The notes under the pieces: model-generated | Seen by the model: the letters and a program-made list of their open reading frames with translations, nothing else | Databases searched by the model: none | What the model was told of the DNA's origin: nothing | Shown here: positions 1-64,000 of the stretch, piece after piece | Layout: every line of letters begins with the position of its first letter | How positions within the stretch are numbered: the first letter of the stretch is position 1 | DNA from: a virus | Lineage: Duplodnaviria; Heunggongvirae; Uroviricota; Caudoviricetes | Virus record (IMG/VR): IMGVR_UViG_3300046096_000179 | Coordinates: 63,124-127,123 of that record | Length of the DNA: 64,000 bases | Strand: one strand, 5' to 3' | Position numbers and translations under genes: made by a program

Positions 1-29
1 TTGATAATTCTATAATTTCTGCAAACGGA

Positions 30-1262
30 TTGTTGACAACGAAAGATGTATGTGGATTCATCCCCACTCTGATCAACAGAACTTTTGATATGCGAAATAT
101 GTATAAAAAAGAGATGTTGAACTTAGAGAAGCGCAAGCAGGAGATTGAGGGCACACCGGGAAGTGACTTGGAATGCAAAGACTTAACAAGTCGTATTGCA
201 TCGATGAATATTGCCCAAGGCGCTATAAAAATTTTAAATAACTCCTTCTACGGAAACCTTGCTTTGCAATATTTCAGGTATTACGATCCAAGGATGGCTG
301 AAGCTGTTACCGCAACTGGTCAAGTATTCATCAAAAAGACCAATCAATTTGTCGATGAAATTTTGTCAAAAATTCTGGGAACCGCTGGAGAATATGTATA
401 TTACATGGACACTGACAGTTGCTATATAAATTGTCAACTATTGGTTGATCGGCATTGCGTCGGTAAGTCTGACCAAGAGATCGTTACATTCATTGAGAAG
501 TTTGTGTTTGGGGTTATCGCCCCAGAATTAAACAAAAGACTATCCGAATTTGCCAAGACAATGGGTGTTGATGATTGCCGCATCAGCTTCAAACTTGAAT
601 GTATTGGTCCCAGCATGATCATGTCTCAAAAGAAAAAATATTTGTTTGACATTCTCTATTATGAGGGTGTCCGATATAAAGAACCCAAGATGAAAGTCAT
701 GGGAATTGACATTGTTCGCTCATCCACCCCCGGCGTCGTCAAGGATTATCTGACGGATGCAGCAACAATCTGCCTAAGAGGAACCGAATCCGAACTGCAA
801 TCTCATGTTGAATCTGTCAAGAAGCAATTTATGTCCTTGGATTATACCCAAGCATCATTCCCTCGTGGGTGTAATGGTATGAGCGTATATGGAGCAACTT
901 CCGGCAATACCATATCATTGGATGGTGAATCCGTGGCAACTGTTTATGGAGCCAAGACCCCAATTCAAGTCCGTGGAGCATTGGTTTATAATCACCACCT
1001 GAAGAAAATGGGGCTGGACAGCAAATACCCTCTGATTAATGATGGGGAGCGAGTCAAGTTCATTATGATGAACAAACGCAACCCCTTCAGGGAAGATGTT
1101 ATTGCTTTCCCGGATAAGCTGCCTCCTGAGTTTGATCTGGTCAAGTATATTGACTGGAATCTACAATACAAGAAAGCATTTGTTGCTCCATTGGAGAAGA
1201 TCACCAATGCCTTGGGATGGAGCATGGAGAAGCAACCAGACCCGGAGTTTTTGTTCGGTTAA
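30..1262 (+). CDS. 43: DNA polymerase, family B (T4 gp43-like), C-terminal part; 5' end lies outside the window
   Basis: Motif B KILNNSFYG and motif C YYMDTDS; C-terminal clamp-binding-like tail PEFLFG resembling the T4 gp43 tail (recalled from memory). Confidence 0.9.
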   Translation: MLTTKDVCGFIPTLINRTFDMRNMYKKEMLNLEKRKQEIEGTPGSDLECKDLTSRIASMNIAQGAIKILNNSFYGNLALQYFRYYDPRMAEAVTATGQVFIKKTNQFVDEILSKILGTAGEYVYYMDTDSCYINCQLLVDRHCVGKSDQEIVTFIEKFVFGVIAPELNKRLSEFAKTMGVDDCRISFKLECIGPSMIMSQKKKYLFDILYYEGVRYKEPKMKVMGIDIVRSSTPGVVKDYLTDAATICLRGTESELQSHVESVKKQFMSLDYTQASFPRGCNGMSVYGATSGNTISLDGESVATVYGAKTPIQVRGALVYNHHLKKMGLDSKYPLINDGERVKFIMMNKRNPFREDVIAFPDKLPPEFDLVKYIDWNLQYKKAFVAPLEKITNALGWSMEKQPDPEFLFG

Positions 1263-1300
1263 ATATTGAGTAGCATTTTTTAAAGACTGGTTGAATACAG

Positions 1301-1897
1301 GTGGCACGTTTAAATCTGGATCAGATGGCAAAGCGGATTGTCCATGACAAATCCGCCGCCAGAAAGTCCCAAGCATGGTTTGCTGAACAGGTGAAATATC
1401 TGGGGGATATGTCATCGCCAAATGCGGTGATGGCTAACTCTGGGCGCAGACGCAACTTCCTGATTCCCGGCCAGATGACCATGTTCTTCTATTCAGCCAA
1501 GTATAAGGATGAACTGCCCTACTACGACACATTCCCATTGGTGCTTCCTTTTTCTCAGGATGAGGAAACATTCACGGGAATCAACTTTCACTATCTCCCA
1601 GTCAAATTCCGCGTGGTTCTGCTGAAGAATCTGCTGGACTTTTCCACGGATAAGAAACTTGATGAAACCAGCAAGATCAAGATGCAGTGGCGGTTTGTTG
1701 CTGGCGTTGCTCGTTATCAGGGAGTTGAAGCAGCAGTCAAGAAGTATCGCTTTGATCATGTTCAGTCGCAGTTCTTGTTTGTCCCTGCTCCACAATGGTT
1801 CAATGCAGTGATGCTACCGTTTGAGCGCTTTGTTGTTGGCACCAACAACAGTCGTGTTGATAAGAAGTATGTGTGGCGCAACATCTCTGCTACATAA
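1301..1897 (+). CDS. hypothetical protein
   Basis: 198-aa ORF directly downstream of gene 43 on the same strand; no recognisable motif. Confidence 0.5.
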   Translation: MARLNLDQMAKRIVHDKSAARKSQAWFAEQVKYLGDMSSPNAVMANSGRRRNFLIPGQMTMFFYSAKYKDELPYYDTFPLVLPFSQDEETFTGINFHYLPVKFRVVLLKNLLDFSTDKKLDETSKIKMQWRFVAGVARYQGVEAAVKKYRFDHVQSQFLFVPAPQWFNAVMLPFERFVVGTNNSRVDKKYVWRNISAT

Positions 1898-1909
1898 AAG
1901 AGGAACCGA

Positions 1910-3019
1910 ATGTCTGTTCTACAAAAATTAAGCAATAGGTTCCCAACCAACGTAACCATCCCCACCAACAAGGCTGAAGTTGCCGTTGAAGTCTTGAAAC
2001 AGCTTCGACGCCTGACCATTCCGCCCAAGAGGGATGGATTTACTCCAGTCATCCCTCGTGGTGGATACAGCAACAAGCAGCGCAAAGCCGAAAAACTACC
2101 TGAGAAAAAGAGTTTCAATTCTTTTGTATCTGAGGTCAAGTCTCGTGGTGTCGCCAAACAATCGGATTATTTGGTGGAGATAATGCCGCCCCCGTTCTTG
2201 GTTCCCGACCCAACCACTGCCAACCTGATTCGACTCTTCTGTGAGCAGTTTACGTTCCCGGAGTTTGCTTTGGCTACGCAGACTATAAAGGATTATGGTC
2301 TGAATCGGGAGGCTGTATATGATAAGATGTATGGTCAGGTCAATGCCACATTCCTGTGCGATCAGAATATGGTCATCAAGGACTTTTTTGATGCGTGGGC
2401 ATTGGGTACTGTTAGTAGCAACAATGGAGTTTTCCAGTATCCAAACCGCTATATTTCACACCAGATTCGCATACATCAACTGAATGCAGCCAAGCAGATC
2501 GTCTATACAGTGACCTTGAATCGGGTAATGCTGAAGGTAATCAATGATATTGTCCTGTCTCATGCATCCAGAGATGTTACTCGGTTTCAGGTGATGTTTA
2601 CCTACGAAAGCTGGGATTCCAAGCGAGTTCCTGCTGGCTCTGAAATACCAATCAGTAATTCTGTTGATATTGGACAGAAGACCATTCCAGATAACCGCAA
2701 CACAGGTTCGTTGATCGTCATCCCCAAGCTACCAATTATTACCGACCCAACTAAATTAGATGACTGGTATGACTATGCTGGATGGTCTAATGAAGTCAAG
2801 ACGATTCAGCAGACACCAACAACAGTAACCGGTGCAGTGAATGGCGTGATTGATTCTGTCTTGGGAGCAATCACCAATGTTGGTAATGCGGTCAACAATA
2901 CTGTTGGCGGAACAATAAATGCTATTGGGGGAACTGTTGTTGGTGGTTCTGTCAATGGCGTAATCCAAGGGGTGACTGGAGCAATCACATCCGTTGGCAA
3001 CATTTTTAATGGGAATTGA
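1910..3019 (+). CDS. hypothetical protein with Gly/Val/Asn-rich C-terminal repeats
   Basis: 369-aa ORF; C-terminus made of degenerate repeats (VNGVIDSVLGAITNVGNAVNNTVGGTINAIGG...). Confidence 0.5.
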   Translation: MSVLQKLSNRFPTNVTIPTNKAEVAVEVLKQLRRLTIPPKRDGFTPVIPRGGYSNKQRKAEKLPEKKSFNSFVSEVKSRGVAKQSDYLVEIMPPPFLVPDPTTANLIRLFCEQFTFPEFALATQTIKDYGLNREAVYDKMYGQVNATFLCDQNMVIKDFFDAWALGTVSSNNGVFQYPNRYISHQIRIHQLNAAKQIVYTVTLNRVMLKVINDIVLSHASRDVTRFQVMFTYESWDSKRVPAGSEIPISNSVDIGQKTIPDNRNTGSLIVIPKLPIITDPTKLDDWYDYAGWSNEVKTIQQTPTTVTGAVNGVIDSVLGAITNVGNAVNNTVGGTINAIGGTVVGGSVNGVIQGVTGAITSVGNIFNGN

Positions 3020-3522
3020 GTATGGGAAAATATGATGCTGCCATGTCCATGGCCTTGGGTGTTCCTTTGAGTGAGCCTGTAATCTTGCCAAGGAGTGAGA
3101 TTGCAATTGCCGATGAAAATCCAGTCGCTGTCTTGGAACCAAAAAGTGAATCTGGTTCGTCGGAGGATAAAGAATTTGATGATGTCAAGACCAACTTAGA
3201 GGGTATCTTGGGTAAGGCCGAATACGCCTTGGCTACTCTGACCAGCTTGGCTATTTCTGAGGAATCCCCACGAGCCTTTGAGGTCTTGAATACCATGCTA
3301 AACAGTATGGTTGACATCAACATGAAGATGATTGAAATTGAGGAACGCAAGGCAAAACTGAAGAAACTTCGTGCAGCAGATAATGCGGATAAATCCCCAA
3401 CTCCGGGCAGCCTTAACTTGGTTGCCGGGTCTGGGGAGACAACCGTAAATAACAATGTCGTCTTTGTGGGAACCACCAAGGAACTACAAGAGCAACTTCG
3501 TCAACAAATGACTGGAAAGTAA
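3016..3522 (+). CDS. hypothetical protein
   Basis: ATGA start/stop overlap with the upstream gene; acidic, coiled-coil-like. Confidence 0.5.
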   Translation: MSMGKYDAAMSMALGVPLSEPVILPRSEIAIADENPVAVLEPKSESGSSEDKEFDDVKTNLEGILGKAEYALATLTSLAISEESPRAFEVLNTMLNSMVDINMKMIEIEERKAKLKKLRAADNADKSPTPGSLNLVAGSGETTVNNNVVFVGTTKELQEQLRQQMTGK

Positions 3523-3528
3523 TCCACT

Positions 3529-4251
3529 GTGAAAAAACCATTACCTATTGTAAGTTCCCCAAGCATTGTATGCGTTCTGCCTGTTTCTGGGCAGAAGATT
3601 TCCTATCGACCTTTCTTGGTCAAGGAACAGAAGGCTATGTTGCTGGCGCAGAAGTCCGAAGATGAGGCTACAATTGCACAGACTGTGCGGGATGTTGTCA
3701 TCTCCTGCACCAACGGAACCTTGGATTACGACAACACGCCAACTGCAGACATTGCCTACTTCTTCTTGCAGATGCAGATTTCGTCGGTTGGAGCAGAACG
3801 CAAAGTGGCTATCCCCTGTGTCAGTTGCCATGAGCCTATTGGTATGAACATTGACCTGAGCAAGATTGGGATTGATACTTCCAAGGTTCAGACCAAGATC
3901 ATGCTGGATGATAAAATTGGGGTCGTGTTCCGGCTCCCATCCATGACTGATGCCGCCGATACCCTTCAGATTGATGATAAGGTCGAAAGAAACAGCAGCC
4001 TGATTTGCCGCCTGATAGTCAATATTTTTGATGAGGACTCTGTATATCCTCGTTCTGAATACACCGATGAAGAATTGGATACATGGTTGAATGCCTTGTC
4101 CGATGATGCATTGTTGCGGATTCAATCTTTCGTGGATAACATCCCCGAACTTCGCCATGAATTGGTTTATTCATGCCCTAAATGTCAGACAAAACAACGC
4201 AAGCTCTTGGAGGGCTTGCATGGCTTTTTTCGCCTTGGCAATGATAAATGA
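3529..4251 (+). CDS. hypothetical protein with a split zinc-ribbon (CVSC...CPKC)
   Basis: 240-aa ORF containing two CxxC pairs. Confidence 0.5.
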   Translation: MKKPLPIVSSPSIVCVLPVSGQKISYRPFLVKEQKAMLLAQKSEDEATIAQTVRDVVISCTNGTLDYDNTPTADIAYFFLQMQISSVGAERKVAIPCVSCHEPIGMNIDLSKIGIDTSKVQTKIMLDDKIGVVFRLPSMTDAADTLQIDDKVERNSSLICRLIVNIFDEDSVYPRSEYTDEELDTWLNALSDDALLRIQSFVDNIPELRHELVYSCPKCQTKQRKLLEGLHGFFRLGNDK

Positions 4252-4394
4252 TAGTATTGAGAATTACTATCGTCTGAATACCAAGTTGATGATGCGGTTT
4301 GGTATCGACTTTGATACCTTGGAAATGATGTTCCCGTTTGAGCGTGATGTTTACTATCACCTGATCATAGAAGAATTAGAAAAGAAGAAACGAG

Positions 4395-6215
4395 ATGCCG
4401 CTGCCTCCTAATCCATCAACACCTCCCGGTGGTCAACAACCAATCAACCCCGCACTGAATCCAGCAGCATCTCTGAGTCGGGAGGCTCAGGCTCGTTTGG
4501 ATACTCAGATGAGGAAGAATGCTGAGATTCTTTCCAAGATTCAGTCCAGATTGAATGATGTAACATCTGTCGGGCAGACGATGCAGCAGGGAGCATTTAA
4601 TGCATTCGGTAACAACTTTCTGACCCGAGGGGCAATGAGCGCAACTGGTCTGATTGGTGACTTGTTGAATGGCGAGAATGAGCAGAGCCAGACTCCAGAG
4701 GCTCAGATGGTATCTTTGTTCAAGGAGCAGATGCAGATTATGGATGCTGTCTTGTTGGAAAACAAGAAGCATACCGAGGTTCTGACAAATTTCACCGAGA
4801 CTCTACCTTCATTGGTCTATGGTGGTAATGACAGGTCAAGATTGAATGGCGCTCCATTTGACTCCTATGACTATCCTGACCAGAAAGTCATGACCGTTGA
4901 CCAGTGGGAACGGTTCATGAAGCAGATGGAGGATTCTCGTACTCATGAAAATTTCCAAGAGAACAAACCAGAACCAAATCCATTTGCATGGATGACTGAT
5001 CAGGCAATTCGTCACCCGGCATCCAGCCTCCCCCCTGAACAGATAATCAGCGTTGATGAGATAATTGAATCCCCCAACAAGAAGTCCAAGAAAAAGACTC
5101 AGGATGTTGAAGACGTGGAGATTAAGGCTCCGGTGCTTCGGATAGAATATGAGGATGTCAAGAAGTCATTCAAGGCAACTGAGGATAAATCCAAGACTCC
5201 AGATGCATTGCGAGACTCCGATGCTTCTGTCAAGGATAGCCCCAATCCATTTTCGTCAATAGCTAAGGACTTGTATGATCGATCCGACTCCAAGATGGAT
5301 TCTGAGTCTATCACCGAGGATGCTGAAGAAAAGGATAAAGACCGATTCTTCAAGTCTGTCGTTGGGTTGCTGACCAAGATTGACAAGAAACTGGAGCCAA
5401 AACTTTCCGACGCCAAGCTGTCGTCCCAAGAGGATATACTTGAGGCTGGTAAGCACAATCTGGATGCCAAGATCAAGGCGATGATTGACTCTGTCATCAA
5501 GGAATCCACTCAGAATGTGGCCCCAATTGAAGATGCAAATAATGCCGATGATGGATTGGGGTTCCCAGACATTGACATAGACCTACTCGGACGTAAAGGT
5601 CCCCATGGTAAGAAAGGTGGCACTCTGGGTCGCTTGGGTAAAGGTGCCTTGCGAGCAGCCAGATTCATCCCCGCTGCGGGGTTGGCGGTTGGCGTCGGTA
5701 TGGCTGCTTACGAAGGTATCAGCGGGTGGAATGATGCCGAACAGATTCTGGGCATTAAAGATCGAGAGGCAACGACCGGTGAGAAAGCAGCATCTGCTCT
5801 GGCCGGGATTGCAGAGGGAATTACCTTGGGTCTGATTGACAAGCAGGTTGCTGCCAAGTTCTTGACTGATGAATCCAAGATGGCTCCGGGGAAACCAGTC
5901 AATCAGGAACCTATATATGATGCAATGGGCAACTTTGTTGGAATGGAGAACGTGGATGATGTCCCTGCTTCCCCCGATAAGTTGGAGGCCGTAAACGAAA
6001 ATGTTGAAATCTTGGATGATGCATCCGATGCCCTCCGGCGAGTTGAAAATCAGCAGAGGGTACTGGAGAAGGCATCTACGGATGCCTCTGGAACCAATGG
6101 ACCTAGCATCAACACGGTGAATAACGTCACCAATCAGACGTTGTATGCCCCAAGACGGTACCCAAACAATACCGAAGTCTCATTTAATCGCTATATTTCT
6201 TCTGCATTTGCTTGA
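4395..6215 (+). CDS. hypothetical large protein, Pro-rich N-terminus, Lys/Asp-rich, Gly-rich segment
   Basis: 606-aa ORF; antisense ORFs inside it were rejected. Confidence 0.55.
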   Translation: MPLPPNPSTPPGGQQPINPALNPAASLSREAQARLDTQMRKNAEILSKIQSRLNDVTSVGQTMQQGAFNAFGNNFLTRGAMSATGLIGDLLNGENEQSQTPEAQMVSLFKEQMQIMDAVLLENKKHTEVLTNFTETLPSLVYGGNDRSRLNGAPFDSYDYPDQKVMTVDQWERFMKQMEDSRTHENFQENKPEPNPFAWMTDQAIRHPASSLPPEQIISVDEIIESPNKKSKKKTQDVEDVEIKAPVLRIEYEDVKKSFKATEDKSKTPDALRDSDASVKDSPNPFSSIAKDLYDRSDSKMDSESITEDAEEKDKDRFFKSVVGLLTKIDKKLEPKLSDAKLSSQEDILEAGKHNLDAKIKAMIDSVIKESTQNVAPIEDANNADDGLGFPDIDIDLLGRKGPHGKKGGTLGRLGKGALRAARFIPAAGLAVGVGMAAYEGISGWNDAEQILGIKDREATTGEKAASALAGIAEGITLGLIDKQVAAKFLTDESKMAPGKPVNQEPIYDAMGNFVGMENVDDVPASPDKLEAVNENVEILDDASDALRRVENQQRVLEKASTDASGTNGPSINTVNNVTNQTLYAPRRYPNNTEVSFNRYISSAFA

Positions 6216-6277
6216 TTTTGGTCTGGAACTGAGCTACAATTCAGTTTCCAACCAATCTTTACTGAAGGATCTTTATC

Positions 6278-6589
6278 ATGACCGATGCTCTGTTGTTCCC
6301 CAAGCGAATCCACGTGGTTCATCACCAACCAAACTATGATCGCAAGGGAGGTGTCTGCCTGATTGCCTATCATGATCATGGCGACTCCTTCATTCGCATC
6401 TGCTCGTCGTTATGCTCTCCGCTGGATCAGTATGCCAAGAAGACCGGCTATCGAAACGCACATCAGGAGATGGCCGTCGACTCCGGAATTCGTCTTCCTG
6501 TTCCCGCCAGTCTCCGTCGCAAGATGACTTATGGTAACCTGCGTGGTTTCCTGAATCACTTTGCCATCAATGTCAGTGAAACCTTCTAA
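6278..6589 (+). CDS. hypothetical protein
   Basis: Preceded by a promoter-leader cassette variant (gagctacaattcag...aaggatctttatcATG). Confidence 0.5.
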   Translation: MTDALLFPKRIHVVHHQPNYDRKGGVCLIAYHDHGDSFIRICSSLCSPLDQYAKKTGYRNAHQEMAVDSGIRLPVPASLRRKMTYGNLRGFLNHFAINVSETF

Positions 6590-6622
6590 ACCACCACACA
6601 TTCCATCAAAAAAGGAACCATC

Positions 6623-7045
6623 ATGAACCCATTTCTGAAAAAACTTACTGCATTCTTGGAAAAGAGTGCTGCTACCGAGGACACAACAATCCTACCCACG
6701 GCTGGTGCGGGTGAGACCTACGTGGGGATTATTATCCCCTACGATGGCAGTGAACCATATCACCTGATGCTCATGAATAAGGTTGGTCACCCAGCAACTA
6801 CATGGGAAGATGCAGTTGATTTTGCCAACAACCATCCTGCCGATATTGATCTCCCCACTATTCAGGAGGCCAAGTTGCTGCATGCAAACACCAAGACGCT
6901 GACTGGCAAGAAATACTGGACCAGCGAACCGCATGCCGCATATCAGAATTGTGCATGGGTTCTGGATGGCACCACTGGCATTGTTGGATATGGTCAGGCT
7001 GATCGCCCCGGCATTGCTCGCTTGGTTCGTCGCATTTCTATCTAA
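6623..7045 (+). CDS. hypothetical protein
   Basis: RBS aaaaggaacc upstream of the ATG. Confidence 0.5.
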   Translation: MNPFLKKLTAFLEKSAATEDTTILPTAGAGETYVGIIIPYDGSEPYHLMLMNKVGHPATTWEDAVDFANNHPADIDLPTIQEAKLLHANTKTLTGKKYWTSEPHAAYQNCAWVLDGTTGIVGYGQADRPGIARLVRRISI

Positions 7046-7076
7046 CCCCATTTTCTAATACTGAAAGCTCTATATC

Positions 7077-7574
7077 ATGTTCTCAAATATTCTTGAATTC
7101 CTGACTGCATTCTTTAAGCCGCTGATTGCAGTCGTCATGTCCATTATCGGTATGGTGAACCCCGTGCCAGATGCCCCTGTCGTTGATGAACTGGAAAAGG
7201 TCATCATCATGCACCCTGAACAGAAGGAAGAATTGGAAGATAAGAAAGAGCAAATCTTGGCCGAGATTGGAGAGCGAATCATGGCTTCCCCTCCAGAACC
7301 TGACCCAAATCAGGCACTGAATCCTGTGACGTTTGATGCCTTCTGTGGCAAGGATCATCTTCAGATGGCTCGAATGGCAATGAGCATCTACCAGCGCGGT
7401 TTGGGGTGGGCTTATACCAAGTCGCTGATCGAGGAAGCGACCAACCCAGATGTTATGGCGTTGATGTTGAGTATGGCTCGGGAACGTGAGCGCATGGGTG
7501 AAGATAAGCAACATGTGGCAATCATGGCATTTAGCAACGAGATCAACGACATCTGCGTCCGTGGGCACTTCTAA
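7077..7574 (+). CDS. hypothetical protein
   Basis: 165-aa ORF followed by a structured intergenic element. Confidence 0.5.
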   Translation: MFSNILEFLTAFFKPLIAVVMSIIGMVNPVPDAPVVDELEKVIIMHPEQKEELEDKKEQILAEIGERIMASPPEPDPNQALNPVTFDAFCGKDHLQMARMAMSIYQRGLGWAYTKSLIEEATNPDVMALMLSMARERERMGEDKQHVAIMAFSNEINDICVRGHF

Positions 7575-7590
7575 ACGGGCTTAGAAGCCT

Positions 7591-7685
7591 CCAAAACAGA
7601 TTCTGGCTACCAAGGTAGCCATTTTCTTTTGAATGGCCTTGTAGCTCGTTTAAATCTGTTTTGGATATTTTAAATTGTTTTTTGG
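7591..7685 (+). terminator. compound stem-loop terminator: 12-bp outer inverted repeat (ccaaaacagatt/aatctgttttgg) around inner hairpin TGGCTACCAAGGTAGCCA, then a T-rich run
   Basis: Inverted repeats and T-run read directly from the sequence; lies between two plus-strand genes. Confidence 0.45.
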
Positions 7686-7741
7686 AATCTGCCGGAATTC
7701 CGTGCTACAATTCAGTCCACCAACCGAAAGGAACCTATATC

Positions 7742-8086
7742 ATGCCCACCGTTCTGACCAAACTGAATGCATTGATTGACTGGATTGAGGGCAATACCAA
7801 AGCATACGTTGAATCTGAGTTGTCGCTGACCCATGATTCCGAATTCTGCCAGCGACGCATAAATGATGGCAAACATACCATTTGTCCCGGTAAGAAGTTT
7901 TTAAAGGTGGTTTCTGGTGGGTCTGTTCGATTCTTTGTTGATTCCAATACCGGCGACATCTACAAGGCAGCATCTTTCCGCGCTCCAGCAAAGGGCATCC
8001 GTGGAAATCTATTTTCTGACAAGGGTGGGCGTGAAGCATTCCAGTATGCTGGTTTGGGCTTGACTTTTGTAAATTATGCTCGCTAA
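7742..8086 (+). CDS. hypothetical protein (true start after the read-through promoter-leader)
   Basis: Track ORF 7661..8086 translates the cassette as ...GTYIM; real ATG is at 7742, after gtgctacaattcag...aaggaacctatatcATG. Confidence 0.55.
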   Translation: MPTVLTKLNALIDWIEGNTKAYVESELSLTHDSEFCQRRINDGKHTICPGKKFLKVVSGGSVRFFVDSNTGDIYKAASFRAPAKGIRGNLFSDKGGREAFQYAGLGLTFVNYAR

Positions 8087-8113
8087 GAATTATGTGATAC
8101 AATTCATTTCATC

Positions 8114-8329
8114 ATGAAACATCACATCACCCGCGTTCTTAAAGTTTACCCGACATATACTGGAATTGCTCCCCAAGAGCACTCGATTGTGGTCACCTAT
8201 GCCCGCCAGATTCGCCAGTGGGCGGGTAGCTATCATGATCAGGACGGCCACATCGTTGGGCATGCGGTTCTTGCCAAAACAAAAGAACTGGCAGTTGATG
8301 CCATTCGCCAGCAGCACGACATCCAATGA
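8114..8329 (+). CDS. hypothetical protein
   Basis: Short cassette tgtgatacaattcatttcatcATG upstream. Confidence 0.45.
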   Translation: MKHHITRVLKVYPTYTGIAPQEHSIVVTYARQIRQWAGSYHDQDGHIVGHAVLAKTKELAVDAIRQQHDIQ

Positions 8330-8880
8330 CCTACAAATCCCCACCTCGATCAAAACTATACTACATAGCCATTGGCGCAAAGAATTCCATTCGAGCATTC
8401 TTTGCTCGTCTAGAGTATCATTGGAATGGTGGTTACAAATGCCATTGTTGCGGTACGCTGATTCCGATTCACTATCACCATATTGAATCTGAAGTCAACG
8501 GTGAACGTATCATCATCTCCAACAATTCCAAGCATCTTTACTGTGCATATTGTTTGGGTACAAAGATCGAGTCATATTTCCGATACTCTGAACAGTTGGC
8601 TCCACTCCATGTAAATGAATGTGATTGGGTGCATCGACCGGCAAAGACGATTCGCATCATCTGGGGCACCGATCCAATCGCAAAACAACTCGATCTGGAT
8701 GTCAGGTTTGGTGGGCGTTGGTGGAACGGACATAACGCATGTCAAGAAGCATTCGTCAGAGCATTGATTCATTCAGAAGTTTCTTACATGACAATCGTGT
8801 GGGTTCATGATAAAAAGTCAGGCAAAATGAAGATGATTGACCGCAATGGGATAAAGGTGGGTAGTGATGGTAGTTGGTGA
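8326..8880 (+). CDS. hypothetical Cys/His-rich protein
   Basis: 184 aa with several CxxC and HxH clusters; ATGA-coupled to the upstream gene. Confidence 0.5.
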   Translation: MTYKSPPRSKLYYIAIGAKNSIRAFFARLEYHWNGGYKCHCCGTLIPIHYHHIESEVNGERIIISNNSKHLYCAYCLGTKIESYFRYSEQLAPLHVNECDWVHRPAKTIRIIWGTDPIAKQLDLDVRFGGRWWNGHNACQEAFVRALIHSEVSYMTIVWVHDKKSGKMKMIDRNGIKVGSDGSW

Positions 8881-9052
8881 ACTACCAAAGATTGGCGGGT
8901 CAGCGAATTTCGCGTTTGTTGTTGTCACTACACAGAAGTCGGCCGCAATTCTATTCTATCGCAAACCGAAGATACACAATCTCATCTTTGATTTGATCGA
9001 TCGACCAATCACAAGAATAATGTGGATGGTCATTGACAATGCGCGTGTCTGA
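8864..9052 (+). CDS. DLP-leader family small protein (MMVVGELPKI...)
   Basis: N-terminal leader variant; its stop TGA sits inside the TCTGA of the next member's leader. Confidence 0.5.
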   Translation: MMVVGELPKIGGSANFAFVVVTTQKSAAILFYRKPKIHNLIFDLIDRPITRIMWMVIDNARV

Positions 9053-9254
9053 ACTCCCGGTAACTAAGATGCCGTATCGTGCAAAAGAACCGATGCCAAC
9101 ATTTGAACATCGGTTCTTTGTTTATCGCATAGCTTCCATACCCATAAACATTGATTGGATTGGTAATTTGACTATACCAATTGACACTGCTCTTGACATC
9201 CACATTCACGCTTTGATCGAAAGGCTATACAATGAAACCAGCATACTTCGGTGA
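9039..9254 (+). CDS. DLP-leader family small protein (MRVSELPV...)
   Basis: Leader atgcgcgtgtctgaactcccg; TTG-extended in the track as 9033. Confidence 0.5.
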   Translation: MRVSELPVTKMPYRAKEPMPTFEHRFFVYRIASIPINIDWIGNLTIPIDTALDIHIHALIERLYNETSILR

Positions 9255-9450
9255 TTCCAAACATGATGGAATCTCAATCCAGTTCATTCGCAATACCCAG
9301 TCAGTCCACGTTTCTGGTTGGTATGATTCATTTGTTGGTATTGAAGGTGAGTGTATCGACCTGAAAGAGTTTCTGACTCGTATTGGCATCACCCAGAAAG
9401 ATGTTCTGAAAGTTTTTGCAGAAAAATCTACTACAGTGCAGAATCCGTGA
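9232..9450 (+). CDS. hypothetical protein
   Basis: 72-aa ORF. Confidence 0.4.
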   Translation: MKPAYFGDSKHDGISIQFIRNTQSVHVSGWYDSFVGIEGECIDLKEFLTRIGITQKDVLKVFAEKSTTVQNP

Positions 9451-9490
9451 TACAATAGAACCATCAAATCCACTACAAGGAAACTACATC
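9431..9490 (+). promoter_or_regulatory. promoter-leader cassette: extended -10 (TGaTACAAT) plus conserved 5'UTR and RBS
   Basis: ctacagtgcagaatccgtgatacaatagaaccatcaaatccactacaaggaaactacatcATG. Confidence 0.6.
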
Positions 9491-9754
9491 ATGAAATTTA
9501 CAATTACCGAAGCAGCAGCCATCTTGTCAAAGCAAATGGGGTATGACGTTGAAATCGTTTCTGATTCTGAATCAGACGAATGGGATGTCAACACACAGAC
9601 GATTGCAGAGTATCCGTATCCACTCAGCCATTCCGATAAAATCCACGTGATTTTTAGCGACGGGACGTCCGATACTGGCGTGGCAGATTCTTGGTCTTAT
9701 TCATGGGATACTACTGGAACGCTCCACATCGTCAAGTATCGCAAGTTGGATTGA
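9491..9754 (+). CDS. HIVKYRK-family small protein
   Basis: C-terminus SWDTTGTLHIVKYRKLD; one of five paralogues. Confidence 0.6.
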   Translation: MKFTITEAAAILSKQMGYDVEIVSDSESDEWDVNTQTIAEYPYPLSHSDKIHVIFSDGTSDTGVADSWSYSWDTTGTLHIVKYRKLD

Positions 9755-9755
9755 C

Positions 9756-9814
9756 TACAGTTGATTTTCTGTGATACAATAGAACCATCAACTCCAAACC
9801 AAGGAAACTACATC
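9756..9814 (+). promoter_or_regulatory. promoter-leader cassette
   Basis: ctacagttgattttctgtgatacaatagaaccatcaactccaaaccaaggaaactacatcATG. Confidence 0.6.
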
Positions 9815-10369
9815 ATGAAACACCGTGGAAACGCCGCAATACTTGAAACTGTTGATGAAGTAAACGAAGTATTTTGGGGACCTACGAACTGGGATTCTCG
9901 TCGGGGCGGTTTGAAGTGCGGTTACTATGCTGCTTATCATTGCCTTTCTTTACCCGATCATATTGCAGTAAATTTCGGAGTTGATTTTGCGACTAAGGCC
10001 CTTTCAGATTATTGGAATGCCTTGGATGGAGTCGAAGTTGGGTTCGCTCCGTTTGATTTTTATGACGGAGATGAATATACAAGGTACGAGAAAAAGACAC
10101 GCCACCAAGATGACCTCTATCTAAAAGCAGCTAAACACATCGCCAGTAAGGGAGTTGATTCGTTTGACATTCAGATTTCAAACGGGGAAAGTTATCGCGG
10201 TGTTAAATTCACGAACAGAGCTACTGGCAAGTCTTTCACGTTCAAAGATACGGTAGATTATTGTCTAACTACCGACGCAATCAATTTGTTTCGAGAGAAG
10301 GAATCGGCCACCATATCCCGCGAACTGAGTGATGATCTGTTGGACTTCACAACTGAAGAAGAGAGTTGA
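9815..10369 (+). CDS. hypothetical protein
   Basis: True start after the cassette; track ORF 9761 reads the cassette as CDTIEPSTPNQGNYIM. Confidence 0.6.
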   Translation: MKHRGNAAILETVDEVNEVFWGPTNWDSRRGGLKCGYYAAYHCLSLPDHIAVNFGVDFATKALSDYWNALDGVEVGFAPFDFYDGDEYTRYEKKTRHQDDLYLKAAKHIASKGVDSFDIQISNGESYRGVKFTNRATGKSFTFKDTVDYCLTTDAINLFREKESATISRELSDDLLDFTTEEES

Positions 10370-10494
10370 AATGAGCAAGATTAAACACACTTGGAACGCC
10401 TGCAAACCACCAGTTGCTGACGTGTACACAACTCGCCGAGGTTCCAGCGAGTTTTAGGGAGAAACTAGGTTTTTCATGGATTCTGGAATGAATA

Positions 10495-10551
10495 CAGATG
10501 ATGATTTGTGTTACAATCAATCCATCGAAACAAACCAAGGAAAAATACATC
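10495..10551 (+). promoter_or_regulatory. promoter-leader cassette (variant tgtgttacaat)
   Basis: tgtgttacaatcaatccatcgaaacaaaccaaggaaaaatacatcATG. Confidence 0.55.
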
Positions 10552-10962
10552 ATGAAACAAGTTTTTCAAGCTGACGACGGTAAAGTCTTTGAGACTCAAG
10601 CTGAGTGCGAGAAATATGAGTCTAAATCTGAGTTGTTCGACTTTGTTGACAGCAACATCGAGGCATCCTACAATGATGATGCCGGATACCATATCATCGA
10701 GACACAAAACGTAGTTGACTTCATTGAAGCACACTACGAGAAGATCGGTGAACTTCTTGGTAAAGTTAAGGTTGAAGATGATTGTTGGATCATTAACACA
10801 AAAACAACGGATGGTCGTCCAAGTACATTGAAAGTCGACGATTGTATTGAAGTTGAGTATGCCAATGGTGAACGAGTTCGATGCCTCGCTATAGCGTGGA
10901 CTGCTTTGTGGAACACCAAGAATCACATGCGACACATCGCCAAATACCGCAAGGTGAACTGA
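10552..10962 (+). CDS. HIVKYRK-family protein
   Basis: WIINTKTTDGRPSTL...MRHIAKYRKVN. Confidence 0.6.
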   Translation: MKQVFQADDGKVFETQAECEKYESKSELFDFVDSNIEASYNDDAGYHIIETQNVVDFIEAHYEKIGELLGKVKVEDDCWIINTKTTDGRPSTLKVDDCIEVEYANGERVRCLAIAWTALWNTKNHMRHIAKYRKVN

Positions 10963-10963
10963 A

Positions 10964-11206
10964 ATGAACAAGTTTAAAGAATTCGTTGCTTGGCTGATCG
11001 AAACAACAGACAACCACCAAGCTGATACTCTTACAAGAATCCTCTGCATCATACTTGTTTTGGCTACTGGTATGCTTGTGGCAGCGGTCTCACTTGCGTT
11101 ATTGATCAGGTTGATCGGGGTGTACCCAGTCATCATTCCAGTTCTGCTGTTCGTGGTTCTCCCAAGCTATCTTTGGGTCAAATTCTACAAAGGTGAATCA
11201 AAATGA
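10964..11206 (+). CDS. small membrane protein (2 TM)
   Basis: Hydrophobic segments ILCIILVLATGMLVAAVSLALLI and VIIPVLLFVVL. Confidence 0.55.
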   Translation: MNKFKEFVAWLIETTDNHQADTLTRILCIILVLATGMLVAAVSLALLIRLIGVYPVIIPVLLFVVLPSYLWVKFYKGESK

Positions 11207-11553
11207 ATTCAGTCGTCGTTAGTGTGATGTTGCTGATTGTCTGCGTTTCCGTCTTGATCGGAATGCTTGCTCATGTGGAAGACGCCCTATCAGATTCGGT
11301 CGAGATTCTGCTATCCATTGGTGTAGACATGGCATGCGTCTGGTGGTTGTGTGCAGTCATCTTTGACTGGGAACGATTGCTCCCATTGTTCTTTGTCAGT
11401 TCCCTCAGCATCTTCCTTGGCGGATTCTACCTGATCGGTCGGTTCTTCTTTGAGCGCAGTCTGTCTTTGGTACAAATTTTCAGAACCATTGCAGCCACAA
11501 CCATTGCAATTGCCGGGACAATCGGCTTGCTTGCAACAACTTACATCCAATGA
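11203..11553 (+). CDS. membrane protein (multi-TM)
   Basis: ATGA-coupled; several hydrophobic helices. Confidence 0.55.
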   Translation: MNSVVVSVMLLIVCVSVLIGMLAHVEDALSDSVEILLSIGVDMACVWWLCAVIFDWERLLPLFFVSSLSIFLGGFYLIGRFFFERSLSLVQIFRTIAATTIAIAGTIGLLATTYIQ

Positions 11554-11966
11554 AACAACAACTCATCATCGTCCGTGGCATCCCCGGTTCAGGTAAATCC
11601 ACATTCGCTGCTTCTTTGGGGATTCCACACTATGAAGCTGACCAATACTTTGTTGGTGAAGATGGCGTCTATCGGTTTGACTTCTCTAAACTCGGAGAAG
11701 CCCATCGCCAATGTCTTAGTTCGGTTGGTAAGGCGTTGTATTCCGGTAAGTCCGTTGTCGTCAGCAACACATTCACGACACTGAAAGAACTTCGACCATA
11801 TTTTGATGGAGCCAAAGAGTATGGGATTTGCCCCACGGTGGTTACTATGAACGGTAACTTTGGGTCAATTCATGGAGTTCCCGAGGATAAGATGCAGGCA
11901 ATGCGTGACAGATTTTGCCATGACATTGCGCCACTTTTCAAGGAATTTTTCGGAGTCGGGAAATGA
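11550..11966 (+). CDS. P-loop kinase (AAA_33-like ATP-binding protein)
   Basis: Walker A GIPGSGKST at the N-terminus; 138 aa. Confidence 0.6.
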   Translation: MKQQLIIVRGIPGSGKSTFAASLGIPHYEADQYFVGEDGVYRFDFSKLGEAHRQCLSSVGKALYSGKSVVVSNTFTTLKELRPYFDGAKEYGICPTVVTMNGNFGSIHGVPEDKMQAMRDRFCHDIAPLFKEFFGVGK

Positions 11967-12298
11967 AACCCGATGGATTTTTCCTATGCAATGGGATATA
12001 CTACAATTTTGTAGCATTTGCCGTTGCATCTTTTGATGCAATATCGCCAGATACATGGCGATTCATGAATGTTCACTACAGCGAACATTTCTTGGATGAT
12101 TGCTCTATGAATCATGACATATATTCGTTCTTTGATGACAAATACTGTGGATGGTTACTCAAGAGTGGGGTTGATATTGACAACCCGCATACGAATATGC
12201 GTTTGAAAATGTTGTCAAGTGATGATAAAATTACATTCATCCAAGTGTCATCCTTGGGTGAAGTTTTGTTTGAACGGAAAATGAATGAAGACTTATAA
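11963..12298 (+). CDS. hypothetical protein
   Basis: ATGA-coupled 111-aa ORF. Confidence 0.45.
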   Translation: MKPDGFFLCNGIYYNFVAFAVASFDAISPDTWRFMNVHYSEHFLDDCSMNHDIYSFFDDKYCGWLLKSGVDIDNPHTNMRLKMLSSDDKITFIQVSSLGEVLFERKMNEDL

Positions 12299-12388
12299 AG
12301 AATTTTTGAATGAGATGGCTCAGAATATCGGGACTCATCATTCTCTCAACTAACCAGAAACCCCGAAACTCAAGCATCGGAATATGTT

Positions 12389-12886
12389 TTGAGTAGAGAT
12401 TATCCAAAGATTGCTGATATTGAGTCAGGGGTATCGATACATGCCACAACAGAAGGTAACCGGACTAAAATCTATACCAATGACCACAGACATCAGAAAA
12501 CTTTACATCAAGCCACTGTTGTATCTCACCAACCAACTGCTGATTTCCCGCATGCTCACTTGGAGCAGAAATCTGTCGATACCGTAAAGGGTGCTAATCC
12601 AAGGAATCATGCAACCCAGACAATTTACAACTTTTGGAAAGCGCAGAGTCTCCCGCTTCGATCATCAAACATGCAGTTTCGCTTGGGCCACGAAATGTGG
12701 GGTCGGCTGGTTGATATGGCTTTGAATGATGGTAAGTTGGTTTATCGACATGATGGTAAGGAACTGCATAAAGTCACTCAGCAAAATTGCAAGTATCATG
12801 TTGAGTCTTCTTTTGGAACGTCACCCGATAAACGAAAAGACCATCTAATACTGTCGCATGCGCCGCTTGATGGAGTTGGAAAATGA
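12389..12886 (+). CDS. hypothetical protein (start uncertain; track start is TTG)
   Basis: His/Gln-rich; no convincing ATG plus RBS. Confidence 0.35.
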   Translation: MSRDYPKIADIESGVSIHATTEGNRTKIYTNDHRHQKTLHQATVVSHQPTADFPHAHLEQKSVDTVKGANPRNHATQTIYNFWKAQSLPLRSSNMQFRLGHEMWGRLVDMALNDGKLVYRHDGKELHKVTQQNCKYHVESSFGTSPDKRKDHLILSHAPLDGVGK

Positions 12887-13104
12887 CCCACATTACAATT
12901 TACTTTATCGTTTCGTTTGTTGCTCTGGCGTCATCCATCTTTGCTTCTTGGTACGAAGGCGATGACCTGACGATTGGTTTGTTGATCATGTCTGTCTTCC
13001 TTTCGTTGCTGCCTTTTGTCAACATCATTGTCATTATTGCAAGTGTGTTTCAGATGTTGGGTTCCGTTCACGGCACCGTTGTGTTGAAAGGAAAGAAGCG
13101 ATGA
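12883..13104 (+). CDS. small membrane protein
   Basis: Two hydrophobic helices. Confidence 0.45.
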   Translation: MTHITIYFIVSFVALASSIFASWYEGDDLTIGLLIMSVFLSLLPFVNIIVIIASVFQMLGSVHGTVVLKGKKR

Positions 13105-13391
13105 CCTACGATGAACTGATACACAAGATGGCATCTGAAATGCTCGAACGCAAGGCTCATGAGAAACGAATCAACTATGACTTGATTAATGCAGCTAAGT
13201 TCTTGGAGCAATGTCGTGCTATCAGCAAACCATACTATTGGTCTGACGGTCAATTCAGCGGAGGGGTTTCAACAGAGCGTTATGCACATCCAATAGTCCC
13301 AGATCGAAAGATTGCATTTGAGTTTTCAGATGATGAATTGATTATGTGCTATACTTGGATTCCCTATAAGGATTTTCCTTATCCCATCTGA
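13101..13391 (+). CDS. hypothetical protein
   Basis: ATGA-coupled. Confidence 0.45.
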   Translation: MTYDELIHKMASEMLERKAHEKRINYDLINAAKFLEQCRAISKPYYWSDGQFSGGVSTERYAHPIVPDRKIAFEFSDDELIMCYTWIPYKDFPYPI

Positions 13392-13428
13392 TGGGTAAAT
13401 AATCTGACAACAAAAGAAGGAGTTTCTT

Positions 13429-14409
13429 ATGTCAAACAACAAGTTAGGTGTTTTAATCGGAAGGTTCCAGCCTTTCCACGATGGTCACCTCTATGCAGCG
13501 AAGGTTGCTGCAAGTCAGGTAGATCGACTTCTGATTCTCGTTGGTTCAGCTAACGCATGTCGTTCAATCAAGAACCCATGGACATATCAAGAACGAGTCG
13601 ATAACATTCGCAAAATTCTTCGTCAAAATGACGTAAACAACGTCAGCTTCCAACCAATCAACGATCATCCATACAACGATCATCGTTGGATTACTGAAGT
13701 CATCGCAAGCATTGGTTATGTTGACTGCAAAGACGTTATTCTCTTCTCACCTTGGAAAGAAGGTAATGACTACCTGAAGTGGTTCCCCATGATGAAGAAC
13801 AGAAGCATTCCACAAGGCGCAATGGGGATGAATGCAACTGGAATCCGCGAGGCGATGTTTCGCGCCAATGATCCATCAATCCCCAAAACCGTTCAGGCTG
13901 ACTGGGATTACTATCAGAAGGAGGCTGAAAAGTTTTCTTCCTATCCATACCCCGAAACATTGAACTTCAACTGTGCAGATGCAGTTGTCGTATGTCTTGG
14001 TCATGTTCTGTTGATTGAACGCAAGCATGCTCCCGGTATGGGGTCGTGGGCACTGCCCGGTGGATTTAAGAATCGCGCTGAAACATTCCAGCAATGTGCC
14101 ATTCGTGAACTCCGAGAAGAAACAAATCTTCGTGTTCCAGAGAAGGTTCTGTTGGGTTCCATCACTGCTTCAAAAATGTTCGATAGTCCAAATCGCTCAT
14201 TTGGTATCAATCGCAATACAATGGCATTCTGTTTTGAATTAAAGCCAGATTCCGATGGTTCTTTACCACGAGCAAATGGTTCAGATGATGCAAATCAAGC
14301 GAAATGGTTTCTTCTCAGTGAAGTCATGAATGGTCTTATTTTATGGGAAGATCATAAAGCTATCATATCAGAATTAACGGGAATTCATCCAGATTTTGCT
14401 GCACGTTAA
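13429..14409 (+). CDS. natV: bifunctional NMN adenylyltransferase / ADP-ribose (Nudix) pyrophosphatase, NadM-Nudix
   Basis: N-terminal GRFQPFHDGH nucleotidyltransferase motif; C-terminal Nudix box GGFKNRAETFQQCAIRELREETNL; RBS aaggag. Confidence 0.85.
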   Translation: MSNNKLGVLIGRFQPFHDGHLYAAKVAASQVDRLLILVGSANACRSIKNPWTYQERVDNIRKILRQNDVNNVSFQPINDHPYNDHRWITEVIASIGYVDCKDVILFSPWKEGNDYLKWFPMMKNRSIPQGAMGMNATGIREAMFRANDPSIPKTVQADWDYYQKEAEKFSSYPYPETLNFNCADAVVVCLGHVLLIERKHAPGMGSWALPGGFKNRAETFQQCAIRELREETNLRVPEKVLLGSITASKMFDSPNRSFGINRNTMAFCFELKPDSDGSLPRANGSDDANQAKWFLLSEVMNGLILWEDHKAIISELTGIHPDFAAR

Positions 14410-14419
14410 CCCGATTGCA

Positions 14420-14463
14420 CGGCGGTTCCGTGCTACAATGTCATAACGAAGGAGTTTCAAAAC
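14420..14463 (+). promoter_or_regulatory. promoter-leader cassette variant (ccgtgctacaat)
   Basis: ccgtgctacaatgtcataacgaaggagtttcaaaacATG. Confidence 0.5.
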
Positions 14464-15786
14464 ATGACTATTAACCCAAAATCAATCGTATTCAATTGTG
14501 ACTCATATAAGGTTTCTATGTGGAAGCAGTATCCGCCCGGAACCGAGTATGTGTATTCCTATGTCGAGGCGCGTAAGGGCGGCCCCGTTCTGAATTTCGG
14601 TCTTCAGAAGACGATCATTGATCTGATCGACCAGAAGGTCACTACAGAAGATGTTCTTGCGGCAGAGAAGTTTTGGACCGCACATGGAGAACCGTTCAAC
14701 ACCGATGGCTGGCTCTATATCGCCAACGAACTTGGTGGTGTGCTGCCTCTGGAAATCCGTGGAATTGATGAGGGCATCGTTCTTCCATCCGGAACGCCTG
14801 TTGTCACCATCGTGAATACCGACCCAAAATGCTTCTGGCTCACCACATGGGTCGAAACTGCCATTCTGCGGGATGTGTGGTATGCATCTTCAGTTGCCAC
14901 CACATCATATAACATCCGACAAATGATCATGCAGTATCTGGACTACTCCGGCGACCCATCTGGAATTGATTTCAAATTGCATGACTTTGGATTTCGTGGG
15001 TCCAATTCATATGAATCATCGGAGATCGGCGGTGCGGCACACTTGATCAGCTTCATGGGGACCGATACCGTATCTGGTATCTTTGGTGCCGCAAAATATT
15101 ATGGTGCCGATATATATGCCACTGCATACTCTGTACCCGCTGCAGAACACAGCACAATTACGTCATGGGGGCGAGATAAAGAGTGTTTGGCATACGAAAA
15201 CATGATCAATCAGTTCTCCAAACCCGGCGCAATCTATGCCGTGGTTTCTGATTCATATGATATTTACAATGCCGTGGATAATTTGTGGGGTAAAGAACTT
15301 CGAGACCAGATTATCTCCACTGGCGGCACTCTGGTCATCAGGCCTGATTCGGCAGACCCCGTTGTTGTGCTCCCAAAATTGATCGCCTCGCTCGAAAAAT
15401 CATTCGGAGTGACCGTCAACGATAAGGGATACAAAGTGTTGAACAATGTTCGTCTGCTTTGGGGAGATGGCATCAATTTCATGTCCATTTCTTCTATCCT
15501 GCGCATGATCGTTGATGTGCTGGGATATTCTGCAGACAATATTGCTTTCGGTATGGGCGGTGCTCTCCATATGGGGGTTAACCGGGACACATATGGATTT
15601 GCCATGAAGGCATCTGCCGCCTATGTAAATGGGGAATGGGTTGACGTTTTCAAAGAACCTATCACCGATCCCGGAAAAAAGTCTAAGCGTGGTCGTTTTG
15701 ATGACCCTCGACTTAAACTGAGGTATCGCGATGGTGCTTTAGACAATTTGCAAAAATTCGATGAAGTTCGGGCAAATGCAAAATAA
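14464..15786 (+). CDS. nadV: nicotinamide phosphoribosyltransferase
   Basis: 440 aa; NAMPT-family signature (FNCDSYKVSMWKQYPPGTEYVYSY, DFGFRGSNSYESSEIGGAAHL). Confidence 0.9.
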   Translation: MTINPKSIVFNCDSYKVSMWKQYPPGTEYVYSYVEARKGGPVLNFGLQKTIIDLIDQKVTTEDVLAAEKFWTAHGEPFNTDGWLYIANELGGVLPLEIRGIDEGIVLPSGTPVVTIVNTDPKCFWLTTWVETAILRDVWYASSVATTSYNIRQMIMQYLDYSGDPSGIDFKLHDFGFRGSNSYESSEIGGAAHLISFMGTDTVSGIFGAAKYYGADIYATAYSVPAAEHSTITSWGRDKECLAYENMINQFSKPGAIYAVVSDSYDIYNAVDNLWGKELRDQIISTGGTLVIRPDSADPVVVLPKLIASLEKSFGVTVNDKGYKVLNNVRLLWGDGINFMSISSILRMIVDVLGYSADNIAFGMGGALHMGVNRDTYGFAMKASAAYVNGEWVDVFKEPITDPGKKSKRGRFDDPRLKLRYRDGALDNLQKFDEVRANAK

Positions 15787-15789
15787 TTG

Positions 15790-15844
15790 ACTGCAGTTCC
15801 TTGTTTGTGATACAATAGAACCACAAACAAGGAACCTATACAGC
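15790..15844 (+). promoter_or_regulatory. promoter-leader cassette
   Basis: ttgtttgtgatacaatagaaccacaaacaaggaacctatacagcATG. Confidence 0.55.
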
Positions 15845-16108
15845 ATGAAAATCGAATCCAAAATCCAGACCCTTGGCGGCTTCGATGCCAATTGGACAGA
15901 CGAGCAGATCAAGAACGAACCGATGCTGTTCAATTGCAGTCTTGATGGTGCGCTTGCGCTTGGTGGCGACATCACGAAAGAATTTATCAAGTCTCTCTAC
16001 AAAACAGAAGCTGGTAAGAAAATCTTTGATGGCGATGTTGTGATTGATTCTCGCAGTCACATGCTGATGTCCGGTTGGTATTATTCAAATTCCGCAGCGC
16101 TTCCTTGA
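15845..16108 (+). CDS. hypothetical protein
   Basis: 87 aa. Confidence 0.5.
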   Translation: MKIESKIQTLGGFDANWTDEQIKNEPMLFNCSLDGALALGGDITKEFIKSLYKTEAGKKIFDGDVVIDSRSHMLMSGWYYSNSAALP

Positions 16109-16902
16109 ATCAATTCCATTTTCTTTCTGGCTTTTGTTTCTTTCATTTTCCTAGTGGTTTCTGCGGCCCAAACAGGGTCTTTCCATCGGTCTTTATTGGA
16201 TTGTATCATAGTTGCTCTGTATACTGGGTCTTTCCATCTCTCAACATTGCCATCTCGAATTGCCGTCAATATTGTTTCTTTTGATTCTTCGTCTGTCCAT
16301 TGTTTGAGCGCGTTATTAGACTTTTTCTTTTTTGATTCTGGAGTGTTTGCTGCCTGTCGAATGATTGACAACCATCTTTCTTGATATTCTTCGTCTTCAT
16401 GATATTTTTTTGTCAATGTTTCACATTGCTCTCTAGCCTGTTTTAACAAACCTTCTCTGGATTCTGGGTCTTGCCATGCCATCTTTCTGGATTCTGACAT
16501 TTTCTGTCTTGTCTCATCGGATGGTGATGCAGATATTCGTGTGGTTGGGTCTCCCGCACGAAAATTTGTTAGTGGACCGTCAACTATGCCATCAATTGCG
16601 TGTCTTGTCCCTAGTGTACGGATTAGCTGGTCCTCTATGATCAGAGCTTCTTCATGCGTCACATTTTCTATTACTTTAACGATTGCAGGTAAGACTCCTT
16701 TATTCAACAGTTTTCGTATCTTATTTGTTTTCATGCTTTCATCTTGTGTGTCCGACATGGCTACTTTAAGATGATGCATATGTCGATATCGACAACCTTT
16801 ACCAATATAAAACGGTGTCATTTGGTGTGATTTTCCGAGGATACCATGCTCTTTGACATCTGTTGGATCGAAATACACATAAACGAAAAACTTATTTGAC
16901 AT
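16081..16902 (-). CDS. GIY-YIG homing endonuclease (Seg-like) with NUMOD3-like C-terminal repeats
   Basis: VYVYFDP...PFYIGKGCRYR (GIY-YIG); repeats SESRKMAWQDPESRE / WKDPVYRA / WKDPVWAA; on the opposite strand within a plus-strand gene run. Confidence 0.8.
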   Translation of the reverse strand: MSNKFFVYVYFDPTDVKEHGILGKSHQMTPFYIGKGCRYRHMHHLKVAMSDTQDESMKTNKIRKLLNKGVLPAIVKVIENVTHEEALIIEDQLIRTLGTRHAIDGIVDGPLTNFRAGDPTTRISASPSDETRQKMSESRKMAWQDPESREGLLKQAREQCETLTKKYHEDEEYQERWLSIIRQAANTPESKKKKSNNALKQWTDEESKETILTAIRDGNVERWKDPVYRATMIQSNKDRWKDPVWAAETTRKMKETKARKKMELIQGSAAEFE

Positions 16903-16918
16903 CTCATCTCCTTTAATA

Positions 16919-17359
16919 ATGTTTGCTTATATTTACCCGTTTCCCGGTTATCATCACGATTCCGTGCCTCGCTCTGGGTTCAATGGACAACCGAACTACA
17001 TCAATCCAGAATGTCGCCCCAAGCATGTCATGGGCATGGTCAATGCTCACATCTGCCCAACACAGTTTGCATTGGGGGATATTGATCTGGAGGTTCCAAC
17101 TGAGGGAGTCATTTACAAGCAATGGCATCCTGAAGTCAAGATGGCAGTTGATTATGGTTGGATGGATTCCTATTCAGCAGAGTCGGGTAAACTGATTCAC
17201 TTTGATGATCGGACATTCCATCAGGGAACTACTGCTGTTGCTTCTGGATGGAGGTGGTTCATTCGTCTGAGTTACGATGATGACCGAACCAAGAAAGTCA
17301 CCAATGAAGTCCGCCATCAAGTTCAGGTTTATCTTGAGCATCCTATGGAGGGATGGTGA
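16919..17359 (+). CDS. hypothetical protein
   Basis: 146-aa ORF; a tentative HxD..H oxygenase motif was rejected because the spacing is wrong. Confidence 0.4.
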   Translation: MFAYIYPFPGYHHDSVPRSGFNGQPNYINPECRPKHVMGMVNAHICPTQFALGDIDLEVPTEGVIYKQWHPEVKMAVDYGWMDSYSAESGKLIHFDDRTFHQGTTAVASGWRWFIRLSYDDDRTKKVTNEVRHQVQVYLEHPMEGW

Positions 17360-17403
17360 ATTTCTGTGATATAATAGAACCATCCACAAACAACCCCTAC
17401 ATC
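17355..17403 (+). promoter_or_regulatory. promoter-leader cassette (TGTGATATAAT variant)
   Basis: gaatttctgtgatataatagaaccatccacaaacaacccctacatcATG. Confidence 0.55.
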
Positions 17404-17766
17404 ATGACAGAAACATTCTTTGAAAATTCTCACGTCAAGTTTGAAGTCTTGCATCCATACAAAACCGTTGAGTTGACGATGACGATGCAGGACTATTATG
17501 TGCACTATTGCAGAATCTGGGATTACCAACTCCAGCAATTCACTGATTTTGTCAATGGTAGCTCTGACAAGTTTGAGTTCTATGAATGCATTTATGATGC
17601 CACCAACCGTTACATTGATGTAATGTTCACGAGACAGAATGGAAATCTCATGATTGATGTCAAGCAAACAGAAGATTATGCGGAAGATGAATTTTGGACG
17701 TTCGTGGTAGAATCTGAACACGTTCCTGCAATCTTCGACAAAATCCAATCGGCATTGAAAGTTTAA
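17404..17766 (+). CDS. hypothetical protein
   Basis: True start after the cassette. Confidence 0.55.
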   Translation: MTETFFENSHVKFEVLHPYKTVELTMTMQDYYVHYCRIWDYQLQQFTDFVNGSSDKFEFYECIYDATNRYIDVMFTRQNGNLMIDVKQTEDYAEDEFWTFVVESEHVPAIFDKIQSALKV

Positions 17767-17768
17767 CC

Positions 17769-18137
17769 ATGATGACAACCATCGCAAATATTATTCTGGT
17801 CTCCTCTGTCATCTTTTGTCTTTATCTCATTTTGGGATTTGACCTTGCTAGATCAACAGCAATCCCACCAAAATGGAGAATCTGGTTGAATCCAATCAGA
17901 AATTCCAAGACCGACCCTGAATGGGATCGAAAGCTAAATCAATTGTTGAATGAAAACGCACCGATTGAAATCATGGATCAATACCAAGCAATGATTGGCA
18001 ATCAACAAATCTGGATTGAGAACTTCCCCTACGCAACATTCAGTGGACCCGGGCGATGGGTTAGTTCAATTCCATCAAGGAAAACTACCGTTCGCCTGAC
18101 TGAGCGATTGATGCAACATGGATGGACACCAAAATGA
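17769..18137 (+). CDS. hypothetical membrane-anchored protein
   Basis: N-terminal TM IILVSSVIFCLYLILGF. Confidence 0.5.
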   Translation: MMTTIANIILVSSVIFCLYLILGFDLARSTAIPPKWRIWLNPIRNSKTDPEWDRKLNQLLNENAPIEIMDQYQAMIGNQQIWIENFPYATFSGPGRWVSSIPSRKTTVRLTERLMQHGWTPK

Positions 18138-18670
18138 ATACCTACATCATTTCAGATCTACATTTTTCACACTCTAACGCCCTCAAGTTCACACGGGAAG
18201 ACGGTTCTCCATTACGCCCATTTGCTTCCGTAGATGAAATGGATGAGACCATCATTGCTAACTGGAACTCGGTTGTTGGTCATAACGACAAGGTTCTGGT
18301 ATTGGGTGACTTGGTGATCAACAAGAAGTATCTGCCAACCGTTGCTCGATTGAATGGAATCAAGTCTCTAGTCATGGGCAACCATGACGAGGAACCCCCA
18401 TCAGTGTATGAGCAGTGGTTCCGCAAGGTGAAAGCCTACCAGACATTTGATGGATGCATCCTGAGTCATGTCCCGGTTCACCCAAATCAGTTTGGTCGGT
18501 TCAAGTACAATTTGCATGGTCACTTACATGATCGTTATGTCAAACTTCCAAACGGCGAACGAGACTATCGTTACTTCAATGTCAGTGTTGACTGTGATGA
18601 TATGAACTGGTTCCCAAAGCCGTGGGATGAAATCAAAAATTCGTTGAAAGATCGAAATGAACAAGAGTAA
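18134..18670 (+). CDS. calcineurin-like metallophosphoesterase
   Basis: ISDLHF, GDLV, GNHD, GHLH motifs; ATGA-coupled. Confidence 0.7.
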   Translation: MNTYIISDLHFSHSNALKFTREDGSPLRPFASVDEMDETIIANWNSVVGHNDKVLVLGDLVINKKYLPTVARLNGIKSLVMGNHDEEPPSVYEQWFRKVKAYQTFDGCILSHVPVHPNQFGRFKYNLHGHLHDRYVKLPNGERDYRYFNVSVDCDDMNWFPKPWDEIKNSLKDRNEQE

Positions 18671-18959
18671 TGCTGAAATTCTTAACATCAGCCAAGAAGA
18701 ATGTGCTGAGGTTATTGTGGCGATCTCCAAGATTCGCAGGTTTGGTCTGGATAGTGTTGATCCCAGAACAGACACCGGACAGACGAATCAAGATCATCTG
18801 GAGGAAGAAGTTGGAGACCTGATGGCAATGATTCGCCTGATGGAATTATCTGGTCTGATTCGGTTCGATAGGGTCGATACCGCAATGGAAGCCAAACTCA
18901 ACAAACTGAAGCTCTGGTCATCCATTGACAGGGAATTGCTGGATTATGCGAATAGCTGA
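18657..18959 (+). CDS. MazG-like nucleotide pyrophosphohydrolase (tentative)
   Basis: Small all-alpha protein with EExxEV...EEEVGDL acidic motifs. Confidence 0.4.
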   Translation: MNKSNAEILNISQEECAEVIVAISKIRRFGLDSVDPRTDTGQTNQDHLEEEVGDLMAMIRLMELSGLIRFDRVDTAMEAKLNKLKLWSSIDRELLDYANS

Positions 18960-19098
18960 CCTGCCAAAGATAACTAAACCACGGCGAGTGTTCAGTCGAA
19001 CAATATGGTATCCCGATATGCCATTCATCCAGACTTCTTTCATAATTGCTTGGCAAATCTCAGAGGTTCTTTCTGAAATCAACGATGGTTTTGAATGA
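18946..19098 (+). CDS. DLP-leader family small protein (MRIADLPKI...)
   Basis: Leader atgcgaatagctgacctgccaaagata; MazG-like stop TGA sits inside the leader. Confidence 0.45.
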   Translation: MRIADLPKITKPRRVFSRTIWYPDMPFIQTSFIIAWQISEVLSEINDGFE

Positions 19099-19249
19099 CT
19101 TACCGCGCATAAAGACTCCACACAAAAGAGTCTGGGGCGACATACTTTTTCTAACCAAAGGGTTTAGGTCTGAGTGGTACCAAGAAACAGGTGGTATGGT
19201 TTTGGATGTTGCTGAGGTGCTTGCTGAAATTTGCTATGATGTTGTCTGA
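19085..19249 (+). CDS. DLP-leader family small protein (MVLNDLPRI...)
   Basis: Leader variant. Confidence 0.45.
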   Translation: MVLNDLPRIKTPHKRVWGDILFLTKGFRSEWYQETGGMVLDVAEVLAEICYDVV

Positions 19250-19388
19250 CCTACCTAAGTTGAATGATACCAAACCGTTGTCATGCTTTCTTCTGATTAG
19301 ATTTGATCATGGGATTTACACGCATTTGAAGTTTGTTCGACAAGTGACATGGATGGCACGAAACATTGATGCTGCATTTGGATTATGA
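19236..19388 (+). CDS. DLP-leader family small protein (MMLSDLPKL...)
   Basis: Leader variant. Confidence 0.45.
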   Translation: MMLSDLPKLNDTKPLSCFLLIRFDHGIYTHLKFVRQVTWMARNIDAAFGL

Positions 19389-19573
19389 AGACTACTCACC
19401 TACCTAAGATCGACCCTGAGCAGTTTGAGCCACTGAATAAAAGTTGGTGGTCGCATAGATGGAGTGTATCCAACCCCATCATTCGTTTTCCGAGCATACT
19501 TGGGTTCTTCCTTGAACTCGCAAGAATGCGACAAACGATCCAAGACTCTATGGCTACAGTTAGAATTCCGTGA
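19385..19573 (+). CDS. DLP-leader family small protein (MKTTHLPKI...)
   Basis: Leader variant. Confidence 0.5.
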   Translation: MKTTHLPKIDPEQFEPLNKSWWSHRWSVSNPIIRFPSILGFFLELARMRQTIQDSMATVRIP

Positions 19574-19607
19574 TACAATAGAACCATCAACACGAGGAAC
19601 CTTCATC
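19561..19607 (+). promoter_or_regulatory. promoter-leader cassette
   Basis: ccgtgatacaatagaaccatcaacacgaggaaccttcatcATG. Confidence 0.55.
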
Positions 19608-20582
19608 ATGGGTGGAAATGCAATCAAATCAGCCAACCGAATCAACAAGCAGCAGTATGATGTTGCCGTGGATAAGTTGGAATCTATCCTGAATGGTAAT
19701 AGCATCATGAATGCTATCATCCCAGCTTACTTCAACAAGGAAACCTTTGGTGATATTGACGTGGTGATCGTTGAACCATTGACTGTCAATCAAGTCAAGG
19801 AGTTGTTCGGCGCAACAGAAATTGTCAAGAATTCCAATGTCATCTCCTTTGGTTTCAACGTCGAGGGTCTACCAACAATTCAAGTTGACTTGATCTACCA
19901 GTCAGAACAAACCTTTGAGTTTGCGGTTGCGTATTTCAGCTTCAATGACCTTGGCAATCTCATGGGTCGAATTTTTCACAAGATGGGAATGAAGTTCGGT
20001 CATGATGGTCTTTGGCTGCCAATAAGAGATGGTACAAATCAATTCCACGAGGTTCTTCTAACTCAAGACTTTGAGGAAGCACTTACGGTCGTTGGTCTGG
20101 ATTATGACCGCTGGTGTTATGGCTTTGCTGACCTGACCGACATCTTTGAGTTTGTTCGGTCATCCAAGTTCTTCAATTCTGACATCTATCTGCTTGATAA
20201 CCGGAATGCAATATCCAGAGTCCGTGACAGCAAGCGCAAGACTTACATGGAGTTCCTGAATTATAATGAGCAGAATCCATTGTCCCGATACACATTTGTA
20301 AAGGATAAGAGTTTCTATCTGCCGCTGATTTTCTCCTACTTCCCTGAAGCTGGCATGGAATACTTCACTGCCATGGAGGAACATCGAATGAAGATGGCCG
20401 CCAAGTTGATGTTCAACGGCGATCTGGTTCGGGACTGGACTGAACTTGAAGGTAAGTCATTGGGTGAATTTATGCGGGAACTCAAGGCAGCAAATCCCAG
20501 ACTCTGTGACTACAAGCTGGTCTTGGAGATGAGTGACGAGGAAATCAAGACAATGGTAATGACAACTTTTGGAGAGAAATGA
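19608..20582 (+). CDS. putative nucleotidyltransferase-fold protein
   Basis: GNS...(17)...FGDIDVVIVEP resembles the Pol-beta NTase G[GS]x(n)DhDh motif; 324 aa. Confidence 0.45.
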   Translation: MGGNAIKSANRINKQQYDVAVDKLESILNGNSIMNAIIPAYFNKETFGDIDVVIVEPLTVNQVKELFGATEIVKNSNVISFGFNVEGLPTIQVDLIYQSEQTFEFAVAYFSFNDLGNLMGRIFHKMGMKFGHDGLWLPIRDGTNQFHEVLLTQDFEEALTVVGLDYDRWCYGFADLTDIFEFVRSSKFFNSDIYLLDNRNAISRVRDSKRKTYMEFLNYNEQNPLSRYTFVKDKSFYLPLIFSYFPEAGMEYFTAMEEHRMKMAAKLMFNGDLVRDWTELEGKSLGEFMRELKAANPRLCDYKLVLEMSDEEIKTMVMTTFGEK

Positions 20583-21136
20583 TGAACCCATCGAAGGCAT
20601 TTGAATCGGCCAAGACAAACAAAGAGTATCTGGTGACTGCAGAGAAAGCGACGTGGGCATATCATTGGGATCGAAATGATCATCCGCATGCACATACGTT
20701 CCTTACCGGAAAGATTCTTCGGAATGAATTGTTTGATCACGTCACCGGAAAACAAGAACTGTCACCAAAGCGGATGTTTGAGGAACAGTGCACTGTATGT
20801 TGGCGCACTCGTTATGAGATTAGAAACGATTCTCTCGCGGGGCATTGTATTCCAATGGAATCTTTGAAACCAATTGAAGAAGTGATTCTTGCAGAGGAAG
20901 ATAAGTTCCTGTCGCTACTGAACTCCGCTGAGAACAGAATTCCGCAGTTGCTTGCAGAGAAGTTCAATGGAGTTCTTGATGCAGAGGCTCTGTTCTATCT
21001 GCAGTCAACTTCTGGGTTCCCGCCTGATGTGGTTGCGCTGCACTATGATGAGCGGGAGATTGAACGATTGATGCCTGAGTTCGACACACTGATGCAGTCC
21101 CATAAAGGTAAGTCGGGAAACTTCAGAAAGAAGTGA
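20579..21136 (+). CDS. hypothetical protein, ATGA-coupled to the NTase-fold gene
   Basis: 185 aa. Confidence 0.5.
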   Translation: MMNPSKAFESAKTNKEYLVTAEKATWAYHWDRNDHPHAHTFLTGKILRNELFDHVTGKQELSPKRMFEEQCTVCWRTRYEIRNDSLAGHCIPMESLKPIEEVILAEEDKFLSLLNSAENRIPQLLAEKFNGVLDAEALFYLQSTSGFPPDVVALHYDEREIERLMPEFDTLMQSHKGKSGNFRKK

Positions 21137-21204
21137 GACGGCGCTTAGTTGAACCGAGTCACGGTTTGGGCGCCTCGACAACAGTGATGTTTGTCTAAAA
21201 TTGA

Positions 21205-21263
21205 CTACATTCCAGAATATGTGATATAATTCAACCATCAACTCCACTACAAGGAACTACATC
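21205..21263 (+). promoter_or_regulatory. promoter-leader cassette
   Basis: atatgtgatataattcaaccatcaactccactacaaggaactacatcATG. Confidence 0.55.
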
Positions 21264-21605
21264 ATGAAATCCGTCATCAACATCATTCACCAACAAGATG
21301 GCTCCGTCACCTCTGAAATCTGTCAGGTTCCAGATGACTACATCCAATGCTCTGTGTCCGGCACATGGGTTCCAAAATCTGAGATGTGCGATTCCGATGG
21401 GAACATGATTCGCACAAATTCACTCTGTGTATCGAGTTTGTCGTATAATGAAAAGACTCACATTCGTAAAGCAACCGATGAATATAAGGCATCACCTAAG
21501 TATCATGAACAAACAGAAAAAATTAAGGCAATGCCATCATTACAAAACAGTTCATTTCTAAGTCAAGAATTTCTAAACGGACTGTTTTTATTTATATCAA
21601 TTTAA
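21264..21605 (+). CDS. hypothetical Cys-rich protein
   Basis: 113 aa. Confidence 0.5.
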   Translation: MKSVINIIHQQDGSVTSEICQVPDDYIQCSVSGTWVPKSEMCDSDGNMIRTNSLCVSSLSYNEKTHIRKATDEYKASPKYHEQTEKIKAMPSLQNSSFLSQEFLNGLFLFISI

Positions 21606-21707
21606 CAAAACAAATCGGCTATGTTAAATTCAACATAGTTAGGCAAGGAATCATAATCTATCTTTAGTCGTTAAGTAGTTGACGAATTTAAGTTGTATAA
21701 TACTGTT

Positions 21708-21887
21708 ATGAAAAATACTGACTTGCCCACAATACAAGCCCACCATGGTCATGTATATTGGGATGATTTGTGGGTGGTTATTCGGAAAACCGAACGAGTT
21801 TTTGATGGTCAGTTTGGTACCACAATTGGTGCATACGTATATCAACATTTGTTTTTAAACGTCAATAATCAACTATGCGACAGCTAA
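21708..21887 (+). CDS. DLP-leader family (MKNTDLPTI...)
   Basis: First member of the main array; preceded by hairpin ctatgttaaattcaacatag and a TATAAT-like box. Confidence 0.5.
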   Translation: MKNTDLPTIQAHHGHVYWDDLWVVIRKTERVFDGQFGTTIGAYVYQHLFLNVNNQLCDS

Positions 21888-21914
21888 ATATAGTTCGGTG
21901 TTCTTTTTCATACC

Positions 21915-22079
21915 ATGAAAACATCTGACTTCCCAAAAATCATCAAGCCGCCAACGACCCAACGACTTCTATCCGATGTGATGCAATGTGTTTTCACTTG
22001 TCTTAATGGTAAAATGTTCGTCACGGGACAGATGATCAGAGTTCCAATCATGCGTACATTCGATAGCATCAATAAATGA
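21915..22079 (+). CDS. DLP-leader family (MKTSDFPKI...)
   Basis: Below the track threshold; coordinates approximate. Confidence 0.45.
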   Translation: MKTSDFPKIIKPPTTQRLLSDVMQCVFTCLNGKMFVTGQMIRVPIMRTFDSINK

Positions 22080-22273
22080 AACTCAGAGACTTACCGATGG
22101 TTCCCAACACGGTGCATGATGGTCTGAATGGTTATCGAGTCAGCACAGATGTTTCTATTGGTGGTGCATGGAGAGGATATTCTTCTGCTACTATGAGTAA
22201 CGACGGATGTTGTGCTTTCTTAGTTATTGATGAGACATTTGAAATGATTTTTGACGATTATGAAAACTACTGA
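22076..22273 (+). CDS. DLP-leader family (MKLRDLPMV...)
   Basis: aaATGAaac overlap with the upstream stop. Confidence 0.5.
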   Translation: MKLRDLPMVPNTVHDGLNGYRVSTDVSIGGAWRGYSSATMSNDGCCAFLVIDETFEMIFDDYENY

Positions 22274-22463
22274 CCTACCATTAAACAATCACATTGATGT
22301 GTTGAGCACCGATGATTTGTGGGTGGTTGTTGGAATTGTTAAAGGTGCCGTAGGGCTTGCCACCAAAAGGTTTGCCACCAAAAGGTTTTGGTTAGACCCG
22401 GTTTACTTCAAACTGGGATTGCCCGTTAGAAATCAAATTTTTAACTTGGCGTCAAAAGAATGA
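22260..22463 (+). CDS. DLP-leader family (MKTTDLPLN...)
   Basis: Leader atgaaaactactgacctacca. Confidence 0.5.
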   Translation: MKTTDLPLNNHIDVLSTDDLWVVVGIVKGAVGLATKRFATKRFWLDPVYFKLGLPVRNQIFNLASKE

Positions 22464-22639
22464 AGACTACTGACTTACCTTTACAATATCGGATTGATGT
22501 ACGGATTCGGTGGGGTGTTTTTTTGCGTGTTGAATACGCCGCAGAGGATGTCACCCAAACGTCTATGTTTGAGCCGGTTTACTTAAAACTGATATTGCCT
22601 GTTAGAACTCAAATTTTGCAGTTAGCTCCAAAAGAATGA
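22460..22639 (+). CDS. DLP-leader family (MKTTDLPLQ...); body paralogous to the previous member (PVYFKLGLPVRNQIFNLA vs PVYLKLILPVRTQILQLA)
   Basis: ATGA overlap. Confidence 0.45.
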   Translation: MKTTDLPLQYRIDVRIRWGVFLRVEYAAEDVTQTSMFEPVYLKLILPVRTQILQLAPKE

Positions 22640-22800
22640 AGACGAGTGAGCTACCTAAAATCAACAAGTCACCACCGATCTATTATCAGATGGTTGGATT
22701 CATAGTGACTGTTGTTTCGATGAATGAAACAGGCAAACTTCCAATGATTCTTGTTGGCGTCCATGAAAACGATTGGGTGGTGGCTGTCTTGAGTTGTTAA
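22636..22800 (+). CDS. DLP-leader family (MKTSELPKI...), hydrophobic body
   Basis: ATGA overlap; approximate end. Confidence 0.4.
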   Translation: MKTSELPKINKSPPIYYQMVGFIVTVVSMNETGKLPMILVGVHENDWVVAVLSC

Positions 22801-23114
22801 TTTTTCTTTCTGGTGCTATAAGGAACCAAGTTTTCTGGGAGTGGACTGGAGAACCGAGATGGGTTGATTCGGTAGATGATTCCGGTCTTTGTGTCGATAT
22901 ACTTGTTGGCATTATGCGCCCGGATCGTGACATAACGACCTTTAATGACAGCATCCAGAGACTTCAATACGCCAATCAGGAAAACTTCATCGACGGTATC
23001 CCATATGTATTCAAAGCGATTAAAATTTCCTTGGAGAATTTCGTTGGTTATCTTAGTCTTCGCTTCTGCGAGCTTAAACCGACGCATCTTTTCCTTGGCG
23101 GCTTCAGTTTGCAT
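22797..23114 (-). pseudogene. remnant of the C-terminal domain of a GIY-YIG homing endonuclease (paralogue of 25646..26902)
   Basis: ITNEILQGNFNRFEYIWDTVDEVFLIGVLKSL matches ITNEILRGDFGRFEYLWDTVDEVFLIGVMKSL of the full gene; no GIY-YIG domain upstream. Confidence 0.5.
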
Positions 23115-23255
23115 TGGGTGGGATGATGATTCGTGCGTTGGGTAATCTGTGGTATAATGTCTTTACTTCAAAACAACGAGAGTATTTTGGGTATGACTAC
23201 GAGAATTTTAGTAAATCTATTGTAGATTTCAACGCTTAAATATTAGGAGTAAATA

Positions 23256-23441
23256 ATGAAAGAAGTCAGTTTTGATGTAATGTGTATTGACTCAGACGGA
23301 GTAGGATCATGGGAAGAAGTGATTTTAGACTCTGTACATGATGATCTAATGTTTGGCACTATTCGTCGCATTGGGAAACGGGTAAAATTCTGGGATAGTT
23401 CAGATGATTCTGAAGATGACTATACTGGTCTTATAATCTAA
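23256..23441 (+). CDS. hypothetical acidic small protein
   Basis: Good RBS attaggagtaaataATG; preceded by an extended -10 tctgTGgTATAATg near 23145. Confidence 0.45.
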   Translation: MKEVSFDVMCIDSDGVGSWEEVILDSVHDDLMFGTIRRIGKRVKFWDSSDDSEDDYTGLII

Positions 23442-23556
23442 ATTGTTTGAGGTACTATGAAAACAATCAAATTAATCTGGCATTACGTTCAATACTTACT
23501 GCTGCCTGTTGCGTTTATACAGCACTTGATTCCTTCTATGAAACAAGCGTTTAAAA

Positions 23557-24018
23557 ATGTCAGCTAGCTATGTTCTGTATAAGCAAGCAACACCAGAGCA
23601 AGCGCAGGCGTTTACAGCAGGTCAGGGCGTGAGGCTTGGTGCTTATGGTGACCCGGCGGCGATACCTAGGGCAGTGTGGGATAACATGCTATTGACTAAG
23701 GCATCATTCTGGACCGGTTACACGCATAACCTGAAGGTACAGCCCAGCATGGCGGATCTGTGCATGGTATCGGCAGATAGTCAACAGCAAAGCGCATCAG
23801 CCAAAGCACACGGGCGGCGAAGCTTCCGGGTTATACCCTTGACACAATGGCAAGCTAAAGGCAAAGCGTCAGTAGCATCTCACGAAATACTGTGCCCAGC
23901 TTCAGCAGAGGCAGGGGTGAGGGTTACGTGCGATAGTTGTAAGCTATGCAACGGGACGAAATCTAAGGGGAAATCTATTGCAATAATTGTGCATGGTCCG
24001 GGGGCAAAGTATGCATAA
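23557..24018 (+). CDS. hypothetical protein in a GC-rich island (possible foreign cassette)
   Basis: Local GC clearly above the phage average; Ala/Gly-rich; CDSCKLCNG. Confidence 0.5.
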   Translation: MSASYVLYKQATPEQAQAFTAGQGVRLGAYGDPAAIPRAVWDNMLLTKASFWTGYTHNLKVQPSMADLCMVSADSQQQSASAKAHGRRSFRVIPLTQWQAKGKASVASHEILCPASAEAGVRVTCDSCKLCNGTKSKGKSIAIIVHGPGAKYA

Positions 24019-24291
24019 TACATTGTTGCATAAATACAACAGTATAAAGCGGTGGTTACTTGCTGCGTTTATTGTAGCAGCATGCATGGCTTATCCGCTG
24101 GCTTTGCTGAGTGCATGATGCGGGTGCTGGCGTTTGTATAGCAAGACCGTTTGACCTGACGGTCGCACTAGCGTGAGATGATGCAAGGGTATAAAATAGA
24201 ACGATCGCGCTATTATTAGCGCTGGGAATATCTCGAATGGCTCTCTGAGGGTAACTTCAGGGGGCCTTTTCGCATGGACAATGTGCATATA

Positions 24292-24858
24292 TCAACGCAT
24301 AGAAACGCGCTGTGACAAGCGGTAGACCCCAATGCATACCCTAGCATCAACCAATGTTAAACGACGGCCCCTAGGGGCGTTTAAAGCGCTAGAAATGACG
24401 TCTGGGTTCTGTGTAGGATTATCATACCCAGTTTTGTTTCGGTAGTTTTCCGCTTTCTTATCAAGAAGCTCTTGGCTCTTTGATGGATGGTCAACATCAT
24501 AGACGTTGATCATTGCGGCGCGGAATGCATCCGTCCCATATGGCGTTATACTGGTATTGTTGTTCATGTTTAGCCACTCAGATGAAGTGGCGCAATCATT
24601 CTCAACTAAGAACTGGGTTTCGTAGTCATGAACATCACCAACTTCGTCTTTGGTTTTGATACTGATGACTCGGAAAGCAGCAAGACCTTCTTCCTCAATG
24701 ATTTTGTGAACGACCTTGGAACTGGTCTGGTATCCACCCGGTTGCATGAACTCTGATGGGTGACAGCCTTTAGCGTAACGACAACCGGCATATCGTTTGC
24801 CAGAAGCAACATGCTGAATGATGTAAAAATAAGGGACGTAAATAGGTTTGCTGGACAT
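24292..24858 (-). CDS. GIY-YIG homing endonuclease, shortened paralogue
   Basis: PIYVPYFYIIQHVASGKRYAGCRYAKG; after one repeat unit the C-terminus reads into GC-rich non-homologous sequence. Confidence 0.7.
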   Translation of the reverse strand: MSSKPIYVPYFYIIQHVASGKRYAGCRYAKGCHPSEFMQPGGYQTSSKVVHKIIEEEGLAAFRVISIKTKDEVGDVHDYETQFLVENDCATSSEWLNMNNNTSITPYGTDAFRAAMINVYDVDHPSKSQELLDKKAENYRNKTGYDNPTQNPDVISSALNAPRGRRLTLVDARVCIGVYRLSQRVSMR

Positions 24859-25044
24859 GCAGACTCCTTGTTTGTTTTAGAAGATGTTTAGAGGTAGCAG
24901 AGACTGCGAATCTCGTGGCTACCAACTTTATTTAGGGTTTCTTGATTTTGATGATAAAAAGTTGCGTTGTGGCCTAAAAGTTGTGATACAATACAGGCAT
25001 CGGACGTTGATTCGATTCAAACCTAACCATGAAGGACTAACCAA

Positions 25045-25671
25045 ATGTCAAATGAACTCACCCCATCGCAAGCAGCACTCATCCCACAGTACGTTTCGGA
25101 ATATGTGGCACACGGTTTCTACACCAGTTCCGGTACCCGTGAAGATGATGAACACATCGCTCGTGCAACCGAGCGCGCATACAAGAACGCTATTTCCCGC
25201 AAGCGCCACGATTCCATCACTAAGGTTCCGATGGTCGTGGTTGGTTCCATGAAGCAAGTCGTTCACATGATGAAGCAAACCATTCAAGGTGATGCCGACG
25301 CAATCAAATCCACGATTCAATCTGCTCGTCACAATGGTCAATTCCAAGCAGCAACTGATGCTCGATTCATGTTTCACTTGGAAGTTCTTGGGGTGGGTGG
25401 GGACGCGCTTGAATGGCATTGCGTATCTCCTTTGTACCGCAAGAACGGTGGGGTGTTTTTATTTCCTGAAATTTGTTTCTGCGTTCGTCCACCGATCCGT
25501 TTTGATGATGACTCTGACGGCAATCCCGTTCCGATCTGGAATGAAGAATCTGCGCCGACTGTTTATACACCTCAGAATCCAACTGACATCAACGATGTCA
25601 CGAAATACTCCGTTGAAGACATCGAAGACCTCCCCAACACCGTTGTCATTCAGGGAAAGAGCTTCCTTTAA
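25045..25671 (+). CDS. hypothetical protein
   Basis: Driven by ttgtgatacaatacaggca cassette variant between the two GIY-YIG genes. Confidence 0.55.
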   Translation: MSNELTPSQAALIPQYVSEYVAHGFYTSSGTREDDEHIARATERAYKNAISRKRHDSITKVPMVVVGSMKQVVHMMKQTIQGDADAIKSTIQSARHNGQFQAATDARFMFHLEVLGVGGDALEWHCVSPLYRKNGGVFLFPEICFCVRPPIRFDDDSDGNPVPIWNEESAPTVYTPQNPTDINDVTKYSVEDIEDLPNTVVIQGKSFL

Positions 25672-26902
25672 GCACAAAGTTAACGGGAAGGGGTTTGCTA
25701 AACATTGATTGGACTACGTAATACGTTTTGTTAGTCAAAACATCAACATACCCTTCCCTGCCAAGCTTCCCACTCTTGATGCTGATGTATCTCCCTTCCC
25801 CATATGTTCGGTTAAGGGATTTCATCACGCCAATAAGGAATACTTCATCTACGGTATCCCACAGATATTCAAATCGACCAAAATCACCTCGTAATATTTC
25901 GTTGGTGATTTTGTCTTCTGTGTTTTTATGTCTTGATGTCCGTATGCGATCAATGATGATTGGTGAGTGACTGGCGTTTTCTACGCCATATCTTTCTCTC
26001 ATCGTATCTTTGGCCTTCTCTCTAACTATCGGACACAGCAGTGCGGTTTCAACGCCACGGCTTTCCATATTGGTTTGCCTACTCTTGGCTTGAATCTCGG
26101 GAGACTTCATTTGATGATCGACCCCATATCGATCCATCAATGTTGATGTAGCTTTTGCTCTAACCACGGGACATTGTAGTACACTCCCAAATCCTCGTCG
26201 TTCCATGTTGGTCTGTTTGGTCTTTTCCCGGATTTCTTGTGCCTGCTGTGGAAATTCCGTTCCATATCTCTCAGTCATGGTCTGTCGGAATCTATCATGC
26301 GATTCTGGATTATGCATTGGATTTTCGACTCCATATCTATCATTCATGGTCTGTCGAACGGTTGCTTTAACTTCTTTGGCTTGCATTGGGTGGTCAACTC
26401 CCCATCTCTCTTGGCATGTTTTCTTAGCCATTTCCATGACTTCAGGTAACTGCAACGTGCAATCAACTCCATGACGAGCCTGATTTGTCTGTCTGATGGA
26501 TTCTATAAATGCTGGATGATGGGAGACGTTTTCGACGTCATATCGGTCTCTTAGGATGTTCTTAAATTCTTCCGAACCAAATGCGGGGCGTTTGTTGTTG
26601 TGCATATTGAACCACTCTGATGAAGCAGCACAATTATTCTCAACCAAGAAATTTGTCTCGTAGTCATGGACATTGCCAATTTCATCTATGGTCTTAATTT
26701 CGACCACGACAAATGCATCAATGCCTTCTTCCTTGATGATTTTCTTAATCTTCTTGGAACTGGTTTTGTAACCATCTTCGGTCATGAACTCTGATGGATG
26801 ACAGCCTTTGGCAAAGCGACAACCGGCATACTTCTTTCCAGAAGCAACATGCTGAATGACGTAAAAGTAAGGGACGTGCGGATAAATAGGTTTGCTGGAC
26901 AT
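25646..26902 (-). CDS. GIY-YIG homing endonuclease with seven tandem ~33-aa repeats
   Basis: PIYPHVPYFYVIQHVASGKKYAGCRFAKG; repeats of the form ...R(Y/W)GV(E/D)(N/H)PM..PE(V/I)..K... Confidence 0.8.
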   Translation of the reverse strand: MSSKPIYPHVPYFYVIQHVASGKKYAGCRFAKGCHPSEFMTEDGYKTSSKKIKKIIKEEGIDAFVVVEIKTIDEIGNVHDYETNFLVENNCAASSEWFNMHNNKRPAFGSEEFKNILRDRYDVENVSHHPAFIESIRQTNQARHGVDCTLQLPEVMEMAKKTCQERWGVDHPMQAKEVKATVRQTMNDRYGVENPMHNPESHDRFRQTMTERYGTEFPQQAQEIREKTKQTNMERRGFGSVLQCPVVRAKATSTLMDRYGVDHQMKSPEIQAKSRQTNMESRGVETALLCPIVREKAKDTMRERYGVENASHSPIIIDRIRTSRHKNTEDKITNEILRGDFGRFEYLWDTVDEVFLIGVMKSLNRTYGEGRYISIKSGKLGREGYVDVLTNKTYYVVQSMFSKPLPVNFVLKGSSFPE

Positions 26903-27078
26903 GCAGACTCCTTGTTTGTGTTAAGAATGTTTAGAGGTAGTGGGAACGCCAATTCCGCGACTACCAACTTTATTTAGGGGTTCTGGATTTTTGATGATAA
27001 ACTGTGATACAATACATACATGAACAATCAACACTCAACCAACAATACTGGCGTCATCCCCGGTAAGTCTGAACTCTG

Positions 27079-27261
27079 ATGCAAATAGAAAATCTACCCA
27101 CGATCCAAGAATGCTATACATCCGTAAGTGTTGGGTTGTGGGTAGTTCTTCGAGAAACAATTTTCAGCATGTCGGACGCCAACACGGTAGACTCTTTGGA
27201 TGACCCGTTGTATGTTGCGGTTGCTAGTGACGTCGATTGGGTGTTTAATGAAAACTACTGA
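27079..27261 (+). CDS. DLP-leader family (MQIENLPTI...)
   Basis: Downstream of the aactgtgatacaatacatac cassette. Confidence 0.45.
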   Translation: MQIENLPTIQECYTSVSVGLWVVLRETIFSMSDANTVDSLDDPLYVAVASDVDWVFNENY

Positions 27262-27415
27262 CCTTCCTGTTTTGGCACCAATTGTCTCTGGTGTATTGAA
27301 GGCTGATGCGTGGCATCATATCATCTGGGTATCAATGACCTCTACACCATGGGATAATCTTGGGAAGAAGGTGCGCGCTTCTCTGATTAAATTGATGCCG
27401 TATGATATCTTCTAA
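27248..27415 (+). CDS. DLP-leader family (MKTTDLPVL...)
   Basis: Leader. Confidence 0.5.
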   Translation: MKTTDLPVLAPIVSGVLKADAWHHIIWVSMTSTPWDNLGKKVRASLIKLMPYDIF

Positions 27416-27584
27416 TCTTCCACAAATCAAACTGCCACACGCCATGAACTGGTATGTACATCAAATGGATGCCGCAACAAGCGTGATGATGTTGAAATCC
27501 ATCAAGATTTGGGATGCTGTATACCAACAAGTTGATTGGGCTGTCTCTGACCATTTGTGGAGATTGACCGATGAAAACATCTGA
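27402..27584 (+). CDS. DLP-leader family (MISSNLPQI...)
   Basis: Leader variant. Confidence 0.5.
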   Translation: MISSNLPQIKLPHAMNWYVHQMDAATSVMMLKSIKIWDAVYQQVDWAVSDHLWRLTDENI

Positions 27585-27753
27585 CCTGCCACAAATCAGA
27601 TCATCCTACGGTGAAGTCTTTGGCGTTGGATTATGGGCAGTTCTTAGAAAAGTTGCTTCTGAAACTGACCTGTATATTGCAGCAGAAGAACGACCATGTG
27701 TTGTTGATGTAAATGTTGATCGGATTTTGTGGAATATTTACTACTTGTTATGA
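27571..27753 (+). CDS. DLP-leader family (MKTSDLPQI...)
   Basis: Upstream stop lies in accgATGAaaacatcTGA. Confidence 0.5.
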   Translation: MKTSDLPQIRSSYGEVFGVGLWAVLRKVASETDLYIAAEERPCVVDVNVDRILWNIYYLL

Positions 27754-27827
27754 AAACATCTGAATTATCAAAAAATCCAACTAAAACCAAGTCCTCTGAA
27801 CTTGTCATGGAGAGTAATCATTGGTAA
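27750..27827 (+). CDS. DLP-leader family, very short (MKTSELSKNPTKTKSSELVMESNHW)
   Basis: Approximate coordinates; may be a decayed member. Confidence 0.3.
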   Translation: MKTSELSKNPTKTKSSELVMESNHW

Positions 27828-27913
27828 TTCCTTTCCGTGGGGATTGGCTATAATAAAAGGTATTGATGCGGATGACTCGGGGTGGCAAGTTCTGAAACGA
27901 TTGGTTGGTAAAA

Positions 27914-28033
27914 ATGAAAATCTCTGACATACCGAAAATTGACCATGTGTTGTATAATACATGCGCCGCTTCTTGGTATGCCGGTGATATGGACGGCGCA
28001 TCATACGAGATGGTAAAAATAATCAAGATTTGA
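27914..28033 (+). CDS. DLP-leader family (MKISDIPKI...)
   Basis: Approximate coordinates. Confidence 0.35.
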   Translation: MKISDIPKIDHVLYNTCAASWYAGDMDGASYEMVKIIKI

Positions 28034-28101
28034 AATTTTGGTTACCAGCAAGTGGATTGGGCTGTCTCCGAGCATCTGTGGTATATTAGAGTTGATTGAA
28101 T

Positions 28102-28266
28102 ATGAAAACATCTGACCTGCCGAAAATCCAAGTTGAGAGCCAGAGTATTTTGAGCGTGTCGTGGAAAGCAATCATACCATGTCTGCCGTGGTCGAACGAT
28201 CCGTCAAATATGCGGCCGGACGTTCATTGTCACCTACGTTGGTTGATTAAGCATGAAAACCTCTGA
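28102..28266 (+). CDS. DLP-leader family (MKTSDLPKIQVE...)
   Basis: Stops at the TGA inside the next member's TCTGAC. Confidence 0.45.
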   Translation: MKTSDLPKIQVESQSILSVSWKAIIPCLPWSNDPSNMRPDVHCHLRWLIKHENL

Positions 28267-28456
28267 CCTACAATACATACAGAACATAGATAATGGTTAC
28301 TTGGATGACGCACCGTCGGACACTTACTTTGCAGTAGTCGAAGACTCCACATTATTTGGATACCAATCCCCTTACCTATGGGACTTGGTTGACGCAATTG
28401 ACGATCCATTATTTAAAATCGAAATTCACATCTATGACACCTACCATGATCAATAA
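28253..28456 (+). CDS. DLP-leader family (MKTSDLQYI...)
   Basis: Leader. Confidence 0.5.
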   Translation: MKTSDLQYIQNIDNGYLDDAPSDTYFAVVEDSTLFGYQSPYLWDLVDAIDDPLFKIEIHIYDTYHDQ

Positions 28457-28943
28457 ACTGACTCCATATTTCACCCCACTAGGAATTGACGTCTCCAAGG
28501 TTCCATTCCATGACGGTTTTGCTGGCTCGATTTATGTCGGACAGTTTCCCTATGCAGGTAAGAATCGTCAAGGTGAACTGACATTCCTTGACTATCCAGT
28601 AGATGTCTTCTATCAACCGAATCCCAAGGTTGAACTGGGGCATTCCCATTACTTCTCGGTCTATACTCGTCATGGTCATTCCTATGTCAGCGATGCATCC
28701 TATGTCACTGACCTAAGGCTTAATGGCGTTGTTGACTCCACTGGCAATATCCTGTATGCTAGGTTCCAGCATGACTTCCGATATACCAATGACGGTAATG
28801 CCGGGGTTGATGGTGGTGGATGGATGAAAGATGGTGATGTCTGGAGTATGTGGGGTCGCACCATTGGTGATAAGGATGGAAACTTCCCCAAGATGGTTCT
28901 GCTCCGTGTTGTTGATGGAAAGCTGGTGCAGGATGAAACTTAA
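28434..28943 (+). CDS. hypothetical protein (about 169 aa) embedded in the array, without the leader
   Basis: Track ORF 28356..28943; first plausible ATG (MTPTMINKL) lies at the end of the preceding member. Confidence 0.45.
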   Translation: MTPTMINKLTPYFTPLGIDVSKVPFHDGFAGSIYVGQFPYAGKNRQGELTFLDYPVDVFYQPNPKVELGHSHYFSVYTRHGHSYVSDASYVTDLRLNGVVDSTGNILYARFQHDFRYTNDGNAGVDGGGWMKDGDVWSMWGRTIGDKDGNFPKMVLLRVVDGKLVQDET

Positions 28944-29131
28944 ACAGCTATCGGTCATTGAACCATCAATGTCGTTTGTCAACATCAAAAAAAGAGTTGA
29001 CTCCATCTCCGGTAGGAGAGGGTTTGATTATGTTTCAAGGTCTTACCTATGGGTTGACATGATCAACGCGGATTTTGGTAGAGAACTTTTTACGGCGGTT
29101 CATTCGGCATTCAGTGGGTGCGTCCGTGGAA

Positions 29132-29302
29132 TTGAGTGAACTGCCGAAGTCTCATCAGTTAGCGGCGAGATTTGATGTAATTAGTCGCCCACTCGCTGGC
29201 GGCATTTTAAGCGCGATCATGGAGAATGAGCATAATGTATGGCGATGGGTGCGTTATCCGGTGCAGCAAGTTCTTGAACGGGTAAATGATGAAATCTTCT
29301 GA
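29132..29302 (+). CDS. DLP-leader family, TTG-start variant ((M)SELPKSHQ...)
   Basis: ttgagtgaactgccgaag matches the minus-strand TTG variant at 50357. Confidence 0.4.
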   Translation: MSELPKSHQLAARFDVISRPLAGGILSAIMENEHNVWRWVRYPVQQVLERVNDEIF

Positions 29303-29483
29303 CCTACCGAAAATACCAATCCCAAGAACCGGGTGGAATGTCTGTTTTGATGCGCATGTTTCGATGAATGACGCATTGGATGAATCATCTGGGATTGAGG
29401 TGCAGTCCGAAGTGATTAACAAAATCGCGTTTCCGGTCTTGGGTATCATGCGCCGGATTTGTGCCAGTACACCGAGTTCTTGA
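29286..29483 (+). CDS. DLP-leader family (MMKSSDLPKI...)
   Basis: Leader. Confidence 0.5.
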   Translation: MMKSSDLPKIPIPRTGWNVCFDAHVSMNDALDESSGIEVQSEVINKIAFPVLGIMRRICASTPSS

Positions 29484-29491
29484 ACGAGTGA

Positions 29492-29692
29492 ATGATGAAA
29501 TCTTCTGACCTGCCAACCATTGCTGTCCCTATCACGAACTTCCATGTTGTTCATGATGTATCAATCCTGTTTGGTGATTTTCTTGGTTTCGCCGAGTACG
29601 AAACATTTGATAAAATCAGAACGCCTGTGATGAATTCTTTGATTCCAACACTTTTTTCCATGGAACTCGAATTTTTAAGTTATAAAATATAA
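29492..29692 (+). CDS. DLP-leader family (MMKSSDLPTI...)
   Basis: Leader. Confidence 0.5.
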   Translation: MMKSSDLPTIAVPITNFHVVHDVSILFGDFLGFAEYETFDKIRTPVMNSLIPTLFSMELEFLSYKI

Positions 29693-29694
29693 CC

Positions 29695-30129
29695 ATGAAC
29701 CAACCCTACATTCAAAATGTTTCACGTCAGGCTCTTGCAACCGGTCAGCACCTCAGACCCAGTGACAATACAATTCTGATTCAGATTGCCGACTGTATTC
29801 AGGGATGCCCTACTCCAACACCCAACAATACCTTCGTTGAAATCCATCAGTTCAACTTCATGGACTCTGAGGAAGATGACCCAATGTTCCCACCAGAGGC
29901 AAAGATCACCACAGAACAAGCCAAGGAAATTGTTGGCATCCTTCGGAATGCATTGGCTAAAAATCAGAACGTGATTGTCCATTGCAATGCCGGTCTTTGT
30001 CGGTCAGGTGCTGTTGCTGAGGTTGGTGTCATGATGGGATTCACGGATACCTTTGCCACTAGGATTCCAAACCTGATGGTCAAGAAGTATCTGATGCGAG
30101 AACTTGGCTGGCTTTATGAAGATCGATGA
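29695..30129 (+). CDS. Cys-based protein phosphatase (dual-specificity/PTP-like, CX5R)
   Basis: VHCNAGLCRSGAV active-site P-loop. Confidence 0.7.
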   Translation: MNQPYIQNVSRQALATGQHLRPSDNTILIQIADCIQGCPTPTPNNTFVEIHQFNFMDSEEDDPMFPPEAKITTEQAKEIVGILRNALAKNQNVIVHCNAGLCRSGAVAEVGVMMGFTDTFATRIPNLMVKKYLMRELGWLYEDR

Positions 30130-30268
30130 CTTACCAAAGATTCACTTGAGTGAATGCAAAGACCTTGCACATTTGATTCGACTCCCACATGGAACATCTT
30201 CAATTGTGATGACTGTCAGCATGCGATGGTCGTTTAAAATCAATCATGCTCTTGGGTTTCGGTTGTGA
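30116..30268 (+). CDS. DLP-leader family (MKIDDLPKI...)
   Basis: Overlaps the phosphatase stop; approximate. Confidence 0.4.
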   Translation: MKIDDLPKIHLSECKDLAHLIRLPHGTSSIVMTVSMRWSFKINHALGFRL

Positions 30269-30447
30269 AAACCTATGAACTACCAAAAATCAATGCAAAA
30301 GACTGGAGCGTCGTAGAATTCTCCGTTACCTTTCTTGGAGGTCATGTTGGAGTTTCTGACTCTGGAGCGAAGCTAAAGACTTACAAAATCACCAATGAAG
30401 TTCACCAAAATTTCGGCGAAATTGTTAGAAACCTGTGGATTCTGTGA
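30265..30447 (+). CDS. DLP-leader family (GTG start; (M)KTYELPKI...)
   Basis: Leader; last member of the array. Confidence 0.45.
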   Translation: MKTYELPKINAKDWSVVEFSVTFLGGHVGVSDSGAKLKTYKITNEVHQNFGEIVRNLWIL

Positions 30448-30459
30448 TACAATTCAGTC

Positions 30460-30639
30460 ATGTTATCAAATTACCAAGTCCAATACAAAGTCGTTGCCAA
30501 GCCATGCTATGTTGGAGACCAACACCAACGCTTCTCCATCAAGGAAATGATTGTGCATACCAGCAGCAAAGATGCTGCCATGTCATACTTTCTTGACAAG
30601 AAAATCCAGCACATTGAAGCATCCGTCAGAAAAATCTGA
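30460..30639 (+). CDS. hypothetical small protein (59 aa)
   Basis: Immediately after the cassette ctgtgatacaattcagtcATG; below the track threshold. Confidence 0.35.
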   Translation: MLSNYQVQYKVVAKPCYVGDQHQRFSIKEMIVHTSSKDAAMSYFLDKKIQHIEASVRKI

Positions 30640-30726
30640 TACAATCCCCGATGACAAGAAACTGGCTGCGCTCTTGTCATCCATCAACCAGCGCCAAAAT
30701 TAACCCCTTTAAGGAACTTTTAGATC

Positions 30727-31053
30727 ATGGCATACGCAATTCTGACCAACGGCATCGAAACCAAAAAAGCCCCCATTGGTTTCTCTTGGACATCCTTCTT
30801 CTTTGGTGCATTCCCGGCATTGTTCCGTCAGGACTGGAAGTGGGGCATCTGGATGTTCATTGGATGCTTCCTGACATATGGTATTGCTGCCTTTGTTGGC
30901 GCATTCTTCTACAACAAGGTCTATATCAAGGCTCTGCTCCACAAGGGTTGGAAAGTCAAGGCTCTGGCTGGCTCCACGGTGGATGAATTCCGCGCGTATA
31001 CTGAGTTCTTGGAAGTCCCAACCACGGATGACTTTACCGTGGTTCCTGCCTGA
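30727..31053 (+). CDS. small membrane protein (2 TM)
   Basis: Good RBS aaggaacttttagatcATG; overlapping ORF 30651..30986 judged spurious. Confidence 0.6.
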   Translation: MAYAILTNGIETKKAPIGFSWTSFFFGAFPALFRQDWKWGIWMFIGCFLTYGIAAFVGAFFYNKVYIKALLHKGWKVKALAGSTVDEFRAYTEFLEVPTTDDFTVVPA

Positions 31054-31070
31054 TTCATTGGAGAATAATC

Positions 31071-31430
31071 ATGGAGTGGGTAGACCTTTCTGAAAAACAC
31101 AATCTACCGAACTGCATCGGTGCTGGGATTCCTGCTCAATGGGAACCTGTGGTATCGGATGCAATCCTGAAGATTCAGGAACTGATTGATCAAGGGCGAG
31201 ATATTCACATTCGCCAGATCAAGGAGAAGTTCGGTAGCCTGCGACTATATGTTGCCGGTACGGACTGGCATCTGTGTGAATCCATCATTGCTGAAGCAGA
31301 AACCAAGTGTAATGGCATCTGTGTTGAATGTGGAAGCACAGATGATGTCAAGCGAGGAACCAAGAAAGATTCCGGGTGGCTTCAGACTCTTTGCAAAGAA
31401 CATCGTGATTCGGAAGATGGACAACCATGA
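31071..31430 (+). CDS. hypothetical protein with CxxC zinc motif
   Basis: NGICVECGS; RBS ggagaataatcATG. Confidence 0.5.
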   Translation: MEWVDLSEKHNLPNCIGAGIPAQWEPVVSDAILKIQELIDQGRDIHIRQIKEKFGSLRLYVAGTDWHLCESIIAEAETKCNGICVECGSTDDVKRGTKKDSGWLQTLCKEHRDSEDGQP

Positions 31431-31597
31431 TAAAATTCATCCTGCTTGGAATCCTAATCCTGCTCTTAACCGGAGTGGTTCTTGACAAAGACGTGCGGCA
31501 AGAATTTAAATCTTTTAAGTTTTGGTCTATTGCACGTTTCTTTCTTGTGTTATCATTCTTTGTCTTCTTGCTTTTTGTAATCGTTATAATCTTTTAA
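31427..31597 (+). CDS. small hydrophobic membrane protein
   Basis: MIKFILLGILILLLTG...; ATGA-coupled; approximate end. Confidence 0.35.
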   Translation: MIKFILLGILILLLTGVVLDKDVRQEFKSFKFWSIARFFLVLSFFVFLLFVIVIIF

Positions 31598-31607
31598 AGG
31601 AAAATTC

Positions 31608-32414
31608 ATGAACAAACTTTTGAAACTCATCATGGTTGTCGGTGTCATTGTCTCTACGGCTGCATGCACACGCATCGAAACAGGCGAAATTGGCGTAAGG
31701 GTCGATGCCAGCAAACAAGTCCAACAGGGAGAGCTTCAACCAGGAAGTTGGAACCAGACATTGGTTGGTGATGTCCTGACATTCCCTGTCAAGGATATTT
31801 CAATGAGTATGGAGAATAAGACTCCAATGACATCTGAGAATACCGCCTTGGCTGACTTTGACATCACTGTGGTCTATGGCATCAATCCCAACTCGGTGGC
31901 TGAACTATACTCCACCAAGTCCAAGTCATTCCATGCGTATGACGATAAGAGTAAAGATACATTCCTGATGTACAACTACATGGTCACGTTGGTCAACAAT
32001 GCATCCTACAAGGTCGTCCGTGGCTACACAAACTTGTCTGCTGCCGATAACCGTCAGGAATTGGAGCAGAAGATTCGCGACTTGGTGACTGAACAACTCA
32101 AATCCGAGAAGTTGGATACTGCCATCAACATCAGCGTTGTTCAGATTCGCAACATCCTCCCAAATGCAGCCATCTTGGAATCTGCAACTGCGCTTGTTCG
32201 GAGCCAGAATGAACTCAAGGTCAAGGAGAATGAAGTAAAGATCGCGGCGGCTGAAAGTCAACGAATGAAGGCTCTGTCAGAAAATTCCGGTCAGTCGATT
32301 GCATACCTGAATGCTCAATCACTGGCTGCCATTGCAGATGGTGTCAAAAATGGCAAAGTGCAGTCCGTGGTAATCCCCTATGACTTCAAGGGCATTGTGA
32401 ACGTAGGCAAATAA
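31608..32414 (+). CDS. SPFH/band-7 (prohibitin-like) lipoprotein
   Basis: Lipobox LIMVVGVIVSTAAC then TGEIGVRVD band-7 signature; coiled-coil C-terminus. Confidence 0.6.
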   Translation: MNKLLKLIMVVGVIVSTAACTRIETGEIGVRVDASKQVQQGELQPGSWNQTLVGDVLTFPVKDISMSMENKTPMTSENTALADFDITVVYGINPNSVAELYSTKSKSFHAYDDKSKDTFLMYNYMVTLVNNASYKVVRGYTNLSAADNRQELEQKIRDLVTEQLKSEKLDTAINISVVQIRNILPNAAILESATALVRSQNELKVKENEVKIAAAESQRMKALSENSGQSIAYLNAQSLAAIADGVKNGKVQSVVIPYDFKGIVNVGK

Positions 32415-32460
32415 ACTCCGATACAATCAACTTCTCAGCAAACCCTCAAAGGAAACTAAA

Positions 32461-32787
32461 ATGACAATCCAACAAAAAGTAACTGACTTTCTGAAATCAG
32501 ACGAAAACGAAATTCCACAAGAATTCTTCAATGAATGGTTCGAACAAGAAACCAAAGACGCCCTGTTGTATACCAAGCTGGAATGCTCATCCGTCGATGG
32601 TTATGGTGGTGAGGGTCAGGGTGAAGAATACTGGCATGTCTACCAGTTCATTGACAACGAGACCAAAGAATCGTGCTTGGTGAAGTTCGATGGCAGTTAC
32701 TACTCTTACGATGGTTCAACTTTTGATCGCTGGTTCTTTGTAGAACCAAAGGAAGTTGTAGTTACTCGATTCTTTGAGATCAAGTGA
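32461..32787 (+). CDS. hypothetical protein
   Basis: RBS aaaggaaactaaaATG. Confidence 0.5.
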   Translation: MTIQQKVTDFLKSDENEIPQEFFNEWFEQETKDALLYTKLECSSVDGYGGEGQGEEYWHVYQFIDNETKESCLVKFDGSYYSYDGSTFDRWFFVEPKEVVVTRFFEIK

Positions 32788-32938
32788 TTGACTTATTTGG
32801 TGCGATCATTGGGTTACTGATGATCGCCTTCGTTATTCTTATCGCGGCATCTTACTTCACCAACCGTTACATAACACTCCAGAAAATCGTCGGTTGGTCA
32901 ATGTTACTGCTAACGGTTCTTGGTGCAATCTTTCTAAA

Positions 32939-33751
32939 ATGATCATGAACATCCTAATCGGCTCCAGAGCCATGAACTATTGGACTGGCGAACCATCCAA
33001 GGATTCTGCAGATTGGGATGTCATTTCGGTCGATCCAATTGATGGAACCGAACACCATCCGGTTGACTTCCTGAATAACCACAGGTTCGTCGATTACGCA
33101 TCTGAGCATACGGTTGCATTCAATGGTAATATCCTGCACGTATGCAATCCAGTGGGTCTGGCGATTATCAAACGCTCCCATCTGCACCGAGGCCTGAGTT
33201 TCGCCAAGCACATCACCCACTACCACAGGAAGCTGATGCCGCTTGTTGGTAAGTTCAGTCCAGAGGATATGCCGATATTGGGTGAGCGAACTCAGTTGAC
33301 CAAGGAACAGTTCCCATTCAACCACCCAAAGTTGGATGTGACGGTTTCCGAGTTCTTCGACGACTTCGTGATCAAGAAATATGACCATGATGCAATCCAT
33401 CGGGTTGTAGCATTCAATGATGCTCCAATGTACACCAAGATGCAACCCAACCCAGAGATGGCATGGTGTGCCAAGGATATGTGGGATGAGTTCAGCGACA
33501 TGGAGAAACGCCAGTGTGTGGCAGAGGAAGCTCTGGTTATTTCAATTGAGCGATTCTTGGTTCCGAGCAATTGGAAGAAGTCTTATCGACTGTCATACAT
33601 GAAGTCCTTGGAGAAGGTCTGCACGACACTCTGCTCTGGGTGGTTCCGTGATTATGCGATTGACAACTACCCAGCAATCGCTGACTTGTTCGATTCTGCG
33701 GATTTTGGTGAATTTAAAGAAAAGATTTTGACTACAGTTCTGGAACTGTGA
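32939..33751 (+). CDS. hypothetical protein, possible nucleotidyltransferase fold
   Basis: LIGSRAMNYWTGEPSKDSADWDVI fits hG[GS]x(n)DhDh loosely. Confidence 0.35.
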   Translation: MIMNILIGSRAMNYWTGEPSKDSADWDVISVDPIDGTEHHPVDFLNNHRFVDYASEHTVAFNGNILHVCNPVGLAIIKRSHLHRGLSFAKHITHYHRKLMPLVGKFSPEDMPILGERTQLTKEQFPFNHPKLDVTVSEFFDDFVIKKYDHDAIHRVVAFNDAPMYTKMQPNPEMAWCAKDMWDEFSDMEKRQCVAEEALVISIERFLVPSNWKKSYRLSYMKSLEKVCTTLCSGWFRDYAIDNYPAIADLFDSADFGEFKEKILTTVLEL

Positions 33752-33791
33752 TATAATAAGAACCATCAACTCCACTACAAGGAACTACATC
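33731..33791 (+). promoter_or_regulatory. promoter-leader cassette
   Basis: actacagttctggaactgtgatataataagaaccatcaactccactacaaggaactacatcATG. Confidence 0.6.
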
Positions 33792-34250
33792 ATGACCAAC
33801 CGTAACTATGAATTTGTAACAGACGACACCATCGTTATTAATGGGGTGACATTGACTCGTATTCGGGCGATTAAATATATACCCCACCATAGGGCAACAG
33901 ATGGTGAGCTTGGTGGCTATATCGAAAAATATGAAAATTTAACAGAAAACTCATGGGTTTCTGGTAATGCCCGTGTTTCTGGTAATGCATGTGTCTATGG
34001 CGATGCCCGTGTTTCTGGTAATGATAATGTCAAATCGACATCAGATTACATCACCATCGGTCCAGCAAAATCTTCTGGTCGGTACATAACCGCATTTGTT
34101 GATTATAAAATCGGAGTTAAGATTGTGACGGGTGATTTTACTGGTTCTATTAATGAATTCAAGTCAGCTATTGAATCCACACACCAAAACAATGAGCAGA
34201 ATTTGAAACAATATCGCGCATTTGTTTTCTTAATTGAAGCCTCATTCTGA
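33792..34250 (+). CDS. hypothetical protein with tandem SGNARV hexapeptide repeats
   Basis: WVSGNARVSGNACVYGDARVSGND. Confidence 0.55.
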   Translation: MTNRNYEFVTDDTIVINGVTLTRIRAIKYIPHHRATDGELGGYIEKYENLTENSWVSGNARVSGNACVYGDARVSGNDNVKSTSDYITIGPAKSSGRYITAFVDYKIGVKIVTGDFTGSINEFKSAIESTHQNNEQNLKQYRAFVFLIEASF

Positions 34251-34300
34251 TTTTCTGTGATATAATAAGAACCATCAACTCCACTACAAGGAACTACATC
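34247..34300 (+). promoter_or_regulatory. promoter-leader cassette
   Basis: tgattttctgtgatataataagaaccatcaactccactacaaggaactacatcATG. Confidence 0.6.
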
Positions 34301-34663
34301 ATGAAACCGCTCGAACTCCATAGCCAAAATCTGCAGTCCATTACCTCTGCAATTCAAACTGCTGGTGGTTCGGTAAATGCCCTCCTGACAAAGGATGTTC
34401 TGAGCTTCCTCGAAACGCTAGCGCAAAATGGAGTCAGTCTGACTGCAGAATTTCAATCCCAGTCTGGTATGAAGGTGGTTGATGGTTGGGTCATCAATAC
34501 AAAGACGACTTATGGGCACCCAACCACGCTTTCTGAGGAAGATGTAATCGACGTGATTCTTTCCAATGGGCTTACCCACACCTCAAGCCCAGCAGCATGG
34601 GACCAGTCGTGGGACATCAATAACGATTTCCGACACATCGTCAAGTATCGCAAGGTGAAATGA
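34301..34663 (+). CDS. HIVKYRK-family protein
   Basis: WVINTKTTYGHPTTLSEED...SWDINNDFRHIVKYRKVK. Confidence 0.6.
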   Translation: MKPLELHSQNLQSITSAIQTAGGSVNALLTKDVLSFLETLAQNGVSLTAEFQSQSGMKVVDGWVINTKTTYGHPTTLSEEDVIDVILSNGLTHTSSPAAWDQSWDINNDFRHIVKYRKVK

Positions 34664-34709
34664 CTATTCTGTGATACAATATCCCCATTCCAACAAAGGA
34701 ACCTAAATC
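34663..34709 (+). promoter_or_regulatory. promoter-leader cassette
   Basis: ctattctgtgatacaatatccccattccaacaaaggaacctaaatcATG. Confidence 0.55.
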
Positions 34710-35006
34710 ATGAAAATCTCCACCAATCTGGCTGAAATCAAAGAACTCTTTGCCCATCACTTGGGCATCAATGTCTCCGAACTGGAACTGACAATCGAAG
34801 ATGCCCAAGTGGAATCAAATGATGGTTGGATAGTCAACACGCAAACTGATTGGGGGCACCCAGCCACGCTTTCTGAGGAAGATTTAATCGAAGTGATTCT
34901 TTCCGATGGACTCACCGATATTGGAACTGCAGATGCATGGGATAAGTCGTGGGACATCAATAACGATTACAGCCACATCGTCAAGTACCGCAAGGTGAAT
35001 AAATGA
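34710..35006 (+). CDS. HIVKYRK-family protein
   Basis: WIVNTQTDWGHPATLSEED...SWDINNDYSHIVKYRKVNK. Confidence 0.6.
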   Translation: MKISTNLAEIKELFAHHLGINVSELELTIEDAQVESNDGWIVNTQTDWGHPATLSEEDLIEVILSDGLTDIGTADAWDKSWDINNDYSHIVKYRKVNK

Positions 35007-35611
35007 TCACAATTACGCTGACCAATGAACAGGCAAAACAAATTGCCCTGTCCTGTGAGATTGTCGCTCGTCTTGGTATTGGTCAGTTCAGGTATGCCTT
35101 GGAACTATTGCCAACCAAGGAAGTATATCCACCCGGATGGCATGATGACATGGACAAGATTGGTTCAATCCTCAAGCAGCACAACATTGATAATGTGGAT
35201 GGCTGGAACTCCAGTCTTGGTATTCATTCCGAAAAGCTGCGACCAATGACCAAGATCAACTGGGAAATCTACCAGACTCTGCGTCACAAATTGGCATGGG
35301 ATTTAGCCAAGGAACATGGCATGACCGACGGGACAACCCGGGATTGGTCAACAATGAACTCAGTTGACTTTGATGAACCAACAAAGCTGACCGATGAAGG
35401 TCTGCCGGTAATCTTGAATCCTCATGACATTGTTGCAGGCGCAATCTTTGACCTGATGGGTAAGATGACCTCATTGGGGACTCCGGTTACGTTTGGTGCT
35501 TCCCATGGAACTGCGCCCGCCGTTGAAATCATCCGAGATTTTGCCAAGAAACGTGGGCTGGACATCAGTGACCCAGATGTTGAACATTGGCAGGACAAGA
35601 TTCATGATTGA
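35003..35611 (+). CDS. hypothetical protein
   Basis: 202 aa, ATGA-coupled. Confidence 0.55.
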   Translation: MITITLTNEQAKQIALSCEIVARLGIGQFRYALELLPTKEVYPPGWHDDMDKIGSILKQHNIDNVDGWNSSLGIHSEKLRPMTKINWEIYQTLRHKLAWDLAKEHGMTDGTTRDWSTMNSVDFDEPTKLTDEGLPVILNPHDIVAGAIFDLMGKMTSLGTPVTFGASHGTAPAVEIIRDFAKKRGLDISDPDVEHWQDKIHD

Positions 35612-35849
35612 CGAAATCAAGAGACTTGAGGGCATTGTTTTCGATAACGAGAACTCTTTTCTGCAAAACTTCAGTCCTGTTGGGTCAACATCTGATTTGC
35701 TTGGGATCTGGTTCGGTTCATCGTCCGTGAAAATCCACTACGTCGATCTGGATTCTGGGCAACACTATGCAGATGAGATTGAAAATGAAAAATTTTCTGC
35801 ATGGATGAAATCAAGGATTGACTACAGTTCCTATTCTGTGATACAATAG
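35604..35849 (+). CDS. hypothetical protein
   Basis: Start MIDEIKRLEG overlaps the upstream stop (ATGATTGA). Confidence 0.45.
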   Translation: MIDEIKRLEGIVFDNENSFLQNFSPVGSTSDLLGIWFGSSSVKIHYVDLDSGQHYADEIENEKFSAWMKSRIDYSSYSVIQ

Positions 35850-35881
35850 AACCATCGAAACAAACCAAGGAAACCTAGATC
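35821..35881 (+). promoter_or_regulatory. promoter-leader cassette
   Basis: actacagttcctattctgtgatacaatagaaccatcgaaacaaaccaaggaaacctagatcATG. Confidence 0.55.
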
Positions 35882-36058
35882 ATGACACAATTCAAGTTTT
35901 ACGTGCACTTCATTGACAAACATGGCGTTGAAGATGTTGCTGATGTATGGTCAACTGAGACGGAAGAATTGAATATTGCAGCGGATTTTTACTCTGAATA
36001 TGGTGACGATTTGAACATCACACAAATCGAGCCAACCGGCGTAATTTCTCAATTTTAA
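35882..36058 (+). CDS. hypothetical small acidic protein (58 aa)
   Basis: Directly after the cassette; below the track threshold; approximate. Confidence 0.4.
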   Translation: MTQFKFYVHFIDKHGVEDVADVWSTETEELNIAADFYSEYGDDLNITQIEPTGVISQF

Positions 36059-36074
36059 TCAAGGAGCCTACATC

Positions 36075-36368
36075 ATGAAACTAACAATCACCAAAACCGA
36101 AGTTGACGCACTGATTCGTAGCTCATACGATCTTCCACATGACGCTGAAGTTGAGATCGTCAACACTGAAGCCAATCATCATGATTGGATCATCAATACA
36201 CAGACCGACTACGAGTGCCCTTTAGATGTTGATCCCGATGAATTGGTAGATATTGTCTATTCCAACGGCGTTGTTCGTATTGGGCTGAATGCGATATCAT
36301 TGTTCCAAGCTTCTTGGAGCGTGAAGAGTAAGATTCACATCGTCAAGTATCGTAAGCATCGCGGTTAA
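36075..36368 (+). CDS. HIVKYRK-family protein
   Basis: WIINTQTDYECPLDVDPDE...SWSVKSKIHIVKYRKHRG; RBS caaggagcctacatcATG. Confidence 0.6.
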   Translation: MKLTITKTEVDALIRSSYDLPHDAEVEIVNTEANHHDWIINTQTDYECPLDVDPDELVDIVYSNGVVRIGLNAISLFQASWSVKSKIHIVKYRKHRG

Positions 36369-36382
36369 ATCAAAAAATTCAG

Positions 36383-36466
36383 GGCCTTGTCCACGAAATG
36401 GTCTTCTAAGCCATTGGCGTTAACTATCGTGACGGAGCCAAGAGGTTCGATTCCTCCAAGGCCCCC
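36383..36466 (+). tRNA. tRNA-like sequence (possible degenerate tRNA or one with an aberrant insertion)
   Basis: Perfect 7-bp acceptor stem (gggcctt/aaggccc) and canonical T-arm (gaGG-TTCGATT-CCtc), but the 50-nt interior does not fold into standard D and anticodon arms; an internal hairpin atggt-cttctaa-gccat has a TCT anticodon-like loop; 9 nt upstream of tRNA-Met. Confidence 0.3.
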
Positions 36467-36475
36467 AATAAAATT

Positions 36476-36550
36476 CCTGAATAGCATAACGGTAGTGCCG
36501 AGAACTCATAATTCTTAAAGTGCTGGTTCGAACCCAGCTTCAGGAACCAA
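36476..36550 (+). tRNA. tRNA-Met (anticodon CAT; could also be a lysidine-modified tRNA-Ile2)
   Basis: Full cloverleaf by hand: acceptor tcctgaa/ttcagga, D gcat-aacggta-gtgc, anticodon gagaa-ctCATaa-ttctt, T gctgg-ttcgaac-ccagc, discriminator a, encoded CCA. Confidence 0.85.
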
Positions 36551-36569
36551 TCAAAAAGCGAAAGTAAAC

Positions 36570-36821
36570 ATGCCAGCAATTGTCAGAAAAGGTGACAAGG
36601 ATACGGATGACGACGCCATGGTCACCGGCTCTCCAAATGTCTTTGTTAACGGTATCGCTGCAACCAGACATGGCGACAAGGATACGGATGACGACCAGAC
36701 CATCACCAAAAAACCATGGAATGTGTTCATCAATGGAATTCCAGTATCCAAGGTTGGAGACAAGGATACGGACGATGACACGAAAATGCAGGGATCACCC
36801 AATGTTTTTGTCAATGATTGA
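36570..36821 (+). CDS. PAAR-repeat protein (T4 gp5.4-like tail-spike tip)
   Basis: Three repeats GDKDTDDD...GSPNVFVNGIAATRHGD, matching the PAAR consensus GSPxVFINGKPAARxGD. Confidence 0.65.
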   Translation: MPAIVRKGDKDTDDDAMVTGSPNVFVNGIAATRHGDKDTDDDQTITKKPWNVFINGIPVSKVGDKDTDDDTKMQGSPNVFVND

Positions 36822-36844
36822 CCTCTCATGGTATAATTCACGCC

Positions 36845-37051
36845 ATGTCAAAAATCATCACCATCACGATTGATCAGAAACAGGTTCACTTCCAAGATGA
36901 TTCCGTCAAGGGTGCTGTTCTATTGGCATCTGAGTTCTTGGTTGCTAACTATGGAACAACCAGCCTGACCATTGACATCATTCGTCGTTGGAAGAAAAAT
37001 CAGTTCTTCTTCCGCACCAACTTCATTTCCTCCGAGTTGACCATCAATTAA
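36845..37051 (+). CDS. hypothetical protein
   Basis: Start MSKIITI chosen inside track ORF 36818..37051. Confidence 0.4.
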   Translation: MSKIITITIDQKQVHFQDDSVKGAVLLASEFLVANYGTTSLTIDIIRRWKKNQFFFRTNFISSELTIN

Positions 37052-37059
37052 AGGCTCAG

Positions 37060-37150
37060 GAAGGCCATTTAAGGCCCCTCTGAGGCTCTGTAAACAAAAA
37101 TGGCTACCGAGGTAGCCATAATCGTTTCTGTAGGCTTGTAGAGCCTTTTA
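37060..37150 (+). repeat. structured intergenic element containing hairpin TGGCTACCGAGGTAGCCA (copy 2 of 3)
   Basis: At a convergent gene junction; shares TGGCTACC(A/G)AGGTAGCCA and ttgtagNgcc motifs with 7591..7685 and 59990..60085. Confidence 0.5.
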
Positions 37151-37459
37151 GAGCATCTTCTCCAACTCACCAATTCGATGGTTGGCTTCCCTCAATTCTT
37201 CCATCAGTTTCAGGTTCTGCTCATGCATGGCTGATAACTGAGTCCTGGTCTTGGTCAACTCATCAGACAACATGACGATCTGACTCATCAGCGTCTCAAT
37301 CTGCTTGACTTGAAACGAACCAGCGGAAGTCTTTTCTTCCACATTGACGTTCCTCATCTTCAGCCATGTCGCCAAGAGGATTGCCAATACGCTGGATACC
37401 CCACTGACTATGGTTGGGGCGTTATTGATTATCTGGTCAAGCGATAGCGTCATTTCCAT
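37148..37459 (-). CDS. membrane-anchored coiled-coil protein (spanin-like or holin-antiholin-like topology)
   Basis: N-terminal TM APTIVSGVSSVLAILLATWL then a long heptad coiled coil. Confidence 0.45.
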   Translation of the reverse strand: MEMTLSLDQIINNAPTIVSGVSSVLAILLATWLKMRNVNVEEKTSAGSFQVKQIETLMSQIVMLSDELTKTRTQLSAMHEQNLKLMEELREANHRIGELEKML

Positions 37460-37847
37460 GTTGTTCTTCTTTTTCTGTTACAAGCAGCAGGTTGATTACA
37501 AAGGCATACATGCAAGATACCCCCAAGACAATAGATACAGCATCGAAAAAATGTCCCTGAGTTCCCATCAATTGATGAGCACCCGACCAGATCCAATAAG
37601 AGCCAGACAACCATGCCATGATGGCTCTGGCCCTCTCACCATCACTCTGGCTGACTGCGCCAATCTGCGCTGCCCCGAATACACCACTAATGATTCCCCA
37701 AAAGTGCCATCCATGTTCTGATAGCATTGTTGCCGGTAGGTATCGTTCCCCTGTCAGAAATATCAGCAGGGATATAATCATCAGGCTGGCCCCACTGATT
37801 ATCTCAGTTGTGCGGGTATCACTTGGAAGTAAATTTTTGTTGATCAT
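37437..37847 (-). CDS. multi-TM membrane protein
   Basis: Three or four hydrophobic helices. Confidence 0.5.
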   Translation of the reverse strand: MINKNLLPSDTRTTEIISGASLMIISLLIFLTGERYLPATMLSEHGWHFWGIISGVFGAAQIGAVSQSDGERARAIMAWLSGSYWIWSGAHQLMGTQGHFFDAVSIVLGVSCMYAFVINLLLVTEKEEQHGNDAIA

Positions 37848-38115
37848 GGTTGAAAAGTCTCGGGCCGGGGAAAATAATCAGAATCACCATCGTCAACGTC
37901 TGGAAAAGTGTCCAGATATAGCCAAGGAAGGTGAAATCTTCGATAAACGATTCCGAATACCATGCAGGCTGTGCTACAATCAGCAATCCAGCAGCAATAA
38001 CGGAAAGAACCAGTCTTAACTTATCGTTTTGTCGTCGTGCAACCTTAAAAGCCTTCATCGAGACAAAGACCGAGATCAACGCCAAGGATATTGGCAAAAA
38101 TTCAAAGTAAGTCAT
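37819..38115 (-). CDS. membrane protein (2-3 TM)
   Basis: Hydrophobic helices; overlaps upstream and downstream genes. Confidence 0.5.
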   Translation of the reverse strand: MTYFEFLPISLALISVFVSMKAFKVARRQNDKLRLVLSVIAAGLLIVAQPAWYSESFIEDFTFLGYIWTLFQTLTMVILIIFPGPRLFNHDQQKFTSK

Positions 38116-38400
38116 CTTTCCGTTTCTTCTTCTTGTTCAGCAACTCACAAACCAACTCTACTACTTATGCTACTTGCATCCCTATTCCTTGCCTTGGGAA
38201 TCATCTATACCATGTCCGGTCTCTATGCCGCCTACGTAATAACCCGTATGTTGACCAATGGTGGTTACAGCATCAGCCGTAACCGTGGCATGTATGCAAT
38301 CGCTTGTTTCCCAATCGTAAATACTCTGCTGGCCGCCCTGCACATGGCAGGGATGCTTCCCCTTGACAAATCCAACTGACCTTTTGCATGGAACCCGAAC

Positions 38401-38856
38401 ATGATCAATGAAAAAACAATCACCCTGTATGAAATTTTCCAGAAAGCAGCAGAATCTAACGATCCGCTTTCTGTCCTGAAAGCGCATTCTGCCAAAGATG
38501 TTCGGATTATGCAGGTATTGGCCTATGCCATGAATCCCAAATGGAAAATGAACCTGCCGGATGGGACTCCACCATACATCCCAACCGAAATGCCTCTGGG
38601 ATTGGCTGAAGTTGAAATTCTGAACTTGGGGTCAAAGATTTATGTCTTGTATGACCCAAAGATGCCCCAGATCAAGAAAGAGGTCATGCTGATTCAATGG
38701 ATGGAGAAGATGGCTCCGCAGGAAGCAGAGATGATGATTCACATCAAGGATAAGACTCTACATACCATCTATCCAGATAAACTCACCGAGGCTGTCTTGG
38801 TGGCCTTTATGGGGTGGCCTATGGAAGACTACCTGAAGCTGAAGCAAGCAGCCTGA
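38401..38856 (+). CDS. hypothetical protein
   Basis: 151 aa. Confidence 0.5.
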   Translation: MINEKTITLYEIFQKAAESNDPLSVLKAHSAKDVRIMQVLAYAMNPKWKMNLPDGTPPYIPTEMPLGLAEVEILNLGSKIYVLYDPKMPQIKKEVMLIQWMEKMAPQEAEMMIHIKDKTLHTIYPDKLTEAVLVAFMGWPMEDYLKLKQAA

Positions 38857-38939
38857 ATCGGATAGAAACAACCGCCTTAAATGGCGGTTTCTTTTTTCCG
38901 GCTACCGTAAATAGTTACCATGTAAATGGAGAAAATACC

Positions 38940-39155
38940 ATGGTAACCAAAAGAAGTAAAAAAGTCAATTCCTACATAATCCAGAGATTGCAGGAGCCAT
39001 CAACCATTCGTGGTCTGATCTTGGTCGCTACTGTTGCTGGTGCCAAACTTAGTCCCGATATGCAGTCGGCCATCTTGGAGATGGGTCTACTGCTAAGTGG
39101 ACTGTTTGCCGTTGCAACACCAGATAAATACAAAGGTCAACTACCTAACAGCTAA
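38940..39155 (+). CDS. small membrane protein; its last codons and stop (..LPNS-stop) lie inside the MITE terminal hairpin
   Basis: RBS ggagaaaatacc ATG; C-terminus encoded by ctacctaacagcTAA. Confidence 0.45.
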   Translation: MVTKRSKKVNSYIIQRLQEPSTIRGLILVATVAGAKLSPDMQSAILEMGLLLSGLFAVATPDKYKGQLPNS

Positions 39156-39371
39156 CGACTATTAGGCTTGCCCGTTCCTCATTCAAACTAAGGCTCTTAT
39201 GTCCTTAGACCTCTCGGTTTTAATCGAATGTTTCTTCAAGGCCATCGGGGGCATTACCCCCGCTTCCGCTATTGCATCGGAATGTTTTTTTGTTTGGTGT
39301 TGAACTTGGTTTTCGTTCAACTTACTATTTAACCCTTTCACAATTCATCCTAACAGCTAAAGACTGTTAGG
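39144..39371 (-). mobile_element. MITE-like deletion derivative (PATE) of the IS200/IS605-family tnpB element, inverted relative to it
   Basis: Both ends carry the 23-nt palindrome cctaacagcta(a/c)(a/c)gact(g/a)ttagg seen at the tnpB element ends; inner flank gaattgtgaaagggttaaatagtaag matches the tnpB 5' flank ggaattgcgaaagggtaaatagtgac; no ORF. Confidence 0.6.
39246..39292 (+). terminator. tandem hairpins (cgggggcattacccccg; ttccg-ctattgcat-cggaa) then T7 run, inside the MITE
   Basis: GC-rich stem-loops followed by ttttttt. Confidence 0.45.
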
Positions 39372-39390
39372 TCTCCTTGCCTAAACATAT

Positions 39391-40164
39391 ATGAACCATA
39401 ATCCGTTTTATCATGGAATCGTCAGAAAGCTGATTGTTGCAGTGGGGTCTATCTTCACCGGGATCAAGATTGAGCGCCGGAACTCACTGGGTGCTGTTGA
39501 GCAGACGATTGATGTCCCTGTATCATACGGTAACCGCGAGAAGTGGCTCCAGAGGCTTCAAGAGGAACCGGAACTGGATAAACGTGTCTTGGTATCCCTC
39601 CCAAGAATCGGGTTTGAGATGACCGGCCTGTCGTATGATCCGGCTCGGAAACTGAACAAGCTGACCCAACTAAGGACATGCGGAGAGACGACCCCCGGAA
39701 ACATTTCTACGGCATTCTCCCCTGTACCATACAACATTGACTTCACGGTTTATGTGATGACCAAGACTCAAGAGGATGGTCTGCAGATTGTTGAACAGAT
39801 TCTGCCATACTTCTCACCCCAGTATGTCATTTCAGTTAATCTGATTCCTGAGATGGGGGTTGTTCAGGATGTTCCATTTACGCTGAATGGTGTTGTGGTG
39901 GATGATTCCTACGAAGGCCCAATGGAAAACCGCCGGGAGATCATCTATACTCTGAACTTCACGGCCAAGACCGAATTCTTGGGGCCGATCAATACCGGCA
40001 GCAATGGTGTGATTATGCACACCCGAGTCAAGATTGATCCGATGTATGGTGAGATTGCTCGTCAGGTAAATACCGATGCGACCGGAACGCCTGAGAATCA
40101 TGTCATCGTGGATGACTTCTTTGACATTGCCAGACCGATAGTGAATCCACCTCCGGTCTTCTGA
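39391..40164 (+). CDS. hypothetical protein
   Basis: 257 aa; convergent with the MTase. Confidence 0.55.
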   Translation: MNHNPFYHGIVRKLIVAVGSIFTGIKIERRNSLGAVEQTIDVPVSYGNREKWLQRLQEEPELDKRVLVSLPRIGFEMTGLSYDPARKLNKLTQLRTCGETTPGNISTAFSPVPYNIDFTVYVMTKTQEDGLQIVEQILPYFSPQYVISVNLIPEMGVVQDVPFTLNGVVVDDSYEGPMENRREIIYTLNFTAKTEFLGPINTGSNGVIMHTRVKIDPMYGEIARQVNTDATGTPENHVIVDDFFDIARPIVNPPPVF

Positions 40165-40171
40165 AACTAAT

Positions 40172-40200
40172 AATGGACTCCAAGGAGTCCATTATTTTTT
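40172..40200 (+). terminator. rho-independent terminator (aatggactcc/ggagtccatt hairpin then T6)
   Basis: Perfect 10-bp inverted repeat plus tttttt, between convergent genes. Confidence 0.6.
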
Positions 40201-41104
40201 AGGAAAACAGTCCGTCTGGTTCCCGCCTCAAGATTTCATCCGAGTAGGTCACATTGGTTCCGATCCCGTATCGTCCCAATAGAACATCCTCAATCTCCAG
40301 CAGAGTGATGCTACGAACTCCGGCAGTCATGGATGCCAGTCTCCTGATTCCCGGATAGTTGGCAATCAGAGCATCCTTGGTATCCTGCGTTGCTCTGGTC
40401 ATTATGGTTGATGATGGGGTAAATGCATCAACTAGTTTCCCAGCAGATGCCCCTACCCTCCGAATGAACATGGGAACATCTCCGCGATCAAACAGGGTCA
40501 GGTTCTTTGGCAGAGTTGGTCTGGTTCCGGGAACCCAAACCTGAGCCACGCATGGGACATCGTAGGGAATTCCATTAAAATTGAATGAATTTTGATTCAA
40601 TTCATACTGATGCTTCAGAAAATATCCCGGAGCCAGAGTCTCCCAAAACCGAGGCTTCATGAATGTCTTGGGGTGGATCATACAGATGCCAACTGGATTC
40701 TGCCGGACGCAATGATCAAAGAATCTGACTGCCAGTGATGAATTCTTACCAAATGGCGGGTTCCCCACAAACAGTGTCCCTTTGGGAAATGATTTGTAAA
40801 GGAAGTCTGCCTGAGTTACTGATGGATGTTCAGGAGCAACATCCAAGAATTCTGCTGAATTCCATCGCCGTTGAATAGGCGTAACAAATGCGCCGCCGCC
40901 AGCAGATGGCTCAACCACACGAACATCTTTTTCAGGGAAGAATTCTGAGATTTTCTGACAGAATTCTTCAGCAACATCCAAGTTGCTATAGAACTTATCA
41001 AGGCTTCTTGCGGTAGGCTGCAAGGTTGACTTTCTTGTTTTCCATGATGGACTTGACCGTTCCAGAATCCAGAACAGTAGCCAGAAACTTGTTCTTGGAA
41101 ACAT
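40199..41104 (-). CDS. N6-adenine DNA methyltransferase (gamma-class), paralogue 1; N-terminus disrupted or overlapping
   Basis: Motif I VVEPSAGGGAF, motif IV VGNPPFG; the homologous start (MENKKV, cf. MPKQKIKNK of paralogue 2) is in a different frame that terminates at 40998. Confidence 0.6.
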   Translation of the reverse strand: MFPRTSFWLLFWILERSSPSWKTRKSTLQPTARSLDKFYSNLDVAEEFCQKISEFFPEKDVRVVEPSAGGGAFVTPIQRRWNSAEFLDVAPEHPSVTQADFLYKSFPKGTLFVGNPPFGKNSSLAVRFFDHCVRQNPVGICMIHPKTFMKPRFWETLAPGYFLKHQYELNQNSFNFNGIPYDVPCVAQVWVPGTRPTLPKNLTLFDRGDVPMFIRRVGASAGKLVDAFTPSSTIMTRATQDTKDALIANYPGIRRLASMTAGVRSITLLEIEDVLLGRYGIGTNVTYSDEILRREPDGLFS

Positions 41105-41420
41105 GGTTCAGGAACACAAACATGTCCACGGTAAACATGGTCTGACCTGTCTTGGCGCGACCAAATCCCAACTCGTAGGATTTTGCCAAGTCAAATGTCT
41201 TGGTGGAGGAATAGACAAAGCCGTACTTGACCTCGTTGCTGTTCTTCAGATGGTCGGGGTGACTTCCCGACTGGGTATAAACCGGAATCAGCTTCAGGTA
41301 CTTGGCAATCAGATGGGGTGCCATCAGGCCCAGAATCTGGCCTTTCCTGACGCCAGCATAGTAGAAAATCCCAGTGGAATCTTCCGCATCCAGTTCAAAC
41401 TCGATTTCGTTACTCAGCAT
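40998..41420 (-). CDS. hypothetical protein; its 3' end overlaps the MTase start region in another frame
   Basis: 140-aa ORF. Confidence 0.4.
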   Translation of the reverse strand: MLSNEIEFELDAEDSTGIFYYAGVRKGQILGLMAPHLIAKYLKLIPVYTQSGSHPDHLKNSNEVKYGFVYSSTKTFDLAKSYELGFGRAKTGQTMFTVDMFVFLNHVSKNKFLATVLDSGTVKSIMENKKVNLAAYRKKP

Positions 41421-41453
41421 GCAATGCTCCTTTGTTTAGGTTATGATACTGTA

Positions 41454-42350
41454 TCAGAATTCTTCAATCTTGTCAAGAGCCATATCGCAACGATTCTTGA
41501 CCAGATACTGATAAAGAGCCATGCGACTTCCCTGAATCGGTTGGTTATACATCTCAACCACCTCACGCCGAATCTTGGGAGGAATGGCATCAAAGGAAAT
41601 CAGGCGCATATTCAGCAGCATACGCTTCTTGATCTGCTCATCGTCTGTTGCATCCAGCATATTCTTGGATTCGAGAAATGGTTTCATCTTGGCTTCGGTA
41701 GCGGGTTTCTGGCGGGTCTTGGTGACAAAGGAATCTTCGGGACTGAATACATTGGGAACCGAATCGCCAGCATCCCCACAGAGAATCATCCTCCGCAGAA
41801 ATTCCTTGGCAGTTCCCTCCCTCTGGATATACTGATTGGTGTATGGACTGAACATTCTGACATGATTATACTTCAGAAGTTGCTGAATGTCCTTGTCCTT
41901 GTTGACCAGCAGCACCGGTTCATATCCTTCCTCCAAACCATCCATGATGGGGGTCTTGTTGACGACATCCTCAACCAAGATGGCAATGACATCATCAGCT
42001 TCTGCCTTGTCATGGCGAATGAACCTGTAGGGCATCACAGCACTCAATTCATCAATCAGGGTCTCCACACATGGCTTGATCAGTTCCCATGGCATGTCGT
42101 CCTTTTTACGGGCTTCCTTGCGGGATGATTTGTAGTGAGGGAATATGTCATATCGCCAGTAGTGGTTTCCATCACAGGCAACCACCATATTTCCGGATTG
42201 TTCCCGGAACTTCTTTTTGTATGATCTGAGCATCGAAAGAACACCGTTTCGGATGATATGCATGATTTCATCCTCAGAGCCTTTCTTGATGTCATCTTTC
42301 ATTGCATAGACAACAGCATAAGCCAGTTGTGATAGGTCGGCAATCAGCAT
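41454..42350 (-). CDS. rnh: RNase H / 5'-3' exonuclease (FEN family)
   Basis: CDGNHYWRYDIFPHYKSSRKEARKK and YEADDVIAIL match T4 RNase H (recalled); ATG at 42350 (track start is TTG-extended). Confidence 0.85.
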   Translation of the reverse strand: MLIADLSQLAYAVVYAMKDDIKKGSEDEIMHIIRNGVLSMLRSYKKKFREQSGNMVVACDGNHYWRYDIFPHYKSSRKEARKKDDMPWELIKPCVETLIDELSAVMPYRFIRHDKAEADDVIAILVEDVVNKTPIMDGLEEGYEPVLLVNKDKDIQQLLKYNHVRMFSPYTNQYIQREGTAKEFLRRMILCGDAGDSVPNVFSPEDSFVTKTRQKPATEAKMKPFLESKNMLDATDDEQIKKRMLLNMRLISFDAIPPKIRREVVEMYNQPIQGSRMALYQYLVKNRCDMALDKIEEF

Positions 42351-42377
42351 AAAGGAATGACCCTTTCTTTTTAGGAA

Positions 42378-42402
42378 TAAGAAAGGGGCCAATTAAGCCC
42401 CT
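42378..42402 (-). terminator. hairpin aggggc-caattaa-gcccct between the dsbA-like gene and rnh
   Basis: 6-bp GC stem with a T-rich 3' side on the minus strand. Confidence 0.35.
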
Positions 42403-42439
42403 TTCGATGGTGTGGATAAATTCTTATCCCAGTGCAGGA

Positions 42440-42730
42440 TTACTGCTGGGAGGAATCGGAAGGCACCAGCAGAGTCTGCACCAGAGTTTCAAACTCGGAG
42501 TCTGCTCCCAGTTCATCTGTGTAGTTCTGCTTGTGGTAGGTTTTGGCAAACCGATTCAGCAACTTCTTGGGGATGCTGAACTTGTCAGTCAACTCGGAAA
42601 TTGCCTCCTTGATGTATTCCTTTTCGCCTTCCATGCGGGTCATGGATGCGGAAATTTCAACCATGGCATCCATGATGATCTTGCGATCAGCAGGGGAGGA
42701 AGGCATGATAAAGGTCTGAACGACGGTCAT
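42440..42730 (-). CDS. possible dsDNA-binding late-transcription protein DsbA homologue (tentative)
   Basis: LNRFAKTYHKQNYTDELGADSEFETLVQTL resembles T4 DsbA FNRLLALYHKDNRDVFEAETEEVVELYDTV (recalled from memory); gene order relative to rnh differs from T4. Confidence 0.3.
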   Translation of the reverse strand: MTVVQTFIMPSSPADRKIIMDAMVEISASMTRMEGEKEYIKEAISELTDKFSIPKKLLNRFAKTYHKQNYTDELGADSEFETLVQTLLVPSDSSQQ

Positions 42731-42761
42731 GGTAAATTCACTTTCTTTAGTGGTGGTTGGT

Positions 42762-43097
42762 TTAAAAATCTTCAGGTTCGTCAAAGAACGCATCGCATGT
42801 CATCAGGGCAGATTCCAGTGTTGCGTTAAACAGTTCTTCTTTAAAGTCATTGTCCTCAAGGAGCGCATTGACGCAACCGTATTCGCTGGCAATGACTTCT
42901 TCATTGGCATCAACCAAGTCCCATTCCAGAAGTTCCAGATTTCCATCCGCAAAACGGTAGGAAACGGCAACCTGATGCCCAAAAACTTCAACTGTGGCGT
43001 AGTCGGTATCATTCATGGAAATGGCAACCTTACAGGACAAACATGGATGGAACTGAATTGGTTGGGAAAAACTTGGCTGAGTATGCACGGATTCCAT
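42762..43097 (-). CDS. hypothetical acidic protein (C-terminal FFDEPEDF)
   Basis: 111 aa. Confidence 0.5.
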   Translation of the reverse strand: MESVHTQPSFSQPIQFHPCLSCKVAISMNDTDYATVEVFGHQVAVSYRFADGNLELLEWDLVDANEEVIASEYGCVNALLEDNDFKEELFNATLESALMTCDAFFDEPEDF

Positions 43098-43368
43098 TGG
43101 CCGTGATTCGATTTGGAGAATTCATCAAGACCATCTTCTGTTTCGGAACCTGAAAAATCTGGCGGTTGTTGGTGTTGAATGCAATGACATCTGTGCAGTC
43201 CTCATAGAACTGGCGACATTGCATTTCTGAGTGACTTTCGGAGATGCAAAATGCATAGCGATTACCCATGCCATCATCGCAGACATTTCGATTGTCAACT
43301 CGGGTCAGAGTCGGATTCTTTTCCAAGAAGGCCCGAAACAGTTTGCGAGACAAGTTGTTGGAAGTCAT
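43030..43368 (-). CDS. hypothetical protein
   Basis: 112 aa. Confidence 0.45.
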   Translation of the reverse strand: MTSNNLSRKLFRAFLEKNPTLTRVDNRNVCDDGMGNRYAFCISESHSEMQCRQFYEDCTDVIAFNTNNRQIFQVPKQKMVLMNSPNRITANGIRAYSAKFFPTNSVPSMFVL

Positions 43369-43371
43369 AAT

Positions 43372-44181
43372 TTAAACTCCATGTTTAAGAGTGTAGTGTT
43401 TCACAAATTCGCCCTTGGGGAACCAAGAAGCGCCGCCGTTGATTGAACTGCTGGCCGCAGATTTCCAATCAACTGCCAGTATTCTATCATACAACTCAGC
43501 CTCTGGGATATTGGCTTTCAAAAAATATCCACGATTGGTTGGTTGAACATCACCGGGACGTATGATTTTTGTTGGTGCTGCACCAAAGACAAACCAATCC
43601 GACGAAGCCCTATCAACAAAGGAAAAATCTGAGCATATCCATGTCTGTTCTGGCTCTCTGAGATTTGGTCTGTTGGAGCCCTTCTCCCATACCTGAAATA
43701 GACATGGGACATGATAGTCACTTCCATTCAGGGTGAATGAATTTTCCGGCAGATGCATAGAACCAATAAGAGACCAGTCGGTAGGAAATACATTCTGCAT
43801 GGTGAATTTTCGATAAACCATTGGCAGGATGAATGCGATGTATTTGGCACCAATGACATCCATTGAATGCTGAATGAAGGCATTGGTCAGGACATTCCTG
43901 TTGCCGAACGGTGGGTTCCCTATCATGCAGATTGGACCCGAACTCTGAATCTGACTCAACTCCAAGAAATTTGCCTTGGTTATACCAGATGCTTCGGGAG
44001 CAATATCAAATGCCATACAATCGATCTGACTGGAGAAAGAACCAGATCCAGCAGATGGCTCAACAAACAGAACAGGATCTGTGATCAGAGACCTGACAAA
44101 TTGAATACATGCCAGAGATACTTCTGGTTTGGTATAGAACTTGTCGGTTGCTGATTTGTTTTTAATCTTTTGTTTTGGCAT
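43372..44181 (-). CDS. N6-adenine DNA methyltransferase (gamma-class), paralogue 2
   Basis: Motif I FVEPSAGSGSF, motif IV IGNPPFG. Confidence 0.75.
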   Translation of the reverse strand: MPKQKIKNKSATDKFYTKPEVSLACIQFVRSLITDPVLFVEPSAGSGSFSSQIDCMAFDIAPEASGITKANFLELSQIQSSGPICMIGNPPFGNRNVLTNAFIQHSMDVIGAKYIAFILPMVYRKFTMQNVFPTDWSLIGSMHLPENSFTLNGSDYHVPCLFQVWEKGSNRPNLREPEQTWICSDFSFVDRASSDWFVFGAAPTKIIRPGDVQPTNRGYFLKANIPEAELYDRILAVDWKSAASSSINGGASWFPKGEFVKHYTLKHGV

Positions 44182-44391
44182 TCAGAAATAAGGCGTTCCA
44201 TCATCACCAAAATCTTGATGATTCACCACGGGGACAACCGTGGTTTCGGTTCCGATCCAATGAACCAAGTCAAGACAGTAGGTGGTGTTGGTCTCGGAAT
44301 GACGCACCAAGGAGAACTCAACAATTGCTGGGTTGTCCCTGATGTAATCACATACCAATTTCAGGTCGGCGCAATTGAGTTTGATCTGCAT
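44182..44391 (-). CDS. hypothetical protein
   Basis: ATG MQIKLNC chosen; track start is TTG-extended. Confidence 0.45.
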   Translation of the reverse strand: MQIKLNCADLKLVCDYIRDNPAIVEFSLVRHSETNTTYCLDLVHWIGTETTVVPVVNHQDFGDDGTPYF

Positions 44392-44393
44392 TT

Positions 44394-44570
44394 TTACTGG
44401 TTCCAAGTATCTTCTTCGATACCCTCAACGGGCACGATAAAGCATTCAATCAGACCAATGATGTAGGCAATTCCACCAATCATCAGCCACATATAGCTGT
44501 CGGTTGTCTCGGCCACAATACACATCAGCAGAGAGAACATCAACAGAAAGGCGCCAATGAATTGTATCAT
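44394..44570 (-). CDS. small membrane protein (58 aa)
   Basis: MIQFIGAFLLMFSLLMCIVAETTDSYMWLMIGGIAYIIGLI; below the track threshold; approximate. Confidence 0.35.
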   Translation of the reverse strand: MIQFIGAFLLMFSLLMCIVAETTDSYMWLMIGGIAYIIGLIECFIVPVEGIEEDTWNQ

Positions 44571-44574
44571 GGAA

Positions 44575-44889
44575 TCAGACGCCGTTCTTTTTGGGACAAG
44601 GGAACCGATTGTTCAGGGCAGTCAGGACAAATCTGTCGGCAGATTGACTCAGCTTGCTGGGAGCGGCATGCATTGTAGCCAAGGTCAAGTCCATAACCTG
44701 CTTGACGGTTGTTTTGCTGGGGGCGCAGTGGGAAGACCCAATTGCAGCATCAAACACACCAGCAACGTAACCGGCACCCAAGGCTTCATCGGAGATCAGC
44801 CACCCTTGCAGCTTATGACCATCAACAAATTCAGCAGATGCAGAGAATGATGACGCAACGAGAGTCAAGGAAAGGAAAAGTTTTTTCAT
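44575..44889 (-). CDS. signal-peptide-bearing small protein
   Basis: Signal peptide MKKLFLSLTLVASSFSASA; start chosen inside track ORF 44575..45030. Confidence 0.5.
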   Translation of the reverse strand: MKKLFLSLTLVASSFSASAEFVDGHKLQGWLISDEALGAGYVAGVFDAAIGSSHCAPSKTTVKQVMDLTLATMHAAPSKLSQSADRFVLTALNNRFPCPKKNGV

Positions 44890-44902
44890 GGTAGTGGTTC
44901 TT

Positions 44903-45382
44903 TCAGAGGTTTTGAAGTTTAGCAAATGCTTCTTGGAAATAGTCATAGTTCCCATAAATCCATACAAATGGGGGCTCTGTTGTCTGGTGAGTAAGATTGT
45001 TATCCAATTCACCGATCCAGTAGAAACCATCCGGTGATTTCAGAATTGCATATCCCAGTTGTTCAAACATGACTTCTGACACCGTTTGTTTATCTTCGCA
45101 GCAAGCGCCAACATGCTCAGACGTTTCTTCCAGTTGATAAGACTTGACATGGTAGTCAAGGTTTCCCTTGATAGTCAGCAATCCGCGCAGGTATCCCTCA
45201 TTCTCCAAAGAATTGTGAGTCAGTCCCTGTTGAGCATAGTCAGCTTGAATTTCCTTGGCGTCGGCAATCAGCCGGTCCAAGTCAAACTTGATCGCCTCAC
45301 AGACGTTGCGATAGTCATCGTTGACTTTGATTGTTCCTGTGCGTTGGTAGTCAACGCCATTGATCGTGATTGTGTCTTGCAT
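44903..45382 (-). CDS. hypothetical protein
   Basis: 159 aa. Confidence 0.5.
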   Translation of the reverse strand: MQDTITINGVDYQRTGTIKVNDDYRNVCEAIKFDLDRLIADAKEIQADYAQQGLTHNSLENEGYLRGLLTIKGNLDYHVKSYQLEETSEHVGACCEDKQTVSEVMFEQLGYAILKSPDGFYWIGELDNNLTHQTTEPPFVWIYGNYDYFQEAFAKLQNL

Positions 45383-45745
45383 TTATTTTGCCTCAATTGA
45401 AAAATGGTTTTTGTGTTGAACGATTTTCTGACCTTGCTTCTCGATCATCTTTACGACCACTTGAGGAATCGCATAGATACACCACCGGACATGACCGGGA
45501 ATGTTCTGAACAACTGGCAGCTTCTTGCTTGGCTTGCCGGATGCAGTCAACTGTTGAGTGATGATCCGTTTGGCTCGATGCTTCTCCTTGGTGTAAAAGA
45601 GATTAGTATTGTTCTTATAGCTATTAATTGACGCATCAGCAACCGCCATACGAAAATTATGATCGGTCATTGGGCGATTCACGAAGTCAAAACCATCGCT
45701 GGATTTCACTAAGAATTGGCGGAGGTCAAGTTTGATAGAAGCCAT
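45383..45745 (-). CDS. hypothetical protein
   Basis: Start MASIKLDL directly after a minus-strand cassette variant (gagttacaattcagtcacc...aaaggttctactacatcATG). Confidence 0.5.
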   Translation of the reverse strand: MASIKLDLRQFLVKSSDGFDFVNRPMTDHNFRMAVADASINSYKNNTNLFYTKEKHRAKRIITQQLTASGKPSKKLPVVQNIPGHVRWCIYAIPQVVVKMIEKQGQKIVQHKNHFSIEAK

Positions 45746-45916
45746 GATGTAGTAGAACCTTTCGTTGGGTTGGTGACTGAATTGTAACTCAGTTTTCTTC
45801 CCTGTGCAAGTTCTTCTGTTCTTTTTTCTTGTTTTTGTGCTTACCCGCCCCAGTTTTCTTGACAACCAGAGGAACCAAGAAGTTTCTATGGGGCAGTTTC
45901 CTTAGTTTCTTTTGCT

Positions 45917-46576
45917 TCATCGGTGACCTCCAACATAAGACATCCAGTCGAAATAATGGATGATTCCCACCGATGCAAACTCGGAGTTCTCTGCATAGTA
46001 ATATGTCGTTGCCGAACCATCAATGACGATTTTCCAGTATCCAGCCGGAATTGGAATCTTACCGCCCAGCATTGACGGAAACGCCTCATACGCCGGGATC
46101 GTGACGATCCATAGGTCATCCCCTGACTTCTGCCAGCGGGCGCGTATAAGCGATTCTAATGCCTTCCATGAGCCTCTGTTCAACTTTGGGTGCTGAGGCG
46201 TCACGTTGCTCATCCAGTAGGTCTCCAGAGCCTCCTGTGGATCGGATGCATTATCTGCCGCTGCCAAATGTCCCCGGTCGTATCCGCTGTTGGTATACAT
46301 GGATGGGGAATGATTCACCGACAAGCGGCGATCCACTCGGAAGTTTCCATAGCGCATGGTTGAGCCAACAGCAACATCACTCCTGAGCTTTTCGGATGTC
46401 AGGACTGGATGATTGTTCTGCTGGTCATACAGAACCACATAGAACCGATTACAGAGTTCGGTGGTTGATGGGACGGTTACCGGGTGGCTGTTTGGATACA
46501 GGTCAGGACATGATGACGCATGGATCAGTGAAGACGCCAGTCCAATGATTGCCGCAATGATTGATTTCTTTAGCAT
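45917..46576 (-). CDS. signal-peptide-bearing non-specific DNA/RNA endonuclease (Serratia NucA family)
   Basis: Signal peptide MLKKSIIAAIIGLASSLIHA; catalytic motif DRGHLAA. Confidence 0.75.
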   Translation of the reverse strand: MLKKSIIAAIIGLASSLIHASSCPDLYPNSHPVTVPSTTELCNRFYVVLYDQQNNHPVLTSEKLRSDVAVGSTMRYGNFRVDRRLSVNHSPSMYTNSGYDRGHLAAADNASDPQEALETYWMSNVTPQHPKLNRGSWKALESLIRARWQKSGDDLWIVTIPAYEAFPSMLGGKIPIPAGYWKIVIDGSATTYYYAENSEFASVGIIHYFDWMSYVGGHR

Positions 46577-46845
46577 TGAGTCTTTTTCTGTTGCTTCAGT
46601 TTAGTCAGAATGCTGACAATCGTTTTCTTTTCGACTTGGAACTTTCGCAGAACATCGCGCCATTCATTCATGTTCTTGAATGCACCATCGGTGTCATGGT
46701 CACCCTTCTTGGCAACATCGCAATCCATGTTCAGATCCTGAATATGTTCTTTGATGTCATATACACCAACCTCAAGATGCCGCAAGACACCCTTCAGTTG
46801 AGATTCGATAAGAGCAATTTCCTTGCCGTTCAGGTTATGTTTCAT
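46570..46845 (-). CDS. hypothetical protein
   Basis: 91 aa. Confidence 0.45.
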   Translation of the reverse strand: MKHNLNGKEIALIESQLKGVLRHLEVGVYDIKEHIQDLNMDCDVAKKGDHDTDGAFKNMNEWRDVLRKFQVEKKTIVSILTKLKQQKKTQC

Positions 46846-47092
46846 TTGCAGTTTCTAAGTTTGGGTTGATTTTAACCTTTCTAATTTCCATTTTCCCACG
46901 AATTTTCTCATGGAGGAAGAAGAAAATATCATGTGAACCTGATGTTGCATTCGCATGTTGATTTCTTAGATCAGATTCCCTAGAAAATTTGTCAATTGCA
47001 TTTTTACGCCCCGGTGCATATTCTAACCCATCCCAGTAGTTTGCTTTGATGAATTCAATAGCTTCGTCGATGTTTTTAAATTCATGTTTCAT
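46835..47092 (-). CDS. hypothetical protein, paralogue of 47082..47330
   Basis: MKHEFKNIDEAIEFIKANYW vs MKPEFKTIDDAIAYIKKTYW. Confidence 0.5.
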   Translation of the reverse strand: MKHEFKNIDEAIEFIKANYWDGLEYAPGRKNAIDKFSRESDLRNQHANATSGSHDIFFFLHEKIRGKMEIRKVKINPNLETANET

Positions 47093-47330
47093 CTGTGGAC
47101 ACAATGTTTGGGTTGATCTTGGCACTTTTGATAGTCACTGCTAGGGTGATTGCATCACGAACAAGAAAGTGAATGTATGACGAGCCGGATTTATATTGCT
47201 TCGCCAATCCACCAATGCACGAAAACTCGCCATCTGAGTTATGATTACCAAAAGAATGATCATTGCCTCCCCAGTAGGTTTTCTTGATGTAGGCAATGGC
47301 GTCGTCAATGGTTTTGAATTCAGGTTTCAA
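47082..47330 (-). CDS. hypothetical protein, paralogue of 46835..47092
   Basis: See the paralogue. Confidence 0.5.
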   Translation of the reverse strand: MKPEFKTIDDAIAYIKKTYWGGNDHSFGNHNSDGEFSCIGGLAKQYKSGSSYIHFLVRDAITLAVTIKSAKINPNIVSTDET

Positions 47331-47467
47331 TTGTTTGTTTCCATTGCCAAGTCTCTGGCTTCACGTTCTGAATCTGCTTCCACTTCGACTTCTTCCGAGT
47401 AGGTGTAGATTTTCTTTACAATGAAAGTTGGCATAATGTAGTTTCCTTGTTTGATGACTCTATTGTA

Positions 47468-47797
47468 TCACAGAAAATGTCGGCGATTCACCAAGCAAAC
47501 ACTCATCGTTTTCCCGCCATTGACAGAATGGACTTCCCATCCTTCAAATTCAGGGAAGTAGATTTCCGTCCAGTTGGAATCGTCATTGCCATCAGAGATC
47601 AGCATTGATGGGAAGAACGTCAACTTTCCGTCAGTCATCACGGAACGACAAGGAGTTTCGCAGTAGGCGCGTCCAGTATTACCCCATCCATCCAAACAGA
47701 AAGCAACGACGTTATCAGCCCGGATGACCATGTAGCCTTCTTCACCAACAACGGCATCGCCTTGATGATTAACTGTAACTTTGATCGTATTGGACAT
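47468..47797 (-). CDS. hypothetical protein
   Basis: Minus-strand cassette immediately upstream (47798..47850). Confidence 0.5.
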   Translation of the reverse strand: MSNTIKVTVNHQGDAVVGEEGYMVIRADNVVAFCLDGWGNTGRAYCETPCRSVMTDGKLTFFPSMLISDGNDDSNWTEIYFPEFEGWEVHSVNGGKTMSVCLVNRRHFL

Positions 47798-47850
47798 GAT
47801 GTGGTTCCTTGTTTCGATGGTTCTATTGTATCACAGAAAATCAACTGTAG
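47798..47850 (-). promoter_or_regulatory. promoter-leader cassette (minus strand)
   Basis: Reverse complement is ctacagttgattttctgtgatacaatagaaccatcgaaacaaggaaccacatcATG. Confidence 0.6.
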
Positions 47851-47855
47851 TCGAT

Positions 47856-48401
47856 TCAAGTCCACAGACTTCTGTAGTATTTTCCGAACAATCTCAAACC
47901 ATTGGCGATTCGTTTCTGTCGCTGATCATGTTTAACAAACTCTCCATTCAGAATCATCTCAGTTTCTTCATCGTCACAAACAATCTGCTCAAATGTCCAG
48001 ATCATCTCATCAAGAATCCACACCCACCGCGCATGGAAATGCCCATCGGTGTGATAGTCGTCCTCTGCAGGGAGTAGAGTCGAGTGTAGCCAGATTGGTA
48101 CATCAGAGTCCTCTGTGTATGGAGAGCCGTGCTTCTGTTCTTTGAGCTTTTTCAGCATTGGTAAGATGATGAGCGCCAGAGTGTGATCGGTATTCCAAGT
48201 ATCAAAGTCATCGATCCGAACATCAATCTTTCGCTTCTTCTTAGAATGCACCCACTCACAGAAGTCATTGAGCCAAGTCTCGGATAGCCATTCACCAAAC
48301 GCGTAAACACGGTCATCTTCCTTGTCCATCCAGAACAGAAGTATTCCGGCTATCTGGTATGGCCCATACCAAGTGGTGTAGTTTGAGATTTTAACTTTCA
48401 T
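47856..48401 (-). CDS. hypothetical protein
   Basis: 181 aa. Confidence 0.5.
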   Translation of the reverse strand: MKVKISNYTTWYGPYQIAGILLFWMDKEDDRVYAFGEWLSETWLNDFCEWVHSKKKRKIDVRIDDFDTWNTDHTLALIILPMLKKLKEQKHGSPYTEDSDVPIWLHSTLLPAEDDYHTDGHFHARWVWILDEMIWTFEQIVCDDEETEMILNGEFVKHDQRQKRIANGLRLFGKYYRSLWT

Positions 48402-48419
48402 TATATTGTAGTAGGGAAA

Positions 48420-49745
48420 CCTAACCGTCTTTAGCTGTTAGGAGGAATTGCGAAAGGGTAAATAGTGACATGGAACAACTCAAAGCATTCAAATATAGAA
48501 TCTATCCGACAGCAGATCAAATCAATCGGTTGTCACGGTTCTTTGGTGCAAAGCGTTGGGTCTATAATCACTTCTTGAAGTCTAACACTGAACGCTACAA
48601 AAATCAAGAGAAGCATCTATCTAATTTTGATTGTAACAAAGAAATCACATTCCTCAAGAAAAATGCTGATACATCTTGGTTGAAAGATGTTGACGATTGG
48701 GTCTTGAAACATGCTTCAGAGGACTTGGCAACAGCCTACAAAAACTTCTTTGCTTCTATTACTGGTAAGCGCAAGGGACCGAAAGTTGAACTCCCGACGT
48801 TCAAGAAGAAGTCAAACAGACAATCATACCGGACTCGCGGCGTGAAGGTTGATTTTGAAAATGGCACATTCACTGTGCCGAAAATCAAAAACATACCATG
48901 CAAGTTCCATCGACATTTCCTTGGAACTATCAAGAACGCAACCATCTCCAAAACTCCTGATGGGAAGTATTTCGTTTCATTCTTGGTTGATGCCAACGTC
49001 GCATTGCTGCCACAAACAGAGCGCGAAGTTGGCATTGACTTTGGGATTAAATCATTGGCGGTTCTATCCACCGGACATGAAATTCAGCCATTGAACACAC
49101 AGCTTGAGAAAATCAATCGAGCTATCAAACGTGCTCAGAGAATCCTTGCACGAAAAACAAAGGGTTCGACGAACAGAGAGAAGCAACGAGTATTACTGGC
49201 TAAATTATTTGCCCGGAAGACTCGAATACGCGAACACTATTATCACGAGATTTCGAGTTTTTTGGTCAAGAACTTTGATGCAATTTACTTGGAATCACTG
49301 AATATCAAAGGGATGATGAAGAACAGGAAACTGTCCAGAGCAATCCAAGAATGCTCGTGGTTTTCGCTGATCTCAAAAATATCATACAAATCCAACTTCT
49401 ACGGTAAGACCTTTCACCAGATTTCCAGATGGTTCCCATCATCCAAGACTTGTTCTTGTTGTGGGTTCAAACTGGACAAGTTAAGCCTTGACGTTCGTGA
49501 ATGGTCGTGCCAATCTTGTGGAACACATCATGATCGTGACCTAAACGCTGCCGTGAATATCCTATACCAAGGGCAGATGGATTTGTATGAACAAAAACAA
49601 CCGCAGGAAACAGGCGGTTTGGAACTAAAAATTCCATATTCCTTGCAGAAACATACCACTAAAATCGAGAGATCAGCGGAAGAAATTGCCGTTGTTGGTA
49701 TGTGGAGCAGGAAAGCCTAACAGTCTTTAGCTGTTAGGTAGTTTA
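48420..49745 (+). mobile_element. IS200/IS605-family insertion sequence carrying only tnpB (IS1341-like)
   Basis: Terminal palindromes cctaaccgtctttagctgttagg (48420..48442) and cctaacagtctttagctgttagg (49716..49738) flank an intact tnpB; same ends found on the MITE at 39144..39371. Confidence 0.7.
48470..49720 (+). CDS. tnpB: TnpB (OrfB_IS605 RNA-guided RuvC-like nuclease)
   Basis: N-terminal AFKYRIYPT...FG..RWVYN; RuvC-I GIDFGIK; RuvC-II YLESLN; zinc finger CSCCGFK...CQSCG; RuvC-III HHDRDLNAAVNI. Confidence 0.85.
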   Translation: MEQLKAFKYRIYPTADQINRLSRFFGAKRWVYNHFLKSNTERYKNQEKHLSNFDCNKEITFLKKNADTSWLKDVDDWVLKHASEDLATAYKNFFASITGKRKGPKVELPTFKKKSNRQSYRTRGVKVDFENGTFTVPKIKNIPCKFHRHFLGTIKNATISKTPDGKYFVSFLVDANVALLPQTEREVGIDFGIKSLAVLSTGHEIQPLNTQLEKINRAIKRAQRILARKTKGSTNREKQRVLLAKLFARKTRIREHYYHEISSFLVKNFDAIYLESLNIKGMMKNRKLSRAIQECSWFSLISKISYKSNFYGKTFHQISRWFPSSKTCSCCGFKLDKLSLDVREWSCQSCGTHHDRDLNAAVNILYQGQMDLYEQKQPQETGGLELKIPYSLQKHTTKIERSAEEIAVVGMWSRKA

Positions 49746-49897
49746 CTTTTGATGTTGTTTAGAGATTCATAGATGTCATCATACATTTTGCTACATTCTC
49801 GAATGAAGAAGTAGACTGTCGGCGGTGGTCTACCTACACGAAACCCCAATCGGAATGGCTTGACCCATCGACTACCGATTCTTGGTAGATCATTCAC
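49727..49897 (-). CDS. DLP-leader family (GTG start (M)NDLPRI...) ending ...KLPNS-stop inside the IS right-end palindrome
   Basis: Stop TAA lies in ctacctaacagcTAAagactgttagg (reverse complement of 49716..49745). Confidence 0.4.
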   Translation of the reverse strand: MNDLPRIGSRWVKPFRLGFRVGRPPPTVYFFIRECSKMYDDIYESLNNIKSKLPNS

Positions 49898-50043
49898 TCG
49901 CATTTGGTTGACCTTAATATTGACTCGATTTTGTTTTGCATGTCGTGCAAATCCTCACAGTAGCTTGGATAAGCAATCCTGTTGTCTATCTCAACTAGAA
50001 CGTTAACATAAACATGAATCTTAGGTAATTCAGAGGTCTTCAT
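49894..50043 (-). CDS. DLP-leader family (MKTSELPKIHVY...)
   Basis: ATGAAGACCTCTGA overlap with the upstream stop. Confidence 0.45.
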   Translation of the reverse strand: MKTSELPKIHVYVNVLVEIDNRIAYPSYCEDLHDMQNKIESILRSTKCE

Positions 50044-50194
50044 TGATTTTAACCAAGTTGACAGTTGACTCGTTGATACCAGCCCTTGCTACAGCACAAC
50101 CTCCCGGCGGTAACGGATAAGGCCACCACCATTGAATGAACAATAGCAATATACTATCGTGTTCGTGAATCTTTGGAAGGTCAGAAATTCTCAT
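50030..50194 (-). CDS. DLP-leader family (MRISDLPKI...)
   Basis: Internal start at M54 of track ORF 50030..50353. Confidence 0.45.
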   Translation of the reverse strand: MRISDLPKIHEHDSILLLFIQWWWPYPLPPGGCAVARAGINESTVNLVKINEDL

Positions 50195-50204
50195 TCGATT
50201 CGAT

Positions 50205-50357
50205 CTACGTTGAGACTGTATGGTTTGAGCCAACGAAATGTTCCATGATTCCAAAGAAAGTGGCTCGGAAATAAAGAATATTTCCACTACCACATACCTC
50301 TCCCATGACTTTAAATCTTGCCCAACCGGTATGACCGATCTTTGGTAGTTCACTCAA
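50205..50357 (-). CDS. DLP-leader family, TTG-start variant ((M)SELPKIG...)
   Basis: ttgagtgaactaccaaagatcgg, same as the plus-strand variant at 29132. Confidence 0.35.
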   Translation of the reverse strand: MSELPKIGHTGWARFKVMGEVCGSGNILYFRATFFGIMEHFVGSNHTVST

Positions 50358-50517
50358 TTTCACAATGCTTCGTCAAGTTGATTTTGGAATCCATCATCCC
50401 ACCCAATGCAAGTTTAAACATTGATATTCCGCCAATGTAGATGGTATACCCGATTCCGTGCTTTATATCCAAGGAAATACCATCTATGTGAATCTTTGGT
50501 ATTTCAGAAGTCTTCAT
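50350..50517 (-). CDS. DLP-leader family (MKTSEIPKI...)
   Basis: aaaATGAagacttctgaaatacc; ATGA overlap with the cupin gene stop. Confidence 0.45.
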   Translation of the reverse strand: MKTSEIPKIHIDGISLDIKHGIGYTIYIGGISMFKLALGGMMDSKINLTKHCEIE

Positions 50518-51038
50518 TTTTGTTTTGGAACATCAAACACCAGAGTCAGTCTATCCACGTCAGACACATTCTTGGCGCTATGGGGCTTCTTGTTGTCAAA
50601 CCAGAAGAAAGTCCCCGGCCTGATTATACGCGATTCTCCATCCACTGTATATTCATAATCCCCCTGAATGGACAGATGGTATCTATCCCGAGTCAGATAG
50701 TATGCGCCATCATCAATATGGGTAGACACAGCACCGCCGGGAGGCAGACGAAAGAATGCACACCGGGAGATGTTCTTCAGACCATACCGAGCCCAGAATG
50801 CATGCACCGATGGGAACAGTTTATATGCCCGTGTATTGGCCTGAAGTTCAGAGTCCTTGATGTTATCTCCGGGATTCTGGATAGCGCCCATGATCAGAGG
50901 CAGGAAACCGGGTGGGTTCTTATCACCACCAATGTTCTGCATCTGACTGACCATGCTCCACATAGAGGAATTCTGCTCAAGTTGAATCAGGATGTCCTGA
51001 ATCGGCTCTTGCATGGATATGATGCGAAAATTATTCAT
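50514..51038 (-). CDS. cupin-fold protein, possibly an Asp/Asn beta-hydroxylase-like oxygenase (tentative)
   Basis: RLPPGGAVSTHIDDGAYYL...KPHSAKN suggests an HxD...H metal site. Confidence 0.4.
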   Translation of the reverse strand: MNNFRIISMQEPIQDILIQLEQNSSMWSMVSQMQNIGGDKNPPGFLPLIMGAIQNPGDNIKDSELQANTRAYKLFPSVHAFWARYGLKNISRCAFFRLPPGGAVSTHIDDGAYYLTRDRYHLSIQGDYEYTVDGESRIIRPGTFFWFDNKKPHSAKNVSDVDRLTLVFDVPKQK

Positions 51039-51063
51039 TTGATTGGTGGCTTTACTAAGTTTA

Positions 51064-51228
51064 TCACAGAGAATCGCCCAATGCTGCTAACTGAAGCATA
51101 ATTGCTTTACCACCAAGGAGTTCTTTGGCTGCTATGCAATAGATGATGGTATTTTCAGAAAATGTAAACTTACATTCAAAAATGTCTTGGATGTGATAAT
51201 TGTTTGATGGCAGGTCACTCACTCGCAT
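51064..51228 (-). CDS. DLP-leader family (MRVSDLPSN...)
   Basis: Internal start M33 of track ORF 51064..51324. Confidence 0.45.
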   Translation of the reverse strand: MRVSDLPSNNYHIQDIFECKFTFSENTIIYCIAAKELLGGKAIMLQLAALGDSL

Positions 51229-51389
51229 TGGATTCAAGCTCTTCAATTCGATTTGCTGCTTCCTCCAGCAGTGAAGCCAACCGATCCGACTCTCCATTCT
51301 GGACAGACCGGCGACCAACAGCATTCTTACGAATTTCGGCTCGGATTCTTAGCTTCTGAACAAGAGATTGCGTATCAAATGGTGGGTAA

Positions 51390-51671
51390 TCACGACCAAC
51401 CATACTTTGCCTTCAGTTGAACGTAGGTTTTCCGATCAATCACTTCCTGCAAAAGATACCGTTGTGTATACTCAGTCATTTCTTCTGGCGTCATGTCTCG
51501 CTCACCACGAAAAGAAACCAATCCATGTTCAACATCATCAACCAACACGTTAGTCAATCCTTTATAACACATTTCATTCTTCACCGAAATGAAATTGTCA
51601 ATCGTTGCTGAGATGTCAGCACCAATTTCGATGTAGACGGTTTTGTAGTTACTGATTTTTGGATAGTTCAT
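51390..51671 (-). CDS. hypothetical protein
   Basis: 93 aa. Confidence 0.5.
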   Translation of the reverse strand: MNYPKISNYKTVYIEIGADISATIDNFISVKNEMCYKGLTNVLVDDVEHGLVSFRGERDMTPEEMTEYTQRYLLQEVIDRKTYVQLKAKYGWS

Positions 51672-52033
51672 TCAATGTCCCCACGGTTAATGCAGCGCAA
51701 TGCGTTGCGGTGTTGTTCTGCGGCTTCTTTGGTTCGGTGGGCCACGCCTTCGGCTATTACCTTTTCAATCCCTGCTTTAGAACAAAGATACTGAACTCCA
51801 CAATTATCGAATGTCCAAACATCACTCTTGATCGGAACCTCTTTAAGCGGTTCCTGCCATTCATGGCGACCTACGCGAATCATTTTAACTTCTGAGGGCT
51901 TGCTTCGGCATTCAACGTTTTTATGGAATGATGGTGACAGTGTGTCAACCCACCCCCAGTGTTCTTTGATTTGAATTTTAATCGTGCAGTCGTCTGCATA
52001 GGCTTTCATCAATTCGGCATGTGGGTGTTTCAT
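51668..52033 (-). CDS. hypothetical protein
   Basis: Minus-strand cassette variant (ttacaatagaacc) upstream. Confidence 0.5.
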   Translation of the reverse strand: MKHPHAELMKAYADDCTIKIQIKEHWGWVDTLSPSFHKNVECRSKPSEVKMIRVGRHEWQEPLKEVPIKSDVWTFDNCGVQYLCSKAGIEKVIAEGVAHRTKEAAEQHRNALRCINRGDIE

Positions 52034-52092
52034 GATTTAGGTTCCTTTTGTTGGTTTAGATGGTTCTATTGTAACACCAAAATCAACTGTAG

Positions 52093-52551
52093 TCAATCTC
52101 TACACAAAAACTTTTCCATGAACACTCCCTTTATGCTCTTGGAGTCGTCCTCAACTCCAAGTTCCTTGACCACCTTGGACATGACCAACTCGTTTGGCAA
52201 CCGAGATTTCTTTTCCAAGGTGAACCCAATCTTCTCTCCGGCAATAGCAACCGCAGAGCTACGACAGACTCCTGCATAGCAATGGACAACCACATCCCAT
52301 CCATTCCTATAACTGTTCAACAGGATGTTTGCAATTCTCTTGGCATCATCGTTTGTAATGGCGTTGTGATTGTTTTTGTCTTCTGTATCCTCGAAGATGA
52401 ATCGACAGACATATTTGAATTCATCTGGTGGTCGAGGAAACTGTCCTTCATCCTCATCAAGAATCTGGATTAAGACTGTATTCTTTGTGTCAGTGACAAC
52501 ATAATTTCCTTTTTGGATGTCATCCTTGGAATAGTGTTGGATCGTTGGCAT
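52093..52551 (-). CDS. Cys-based protein phosphatase (CX5R), paralogue 2
   Basis: VVHCYAGVCRSSAVA. Confidence 0.7.
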   Translation of the reverse strand: MPTIQHYSKDDIQKGNYVVTDTKNTVLIQILDEDEGQFPRPPDEFKYVCRFIFEDTEDKNNHNAITNDDAKRIANILLNSYRNGWDVVVHCYAGVCRSSAVAIAGEKIGFTLEKKSRLPNELVMSKVVKELGVEDDSKSIKGVFMEKFLCRD

Positions 52552-52867
52552 TATGTTCTTTCAGGAATGTTTCGATGTGGCGTAGCGCGTCTTCAGCTTG
52601 ACATGCCGAACAGTCGCTAACATATTGAGCGTCGCATTGTACTCTGGAAATGATATCACGGATGAACTCAATCGACGTTTGGTTGCTCTGTTGAACAGGA
52701 GCAAGAACAAACCCGCCATTCACGGCAGGGTCTGTTGCAACGTCAATGTGCCAGTTGATCAGTTCATCAAGTTTCTTCTTGGCTTTATCGTAACTGTCAG
52801 AAGAATCAGCAATTCCAAGATGAGCAGAAACGAGTTCTGTGTCAACGGCTCTTTGATATGGGTTCAT
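52520..52867 (-). CDS. hypothetical protein
   Basis: 115 aa. Confidence 0.5.
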   Translation of the reverse strand: MNPYQRAVDTELVSAHLGIADSSDSYDKAKKKLDELINWHIDVATDPAVNGGFVLAPVQQSNQTSIEFIRDIISRVQCDAQYVSDCSACQAEDALRHIETFLKEHNANDPTLFQG

Positions 52868-52944
52868 TTCAATTCTTTCAAGATTTCATTGCACATTTCG
52901 AGACAATAATCGACTTTCCTTCGTGTGGTTTCGATGGCGCGGGA

Positions 52945-53289
52945 TCATCTGGCCGGATACCTTGGCACCATATCCACATAGAAACGTTCGTTCATCGGCT
53001 TGTGCGAATCTGCTACCGGAAGTTGTGACGGCGTTTGTGCTGAAGGTTTGTCAAAGACCATCTTGGTTACAAATTCCAATGAATTATTAGCTGCGGCAAT
53101 TGATTCTTGAATCTGCATATGTCGCTCGATTTCTATAACTACCCGAGACCACACCGGTGAGTGTAATAGAATTGCATGGACGTACCCACGCGAATCTGGT
53201 TCAGCCCCATGTGCTACTTGCTGGTCTGGGTCAATACCGCGCAGCTTACACAGATGACGGGCTGCTTTCTCAAGTTGTTCTGGGGTCAT
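52945..53289 (-). CDS. hypothetical protein in a GC-rich island
   Basis: High GC; shares 16-nt repeat ggtttcgatggcgcgg with the next gene. Confidence 0.45.
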   Translation of the reverse strand: MTPEQLEKAARHLCKLRGIDPDQQVAHGAEPDSRGYVHAILLHSPVWSRVVIEIERHMQIQESIAAANNSLEFVTKMVFDKPSAQTPSQLPVADSHKPMNERFYVDMVPRYPAR

Positions 53290-53807
53290 TCCTGTACTCC
53301 AAACTGTTTGCGTACTGCGGTTTCGATGGCGCGGGCGAACTTTGTTGGGGCATAGGTAAAGTCAACCTGCTCCATGACCTGCGAAAGCTGTTCATCCGTC
53401 AACCGTGGCGGTGTTTGCGCTGGGGGTGCGGGGGTTAACGCTTGACGCACAGCCGCATCCAATTCTTCATGCGCCGTGCGCTTCAGGTTGGTGCTGCCTG
53501 TCAGGTGTGCGTCCCGGAAGTCATAGGCGGCACCCATGATTGAGCCGTACACCGATTCATCATCAGCGTGTGTTTGCGCTGGGGGTGCGGCGGCGTACAG
53601 TTCAGTGCCATTCTTCATCTCGTCGTAAAGCTGCACAAGCGAACCATCCGCACACTCTCCGATGTATTTCGCCGCCGGCTCCCCCGGCTTCAGCGCAGCC
53701 TCAAGGGCTGTACGGAGTTCCGACTCTGCTCTTGTCTTTGCTCCAATGCTGAGAGCGTTAGCCATTGCCCAAGCCAGCACCATCAAATCGTCAATTTGTT
53801 TGGTCAT
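53286..53807 (-). CDS. hypothetical Ala/Pro-rich protein in a GC-rich island
   Basis: High GC; internal nucleotide repeat gtttgcgctgggggtgcgg at about 53418 and 53566; cassette upstream (53808..53868). Confidence 0.5.
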   Translation of the reverse strand: MTKQIDDLMVLAWAMANALSIGAKTRAESELRTALEAALKPGEPAAKYIGECADGSLVQLYDEMKNGTELYAAAPPAQTHADDESVYGSIMGAAYDFRDAHLTGSTNLKRTAHEELDAAVRQALTPAPPAQTPPRLTDEQLSQVMEQVDFTYAPTKFARAIETAVRKQFGVQE

Positions 53808-53868
53808 AATAAAGTTCCCTTTGTTTCGATGGTTCTATTGTATCGCAGAAAAATCAAATGTAGTCAAT
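53808..53868 (-). promoter_or_regulatory. promoter-leader cassette (minus strand)
   Basis: Reverse complement is ctacatttgatttttctgcgatacaatagaaccatcgaaacaaagggaactttattATG. Confidence 0.55.
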
Positions 53869-53973
53869 TGCTTGCAAGAATTTGCGACAAAATCGTCCCC
53901 GTGTTGCGTTTAGCTTTAGGCACAAGGATTGCTAATCGAAACAAATACCGAATCTGGTTGCAATCTAGGTTGT

Positions 53974-54210
53974 CTATATCTTCTTGGGGCATGATTTTAA
54001 GCTCCTAATCGCATCTGCGTGAGTTAGTTCAGGTGAACATTCTTCGGAGAACGCCTCTGTTACTTTTGCAGCTTCTTCCAATGCAAAATTGCGACATTCT
54101 TTGAATGCAGATTCAAGGGGTTCCTTGAACACGGCGATTGCTTTTTCTTGGCTTTCTGTTCCATCATGGAACGCAAGCACCGAATTAAAACTTAGGATCA
54201 GTTCGTTCAT
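53974..54210 (-). CDS. hypothetical protein
   Basis: 78 aa. Confidence 0.45.
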   Translation of the reverse strand: MNELILSFNSVLAFHDGTESQEKAIAVFKEPLESAFKECRNFALEEAAKVTEAFSEECSPELTHADAIRSLKSCPKKI

Positions 54211-54425
54211 TCAGATTCACCTTCTTCTGGAAAGTCATTGCGCTTCCCTGTCCACCCACAGGACTGGCACTTTACAACAGCATCACTGTCCTGAACCTTG
54301 ACGGAGTGGCAGTAGAATTCGTTGGTGTTCATGTCAAACGCAGTTTGCTCGTAAACTAGCAACTCTGTAGAGTCACAGGTTGGGCACTTGTAACGAGCCT
54401 CTGGCGTCTTCTTAGGTTTGCTCAT
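54207..54425 (-). CDS. zinc-ribbon protein
   Basis: CPTCDS...CQSCG. Confidence 0.5.
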   Translation of the reverse strand: MSKPKKTPEARYKCPTCDSTELLVYEQTAFDMNTNEFYCHSVKVQDSDAVVKCQSCGWTGKRNDFPEEGESE

Positions 54426-54511
54426 TTCACAACTTTCTTTGGTTTAGTCATGATCTAGATTTCCTTGGTTTGTTTCGATGGTTCTATTATATCACAACTC
54501 TGGAACTGTAA

Positions 54512-55060
54512 TCAATTAGGTTTCGTGTAGCTGAAAACAACTTTATCATCAACCACACTCAGGTAACCACCATTGTCTTTGTCGTATTGGTATGGCTTTG
54601 TAATCCAAAAATTCAGACAATTTTTATCTTGGACATACCATTCAGCTCGATTCTGACTCTCCAAGTTAAAATCTTCGATGTCAACCAAAGGTTCCGTCAT
54701 CAGAGAAACGCCGGTTGAATAGTAGCCATTGCTGGAGCCATAGAAGCGAACGTCAACCCAACCCTTGATGGTCGCCAGTTTGTAGAACGTCCACTGTTCG
54801 GCATCAAATTCCGATGTGCTATCCTTACTGGATTCTTGTGCAACCAGAATTTCCGAACCAACCAAGTCTTCAAGGTCTCCAACAATGGATTCAATGTGAA
54901 CGTCCTCGCAGCACTCTTGACAATGCATCAGCGTGAATTGAATGCCATCATCACCAACAAAAGTAATAGATGCATCATCGCTGGTTACTGAAGTGAAAGT
55001 CTTGCCCTTCAGGGTTTCAAATGGAACGGATTGTTCGCGGAGTTTGATTTTGATGGTCAT
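54512..55060 (-). CDS. hypothetical protein
   Basis: True start MTIKIKL after the cassette (track reads the cassette as CDTIGHHQQETYIM). Confidence 0.55.
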   Translation of the reverse strand: MTIKIKLREQSVPFETLKGKTFTSVTSDDASITFVGDDGIQFTLMHCQECCEDVHIESIVGDLEDLVGSEILVAQESSKDSTSEFDAEQWTFYKLATIKGWVDVRFYGSSNGYYSTGVSLMTEPLVDIEDFNLESQNRAEWYVQDKNCLNFWITKPYQYDKDNGGYLSVVDDKVVFSYTKPN

Positions 55061-55094
55061 GATGTAAGTTTCCTGTTGATGGTGTCCTATTGTA

Positions 55095-55838
55095 TCACAG
55101 AAGCCCAAGAAGTTCTCGTTCTTCCTTGGTCAGTTTACTCAGTGCAGATTGTTTCTTGGCAATCAGAATCTCTTGTTCCCTGAGTTGCTTAATTGCTTTG
55201 TTGAGTGAACGCCGAACATCTTCCATTGATTCAACAAAATCGACAATCTCGCGGTAAGACATTTCATCAGGAAGCACAACCGGGAATGTCTTAGCCAAAG
55301 CATCAAATTTAAACTCATTGTTGTCGAGCAGAACTCGGCAATTCATGGTCATGTGATCGGCAATCATCGACAACAGATTGTGTTGATAGGTAGAACGGAA
55401 CTCAACAGCTTCTTTTTCTTGTTGTTCTTTGCGGAGTTGTTCGGTAGCGGCTTGCTTCTCTGCCTTTGTGATGCGAGGCTTATTGGTGACTTCTTTTACC
55501 TTGCGACAGAGGTTCCAGTCTGCCTGCATTTTCTCAAACAGGTTCGTAAAATCTTGCATTGCGGTTTCTGTACAGAAACCATCCCTGTCAAGGTGACCGT
55601 GATCGCTCAGCGTATACTCATATTCCCCACCCTTCAATCCTGAGAAAGTCTCCGTAACGGCTTTATTGATAACGGCAATAATTTCGGCGGCAGTCATCAC
55701 TCGCAATGCTGGTTGAAATGCCACGGCATAGAACGCGCCGGGGCGAGGATGCGGATTCTCAAATCCATTGAAAAAGTAATCGGGGTCGATTAGTTGAGTA
55801 TCAGCCAGAAAATGTTTAACTTCGCGCAGGGTGGTCAT
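55095..55838 (-). CDS. hypothetical protein
   Basis: 247 aa; cassette at 55839..55892. Confidence 0.55.
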   Translation of the reverse strand: MTTLREVKHFLADTQLIDPDYFFNGFENPHPRPGAFYAVAFQPALRVMTAAEIIAVINKAVTETFSGLKGGEYEYTLSDHGHLDRDGFCTETAMQDFTNLFEKMQADWNLCRKVKEVTNKPRITKAEKQAATEQLRKEQQEKEAVEFRSTYQHNLLSMIADHMTMNCRVLLDNNEFKFDALAKTFPVVLPDEMSYREIVDFVESMEDVRRSLNKAIKQLREQEILIAKKQSALSKLTKEERELLGLL

Positions 55839-55892
55839 GATGTAGGTTCCTTGGTTTGTTTCGATGGTTCTATTGTATCACAGAAAATCAGT
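55839..55892 (-). promoter_or_regulatory. promoter-leader cassette (minus strand)
   Basis: Reverse complement is ctgattttctgtgatacaatagaaccatcgaaacaaaccaaggaacctacatcATG. Confidence 0.6.
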
Positions 55893-56280
55893 AAGGAGAA
55901 ACACTAACAGTGAAAAGTTTGATGGTTCCGTCTTTGATCATCCGAAGTCCATGATCGTTGAAGTCGTTGAACCGAATAGCATCACCAACCTTGACCTTTC
56001 TGTCTTTCCGTCCATCGCAATAGAACACCCATTCGCCAGTGATTGATACTGGAACTATGTAGCATGTCTTACTAACTCCATCGAAATGCTCTGGGATGCG
56101 GTCACGAATTGTATGGTGGATGATGTCAACTTTCTTATCAGCTAAACCAAGAGCATCCTGAAGTTTCTGAATCACCGGGAAATCAGATTCGTCCATGAAA
56201 TCTTGTGCCCACTGCTTTGATGAAAGTTTGCTCATCCTGCCTGAAACTGCTTTCAGCCCACGTGGAAGAATGAATTTCAT
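55888..56280 (-). CDS. hypothetical protein
   Basis: 130 aa. Confidence 0.5.
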   Translation of the reverse strand: MKFILPRGLKAVSGRMSKLSSKQWAQDFMDESDFPVIQKLQDALGLADKKVDIIHHTIRDRIPEHFDGVSKTCYIVPVSITGEWVFYCDGRKDRKVKVGDAIRFNDFNDHGLRMIKDGTIKLFTVSVSPY

Positions 56281-56492
56281 GATTGGTGACGGAGATGCAA
56301 TGTACGGAAAGGAATCACATCAGAGATTTGATGGGGAACATTTCCGGTTGCTGTTTTGCAGAAACTGTGGACACTTGCCAAATGGCAGAACACCCCAGTC
56401 TCCGATTCAACCCCGACACTGATGATTTTCCAGACAAAACCATCAAACTGAACGATGGTGTTCATGAGGTCGGCTTCTGTGTATTTGGTCAT
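56277..56492 (-). CDS. hypothetical protein
   Basis: Cassette at 56493..56545. Confidence 0.5.
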   Translation of the reverse strand: MTKYTEADLMNTIVQFDGFVWKIISVGVESETGVFCHLASVHSFCKTATGNVPHQISDVIPFRTLHLRHQS

Positions 56493-56545
56493 GATGTAGT
56501 TCCTTGTTTCGATTGTTCTATTGTATCACACAAAATCACCCGTAG

Positions 56546-56758
56546 TCAATTCCAACAAACAAAACATACAGATAACATGACAACCACCCACGCCAACCAA
56601 CGATTCCAATGCTTCTGATAACTGACATGGCTGTAATTGCATGGGTTGTCTCTCCAACGTGGATGGTTCAGAATCCTACGTTTGGTCAGATCGGAAATTT
56701 CGCGGGCAATAACGAAGGCCCGAAGATCAGATGGGATGTAATCTGGGATATACATCAT
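56546..56758 (-). CDS. hypothetical protein with C-terminal TM
   Basis: 70 aa. Confidence 0.4.
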   Translation of the reverse strand: MMYIPDYIPSDLRAFVIAREISDLTKRRILNHPRWRDNPCNYSHVSYQKHWNRWLAWVVVMLSVCFVCWN

Positions 56759-57240
56759 TTAATTTTCTCCACACTAAAAATAATCAGCTTGACGTCACGA
56801 CCATAGTAATCCAGACTATGATTCTTCCTTGGATTAAAGATGATCAGTTCGGATTCATCCATTCGCGTCTGTTTCTTCTTACCATCACCACCGAAGTATG
56901 TCAACTTTGGAGTTTGTGTGAACTTGCTCTTGGAAACCCTATTGACTGCAAAAGGAATCACACAAAAGAAAGTAGGCGCAACCACATCATCACTATGCTC
57001 TTCGACAGAATGATCGTGCCATTGAATCTCAAAGAATCCGCCGGGAATAGCTGCATCGAAGTGCCTTGATTGATTTTGAATCAAATTAAAGCCTTGCTCA
57101 ATAACTGCTTTGCGAATGTTGTTTTCTGTATCATCACCAAGTGAACTGATCGGTAGCATTTGATTCGTAAAGTCACCAACACGAACCGAATGGGAATTCA
57201 GAAATTCCAAAGAATATGAGTCAAAGAGATTTGTTTGCAT
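56755..57240 (-). CDS. hypothetical protein
   Basis: 161 aa. Confidence 0.5.
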   Translation of the reverse strand: MQTNLFDSYSLEFLNSHSVRVGDFTNQMLPISSLGDDTENNIRKAVIEQGFNLIQNQSRHFDAAIPGGFFEIQWHDHSVEEHSDDVVAPTFFCVIPFAVNRVSKSKFTQTPKLTYFGGDGKKKQTRMDESELIIFNPRKNHSLDYYGRDVKLIIFSVEKIK

Positions 57241-57255
57241 GATGTAGAGATTGTA

Positions 57256-57483
57256 TCACGGACTCTTGACTTCAATCAAACAACCAGCAGGAATGACTCG
57301 GTATGGGGCATACTTGGTATTACCCATGAACCAAACAAGGAGCATTCCGTTCTTGGATTCCTTCTGGACAATGCCGGTTATTCCAATGTAGCGCTTCACA
57401 TAATGATGCAGACCACCAGACTTTGACTTGATGGAAACGGGCATGACTGTCTTGCCCTTCCAGATTGTTTCTTGATGTGTCAT
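57256..57483 (-). CDS. hypothetical protein
   Basis: Start MTHQETIW chosen. Confidence 0.45.
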   Translation of the reverse strand: MTHQETIWKGKTVMPVSIKSKSGGLHHYVKRYIGITGIVQKESKNGMLLVWFMGNTKYAPYRVIPAGCLIEVKSP

Positions 57484-57959
57484 TTTGATACGTTCACCAG
57501 AACTCGATTGTGCAAACATTGGATATTGTAGCCACCAGCCAAGATGACTTGAATGGTGACCCAGCGATCATTCACCTTAAAGGTGCCGGTGAACCCATCA
57601 TGACTATAACGAACTTCAGCAGATTCCACAGCGTCGATACCAGCTTTGGCGAGTTTCTTAGCAATCATGATGTTTCGTTTTTCTGCCTTGGACGCAGAAT
57701 TCTTACGGACAATTTCTTCGATGGCTGCGAAAGAACGACCATCGAAAATATGGTACCATGTCTTACCGCCAGAAACAGCAAACAAGGCTGGGTAGTAGCC
57801 ACCAAATGCTCCGCGCTTTTGTAATTCTTTGGCTTCATCCGATGCCTTGAATTCTTTAATTGCCGCAACACGTTCTTTTGCCCACTGAACGCAACGATCA
57901 GCTTCAGCCTTGTCAGACTCAGAGAAGAATGATTCGAGGGATGTGATGAGGTTTTGCAT
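57480..57959 (-). CDS. hypothetical protein
   Basis: 159 aa. Confidence 0.5.
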   Translation of the reverse strand: MQNLITSLESFFSESDKAEADRCVQWAKERVAAIKEFKASDEAKELQKRGAFGGYYPALFAVSGGKTWYHIFDGRSFAAIEEIVRKNSASKAEKRNIMIAKKLAKAGIDAVESAEVRYSHDGFTGTFKVNDRWVTIQVILAGGYNIQCLHNRVLVNVSK

Positions 57960-57967
57960 GGTATGAA

Positions 57968-58357
57968 TTATATCATGCTTTTTCTTTCCGACTCCATCGT
58001 TCTGAGCAAAATTCTTTCCCGATTGATTCTCAGAGCATCTTCTGTTGGTTTGTAATCATGAAACATAAAAGTCTCAATCCCATGATGCAATTCTTCGGCA
58101 GAGATTCGGTTGCATGTATAACCGCGAGCCAGCATTTCCTCACATAGCGCATCATACCTCTGACTGACAAACTTCAGCTTGTCATAGAAGAACAAAACGT
58201 GCCCAGCACCAAGCGTGTATGTGGACGGTTGCTTCTTGTGATGCATCTGATACTGAGCACTTCGAGCCAAGGCAAACACCCTGACAATTTCTCGATACTC
58301 AGCAATCAGATGCTGCCTTGACAATTCTTTAACGGGGACGATGTTGATTCGGGTCAT
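57968..58357 (-). CDS. denV: endonuclease V (pyrimidine-dimer DNA glycosylase)
   Basis: MTRINIVPVKELSRQHLIAEYREIVRVF and LGAGHVLFFYDKLKF match T4 DenV (recalled). Confidence 0.85.
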   Translation of the reverse strand: MTRINIVPVKELSRQHLIAEYREIVRVFALARSAQYQMHHKKQPSTYTLGAGHVLFFYDKLKFVSQRYDALCEEMLARGYTCNRISAEELHHGIETFMFHDYKPTEDALRINRERILLRTMESERKSMI

Positions 58358-58380
58358 GCATGAATTGTATCACACAACCA

Positions 58381-59445
58381 TCAGTAGAATCCAAATTTGT
58401 TCTTGGGGGCAACTTTCATCACTTTCAGATCACTGAACAACTCAGCGATACTGAAGTCCTTACCAGAAGAATCCGGATGATCAACCCCAGCAATATCACA
58501 TACTGCCTTGGACTCTGTATGATCCAATCGCCGGAAGTTCAGGACATCATGGGTTCTCCCCGGACGCAGAATGGCATCGTCAATGGCAGATACCGAGGGT
58601 AGATTGGTCGTGAATATCATCTTCTTGTGTGGCATGGAGATCAGACCATCCCCCAAGTTCAAGAAGCGATGCATCATCGAGTTACCATCAGACCTTGGTG
58701 ACAGAATCGTATCAGCATCCTCCATGATGACAATATCCTCATCCCGAGACCGGAACCACTGCGCAAAGAACTCATCAGACTCCAAGAGCTTGGTATGGTA
58801 TGTCAGAATGGCATTGTTGCATGTATGATGCAGCAGACCACGGACAAAGCTGGTCTTACCTGTCCCCGGAGGCCCAATCAGAATCAGGATGGATGCATCC
58901 GAGGCAATGAATCTGTCATAATATGCTGACAAAGACTCGCCAGCCAGCATAGGGAACATCTGTTCAAATGGCAGGTTCTTTTCTGACACAGGAATATCCA
59001 TGCTCTCCAGATACTGAGCATCATATATCCATCGGATATATGAAGTGCTGCTGTTACCATCACTCAGCAGTGATGTTGCCGCATCCAGCATCTTTTGGGG
59101 TCCCCTCAATTGGATTCGGCTGACCTGACCGTCTTGTCCAATCTGTGCAAACAGTTCATTCCCAACAAATACATCGGTATCATCATGCAGAGTTCGCATG
59201 AATATCTGCCCATTGGGGTCCAGATGCTGTTGCAACAGACCAATAATCTTCTCTGACGTGTCTGCGCTGGTCAGCTTGGTAAAGAGGACATCCTTACCAG
59301 CATCCAACATTCGCAAGGTGAAGTCACTCAGAAGGAACTTGTAGATGTTCTCGGTCTGGAATACGTGCTTGCTCTGGTGGTGTTGCTGCTGCATTTTCGG
59401 AAACTTCTCCAAAGAGTTGGGAATAGATTTTGTAGGATGGATCAA
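58381..59445 (-). CDS. AAA+ ATPase (start uncertain; may begin near 59310)
   Basis: Walker A ILILIGPPGTGKTSF; Walker B DEDIVIMEDAD; the track start overlaps the upstream ORF by about 120 nt. Confidence 0.65.
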   Translation of the reverse strand: MIHPTKSIPNSLEKFPKMQQQHHQSKHVFQTENIYKFLLSDFTLRMLDAGKDVLFTKLTSADTSEKIIGLLQQHLDPNGQIFMRTLHDDTDVFVGNELFAQIGQDGQVSRIQLRGPQKMLDAATSLLSDGNSSTSYIRWIYDAQYLESMDIPVSEKNLPFEQMFPMLAGESLSAYYDRFIASDASILILIGPPGTGKTSFVRGLLHHTCNNAILTYHTKLLESDEFFAQWFRSRDEDIVIMEDADTILSPRSDGNSMMHRFLNLGDGLISMPHKKMIFTTNLPSVSAIDDAILRPGRTHDVLNFRRLDHTESKAVCDIAGVDHPDSSGKDFSIAELFSDLKVMKVAPKNKFGFY

Positions 59446-59761
59446 ATTCAGCCTTGGTTACAAATGGGTGGGTATCAGGACACTTGATGTGCAAGTCGCC
59501 GTCCTGAATGCGTTTCATGCATAACATAACCTCATTGGCGTGCATATCAACGAAATGCTTGATTGAAGCAGTTGCCACGGCCACATCAGAGATCATCTTC
59601 TTGTTCAGGAATCGGAACCAGAACGATTGACTGGCCTTCTGTGAAATCGTAGCCGTTGAAATGGTAGCCATCTGGAATACCCCATATGCGCGTTCCCAGT
59701 TAGAGAAGTGCCATGCACAGTAGTCTTGGATGGATACGAAACTGGATTTTGGTTCGCTCAT
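59324..59761 (-). CDS. hypothetical protein
   Basis: 145 aa. Confidence 0.45.
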   Translation of the reverse strand: MSEPKSSFVSIQDYCAWHFSNWERAYGVFQMATISTATISQKASQSFWFRFLNKKMISDVAVATASIKHFVDMHANEVMLCMKRIQDGDLHIKCPDTHPFVTKAEFDPSYKIYSQLFGEVSENAAATPPEQARIPDREHLQVPSE

Positions 59762-59958
59762 TGTTTGGTGATTCCCATGTTTTGCATCATTGTCATAACT
59801 GAACTATCATCCTTGCGATCAATCTTGTTGTCGGGATGCAGGAGCCACTTGGAACCAAGACGATCAATGGCTTCCTTTCGGCGAGTATCATTTCGAGCCT
59901 GCAGTTCCTTGAGTTCGTTGGTCAGGTCACGGGCTGCGTTAAATTCGGTAGACATCAT
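59758..59958 (-). CDS. hypothetical protein
   Basis: Start MMSTEFNAARDL chosen because the upstream part of the track ORF lies in the structured repeat element. Confidence 0.4.
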   Translation of the reverse strand: MMSTEFNAARDLTNELKELQARNDTRRKEAIDRLGSKWLLHPDNKIDRKDDSSVMTMMQNMGITKQ

Positions 59959-59989
59959 GATAAAGGAATCCTGTTTAAAGGGGTTTAAT

Positions 59990-60085
59990 GACCTCTTAGA
60001 GCCTTCGTAATCGCTTGGGAATACCAAGGTAGCCAAGGCATGCTACAAAGCCTCTAAGAGAGTTTAGATGGCCTACAAAAGATCC
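59990..60085 (+). repeat. structured intergenic element (copy 3) with taccaaggtagcca core and a long inverted repeat ctcttagagcc / ggcctctaagag
   Basis: Motif sharing with 7591..7685 and 37060..37150. Confidence 0.45.
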
Positions 60086-60103
60086 ATCATAAAATGGATT
60101 GTA

Positions 60104-60289
60104 TCACAGAAATGGACTGGGAGTAAACTTCTTCAGGGAATCTTTCCTGATCCAGAAGTAACGCTGCGTCCCCGGTTTCCGAACCCATAGAAACTCAATA
60201 CCATCAATATGCTTGGTATGCATATCATCAGAAGTCTCCCACTTGTCATCCGGATCAATGATGTTGACATAGTTAATCAGCTTAGTCAT
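60104..60289 (-). CDS. hypothetical protein
   Basis: 61 aa. Confidence 0.4.
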   Translation of the reverse strand: MTKLINYVNIIDPDDKWETSDDMHTKHIDGIEFLWVRKPGTQRYFWIRKDSLKKFTPSPFL

Positions 60290-60812
60290 CCGGGAACAAC
60301 TCCTTCAAGGCGGCAATCTGAGTCAGACAGTCATCCAGCGCATTGTGATGATTTCCTACTCGGGGGTAGTTGGTAAAGTCCAGCTTGCATAGCTTGAATA
60401 CCGTTCGGGTATCCGAGATTTGGTAATACTTCCATGGATGCTTCAGATCAAAGGCTTCCAGTGCAGTCTGCAGGTTACCAAAATCAAATACCGTCCCCTG
60501 CGCCCAGTAGGTTGCATGCTTGTTCATTGGGGCCAAGAACATGCTCAGTTGGAGCAAGGCATCTTTCAGATGGATCTGGTCATGCATCAACGCAGCCCTT
60601 GCTTCCTTGGGCTGTGATGCCCACCAATCAAGAGTGTCTTTCCCGACAGTCAATCCAGCTTCTTTTCCGCTGACCGGGGAAACATTTCGATAGAATGTCT
60701 CCATATTGGCGTCGGTGAAGTTGAATTTGACGGCAGCAATCGACGCAATAACAGAGTGCAGGGTATTGTCGTAGGTTTCAATGTCAATCATGACATGGGA
60801 AAATTGACTCAT
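60282..60812 (-). CDS. DEDDh 3'-5' exonuclease (DnaQ-like; DexA/oligoribonuclease-like)
   Basis: Exo I VMIDIETYD; Exo III HNALDDC. Confidence 0.7.
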   Translation of the reverse strand: MSQFSHVMIDIETYDNTLHSVIASIAAVKFNFTDANMETFYRNVSPVSGKEAGLTVGKDTLDWWASQPKEARAALMHDQIHLKDALLQLSMFLAPMNKHATYWAQGTVFDFGNLQTALEAFDLKHPWKYYQISDTRTVFKLCKLDFTNYPRVGNHHNALDDCLTQIAALKELFPDD

Positions 60813-61078
60813 TCTGTCACCACTTTCTTTGGTGGGCGACCGGGTTTACGTCGAACCTTGATTTTTGTGTCCAAGTCCTTGATGGCAACCAGCAGTTCCC
60901 CGGTGGTGGCATCTGCCCATCCTTGCTTCGTTGCCACAGATTCGGTATATGTTGGCTTTGTTCTGAGCAAGGCATCAATCAAAGTCGAATTCTTGACCGG
61001 CTCCTTTTGCTGAACCGGAAGTTCCCCATTGCTTGGTACCGTTGCCTCTGCGACCGGTTGTTTCTTTTTCATTCTCAA
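60809..61078 (-). CDS. hypothetical basic protein (AT-hook-like RRKPGRPPKK)
   Basis: 89 aa. Confidence 0.45.
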   Translation of the reverse strand: MRMKKKQPVAEATVPSNGELPVQQKEPVKNSTLIDALLRTKPTYTESVATKQGWADATTGELLVAIKDLDTKIKVRRKPGRPPKKVVTE

Positions 61079-62186
61079 TTTCCTTGGTTGTCTCTGCCAA
61101 GTGAGCAGAGTTTTCTACGTTAAACATTTTCATTCTGGCAAAGTCCATCCCGACAATAAACTTCCGAAAGTAATTCAGGTCACCAAAACGATTCTTTAGC
61201 TGCTTCAGGATCATCTGATTCATGGCATTCAGGTCATCGGTTCGGATAATTGCCAGCAGGGAATCGCATGTCTTATATGGACCAGTTGAATCTGCAATTG
61301 CCTCAATGTCGTAATCGGAAGCATTCATACCAGCCCGATTTGTCTGAACAGATGACCACAATAGAATATCCATCTCAACCGCCAGTGCCCTTAGTTCCTC
61401 AGCAACGGATGTCTGGTAGGTATAGGTGTTGACTGTGGATGAATTCCTATATCTTGCTGATGCACAGATGCCCAAGTAATCAACAAAAATGACGTCGGGA
61501 ACAAATCCCTTCTTGTTCTTGAGTTCATCCAAGAGAATGCGAATAGTTGCCGCACTGGCAGTTCCTGTTGGATATTCCTTGATGACCAGCTTCCCATGCG
61601 TCTTCTCATTCAGCTTAGAAATCTTGTTCATGAACACCGCCTTGGGGATGTTCTTGATCTCGGATACGTTCTGGTTGAACATATTGGCATCAATTCTCTC
61701 GGCCACCCGCTTCTCGGCCAGTTCCAAGGTCACATACAGAACATTATACCCCTGCTGGAGATAGTCTGCGGCCAAGGAGCATTTAACGGCAGATTTTCCA
61801 ACGCCGCTATTGTGACTTGATATTCCGTTTGTGTAATACCGATGATTTGGATGGTTGACATGAATGTCAACAATTGGTATTTTATTTCCGGTTTTCCTGA
61901 TTACTCCGCTGCAGAATCCAGTTTTACATAAGTAGTCAGTGCGACCAAAAAGATGACGATCATGTGCCTTAACCCACCCATCGCGAGTCTCAAACAGGTG
62001 ATTTGCGTTGCAATTCACTGTAACCCCATCATCGGTCTCCAATACATATTCGTCATACATCCCCTTATGAAAAAAATCAGTAACCGATACCCACCCATCT
62101 GGAGATTCGATTTCAACATCATAGTCCCCCAAAAGGGACTCTATGTCCCCAATTTTAATTGTCATTACAGAAGAAAAATCGATCAT
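60975..62186 (-). CDS. 41: C-terminal split-intein fragment (IntC, 126 aa) fused to the C-terminal extein of the DnaB-family replicative helicase (T4 gp41-like)
   Basis: Intein blocks TVNCNANHLF (B) and VDIHVNHPNHRYYTNGISSHN (F/G) then Ser+1; extein SGVGKSAVKCSLAADYLQQGYNVLYV...IFVDYLGI...LRALAVE matches T4 gp41 (recalled). Confidence 0.8.
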   Translation of the reverse strand: MIDFSSVMTIKIGDIESLLGDYDVEIESPDGWVSVTDFFHKGMYDEYVLETDDGVTVNCNANHLFETRDGWVKAHDRHLFGRTDYLCKTGFCSGVIRKTGNKIPIVDIHVNHPNHRYYTNGISSHNSGVGKSAVKCSLAADYLQQGYNVLYVTLELAEKRVAERIDANMFNQNVSEIKNIPKAVFMNKISKLNEKTHGKLVIKEYPTGTASAATIRILLDELKNKKGFVPDVIFVDYLGICASARYRNSSTVNTYTYQTSVAEELRALAVEMDILLWSSVQTNRAGMNASDYDIEAIADSTGPYKTCDSLLAIIRTDDLNAMNQMILKQLKNRFGDLNYFRKFIVGMDFARMKMFNVENSAHLAETTKEIENEKETTGRRGNGTKQWGTSGSAKGAGQEFDFD

Positions 62187-63492
62187 GTTTAAAGAAATAT
62201 ATAATAAGTTATGCGAACGAGGTAAGAGTCGTCGAGAATTGTGGAGCGTCGGTAGCGGATTTCATCGACACCATGTAATCCCAAGACATGCGGGTGGGGT
62301 GGACTCCGAAGATAACTATACATACCTAACGGTTAGAGAACATATTATAGCACACTTTCTGTTGTGGAAGGTCAACAAAACACCAAACGATTTGCGGTCA
62401 ATGAGGATGTTGGGCGCAAGCCTGACACCAAATCAACGGAGAGAGACTGGGATTTTCTGTCGAGATAACAAAATAGGGATTTTCTCTGATGATTGGAATG
62501 GACTTTCGGAGGCCGGGAAGCGCGGAGGTAGCGCATGTCGAGATAACAAAATAGGGATACATGCACAAACTCCAGAAGAAAGACGAGAACTGGCATCCAT
62601 TGGCGGGAAAATTGGCGGAGCCCGTTGCTACTCTATTGGCGTTGGATTGTTTGGGATGTCTCGGGAAAAATTATTGGCAGCATGTAAATTGGGAGGAGAA
62701 GTTGGTGGTCGGGCAGGGAAGGGTATGGTTTTTTGGACAAACGGGCGCGATCAAACGCGAGCATTTGAATGTCCCGGCGATGGTTGGGTAAATGAGCAAT
62801 TGCCAACGGAGAAGCAACTAATCACCAGAGAAGAAAGAAAGACATCAATAAAATTTAGAATAAAAAATAAAAGAACTGGGGAAATGGGGGAATTTCTTCC
62901 GACCCCAAATTATTCAATCGAAGATTTTATTTTAAACGAACAGGATTGGGAACTTACAAGAAAATATCAGCGAGTAATGAAGCATAATGTTTACTTAAAA
63001 ATTTCCAATGAACTGTTGTCTGAATTCATCAATATGAATTGGAAGATTTTAGCAAACGTCAACAAAACACATCGCGATATAAAAGAGTTTCATTCGGAAA
63101 AGTCAACAGGCATATTCTATAAAAATAAAATAGAAACGAAAATACCTCTGAGGTTAGTTGACATCTTCGTATCGGAGGGCTGGTCTCTATATAAAGACAC
63201 TCTAACTAAAGTCGTATCTTTTGGGAAATATAAGATACAAATAAACCCAGAGCATCTAAGTCACTTCTTAAAGTTAGGGTGGACACAACAACGCTCAACG
63301 ACTCGTTCCCAGAAAACAAACCCAGGATGTATGATGAGATGCAAAACAACACACATACAAATAAAGGTTGAATTTCAAGACGTTGCGCTCATGCAACAAC
63401 ATGGGTTCTTTGTTTCTTCAACAAATGAACATGAGCGAAGGAGAATCAAAAGAATGTTACACAATCTTTCTCTTGATTCTAACATTGACTAA
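62185..63492 (+). CDS. free-standing HNH homing endonuclease with repeated C-terminal modules
   Basis: HNH motif GFHRHHVIPRHAGGVDSEDNYTYLTVREHIIAH; repeats CRDNKIGI...; ATG overlaps the IntC ATG on the opposite strand (CATG); alternative start 62143. Confidence 0.8.
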   Translation: MFKEIYNKLCERGKSRRELWSVGSGFHRHHVIPRHAGGVDSEDNYTYLTVREHIIAHFLLWKVNKTPNDLRSMRMLGASLTPNQRRETGIFCRDNKIGIFSDDWNGLSEAGKRGGSACRDNKIGIHAQTPEERRELASIGGKIGGARCYSIGVGLFGMSREKLLAACKLGGEVGGRAGKGMVFWTNGRDQTRAFECPGDGWVNEQLPTEKQLITREERKTSIKFRIKNKRTGEMGEFLPTPNYSIEDFILNEQDWELTRKYQRVMKHNVYLKISNELLSEFINMNWKILANVNKTHRDIKEFHSEKSTGIFYKNKIETKIPLRLVDIFVSEGWSLYKDTLTKVVSFGKYKIQINPEHLSHFLKLGWTQQRSTTRSQKTNPGCMMRCKTTHIQIKVEFQDVALMQQHGFFVSSTNEHERRRIKRMLHNLSLDSNID

Positions 63493-64000
63493 GGTGTCTG
63501 GATGGACACATGCTCCCATAAGGAGAGCTAGTGTTCTGCGAGTCAATCCCCCGGAGTATATCTTATTCAACAGGTCAATGGATGTTGCCAGCTTGGTCTC
63601 AGATGCATGGTAGAAATCATACCGTTGCTCTGCGTTCTCAAAGTAATCATGTCCAACGTCCTTGTCAAAGGACACCGACAGAGCCTCCTGCATCATGGAT
63701 GGAATCTGATTCTCGGACAGCTTGTCATCTTCCCCGTTGATGATCTTGACCGCCTTCATGATGGCGTTATAGACCGATTTGTCCCGACAGAAGGATTCCG
63801 TCTCGGTCATCAGCCACTCCATATCATAACGATACTCGTCATCATAGGAATCGGTCAGGATTTTCTTGGTGGATGAGTGGTCATCGGCGGATAAACCAGA
63901 CATGGCATCCAGCTTGACATTCAGGACATCCTTGGGAGGCAGTCGGTTGTATTGCTCATAGAAGCCACATACCAACTGATAGAACGTCTTTTCCGCTCGA
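63457..64000 (-). CDS. 41: N-terminal extein of the gp41-like helicase fused to a 17-aa N-terminal split-intein fragment (IntN); 5' end outside the window
   Basis: PSMMQEALSVSFDKDVGHDY and IYSGGLTRRTLALLMGA match the T4 gp41 N-domain up to the P-loop, then CVHPDTLVNVRIKRKIV and stop. Confidence 0.75.
   Translation of the reverse strand, partial: RAEKTFYQLVCGFYEQYNRLPPKDVLNVKLDAMSGLSADDHSSTKKILTDSYDDEYRYDMEWLMTETESFCRDKSVYNAIMKAVKIINGEDDKLSENQIPSMMQEALSVSFDKDVGHDYFENAEQRYDFYHASETKLATSIDLLNKIYSGGLTRRTLALLMGACVHPDTLVNVRIKRKIV

Follow-up and report, generated by a model that had tools for sequence, protein, structure and literature searches.

Genes at the locus

The window, by which the whole analysed stretch of 64,000 nucleotides of viral DNA is meant, is flanked by T4 gp2, T4 baseplate, UvsX and PolB genes, and judged from these genes the uncultured source phage is a member of the T4 superfamily. 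Between positions 49727 and 51228 six small open reading frames (ORFs) are located on the minus strand, each starting with M-[KR]-x-[STN]-[DE]-[LI]-P; six minus-strand members of a "DLP-leader" family had been claimed in an earlier note on this DNA, and all six were found where it had placed them. They are directly preceded by a 62-aa ORF (51215-51403, minus strand) which can be regarded as a seventh member with the degenerate leader MVGRDYPPF. Its leader has a TGA at nt 12-14 which ends the 93-codon frame of the gene upstream (51390-51671, 93 aa), so that the two overlap over 14 nt. The first of the six (51064-51228, 54 aa, MRVSDLPSN, weight-matrix score 22.6) overlaps the 62-aa ORF by 14 nt in turn. 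Between it and the second member a gene from outside the family sits in the chain, coding for a 174-aa cupin / Asp-Arg-hydroxylase-like protein (50514-51038, minus strand; PF05118 1.5e-11, PF07883), and its TGA shares the sequence ATGA with the ATG of the next leader. The member opened by that ATG (50350-50517, 55 aa, MKTSEIPKI) has a weight-matrix score of 30.2 and an identical protein, P0012, in a public collection. The following 52-aa member with a GTG start (50205-50363, VKLSELPKIG, dN/dS 0.36) stops at a premature TAG, whereas its orthologue in the related contig L001 continues to a TGA inside the next leader. Further downstream are a 54-aa member (50030-50194, MRISDLPKI), with a dN/dS of 0.10 against its L001 orthologue and values above 1 in both other frames, a 49-aa member (49894-50043, MKTSELPKIHVY) whose homology to L001 is lost at leader nt 19, and the last, 3'-most member of 58 aa (49727-49903, MRVNDLPRI), whose tail and stop are supplied by an insertion sequence (IS). 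All six are on the minus strand. Two of the start codons given in the earlier note had to be replaced, since the family register demands other starts: "TTG-SELPKIG" begins at GTG 50363 and reads V/M-K-L-S-E-L-P-K-I-G, and "GTG-NDLPRI" begins at ATG 49903 and gives the MRVNDLPRI leader.

In comparisons of the window with L001 orthologues in-frame dN/dS was 0.10, 0.36 and 0.48 (the latter two from few sites), and off-frame dN/dS exceeded 1 in five of six comparisons, the sixth giving 0.81. As far as dN/dS and strand agreement can tell, the family ORFs are real genes. Four of the six cluster members were left out by standard gene callers, so similar families are probably under-counted.

The tnpB insertion

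Next to the cluster lies a tnpB-only IS200/IS605-type insertion of 1345 bp (48402-49746, plus strand). Its uninterrupted tnpB gene (48470-49720, plus strand, 416 aa), read convergently with the minus-strand array, encodes the domains HTH_OrfB_IS605 (PF12323, 8e-17), OrfB_IS605 (RuvC; PF01385, 4e-21) and Cas12f1-like_TNB (zinc-ribbon; PF07282, 5e-22), and the nearest cellular TnpB proteins show 32-38% identity only. There is no Y1 TnpA gene within the element, which has 68 nt from the left boundary to the tnpB ATG and 26 nt after the stop; it is non-autonomous, as are most tnpB elements (PMC10055086). With regard to a possible guide RNA (omega RNA) across the tnpB 3' end and the right end, an Rfam scan of the whole window returned no family at gathering score. 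Two near-identical 23-nt subterminal hairpins stand in direct orientation on the plus strand: the imperfect CCTAACcGTCTTTAGCTGTTAGG at the left end (48420-48442, -3.4 kcal/mol), 18 nt from the boundary, and the perfect CCTAACAGTCTTTAGCTGTTAGG at the right end (49716-49738, -7.4 kcal/mol, z = -3.0), 8 nt from the boundary. Neither terminal inverted repeats of the element nor, on comparing occupied and empty sites, a target-site duplication were found. The stop of tnpB is located in the 5' arm of the right-end hairpin and, 6 nt from it, the TAA of the last family member (49727-49729) in the hairpin loop. The previous statement that the last gene terminates inside the right-end palindrome applies to the 3'-most member (49727-49903), but not to the one listed last (51064-51228).

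The comparison with relatives lacking the IS, proposed in the earlier note, was carried out. In two contigs of 82-87% nucleotide identity, L001 and L004, the site is empty: the last member is joined directly to a 181-aa gene (phrog_11543; in the window 47856-48401, minus strand) with neither hairpin nor tnpB, and there is an 11-nt overlap between the ATG of that gene and the stop of the last member. It follows from the empty site that 48402-49746 is a tnpB-only IS605-type insertion, which in the window separates the two genes. The last member ends in ...ESLKNVKYES* in L001 and L004 and in ...ESLNNIKSKLPNS* in the window, so the same C-terminus does not occur there without the IS, and the hairpin is not native. 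The tail S-K-L-P-N-S with its stop (49747-49727) is provided by the IS right end, and the suspected truncation of a member proved slight, three native codons being replaced by six IS-encoded ones (...KSKLPNS*). Judged from these alignments, the tnpB element was inserted at the downstream end of the cluster; the earlier suggestion of an insertion into the array is right as to the insertion itself, but the site is the 3' edge, at the junction of the last member and the 181-aa gene, and not the array interior.

The empty site reads TTTCAT-A-TTTGACG and the occupied one TTTCAT[IS]TTTTGATG. TTTCAT (48396-48401, plus strand), directly 5' of the IS left end, is a candidate for the transposon-adjacent motif; on the opposite strand it reads ATGAAA, with which the 181-aa gene and most leaders start. 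TTTTCAT adjoins a second element, a 51-nt remnant, in contig L179, which makes two instances of the motif in all, one clean junction and one remnant. In L179 the tail ...SKLPNS* is also found on another member beside the 51-nt right-end remnant, and further tnpB copies or remnants there are bordered by the same hairpin. All six contigs with an identical 181-aa protein carry the insertion. Filled and empty alleles were found in one metagenome, 3300046313 (L080 filled, L004 empty).

Family size and operon setting

In the whole window the family comprises about 32 members, genes of 39-71 codons which share only the nine-residue start MKxSDLPKI. The motif TGANNTNCCNAARAT with at most one mismatch gave 19 matches against 4.96 expected, a number reached by none of 100 shuffles, and a 27-nt weight matrix at a score of at least 12 gave 35 matches, 32 of them leader-like, compared with 1.8 in shuffles. 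Every real motif match sits on the same strand as the local genes. It had been stated that the family exists in both orientations; members do occur on both strands, but this merely tracks gene direction, plus at 8.8-30.4 kb and minus at 49.7-51.4 kb. Motif and weight-matrix sites define the plus-strand arrays at 8867-9254 (two members), 18946-19573 (four), 21708-22800 (six), 27079-28456 (eight, including a 25-aa remnant at 27750), 29126-29692 (three) and 30116-30447 (two). Each 27-nt start module opens a frame of 39-71 codons that reaches the next module.

The operon with the minus-strand cluster is headed by a conserved sigma-70-like promoter/5'UTR cassette (52020-52118, minus strand), present in 14 strand-coherent copies against 0.07 expected. 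Arrays in operons headed by such a cassette are located downstream of it, and most arrays lie in such operons, the family genes being located at the promoter-distal ends; for the array 8867-9254 no upstream cassette was found within the window. A profile search of 31 members against PHROGs and Pfam gave no match at E <= 0.01 for any of them, and among 5.8e9 protein clusters / 1.84e9 representative proteins only proteins of the same phage lineage were homologous. On balance, the cluster appears to be part of a multigene family which evolves fast and is restricted to one phage lineage.

The start module

The ATG marks the exact start of conservation, and the sequence in front of it is not conserved. 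Codon 4 has T as its third base in 30 of 32 leaders (p = 4e-14), nine amino acids being represented at this position, and in all 23 leaders with Ser or Thr there (p = 6e-13); a codon 4 ending in T yields TGA at leader nt 12-14. A long upstream ORF stops inside the module in 26 of the 32 leaders, its end lying at nt 12-14 (18 leaders), nt 2-4 (seven) or nt 8-10 (one). Synonymous sites of codons 2-5 are constrained (pS 0.50). These figures indicate that leader nt 1-14 are constrained as DNA and act, as far as base composition and stop positions reveal, as a gene junction. Neither against random positions (p = 0.12) nor against other genes (p = 0.31) did the family stand out in Shine-Dalgarno strength, pairing energies of the six cluster members ranging from +0.3 to -3.9 kcal/mol, and for this reason the apparent lack of ribosome-binding sites alone is no proof of coupling.

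The following codons behave in a different manner. At codons 6-9 (L-P-K-I) pS is 0.78 (saturated) and pN 0.26, and from codon 10 on pN is about 0.70, a pattern pointing to constraint of L-P-K-I as a peptide. The TGA partly dictates D/E at position 5, so that most of the peptide signal comes from L-P-K-I. Beyond the leader the protein bodies are not alignable and have pI values from 4.1 to 10.2; an AlphaFold2 model (pLDDT 63, pTM 0.24) allowed no fold to be assigned.

Of five homology breakpoints against L001 and L081, four are located at leader nt 0-31, and in the array 27079-28456 a body swap relative to L081 has one leader at each edge. Breakpoints at the module could merely reflect that it is the sole conserved island.

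Interpretation

The 27-nt module is probably both a junction and a shared peptide tag which links the family, the IS having cut the last link. According to this explanation, family genes would be joined head to tail through a start module with two jobs. Its nt 1-14 (ATGAnnnnnnnTGA) would serve as a nucleotide-level junction in which both alternative frames are closed, one by stops at nt 2-4 or 8-10 and the other at nt 12-14, and a new frame is opened, so that a ribosome ending an upstream ORF inside the module could restart at the module ATG. Codons 5/6-9 ([DE]-L-P-K-I) are kept as a peptide on otherwise unrelated bodies, where they would most likely serve as an N-terminal tag for docking or targeting to a single shared partner. 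Being conserved by selection, the module would also offer the micro-homology at which strains exchange cassettes. The tnpB element inserted 3' of TTTCAT, i.e. directly upstream of the 181-aa gene ATG, severing the overlap of this gene with the last member, which thereby gained an IS-encoded tail and stop codon.

Other explanations deserve attention. By analogy, the leader might be a T4-like capsid-targeting sequence, the small proteins being loaded into the prohead core and injected for anti-restriction or anti-defence, which is considered rather unlikely. The phage is of the T4 superfamily, a nine-residue N-terminus is the sole shared part, as with T4 internal proteins, and both leaders begin with MKT; the leader lacks, however, an (L/I)-x-E cleavage motif at its end and has nothing but MKT in common with MKTYQEFIAE, T4 has 3-5 such genes as compared with about 32 in the 64 kb here, the proteins with their wide pI range are not uniformly basic, and most arrays lie in operons under sigma-70-like promoters, with no TATAAATA-type late promoter nearby. 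Less probable still, to be reckoned with only to a small degree, is a nucleic-acid signal only (a RegA-like translational operator or a recombination site) with an irrelevant peptide. The constraint on nt 1-14 and the coincidence of recombination breakpoints with the module would suit it, but at codons 6-9 wobble positions are randomised while replacement sites are conserved, Leu is kept via CTN and TTR codons, K/R and D/E exchanges are conservative, and such three-base periodicity is expected from coding selection and not from an RNA- or DNA-binding site.

It is very improbable that the small proteins are RiPP-like precursors with a leader recognised by the in-cluster cupin/Asp-Asn-hydroxylase-like enzyme, e.g. 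hydroxylating D/N5. A conserved leader on variable bodies, a PF05118 enzyme translationally linked within the chain and D, E or N at residue 5 would speak for this idea; on the other hand, 55 phage loci with cupin homologues had no arrays, and loose leader matches in them stayed at chance level (6 in 334 kb, 0.018/kb vs 0.5/kb in the window), the L001 array has no cupin gene, the window's other arrays are far from the cupin gene, nine residues are few for a leader that has to be recognised, and Cys, Ser and Thr are not abundant in the bodies. It is hardly credible that the ORFs are artefacts, made up of chance open frames behind a dispersed repeat which happens to contain ATG: omission by gene callers, lack of homologues beyond the lineage and the low-confidence structure model could be quoted in favour, against which stand the dN/dS values in and off frame, the frames open up to the next module, the location of all members on the local gene strand and the wobble periodicity. 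The least probable reading, with an almost negligible chance, makes the hairpin 49716-49738 a native bidirectional array terminator instead of a transposon end. It lies between convergent genes, and a consensus scan called it terminator-like on the plus strand, yet it is missing at the orthologous L001/L004 junction, has its direct-orientation counterpart at the other end of the 1345-bp insert and recurs beside tnpB copies or remnants in L179. The native terminator is refuted by the empty site.

Starting from the junction-and-tag explanation, a wider reading can be put forward as a tentative possibility: the module may be a portable junction which stops any incoming frame, restarts translation and tags the product, enabling small ORFs to be captured and routed. 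If this were true, the phage could take up new small ORFs by recombining at the module and have them expressed and routed, accessory or anti-defence proteins, all bound for one partner, would arise in the arrays as in a nursery, and each junction, TTTCAT being the reverse complement of ATGAAA, would double as a TnpB-element landing pad. Candidates for this partner are the prohead core, if the T4 capsid-targeting sequence is taken as a model, and a host hub. D-[IL]-P-x-[IF] may resemble the FtsZ C-terminal peptide, and the polar-hydrophobic-hydrophobic-basic-hydrophobic pattern may resemble a ClpX N-terminal recognition motif.

An IS insertion is ordinary in itself; here it provides a clean, dated case of a TnpB element in a T4-type phage, and the co-occurring alleles in 3300046313 would be a suitable setting for studying possible RNA-guided homing between co-infecting phages. 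The family is more unusual, with about 8% of the window devoted to about 32 orphan mini-genes and two separable constraints, stops in both alternative frames and the L-P-K-I peptide, borne by one start module. The module represents a concrete and testable model for wiring many tiny genes into large-phage operons without individual ribosome-binding sites, and suggests a route for whole-cassette swaps and possibly for addressing diverse proteins to one destination.

Comparison with known systems

By analogy, the T4 capsid-targeting sequence and PeSL shuffling cassettes may be regarded as the closest counterparts of the conserved peptide. T4 internal proteins are a diverse set whose only common part is an N-terminal capsid-targeting sequence of about 10 residues, sufficient for packaging (PMC3012670, PMC9026906), and the prohead-protease site ending the propeptide is (L/I)-x-E (PMC9026906). 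IPI, IPII and IPIII, like the family, are small dissimilar proteins of a T4-type phage with a common short N-terminus, and both kinds of loci are variable between related phages. In contrast to them, the family has MKxSDLPKI instead of MKTYQEFIAE, with M-K-T alone in common, and position 10 is H, G, Q, N, T, K, P or similar in place of the cleavage site, no conserved Glu following the leader in the family alignment. Its genes are about ten times more numerous and chained by 14-nt or 4-nt overlaps.

PeSL cassettes, described in 2010 (PMC2839356), are likewise short repeats at gene junctions of hyperplastic regions, where gene content varies, and it is at these repeats that close relatives begin to differ. 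A PeSL combines a sigma-70-like promoter with a stem-loop terminator in the space between genes (PMC2839356), whereas the family module is coding, contains no promoter and is conserved from the ATG on; the separate 14-copy promoter cassette of the window is more PeSL-like than the start module. The element itself agrees with tnpB-only IS200/IS605 elements of the IS608, ISDra2 and ISGst types (Meers et al. 2023, PMC10055086) in its HTH, RuvC and zinc-ribbon TnpB, in subterminal hairpins without inverted repeats, target duplication or tnpA, and in insertion directly 3' of a short AT-rich motif, here a candidate one. It differs in its residence in a lytic-type phage genome and in its distance from cellular TnpB, noted above. 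Finally, translationally coupled genes of the ATGA type, known from bacterial and phage operons, resemble the family in having an upstream stop within a few nucleotides of the start and, apparently, little or no separate ribosome-binding site, but in the family a repeated conserved module which closes both alternative frames imposes this geometry, and overlaps are most often of 14 nt instead of 4 or 1.

Organisation of the minus-strand cluster

The window contains about 32 tiny ORFs that have in common only a nine-residue N-terminal leader (MKxSDLPKI), encoded by a 27-nt start module, and that are joined into arrays by overlapping stops and starts; in the six described below the leader reads M-[KR]-x-[STN]-[DE]-[LI]-P. 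All six leader ORFs described in an earlier note on the minus strand at 49727-51228 were found in the ORF list and in the minus-strand sequence, and the observation and its interpretation are correct apart from two start codons: the member read as TTG-SELPKIG begins in the family register at GTG 50363, and the one read as GTG-NDLPRI at ATG 49903 (MRVNDLPRI). Five members are chained together between 50517 and 49727. A further member (51064-51228, minus strand) is located upstream of a non-family gene of 174 aa resembling cupins and Asp/Arg hydroxylases (50514-51038, minus), and a seventh member with the degenerate leader MVGRDYPPF (51215-51403, minus) precedes the other six. The whole operon runs from a promoter (52096-52068) through genes of 121, 93 and 62 aa, a member, the cupin gene, five members, an insertion sequence and a 181-aa gene to the next promoter (47854).

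The insertion sequence and its effect on the last member

The insertion sequence (48402-49746) carries tnpB (48470-49720, plus strand; 416 aa), whose product has all three TnpB Pfam domains. Beyond it lies the 181-aa gene (47856-48401, minus), and an IMG/VR query with its protein gave the contigs L001 and L004 as close relatives (88% amino-acid identity). BLASTN pairs window 49953-49748 with L001 9797-9999, and 48401-47795 with L001 10001-10603, so window 48402-49746 (1345 bp) is absent from that junction. The proposal that the element had inserted at the array was therefore borne out, since the junction lacks it in both L001 and L004 and the last member has a different C-terminus in L001. There the member ends in ...ESLKNVKYES, and its stop and the start of the 181-aa gene share an 11-nt overlap (ATGAAAGTTAA); in the window its final six codons (S-K-L-P-N-S) and TAA are encoded by the right end of the element, with the stop inside a hairpin loop. 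On the plus strand the occupied site reads TTTCAT, then the element, TATATTGTAGTAGGGAAA-[CCTAACcGTCTTTAGCTGTTAGG]-...tnpB...-GGAAAG-[CCTAACAGTCTTTAGCTGTTAGG]-TAGTTTAC, then TTTTGATG, and the empty site reads TTTCAT-A-TTTGACG. The two subterminal hairpins are similar and directly oriented, one 18 nt from the left end and the other 8 nt from the right; the right-end one is predicted at -7.4 kcal/mol (z = -3) and the left-end one is imperfect. Inverted repeats, a target duplication and a tnpA gene within the element were all absent, which is how a non-autonomous IS200/IS605-family element is built (compared with PMC10055086). The event adds a new case to a known kind.

The identical 181-aa protein occurs in six contigs, all six with the element, and from a single sample (3300046313) come both L004, which has the empty allele, and L080, which is 99.99% identical to the window strain. 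The empty site of the L001 type has three mismatches to the predicted guide (TTTTGATGTTGTTTAGAGAT versus ATTTGACGTTCTTTAGAGAT). Relatives of the TnpB in genomes reach at most 38% identity and come from cyanobacteria, Methanosarcina and Firmicutes; being so distant and mixed, they give no pointer to the host. Another related contig from the same sample, L179, bears a full homologous tnpB copy (407 aa, 9731-11003) and, at 2535-2585, a 51-nt remnant made of the last ~19 nt of tnpB with the right-end hairpin and end. This remnant sits between two family members, gives the upstream one the same ...SKLPNS tail and stop as in the window, and abuts the ATG of the next leader, with the top-strand flank TTTTCAT. 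A remnant together with a full copy elsewhere indicates repeated movement of this lineage of elements within the phage group. Most leaders open with ATGAAA, whose reverse complement is TTTCAT, and hence module junctions may be preferred targets, on two instances only. The TnpB of L001 is a different one (7552-8796, 414 aa), with ~68% nucleotide identity across part of its gene. It is co-oriented with the L001 array, which begins about 0.4 kb downstream, and its ends have no hairpin like that of the window element.

Coding status and distribution of the family

Comparison of the window with L001 orthologues gave in-frame dN/dS values of 0.10, 0.36 and 0.48 (0.16 for the 181-aa control gene), and off-frame values exceeded 1 in five of six comparisons and were 0.81 in the sixth; the members are thus protein-coding. 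From codon 10 on they are effectively unrelated, their bodies being scarcely alignable, with a pI from 4.1 to 10.2. AlphaFold2 run on the family alignment gave no confident fold (pLDDT 63, pTM 0.24) and the model was too poor for a fold search. None of 31 members had a match in Pfam or PHROGs. A word-indexed search of 5.8e9 protein clusters returned matches only from the phage's own lineage, and an exhaustive HMMER search of 1.84e9 representative proteins added to these only two repetitive false positives. The exact DNA pattern for MKTSDLPKI had no match across IMG/VR, a looser leader pattern gave 33 single matches there that were real in L179 only, and a literature search for leader peptide strings found nothing. 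The family is confined to a single lineage: neither the 77 more distant phage loci that have the 181-aa gene nor the 55 with the cupin gene carry arrays, and their loose leader matches stayed at chance level. The 55 cupin loci also contradict, by co-occurrence, a RiPP-like link with the cupin as a leader-modifying enzyme. Gene callers had left out four of the six cluster members in public contigs.

The start module

The motif is not a product of chance. A 15-nt degenerate pattern gave 19 matches against 5 expected, a number reached in none of 100 shuffles, and a 27-nt weight matrix (score of 12 or more) gave 35 matches, 32 of them leader-like, against 1.8 in shuffles. The strand of true matches is that of the neighbouring genes, plus at 8.8-30.4 kb and minus at 49.7-51.4 kb. 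Information content is flat 5' of the ATG, rises at nt 1 and is over by nt 27, and its profile reveals no common promoter or ribosome-binding site upstream of the leader ATGs. In Shine-Dalgarno energy the family was not distinguishable from random positions (p = 0.12) or from other genes (p = 0.31). Wobble positions 9, 18, 21 and 27 are near random, position 12 excepted: the third base of codon 4 is T in 30 of the 32 leaders although nine amino acids are encoded there (p = 4e-14), and its Ser/Thr codons end in T in 23 of 23 cases against a background of 29.5% (p = 6e-13). This T creates a TGA (once TAA) at module nt 12-14, where a long upstream ORF stops in 18 of the 32 leaders, non-family upstream genes included; such an ORF stops at nt 2-4 (ATGA) in seven leaders and at nt 8-10 in one. 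In 30 of the 32 leaders one alternative frame is shut by nt 10, and in 28 the other is shut at nt 14.

The module is under a two-part constraint. Among paralogues, codons 2-5, within the overlap, have pS 0.50 and pN 0.44, and these constrained synonymous sites point to selection at the nucleotide level. Codons 6-9 (L-P-K-I) have pS 0.78 and pN 0.26, saturated synonymous sites with rare replacements, which points to selection on the peptide and contradicts a purely nucleic-acid role for this part. The corresponding values are 0.80 and 0.70 for codons 10-13 and 0.76 and 0.72 for codons 14-20. A ribosome would terminate within the module and then restart at the module ATG, and [DE]-L-P-K-I probably serves as a docking or targeting tag. 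The family genes may have early accessory functions.

Exchange and apparent decay of array members

Four of the five breakpoints between strains lie in the module, which makes up about 16% of array sequence. The window and the related contig L081 share 99.6% identity as far as about nt 19-31 of the 27914 leader. They are then divergent or unrelated, and identity returns, at 95.8%, a single base ahead of the ATG in the 28253 leader. With L001 homology starts at nt 12 of the 50363 leader and stops at nt 19 of the 50043 leader; another breakpoint is mid-gene. Extra, missing or frameshifted members occur in L081, L083 and L084, and the turnover of the arrays is fast.

Several array members look decayed. 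The member at 50205-50363 has an early TAG where its orthologue (L001 9203-9385) reads GAA, the one at 27750-27827 is a 25-aa remnant with a leader devoid of Pro (MKTSELSKN), the one at 27914-28033 is truncated to 39 aa (81 aa in the orthologue, L081 6569-6814), and a member copy in another strain is frameshifted (L083 1235-1330). Recoding of TAG was considered on account of the in-frame TAG and the stops of 47 long ORFs in the window (TGA 32, TAA 15, TAG 0), and was rejected as all ORFs lengthened by TAG readthrough are antisense to gene blocks. As a trinucleotide, TGA occurs about 3.6 times as often as TAG.

Promoters and neighbouring genes

Flanking contigs encode T4 gp2, a T4 baseplate protein, UvsX, a 930-aa PolB and a DenV-like gene, which places the phage in the T4 superfamily. 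No close cultured relative was found, and megablast, blastn and tblastn against GenBank phages gave no relative of the cluster region or of a 606-aa neighbour. A ~65-nt cassette, TTGACTACAgTTGATTTTcTGTGATACAATAGAACCATCGAAAC...AAGGAA...ATG, occurs in the window in 14 strand-coherent copies and is a sigma-70-like promoter with its 5'UTR: an extended -10 promoter (TTGACT-N17-TGnTAcAAT), AGAACCATCGAAAC, an AAGGAA ribosome-binding site and ATG. Copies lie at 9448, 9772, 15808, 17367, 19571, 21222 and 35839 on the plus strand and at 47470, 47833, 52076, 53845, 54494, 55880 and 56528 on the minus strand. Arrays are downstream of such a cassette wherever one heads the operon; the 8867-9254 array has none upstream in the window. 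T4-type late promoters (TATAAATA and ATAAATA) were at or below chance, with none near arrays, so that this signal assigned no expression timing. Some cassettes fall within mechanically listed ORFs, for example 19464-20582, which matches a PHROG annotated as DNA polymerase and probably starts further downstream.

Rfam at the gathering threshold found a tRNA only, a single tRNA-Met (CAT) at 36475-36549, near the switch from plus- to minus-strand gene blocks. The 930-aa family-B DNA polymerase, whole in L265 and L266, is cut by the window start, which leaves its C-terminal part at 30-1262, and 13429-15786 encodes an NAD-salvage pair, an NMN adenylyltransferase/Nudix fusion (326 aa) and a nicotinamide phosphoribosyltransferase (440 aa). 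Four homing-endonuclease-like genes (16081-16902, 24292-24858 and 25646-26902, minus; 62143-63492, plus), of GIY-YIG (SegE and LEM-3), DUF7487 and phrog_655 types, are antisense to or between gene blocks, near family arrays. They differ among strains, and L082 has another ORF in place of 24292-24858.

Comparison with known systems

The 14-copy cassette resembles the PeSLs of T4-type phages, which are repeated early-promoter cassettes. Shuffling mediated by PeSLs (PMC2839356) is a parallel to the breakpoints at the module, although here the repeat is coding. In this phage group the best precedent for a short N-terminus common to diverse small proteins is the T4 capsid-targeting sequence (PMC3012670, PMC9026906); the family was not assigned to it because it differs in cleavage motif, sequence and gene number. 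The family and its dual-purpose start module are variations on known themes: hyperplastic-region cassettes, coupled overlapping genes and leader-tagged protein sets.

Follow-up and report, generated by a model that had tools for sequence, protein, structure and literature searches.

Transposable elements of the IS200/IS605 group that encode TnpB alone are already known in phages. ISCaje1-3, described in 2010, are tnpB-only IS200/IS605 elements of the T4-like Campylobacter phages CP220 and CPt10 (PMC2853527). These hosts are virulent T4-like myoviruses, in which the elements occupy differing sites in related phages, with homing endonuclease genes alongside (PMC2853527). The homing nucleases of the Seg and Mob type provide a second point of reference. 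A selfish nuclease gene of this kind lies between conserved genes and cuts the co-infecting allele that lacks it, after which the gene is copied by recombination (PMC13565253). Spread of TnpB-encoding elements into plasmids or co-infecting phages, driven by TnpB and independent of TnpA, was discussed in a 2026 review (PMC13565253), and the literature that we searched contained no report showing RNA-guided homing between co-infecting phages for a phage-borne TnpB.

Here we describe a tnpB element within a 64-kb stretch of DNA from a T4-like phage, referred to below as the window. With TnpB present in 433 of 50,697 phage records, and tnpB-only elements of T4-like phages described in 2010, the window copy is a well-documented yet ordinary case.

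TnpB, the element ends and the empty sites

The tnpB gene (48470..49720, + strand) starts at an ATG, is full length and encodes a 416-aa protein of the RNA-guided RuvC nuclease type. Pfam searches identified HTH_OrfB_IS605 at residues 1-48 (E 8e-17), OrfB_IS605 at residues 181-286 (E 4e-21) and Cas12f1-like_TNB at residues 297-364 (E 5e-22). The best natural structure match was ISDra2 TnpB (8bf8/8ex9/8exa, 8h1j; E 4.6e-72 over residues 4-366). When the two proteins were aligned, D190 in the GIDFG motif corresponded to ISDra2 D191, E275 in YLESL to E278, and D357 in HDRD to D361, and the ligands of the CxxC-CxxC zinc finger were C328, C331, C347 and C350. The three acidic residues and the four cysteines were invariant in an alignment of 26 relatives with 53-64% identity. 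The TnpB hallmarks named in the original prediction (OrfB N terminus, RuvC D/E/D and CxxC-CxxC) were thus confirmed by Pfam and by the ISDra2 alignment, and no catalytic residue, the point on which that prediction might have failed, is substituted. The same TnpB, identical throughout, was found on eight metagenomic contigs, all of which represent one phage with the element at one site. The nearest non-identical relative is 64% identical. Viral or large metagenomic contigs, several of them with T4-like genes, carry the relatives at 46-64% identity, and among the matches listed from bacterial and archaeal species-representative genomes the best was at most 43% identical.

The element spans 48402-49746 (1,345 bp), with ends fixed by empty sites in two relatives. 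Comparison of filled and empty alleles indicated that it was placed 3' of TTCAT with no target-site duplication, in precisely the gap that separates the stop region of a small ORF from the ATG of the following gene, and it is oriented antisense relative to the surrounding genes. Both L094/L097 and L224 keep the target pentanucleotide TTCAT (48397..48401, + strand) at their empty sites. On the opposite strand it reads ATGAA, which comprises the start codon and two further nucleotides of the gene at 47856-48401 (minus strand). The left end (LE; 48402..48469, + strand), delimited by the empty sites, comprises 68 nt and carries a subterminal hairpin at 48420-48442; a GGTAAATA-N5-ATG motif in the LE upstream of tnpB (48457-48472, + strand) is a mere lead. 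At the right end (RE), a palindrome search identified a subterminal hairpin with an 8-bp stem and a 7-nt loop (49716..49738, + strand), within which the tnpB stop codon is located (49718-49720). The hairpin is followed by the RE terminus TAGTTTAC (49739..49746, + strand), whose last base, C49746, was set by the alignment of 43 RE regions and by the empty sites. This terminus is the window version of the family consensus TAGTTGAC, which comprises eight bases past the hairpin in every copy compared.

Both hairpins correspond to a 23-nt palindrome, CCTAACAGTCTTTAGCTGTTAGG, present with one mismatch at 48420-48442 and exactly at 49716-49738. The palindrome also occurs on the minus strand at 39349-39371 and 39144-39166, giving four matches where 100 shuffles gave an expectation of zero. 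Among relatives the stem of the RE hairpin covaries (CCTAACAG/CTGTTAGG, CTGCATGA/TCATGCAG and CCGCGTCC/GGACGCGG). The termini themselves (48402..., ...49746) are not inverted repeats of one another; rather, subterminal hairpins are found at both ends, as in IS200/IS605. The palindromes originally thought to bound the element are therefore real but subterminal, and the true ends lie further out, at 48402 and 49746. With the ORF, the Pfam domains, the catalytic residues and the hairpins all present, the prediction of an intact tnpB-only element of IS200/IS605 type is upheld.

A transposase was sought with an HMM built from a Thermus-phage IS200 TnpA and the TnpAs beside related tnpB genes. No Y1 (HUH) TnpA was detected in the six-frame translation of the 64-kb window (best E 1.2), and the element is for this reason assigned to the IS1341-type, tnpB-only subgroup, as a non-autonomous member of IS200/IS605 in a T4-like phage. 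The same HMM recovered an intact Y1 TnpA adjoining tnpB in L015, L017, L182 and L211, relatives whose LE hairpins match, and TnpA fragments in L018, L188 and L203; in L015 and L017 the LE hairpin lies beyond tnpA, as for full IS605-type elements. In the subclade with a CCTAAC hairpin (L008, L012, L013 and L014), no TnpA was found by HMM within 4-6 kb. No sigma-70-type promoter was found upstream of tnpB on the + strand, and the T4 late promoter box TATAAATA was not enriched in the window. The RE hairpin with its T-rich tail scored as terminator-like. The GC content of the element is 41.6%, compared to 44.6 +/- 2.0% for the window; since this lies within 1.5 sd, composition does not mark the element as a recent import.

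The assignment of the host as T4-like was sustained by a gp15-type tail sheath stabilizer, whose best isolate matches are Methylophilales phage Melnitz (47%) and cyanomyoviruses (~40%), together with an RNase H-type exonuclease, a phage DsbA and a DnaB-like helicase. Seg-like nucleases are also encoded in the window. When compared to INPHARED phages by megablast, the region had no match, and thus no close sequenced isolate.

Relatives of the phage were sought by searching with the 181-aa product of the flanking gene (47856-48401, minus strand). L094/L097 showed 88% protein identity and ~86% DNA identity to the window phage, and L097 shares one JGI sample with a contig that bears the element. 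A metagenome scan with the same protein yielded one useful addition, L224 (79% protein identity), the others being at most 51% identical. The flanks in L094/L097 and in L224 are collinear with the window, at ~80-87% identity. Positions 3797-3999 of L094 correspond to window positions 49953-49748, and positions 4001-4603 to 48401-47795, with the intervening 1,345 bp absent. Read in the window orientation, the empty junction of L094/L097 is AACTTTCAT joined directly to ATTTGACGTTCTTTAGAG (in short form, AACTTTCAT to ATTTGACG), and that of L224 is AACTTTCAT joined to TTTTTGGCGTTCTTTAGAG (in short form, AACTTTCAT to TTTTTGGCG). The filled junction in the window consists of AACTTTCAT, the element (48402...49746) and TTTTGATGTTGTTTAGAG, or, in short form, TTCAT, 1345 bp and TTTTGATG. 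The search of related phages for an empty site, proposed in the original prediction, thus returned exact sites without the element in L094/L097 and L224. Since relatives carry exact empty sites, the element is neither ancient nor fixed in the phage lineage. The strain-level empty junction had no exact match in viral contigs, a collection from which the filled junction is also absent. A variant contig, L006, is 100% identical to the window across the element and ~360/160 bp of its flanks, and the next 190 bp contain 30 differences, so that all 30 fall outside the element. This pattern is compatible with a co-conversion tract and lends weak support to the homing model set out below.

The flanks of six copies at six different sites were compared (the window element, L008, L012, L013, L014 and the MITE described below). 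Every one of them has TTCA[T/A] at a distance of 18-19 nt on the 5' side of the LE hairpin. It is an established rule that the target-adjacent motif (TAM) of a TnpB is the target site of its transposon, and on this basis the flank alignment, which had been suggested as a means of identifying the TAM, gave TTCAW as the predicted motif.

The omegaRNA scaffold and a companion MITE

The prediction that an omegaRNA would be found at the tnpB 3' end or right end was matched by a conserved, structured scaffold of ~147 nt at 49600..49746 (+ strand), identified by covariation, fold and nhmmer (E 1.8e-31). The scaffold overlaps the final ~40 codons of tnpB and comprises stems A and B, two long-range helices, stem C, a terminal hairpin and a pseudoknot, in which 49608-49611 pairs with 49741-49744. 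Relatives of the scaffold were retrieved by means of the motif AGAAA-N9-AAAAYCGAGAGRYC, which is conserved at the 3' ends of related elements and gave 50 viral-contig loci. An RNAalifold consensus of 27 diverse RE regions contained 34 pairs, 27 of them with compensatory change. A structure was also drawn manually, with seven helices, among them a pseudoknot in which CAAC in the first hairpin loop pairs with GTTG among the final bases of the element. In this manual structure, 97.6% of the cells can pair across the 27 relatives, compared to 22-47% when the partners were slid by 1-3 columns, and 30 of the 37 pairs are compensatory, with both sides changed. The observed values were reached by none of 500 shuffles.

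Where the window copy differs from the consensus, in two places, pairing is preserved. Its RE end reads GTTTAC rather than GTTGAC, and the pseudoknot partner is correspondingly AAAC rather than CAAC; the segment before the terminal hairpin reads AGGAAAG rather than GGGCAAG, and the partner TCCT compensates. As a single-sequence fold, the window scaffold adopts a like structure on its own (-47.1 kcal/mol, z -4.1). On the strength of covariation and fold, the conserved structured RNA at 49600-49746 is assigned as an omegaRNA scaffold. A profile search detected exactly two such scaffolds in the 64 kb, one in the element and one in the MITE. A search of 38.8-50.2 kb against Rfam matched no omegaRNA family and gave one chance match, to Histone3. 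As DNA, the terminal hairpin would also be the feature recognised by a TnpA, and covariation in that hairpin does not on its own establish RNA function.

In TnpB/omegaRNA systems the guide is taken from the flank directly 3' of the RE. The predicted guide segment, judged by this position, is TTTTGATGTTGTTTAGAGAT in the right flank (49747..49766, + strand), which falls in the 3' end of a small ORF (49727-49903, minus strand). When the window was searched for the TAM followed by the guide, only the donor junction came close to matching, and there the guide sequence has TTTAC, not TTCAT, on its 5' side. A 5' side that is not a TAM is the understood way in which such elements escape cutting themselves at the donor junction. 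The empty site of L094 mismatches the guide at positions 1, 7 and 11 (TAM-proximal), and that of L224 differs by a 1-nt indel and substitutions, likewise TAM-proximal. Because they mismatch the guide near the TAM, these known empty sites would probably not be cut.

A 255-bp MITE of the same family, lacking any ORF, was identified at 39136..39390 (minus strand) by palindrome, LE identity and nhmmer (E 1.1e-31). It consists of an LE with a hairpin at 39349-39371 joined to an omegaRNA scaffold at 39136-39282, which includes the RE hairpin (39144-39166). The MITE is placed 3' of TTCAT (39391-39395), directly ahead of the ATG that begins the gene for the gp15-like tail sheath stabilizer. Its scaffold (39136-39282, minus strand) also folds alike on its own (-46.6 kcal/mol, z -3.5), and its RE end reads GTTGAC at 39136. 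The guide predicted from the position 3' of the RE end is CTTTGTATTTATCTGGTGTT (39116..39135, minus strand). Both the MITE and the tnpB element are antisense and lie directly ahead of the ATG of the next gene, and both insertions swap the last codons of the preceding ORF for ...LPNS-stop, encoded by the RE hairpin. An empty site was sought for the MITE as well, but the sole gp15 relative among viral contigs, L223 (56% identity), is preceded by another gene and so does not bear on the question.

The LE of the MITE is 90.6% identical to that of the tnpB element over 53 nt. Its omegaRNA scaffold is 80% identical to those of L221/L012 (P0002/P0003-type) and 65.6% identical to that of the tnpB element. 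Because the scaffold is nearer to the sister lineage, sequence comparison identifies the MITE as a relative, not a derivative, of the window tnpB copy. T4-like contigs of the same samples also contain P0002 elements; the P0002 copy in L008 does not overlap the window. Copies with an omegaRNA only are frequent on viral contigs. The original prediction had described a MITE next to the element, derived from it and indicative of recent transposition within the phage lineage. The MITE is real, at 255 bp, but lies 9 kb away and is not adjacent. Its derivation from the window copy was contradicted by the scaffold identities (65.6% versus 80%), and because it is not so derived it gives no evidence of recent transposition of that copy within this genome.

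Arrival and maintenance of the element

We favour a model in which the element arrived by way of TnpA acting in trans and has since moved by RNA-guided homing into co-infecting genomes, and we assign this model as a whole a probability of roughly 0.6. The first landing would have occurred by single-strand 'peel-and-paste' transposition with a Y1 TnpA supplied in trans; such a TnpA is encoded by related elements on other viral contigs. We infer an original transposition because different sites in different phages require transposition, not homing. An omegaRNA would be transcribed from the tnpB 3' end through the RE into ~16-20 nt of flank. TnpB loaded with this RNA would cut co-infecting sibling genomes that carry TTCAT and a matching flank, that is, an empty site, for which the predicted cleavable target is TTCAT followed by TTTTGATGTTGTTTAG. 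The donor junction would escape cleavage, since the flank that matches the guide follows TTTAC there, not TTCAT. Recombination-dependent repair is typical of T4-like phages, and such repair of the cut sibling would copy the element in. The element would thus persist and spread at present as an RNA-guided homing element ('non-restorative homing'). Counting against homing, no promoter was recognised upstream of tnpB, and the known empty sites (L094/L097 and L224) include no susceptible, guide-matched target. There is also one full copy in the window, with a nearest protein relative at 64%, and no sign of a recent burst.

The same observations bear on a rather unlikely alternative, namely that the element was delivered once by a trans-acting TnpA and is now silent and immobile, with TnpB and omegaRNA unexpressed or idle, and too young to have decayed. 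An inert passenger of this kind would fit a window without TnpA by HMM, a tnpB gene without a recognisable upstream promoter, an orientation antisense to every flanking gene, a single copy whose nearest relative is 64% identical and a guide-matched empty target not seen among L094/L097 and L224. It is harder to reconcile with a full-length ORF in which all catalytic residues and zinc ligands are intact. The lineage-specific changes in the omegaRNA (GTTTAC, and AGGA for GGGC) are compensated on the partner strand, which speaks for selection still acting on the fold of this RNA in the window lineage. A clade of at least 46% identity on viral or large metagenomic contigs, set against a best bacterial or archaeal match of at most 43% among the matches listed, also speaks against a silent passenger. 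Distinctly less probable is the exaptation of TnpB-omegaRNA, possibly with the MITE guide, as a weapon that cleaves related rival phages at conserved gene junctions, with their exclusion, by marker exclusion or killing, rather than mainly copying as its benefit. One genome does hold a pair of omegaRNA scaffolds whose guides differ and are each located at such a junction, and related phages co-occur in sample 3300046313; a precedent for nuclease-mediated phage competition is among the work cited in PMC13565253. The protospacers of the known relatives are, however, mismatched in the seed, and with 65.6% identity between the MITE scaffold and the cognate one, use of the MITE guide in trans is uncertain.

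TldR proteins are RNA-guided transcription factors that have lost the RuvC catalytic residues. A nuclease-dead, domesticated TnpB of this type would account for an element that sits exactly at a gene start, where the bound protein might in principle alter how the 181-aa gene is expressed, and the terminator-like score of the RE hairpin with its T-rich tail could likewise suit phage regulatory hairpins that merely resemble IS ends. The locus, however, has an intact catalytic triad, its ends are precise and of IS type, relatives have an empty site, and other phages show these hairpins on either side of tnpB at unrelated positions. Neither the catalytic residues nor the transposon ends have been lost, as they are in TldR-type genes, and we consider both of these explanations barely credible.

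The homing model may also be extended to a TnpB-omegaRNA lineage resident in T4-like phages rather than bacteria that homes among co-infecting phages independently of TnpA, lands at TTCAT before start codons and employs MITEs as guide cassettes in trans; as stated, this extension is doubtful. Such a lineage would land exactly before start codons because the predicted TAM, TTCAT, is the reverse complement of ATGAA. If true, the resident TnpB and the MITE omegaRNAs would make up a rudimentary multi-guide nuclease system against sibling phages.

Comparison with known systems

The value of the locus is that of a natural test case, in which an intact TnpB, a well-supported omegaRNA, a candidate TAM, filled and empty alleles and a companion MITE occur together. 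The filled and empty alleles come from phages of the same environment and are substrates for testing RNA-guided homing. Knowledge of TnpB and of T4-like phages is unchanged by this locus.

The element shares with ISDra2 TnpB-omegaRNA of Deinococcus radiodurans (8exa/8h1j/8bf8) the three-domain TnpB with D/E/D and CxxC-CxxC, a scaffold that overlaps the tnpB 3' end, ends at the RE and contains a pseudoknot, and a 5-nt TAM that equals the transposon target site. The TAM of ISDra2 is TTGAT, whereas TTCAT/TTCAA is predicted for the window element. The window element further differs in that it lacks tnpA, resides in a T4-like phage replicon and is known here from sequence. As in the IS1341 group, TnpB is the only protein encoded. 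ISCaje1-3 (PMC2853527) resemble the element by description; they belong to a different phage group, and the paper predates knowledge of omegaRNA. Like PATE-type MITEs, the copy at 39136-39390 keeps just the LE and the RE/omegaRNA; unlike a simple deletion derivative, it combines an LE like that of the window element with an omegaRNA like that of the sister lineage.

By analogy, the element probably works like the free-standing homing endonucleases of T-even phages, Seg and Mob. The window TnpB lies outside those protein families, and recognition would depend on a guide RNA and a TAM, not on protein. Self and non-self would be told apart by the presence or absence of the insertion.

TnpB elements at the empty site and in related phages

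Sibling phages that lack the window element carry other tnpB genes at a distance of about 1.3-1.5 kb or less from the empty site, at positions 1564-2670 of sibling contig L094 (the same contig as L030) and 3990-4168 of sibling contig L224. The tnpB gene of L094 is 41% identical and lies in the sense orientation relative to its flanking genes, whereas the window copy does not. TnpB elements thus seem to have a hotspot in this region of small genes. The window was also compared, over positions 47828-49906, with L006 (Logan SRR35435457), a variant contig that carries the same element. The two were 100% identical across the element and its flanks (48043-49906), and 30 differences were clustered within 47853-48042. 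The cluster marks a recombination boundary, which lies approximately 360 bp away from the element.

One 129-kb viral contig, IMGVR_UViG_3300035180_000343 (loci L177, L189, L191, L202 and L215), has five or more omegaRNA scaffolds belonging to the window element's family, some with tnpB and others MITE-like, which indicates that individual phage genomes have been sites of proliferation of the family. Variation was also observed between L013 and L014, two nearly identical TnpB elements at other sites. Their left-end hairpins (5921-5943 in L013) share the same stem, yet their 7-nt loops are inverted relative to each other, TCTTTAG in one and CTAAAGA in the other.

Other nuclease genes in the window

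Two minus-strand ORFs encode DUF7487/SegE-GIY-YIG-like nucleases of 418 aa (25646-26902) and 188 aa (24292-24858). They are paralogues with 77% identity over the first ~283 nt, and the shorter looks like a truncated form. An ORF matching a PHROG 'homing endonuclease' family (62143-63492, plus strand) abuts a DnaB-like helicase ORF on the opposite strand (60975-62186, minus) and may be another mobile nuclease beside a replication gene.

Small-ORF starts and promoter-like sequences

A family of small ORFs shares the N-terminus MK(T/L)S(D/E)LPKI. Fourteen ATGAAAACATCTGACCTGCC-like starts lie on the plus strand (18946-30292), and several more on the minus strand directly adjoin the tnpB element (49727-51324). 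The first five nucleotides of every member are ATGAA, which reads as the predicted TAM, TTCAT, on the opposite strand, and each start is therefore a potential insertion site.

In two divergent blocks (9424-35889, plus; 47427-56552, minus), many of the small genes are preceded by repeated promoter-like modules, TTGACTACAG...TGTGATACAATAGAACCATC...AAGGAA...ATG. These modules resemble early promoters that combine an extended -10 with a ribosome-binding site. In eight relatives (L015-L021 and L028), the tnpB ATG is preceded, at a distance of 5 nt (4-6 nt), by a (T)ATAAATA box, and the window counterpart upstream of tnpB is GGTAAATA-N5-ATG (48457-48472). The box resembles the T4 late-promoter box; TATAAATA shows no enrichment in the window, with 1 occurrence against ~1 expected. 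A late-promoter-like box so near the ATG would be predicted to yield a leaderless or near-leaderless mRNA.

Follow-up and report, generated by a model that had tools for sequence, protein, structure and literature searches.

An apparently fractured gp41 helicase gene in a T4-like phage, with an atypical split intein in the P-loop and an antisense HNH endonuclease gene between the halves

The replicative helicase gp41 of a T4-like phage is encoded as a two-piece gene whose products almost certainly need to be joined by a split intein. The locus was found in a 64,000-nucleotide stretch of viral DNA, analysed here as a whole and referred to as the window. The evidence has led us to propose, with a probability of about 0.88, that gp41 is naturally fractured: a mini-intein in the P-loop appears to have been broken at the S1 position by an HNH gene, and the two halves would trans-splice. 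That the gp41 halves trans-splice we infer from the sequence. The features of the locus are the following.

63511..64000, minus strand: N-extein of gp41 (DnaB-family replicative helicase), partial; tblastn and P0007 alignment
63457..63510, minus strand: IntN, 17 codons CVHPDTLVNVRIKRKIV and a TAA stop; ORF, motif in relatives, VidaL alignment
63457..63492, both strands: tail-to-tail overlap of the HNH gene and IntN, 36 nt; from coordinates
62185..63492, plus strand: free-standing HNH homing-endonuclease gene, 435 aa; PHROG 655 and homologs in relatives
62184..62187, both strands: CATG start-start overlap with two bases shared, HNH ATG at 62185-62187 (plus) and IntC ATG at 62186-62184 (minus)
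62186..60975, minus strand: C fragment (IntC and C-extein), 403 aa; ORF
61809..62186, minus strand: IntC, 126 codons, MIDFSS...HRYYTNGISSHN; phmmer, alignment and its own ATG
60975..61808, minus strand: C-extein of gp41, 277 codons and a TGA stop; Pfam DnaB_C, PHROG 19 and P0007 alignment

The gp41/DnaB-family identity of the interrupted gene holds, as the locus encodes a DnaB C-terminal ATPase domain, Walker A and B motifs and a gp41-like N-domain. The N piece gave 2426 tblastn matches to phage gp41 records (best E ~5e-35) and its extein is 76% identical to residues 33-194 of the intein-less homolog P0007; no Pfam family was matched by the N fragment alone. The C piece matched phage gp41 at E 8e-74, and the C-extein, which includes Walker B (VIFVDY), scored 37.1 bits against Pfam DnaB_C (cut-off 27), matched PHROG 19 at E 1.1e-65 and is 82.5% identical to P0007 residues 196-435. 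The window holds 163 of the 195 N-extein codons, the ORF leaving it at position 64000. Upstream sequence, by which the preliminary description had expected the N-extein to be completed, is available in the identical contigs L003 and L005, and these give the full gp41 N fragment of 212 aa (MRIETLIL...).

The interruption falls inside Walker A (G-A/S-G-V-G-K-S), so that the whole motif exists only in a spliced product. The N-extein ends ...RRTLALLMGA, with its final Ala at 63511 and the first Gly of Walker A included, and the C-extein opens with Ser+1 (AGC, 61808-61806) followed by GVGKS, the remainder of the motif. Residues 33-194 of P0007 map to 63999..63514 and residues 196-435 to 61808..61089; since the P0007 halves flank the element at 194/196, the junction is exact. 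The joined exteins likewise align with the contiguous gp41 of cyanophage S-CAM9 with no gap (RRTLALLMGA/SGVGKS against NKTLNIALAG/TGVGKS), and the insertion is in frame and precise relative to both intein-less homologs. The strength of the matches together with the exact junction indicates that the gp41 halves are not a chance resemblance.

The same arrangement is present in three aligned contigs of 99.97-99.98% nucleotide identity, one JGI sample each, and an identical C fragment occurs in two shorter contigs from two further samples; recurrence across contigs of separate samples argues that the arrangement is no assembly artefact. A megablast search with 60000-64000 returned no near-identical deposited phage genome. 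These contigs also bear on the view that the locus is a decaying gp41 pseudogene hit by a mobile endonuclease gene, the working helicase coming from another gene or from the host. Such a view draws on the fact that only 64 kb of genome is visible and that the window lacks the first 32 codons of the N fragment. It is nevertheless highly improbable: both fragments are intact ORFs in the contigs of three separate samples, no second gp41 homolog is present within the 64-kb window, and more than 60 diverged loci retain the split architecture with open frames, all four segments showing a dN/dS of 0.11-0.16.

On either side of the gap the sequence carries the hallmarks of an intein. IntN begins with Cys1 (TGT, 63510-63508), continues with a conserved core of 12-13 residues and a basic tail, and ends at the TAA at 63459-63457. 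It aligns with the IntN of VidaL, CLPKEAVVQIRLTKKG, and a C[VI]HPxTxxx[VI]R motif follows the P-loop Gly/Ala in 71 related loci as it does here. In IntC, block B (CNANH), block F (IVDIHVNHPNHRYY) and block G (SSHN) can be recognized, the last codon being Asn (AAT, 61811-61809) with Ser+1 next. The residues of a class 1 intein (Cys1, the block B His, the penultimate His, the terminal Asn and Ser+1) are all in the window. Across an IntC alignment of eight relatives and VidaL, H63, D107, H112, N114, R116, Y117, Y118, H125 and N126 are invariant, and in all loci scored feature by feature, at least 71, Cys1, the block B NxxH, the terminal His-Asn and Thr/Ser+1 are invariant. The preliminary description had read a minus-strand gp41 N-domain ending in LLMGA and continuing into a 17-residue IntN, and a second minus-strand ORF with a 126-residue IntC ending in SSHN before SGVGKS. 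Both are present, and its claim that gp41 is fractured in the P-loop by a 17/126 split intein is borne out by the exact P0007 junction and by homology to VidaL.

The best PDB match of the fused intein in phmmer was VidaL (6VGV, E 1.8e-14). Against Pfam, with its intein models included, the fused intein matched no family at E up to 10, a result that counts against our main explanation; this miss limits automatic annotation and touches no defining biochemical feature of inteins. A 596-aa relative, P0081, carries the same intein uninterrupted at the same insertion site. This relative shares 54% identity with the window IntC, and its AlphaFold2 model (pLDDT 75.5) shows a HINT fold. The best Foldseek PDB match of the model was again 6VGV (E 1.3e-10, TM 0.68), and its top 41 PDB matches were inteins or related intein-like HINT domains (BIL). 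Mapped on this model, the break lies in the turn between strands 11-16 and 20-25. Judged from the model of this contiguous relative, the two-piece intein in the window is predicted to adopt the HINT fold. The locus also has what defines the atypical S1 class (VidaL, PolB16), namely two ORFs, an IntN of about 15-17 aa ending after beta2 and an IntC with the remaining blocks.

These observations have led us to the following model. A mini-intein would lie in frame within the Walker A P-loop, between G-A and S-G-V-G-K-S, and a free-standing HNH homing-endonuclease gene, lying in reverse, would have broken its coding sequence at the S1 position, the hairpin that follows the first long beta-strand. 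Two polypeptides would be made, the N-extein with the 17-aa IntN (212 aa) and the 126-aa IntC with the C-extein (403 aa). The basic IntN tail (net +3) would dock on the beginning of IntC, which is acidic (its first 35 residues have a net charge of about -7), and so complete the HINT fold. Splicing would then follow the class 1 pathway, with an N-S acyl shift at Cys1, trans-esterification to Ser+1, cyclisation of Asn126 and an O-N shift, yielding a 472-aa helicase with an intact P-loop (LLMGASGVGKS). Replication of the phage would almost certainly depend on trans-splicing, the helicase being inactive until the two polypeptides are ligated across the ATP-binding loop.

The two fragments might instead act as non-covalent subunits, the intein-like segments serving merely as docking domains. 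A precedent exists in the NrdA halves of Aeh1, which are split by an HNH gene and are reported to assemble with no intein (PMC2677866, PMC3045599). We consider such an arrangement very unlikely for gp41, where no feature of the locus points specifically to it. With the break in Walker A, the phosphate-binding loop of an unspliced C fragment would have 126 foreign residues attached directly to it; docking alone would not need the splicing residues (Cys1, the block B His, His-Asn and Ser/Thr+1) that are invariant in the scored loci; and the closest characterised homolog, VidaL, is reported to trans-splice. At Aeh1 nrdA/mobE a free-standing HNH gene likewise splits an essential gene of a T4-like phage into two ORFs, whereas the gap in the window is flanked by complete intein halves.

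The gene between the gp41 halves, antisense to the helicase, encodes a protein whose N-terminal 80 aa contain an HNH motif (HRHH...N...EHxxAH; HRHHVIP...GG...N...REHIIAH). Residues 2-80 matched PHROG 655, 'homing endonuclease', at E 1.6e-18, which upholds the earlier assignment of an HNH gene at 62185..63492 on the opposite strand between the halves; the Pfam HNH score, 15.5 bits, is under the 21.4 cut-off. The C-terminal ~220 aa, encoded in an AT-rich part, matched no family, and GC drops to 0.32 at 62800-63250. Against the PDB the HNH protein gave spurious matches only (de novo TIM barrels, via a short repeat). Reverse-strand homologs are present in L008 (435 aa, 42% identity) and L009 (212 aa).

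Phage group I introns often house HNH endonuclease genes, and the interruption could on that ground be thought to be spliced out as RNA from a group I or II intron, or else to be an assembly chimera. Next to no weight can be given to either. The region 60500-64000 contains no Rfam match, to introns or to other RNAs, at E up to 1; the endonuclease gene is antisense to the helicase; and the flanks of the gap encode conserved intein blocks, which P0081 and other relatives carry without interruption. As to a chimera, the contig is identical across several independent assemblies. On the evidence set out above, an intron, a pseudogene, an assembly chimera and an unspliced two-subunit helicase were each rejected.

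A fractured gp41 joined by a split intein has its nearest parallel in VidaL (PDB 6VGV/6VGW), an intein described in PMC13014065 as Cys-dependent and naturally split, at S1 after beta2, with an IntN of 16 aa. The HINT domains are homologous, the IntCs being 33% identical, and the breaks lie within one residue of each other (VidaL ...RLTKKG/MIEEKK, G16/M17; window ...RIKRKIV-stop/MIDFSS). Cys1, the terminal His-Asn, Ser+1, the HPNHRYY block F and a P-loop-like extein context are common to both. The exteins of the VidaL crystal construct are ESG/SGK, whereas those here are GA/SGV, implying for VidaL either a G/SGK junction two residues deeper in the P-loop or another host protein. It may bear the fuller name VidaL T4Lh-1, for a T4-like helicase. 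A protein search with the VidaL IntC found nothing beyond the synthetic construct and one relative of apparent RecA type; the closest natural relative of VidaL in the collection is P0122 (45% identity), whose intein is contiguous and whose host, judged by sequence alone, resembles a RecA/UvsX-type protein. The splicing mechanism is thus already exemplified by a homolog split at the same hairpin, and the gp41 finding leaves the known mechanism unchanged.

As described by Dassa et al. 2009 (PMC2677866), the fractured genes gp41-1 to gp41-9 have their three genes on a single strand, with endonucleases of the GIY-YIG or Vsr-like kind and an endonuclease 3' end that overlaps the IntC start. In the same set the IntNs measure 88-105 aa and the IntCs 33-54 aa, with a canonical break, and gp41-1 to gp41-7 are inserted at position 356 of P-SSM2 gp41. 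As in the window, the host halves keep their original order and orientation, carry split-intein halves and enclose a free-standing endonuclease gene, and endonuclease-free split alleles occur there too (gp41-7). The window differs in its HNH gene, antisense orientation, start-to-start overlap, 17/126 division and P-loop site; the same-strand rule of Dassa et al. does not hold, the HNH gene being on the opposite strand with overlaps of 2 nt (start-start) and 36 nt (tail-tail). The CATG overlap that the preliminary description had equated with the fractured-gene arrangement is present in the sequence, but it is not the arrangement given by Dassa et al. 2009 (PMC2677866). The departures from published fractured genes are in endonuclease family, strand, break point and insertion site.

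AceL-TerL and GOS-TerL, which likewise occur naturally as split inteins in phages or metagenomes, pair a short IntN (25-37 aa) with a long IntC, but they are split after the first helix (S2, not S1) and reside in the large terminase; PMC2677866 reports the discovery of the GOS terminase case as a fractured gene. In the cultured Pseudomonas jumbo phage MIJ3, a replication gene, PolB, is fractured by a split intein with an HNH-family ORF between the halves, though there the N fragment has blocks A, N2, B and N4 (a canonical break), the intein has Ser1 and the host is PolB (PMC6892783).

The preliminary description had held that the short-IntN class is confined to a few metagenomic genes. This did not stand: IMG/VR contains 385 related loci, and the protein collection contains hundreds of IntC-gp41C proteins of ~390 aa. 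The P-loop gp41 arrangement is not rare, and its intein is of an established type found commonly in viral metagenomes. When 80 of the 385 loci were examined for architecture, 53 were split with a reverse-strand HNH gene like the window, five were split with a forward HNH gene, ten were split and had no HNH gene, five had a contiguous intein and seven were incomplete. In the five forward-HNH relatives the genes share a strand and the endonuclease 3' end overlaps the IntC start. L030 and L033 are endonuclease-deletion derivatives that have stayed split, which implies that trans-splicing suffices. Among deposited phages, tblastn with IntC found no gp41 with this intein; the nearest deposited inteins, at most 37% identical, lie under annotations of UvsX-like recombinase or RecA in PA5oct-like phages and of large terminase in Salmonella, Escherichia and Vibrio phages.

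The window gp41 is closest to an intein-less relative (77-79% identity), its identity to the nearest relative with an intein being only 61-64%. The statistics on selection and mobility were obtained on cyanophage-like relatives and not on the window lineage, whose sole close intein-bearing relative, L008, is too diverged. In those cyanophage-like relatives the locus is under purifying selection, with dN/dS of 0.14 for IntC and 0.11 for the HNH gene. The cassette has a dS of 0.34-0.40 against 1.3-1.5 for the exteins, and a nucleotide identity of 0.87-0.97 against 0.55-0.8 for the flanks. The intein and HNH cassette is far more similar between relatives than the surrounding helicase, which fits horizontal spread; functional constraint on the P-loop could be partly responsible for conservation near the junctions. 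The high-identity block is the whole of IntN, HNH gene and IntC and ends near the intein boundaries, not at the HNH gene edges, suggesting that intein and endonuclease gene travel together. The most likely route is HNH cleavage followed by recombinational repair: in the relatives the HNH enzyme would cut cassette-free gp41 alleles, and repair would copy intein and endonuclease gene together with short co-conversion tracts.

Alternatively, the HNH enzyme may be a parasite nested in the intein, targeting the S1 region and homing only into endonuclease-free intein alleles and not into empty gp41. Contiguous and naked-split alleles, its possible recipients, coexist with the split ones, and at least three gene types fill the S1 gap in relatives, some in one orientation and some in the other, a hint that invasion is drawn to the site itself. 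An identity block that takes in the entire cassette, and the similar dS of IntC (0.34) and the HNH gene (0.40), argue against this reading, which we regard as unlikely.

More broadly, and tentatively, the S1 hairpin of the P-loop gp41 intein might be a second, undescribed hotspot for endonuclease-gene invasion, distinct from the canonical N4-C2 site; three or more gene lineages would have invaded it independently of one another and in both orientations, with stages of invasion, fixation, decay and loss all preserved in present phages. Were this so, each gene would have its promoter and translation signals within its neighbour in the dominant reverse orientation, where the starts overlap or are separated by 30-70 nt. 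The endonuclease and the helicase C-half would then be expressed in a coupled or mutually antagonistic way, and protein engineering would have hundreds of naturally split inteins, with an IntN of 12-17 residues, to draw on. For the intein field the main value lies in the family rather than in the single locus. Its hundreds of natural VidaL-like variants, with a conserved IntN core of 12-13 residues, are candidates for short-tag protein ligation, and the contiguous, invaded (in both orientations), decaying and endonuclease-free split forms make up a natural series on the origin of split inteins.

On direct reading no obvious Shine-Dalgarno sequence precedes the IntC ATG, and the T4-type late promoter TATAAATA is absent from the locus, gap included; both results count against the main explanation. 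Sigma-70 and terminator scans of the locus gave weak consensus matches only, on which no reliance is placed. The CATG arrangement is identical in L008 (5001/5002), while in the remaining relatives the HNH and IntC starts are ~30-160 nt apart, mostly 30-70. The tail-to-tail overlap, absent from the preliminary description, places the last 11 IntN codons and stop antisense to the last 11 HNH codons and stop; corresponding tail overlaps in relatives measure 26 nt (L008) and 39 nt (L009).

The gene for the T4-like replicative helicase gp41 is divided at this locus between two minus-strand ORFs, each carrying one piece of an intein, with an HNH gene on the opposite strand between them. All of the following parts, as set out in the preliminary description, are present in the reverse-strand sequence and among the listed ORFs:

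entering from beyond 64000, minus strand: gp41 N fragment, reading ...GGLTRRTLALLMGA and then IntN
63510-63457, minus strand: IntN, CVHPDTLVNVRIKRKIV then stop (Cys TGT 63510-63508, TAA 63459-63457)
62185..63492, plus strand: HNH gene, 435 aa, ATG at 62185, between the N and C fragments
62186..60975, minus strand: C fragment ORF, 403 aa, of which the first 126 residues (IntC) end HRYYTNGISSHN
61811-61809 and 61808-61806, minus strand: border of IntC and C-extein (Asn AAT, Ser AGC), followed directly by SGVGKSAVK...VIFVDYLG

The HNH and IntC start codons have two bases in common, in a CATG at plus-strand 62184-62187, and the 3' ends of HNH and IntN share 36 nt tail to tail (63457-63492), a feature absent from the preliminary description. 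The N-extein, which that description proposed to complete from sequence beyond the window, was read in contigs of the same phage: the complete N fragment is 212 aa long (MRIETLILNVLVNSDEYAKRV...), with 195 extein residues and the 17 of IntN. The same arrangement is present at 99.97-99.98% identity to the window in three contigs, each from a separate JGI sample, and an identical C fragment lies on two shorter contigs from further samples (3300046312, 3300046313, 3300046328, 3300043429 and 3300047476 in all); an assembly artefact was therefore rejected.

The N piece hit the gp41 of 2426 phage records, the best at E about 5e-35, and the C piece matched cyanophage gp41 (E 8e-74), PHROG 19 (E 1.1e-65) and, above cut-off, Pfam DnaB_C. 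The joined exteins align without gaps to S-CAM9 gp41 (NKTLNIALAG/TGVGKS in S-CAM9, RRTLALLMGA/SGVGKS in the window). P0007, which lacks an intein, is the nearest gp41 of the protein collection and is 77-79% identical to the window exteins, its residues 33-194 falling on 63999..63514 and its residues 196-435 on 61808..61089. The two alignments therefore place the interruption inside Walker A, G-A / S-G-V-G-K-S, so that the claim of a gp41 gene broken in its P-loop holds, with a junction that is exact against P0007. A search of the window for a second gp41 homolog found none.

When the fused IntN and IntC were compared by phmmer with all PDB sequences, the split intein VidaL (6VGV) was the top match (E 1.8e-14), followed by weaker matches to the Spl DnaX, gp41-1 and DnaB inteins; the fused intein had no match among Pfam intein models, and JGI annotates the IntC-gp41C protein as hypothetical. 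Net charge read from the sequence is +3 (basic) for the IntN tail and about -7 (acidic) for the first 35 IntC residues, and complementary charge is usual in split-intein partners. In P0081, a relative of 596 aa, this intein is unbroken at the same site (...ILAG/CVHPETKVKIRFSNLIEKEITIAEIK...SSHN/TGAGKS), and the position of the break can be read off it, past ...(I/V)R(F/I) and ahead of (I/L)xxxE. When the P0081 intein was modelled with AF2 (pLDDT 75.5, pTM 0.65), the split fell in the turn joining strands 11-16 and 20-25; the top 41 Foldseek matches of this model in the PDB are inteins or related intein-like HINT domains, with 6VGV first (E 1.3e-10, TM 0.68). In alignment, the breaks of VidaL (CLPKEAVVQIRLTKKG / MIEEKKVTVQEL) and of the window are no more than one residue apart. 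In PMC13014065 the splits of VidaL and PolB16 are placed "immediately following beta-strand beta2 (S1 position)" and those of AceL and GOS TerL after helix alpha1; by this description the window intein, like VidaL and PolB16, is an S1 split.

The register differs between the VidaL crystal construct, with exteins ESG/SGK, and the window, with GA/SGV. The closest natural relative of VidaL lies in an apparent RecA/UvsX-type protein, as judged from sequence in a search of the collection. VidaL is probably also named "VidaL T4Lh-1", for T4-like helicase. In the fractured gp41 genes reported in 2009 (PMC2677866), all genes of a locus lie on one strand, the endonucleases are of GIY-YIG or Vsr-like type, the breaks are canonical (IntN 88-105 aa) and the insertion is at position 356 of P-SSM2 gp41. 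The window locus differs from these in its antisense HNH gene, its start-to-start overlap and its P-loop A/S site; the VidaL-type S1 split intein and the fractured gp41 are both of known kinds. An HNH gene inside a split-intein gene has been reported for PolB of phage MIJ3 (PMC6892783). A search of deposited phage genomes found no carrier of the window's gp41 intein. The nearest inteins in deposited phages (genomes H51-H75) are 32-37% identical to the window IntC and lie under features annotated as UvsX-like recombinase or RecA in PA5oct-like Pseudomonas jumbo phages and as large terminase in phages of Salmonella, Escherichia and Vibrio, which hints at one intein clade common to several phage ATPase genes.

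A protein search returned hundreds of IntC-gp41C proteins of about 390 aa at ~50% identity, and a scan of IMG/VR with the IntC alignment returned 385 loci. These numbers contradict the rarity claimed in the preliminary description; what it observed is real and was read correctly, but is also less novel than was proposed. Among 80 loci fetched out of the 385, the intein is split with a homologous HNH gene on the reverse strand in 53, split with an HNH gene on the forward strand that belongs to another lineage (34% identity) in 5, split without HNH, with gaps of 2-943 nt, in 10, and contiguous in 5; the other 7 are incomplete. No scored locus deviates at Cys1, the block B NxxH, the His-Asn pair or Thr/Ser+1. 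The relatives show every stage of endonuclease-gene invasion. In forward-HNH loci (L044 3333-4019, L086 3312-4031) the HNH 3' end and the IntC start overlap by about 52-64 nt, the arrangement described by Dassa et al. (PMC2677866). Within the 943-nt gap of L091 lies another forward ORF, 325 aa long (1787-2764) and with a helix-turn-helix-like N-terminus, and short remnants of the reverse HNH persist in the gaps of L075 (3662-3850) and L060 (3747-4139). Two split loci without endonuclease (L030 1411-1534, L033 148-271) have the IntN stop and IntC start 2 nt apart, their new ATG arising by one T-to-A change in the 11 nt left of the HNH cassette 3' end; these are deletion derivatives in which the endonuclease gene is gone and the intein is still split. 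Endonuclease-free split alleles are stable in relatives.

The plus-strand ORF matches PHROG 655 "homing endonuclease" over residues 2-80 (E 1.6e-18), which contain an HNH motif; its score against Pfam HNH is below threshold. A start at 62185 is supported because those of two homologs agree with it: L008 (reverse strand, 435 aa, MFAEIYKRLCE..., same CATG overlap) and L009 (212 aa, MFYDKVYYNLC...). On the same grounds the upstream ATG at 62143 and the shorter 361-aa JGI call were rejected. At 435 aa, the window HNH protein has twice the length of its homologs in cyanophage-like relatives (212-222 aa), and the added C-terminus is common only to L008. These C-terminal ~220 aa (62800-63492) are encoded by AT-rich DNA (GC 0.32 vs 0.44-0.49 in the flanks), had no match in Pfam, PHROG or PDB, and may form a putative DNA-binding extension.

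Selection was assessed by the Nei-Gojobori method in nine cyanophage-like loci, many saturated extein pairs being excluded. The dN/dS and dS values were 0.155 and 1.49 for the N-extein, 0.137 and 0.34 for IntC, 0.124 and 1.27 for the C-extein, and 0.112 and 0.40 for HNH. Along seven relatives' loci, a sliding profile of nucleotide identity stays at 0.55-0.78 over the N-extein until about 70 nt ahead of Cys1, where it rises to 0.83-0.93. It is 0.81-0.97, for the most part at least 0.87, across IntN, HNH and IntC, stands at 0.83 over some 120 nt past the intein, and drops to 0.57-0.8 in the remaining C-extein. In these relatives both intein and endonuclease are under purifying selection, and the block that they form is much younger than the surrounding gp41; whole-cassette homing with short co-conversion tracts fits. 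In the window's lineage the closest gp41 is without intein and the nearest intein-bearing relative is much farther off; gain or loss of the cassette in that lineage would be consistent with the sequences.

Both window ORFs are intact, and the HINT domain divided between them at S1 is a homolog of VidaL, for which trans-splicing is reported. We infer that IntN would dock onto IntC and that class-1 splicing via Cys1, Ser+1 and Asn126 would yield a 472-aa helicase with the junction peptide ...TLALLMGASGVGK; the HNH enzyme would cut cassette-free alleles, and repair would copy the cassette into them. Upstream of the IntC start lies antisense HNH coding sequence. No obvious Shine-Dalgarno sequence was read upstream of the IntC ATG, no T4-type late promoter was found in the locus, and sigma-70-like matches are weak ones only. 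Read-through of the upstream gp41 N-fragment transcript into the C fragment is plausible. The block F coding region (IVDIHVN) contains a perfect 7-bp inverted repeat, GTTGACATGAATGTCAAC (window 61854-61871), within which TTGACA -35-like boxes occur on both strands; the plus-strand box, together with an extended -10 (10/12 matches), lies some 300 nt ahead of the HNH start. This promoter-like repeat may be a coincidence.

Two further observations concern neighbouring DNA. An 89-aa minus-strand ORF (window 60809-61078) shares, in another frame, the final ~100 nt of the gp41 C-extein; the JGI call at this place is a gene of just 57 aa with an 8-nt overlap, and no sign was seen that the 89-aa form is real. 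Just past window position 64000, on a contig of the same phage, lies a UvsX recombinase gene (L005 2072-3562, 496 aa) with its own contiguous mini-intein (...QIISGG/CMVAGTEI...VVTHN/TGIMYS), which over 123 residues shares about 30% identity with the gp41 intein. With it, the phage has an intein in each of two adjacent genes of replication or recombination.
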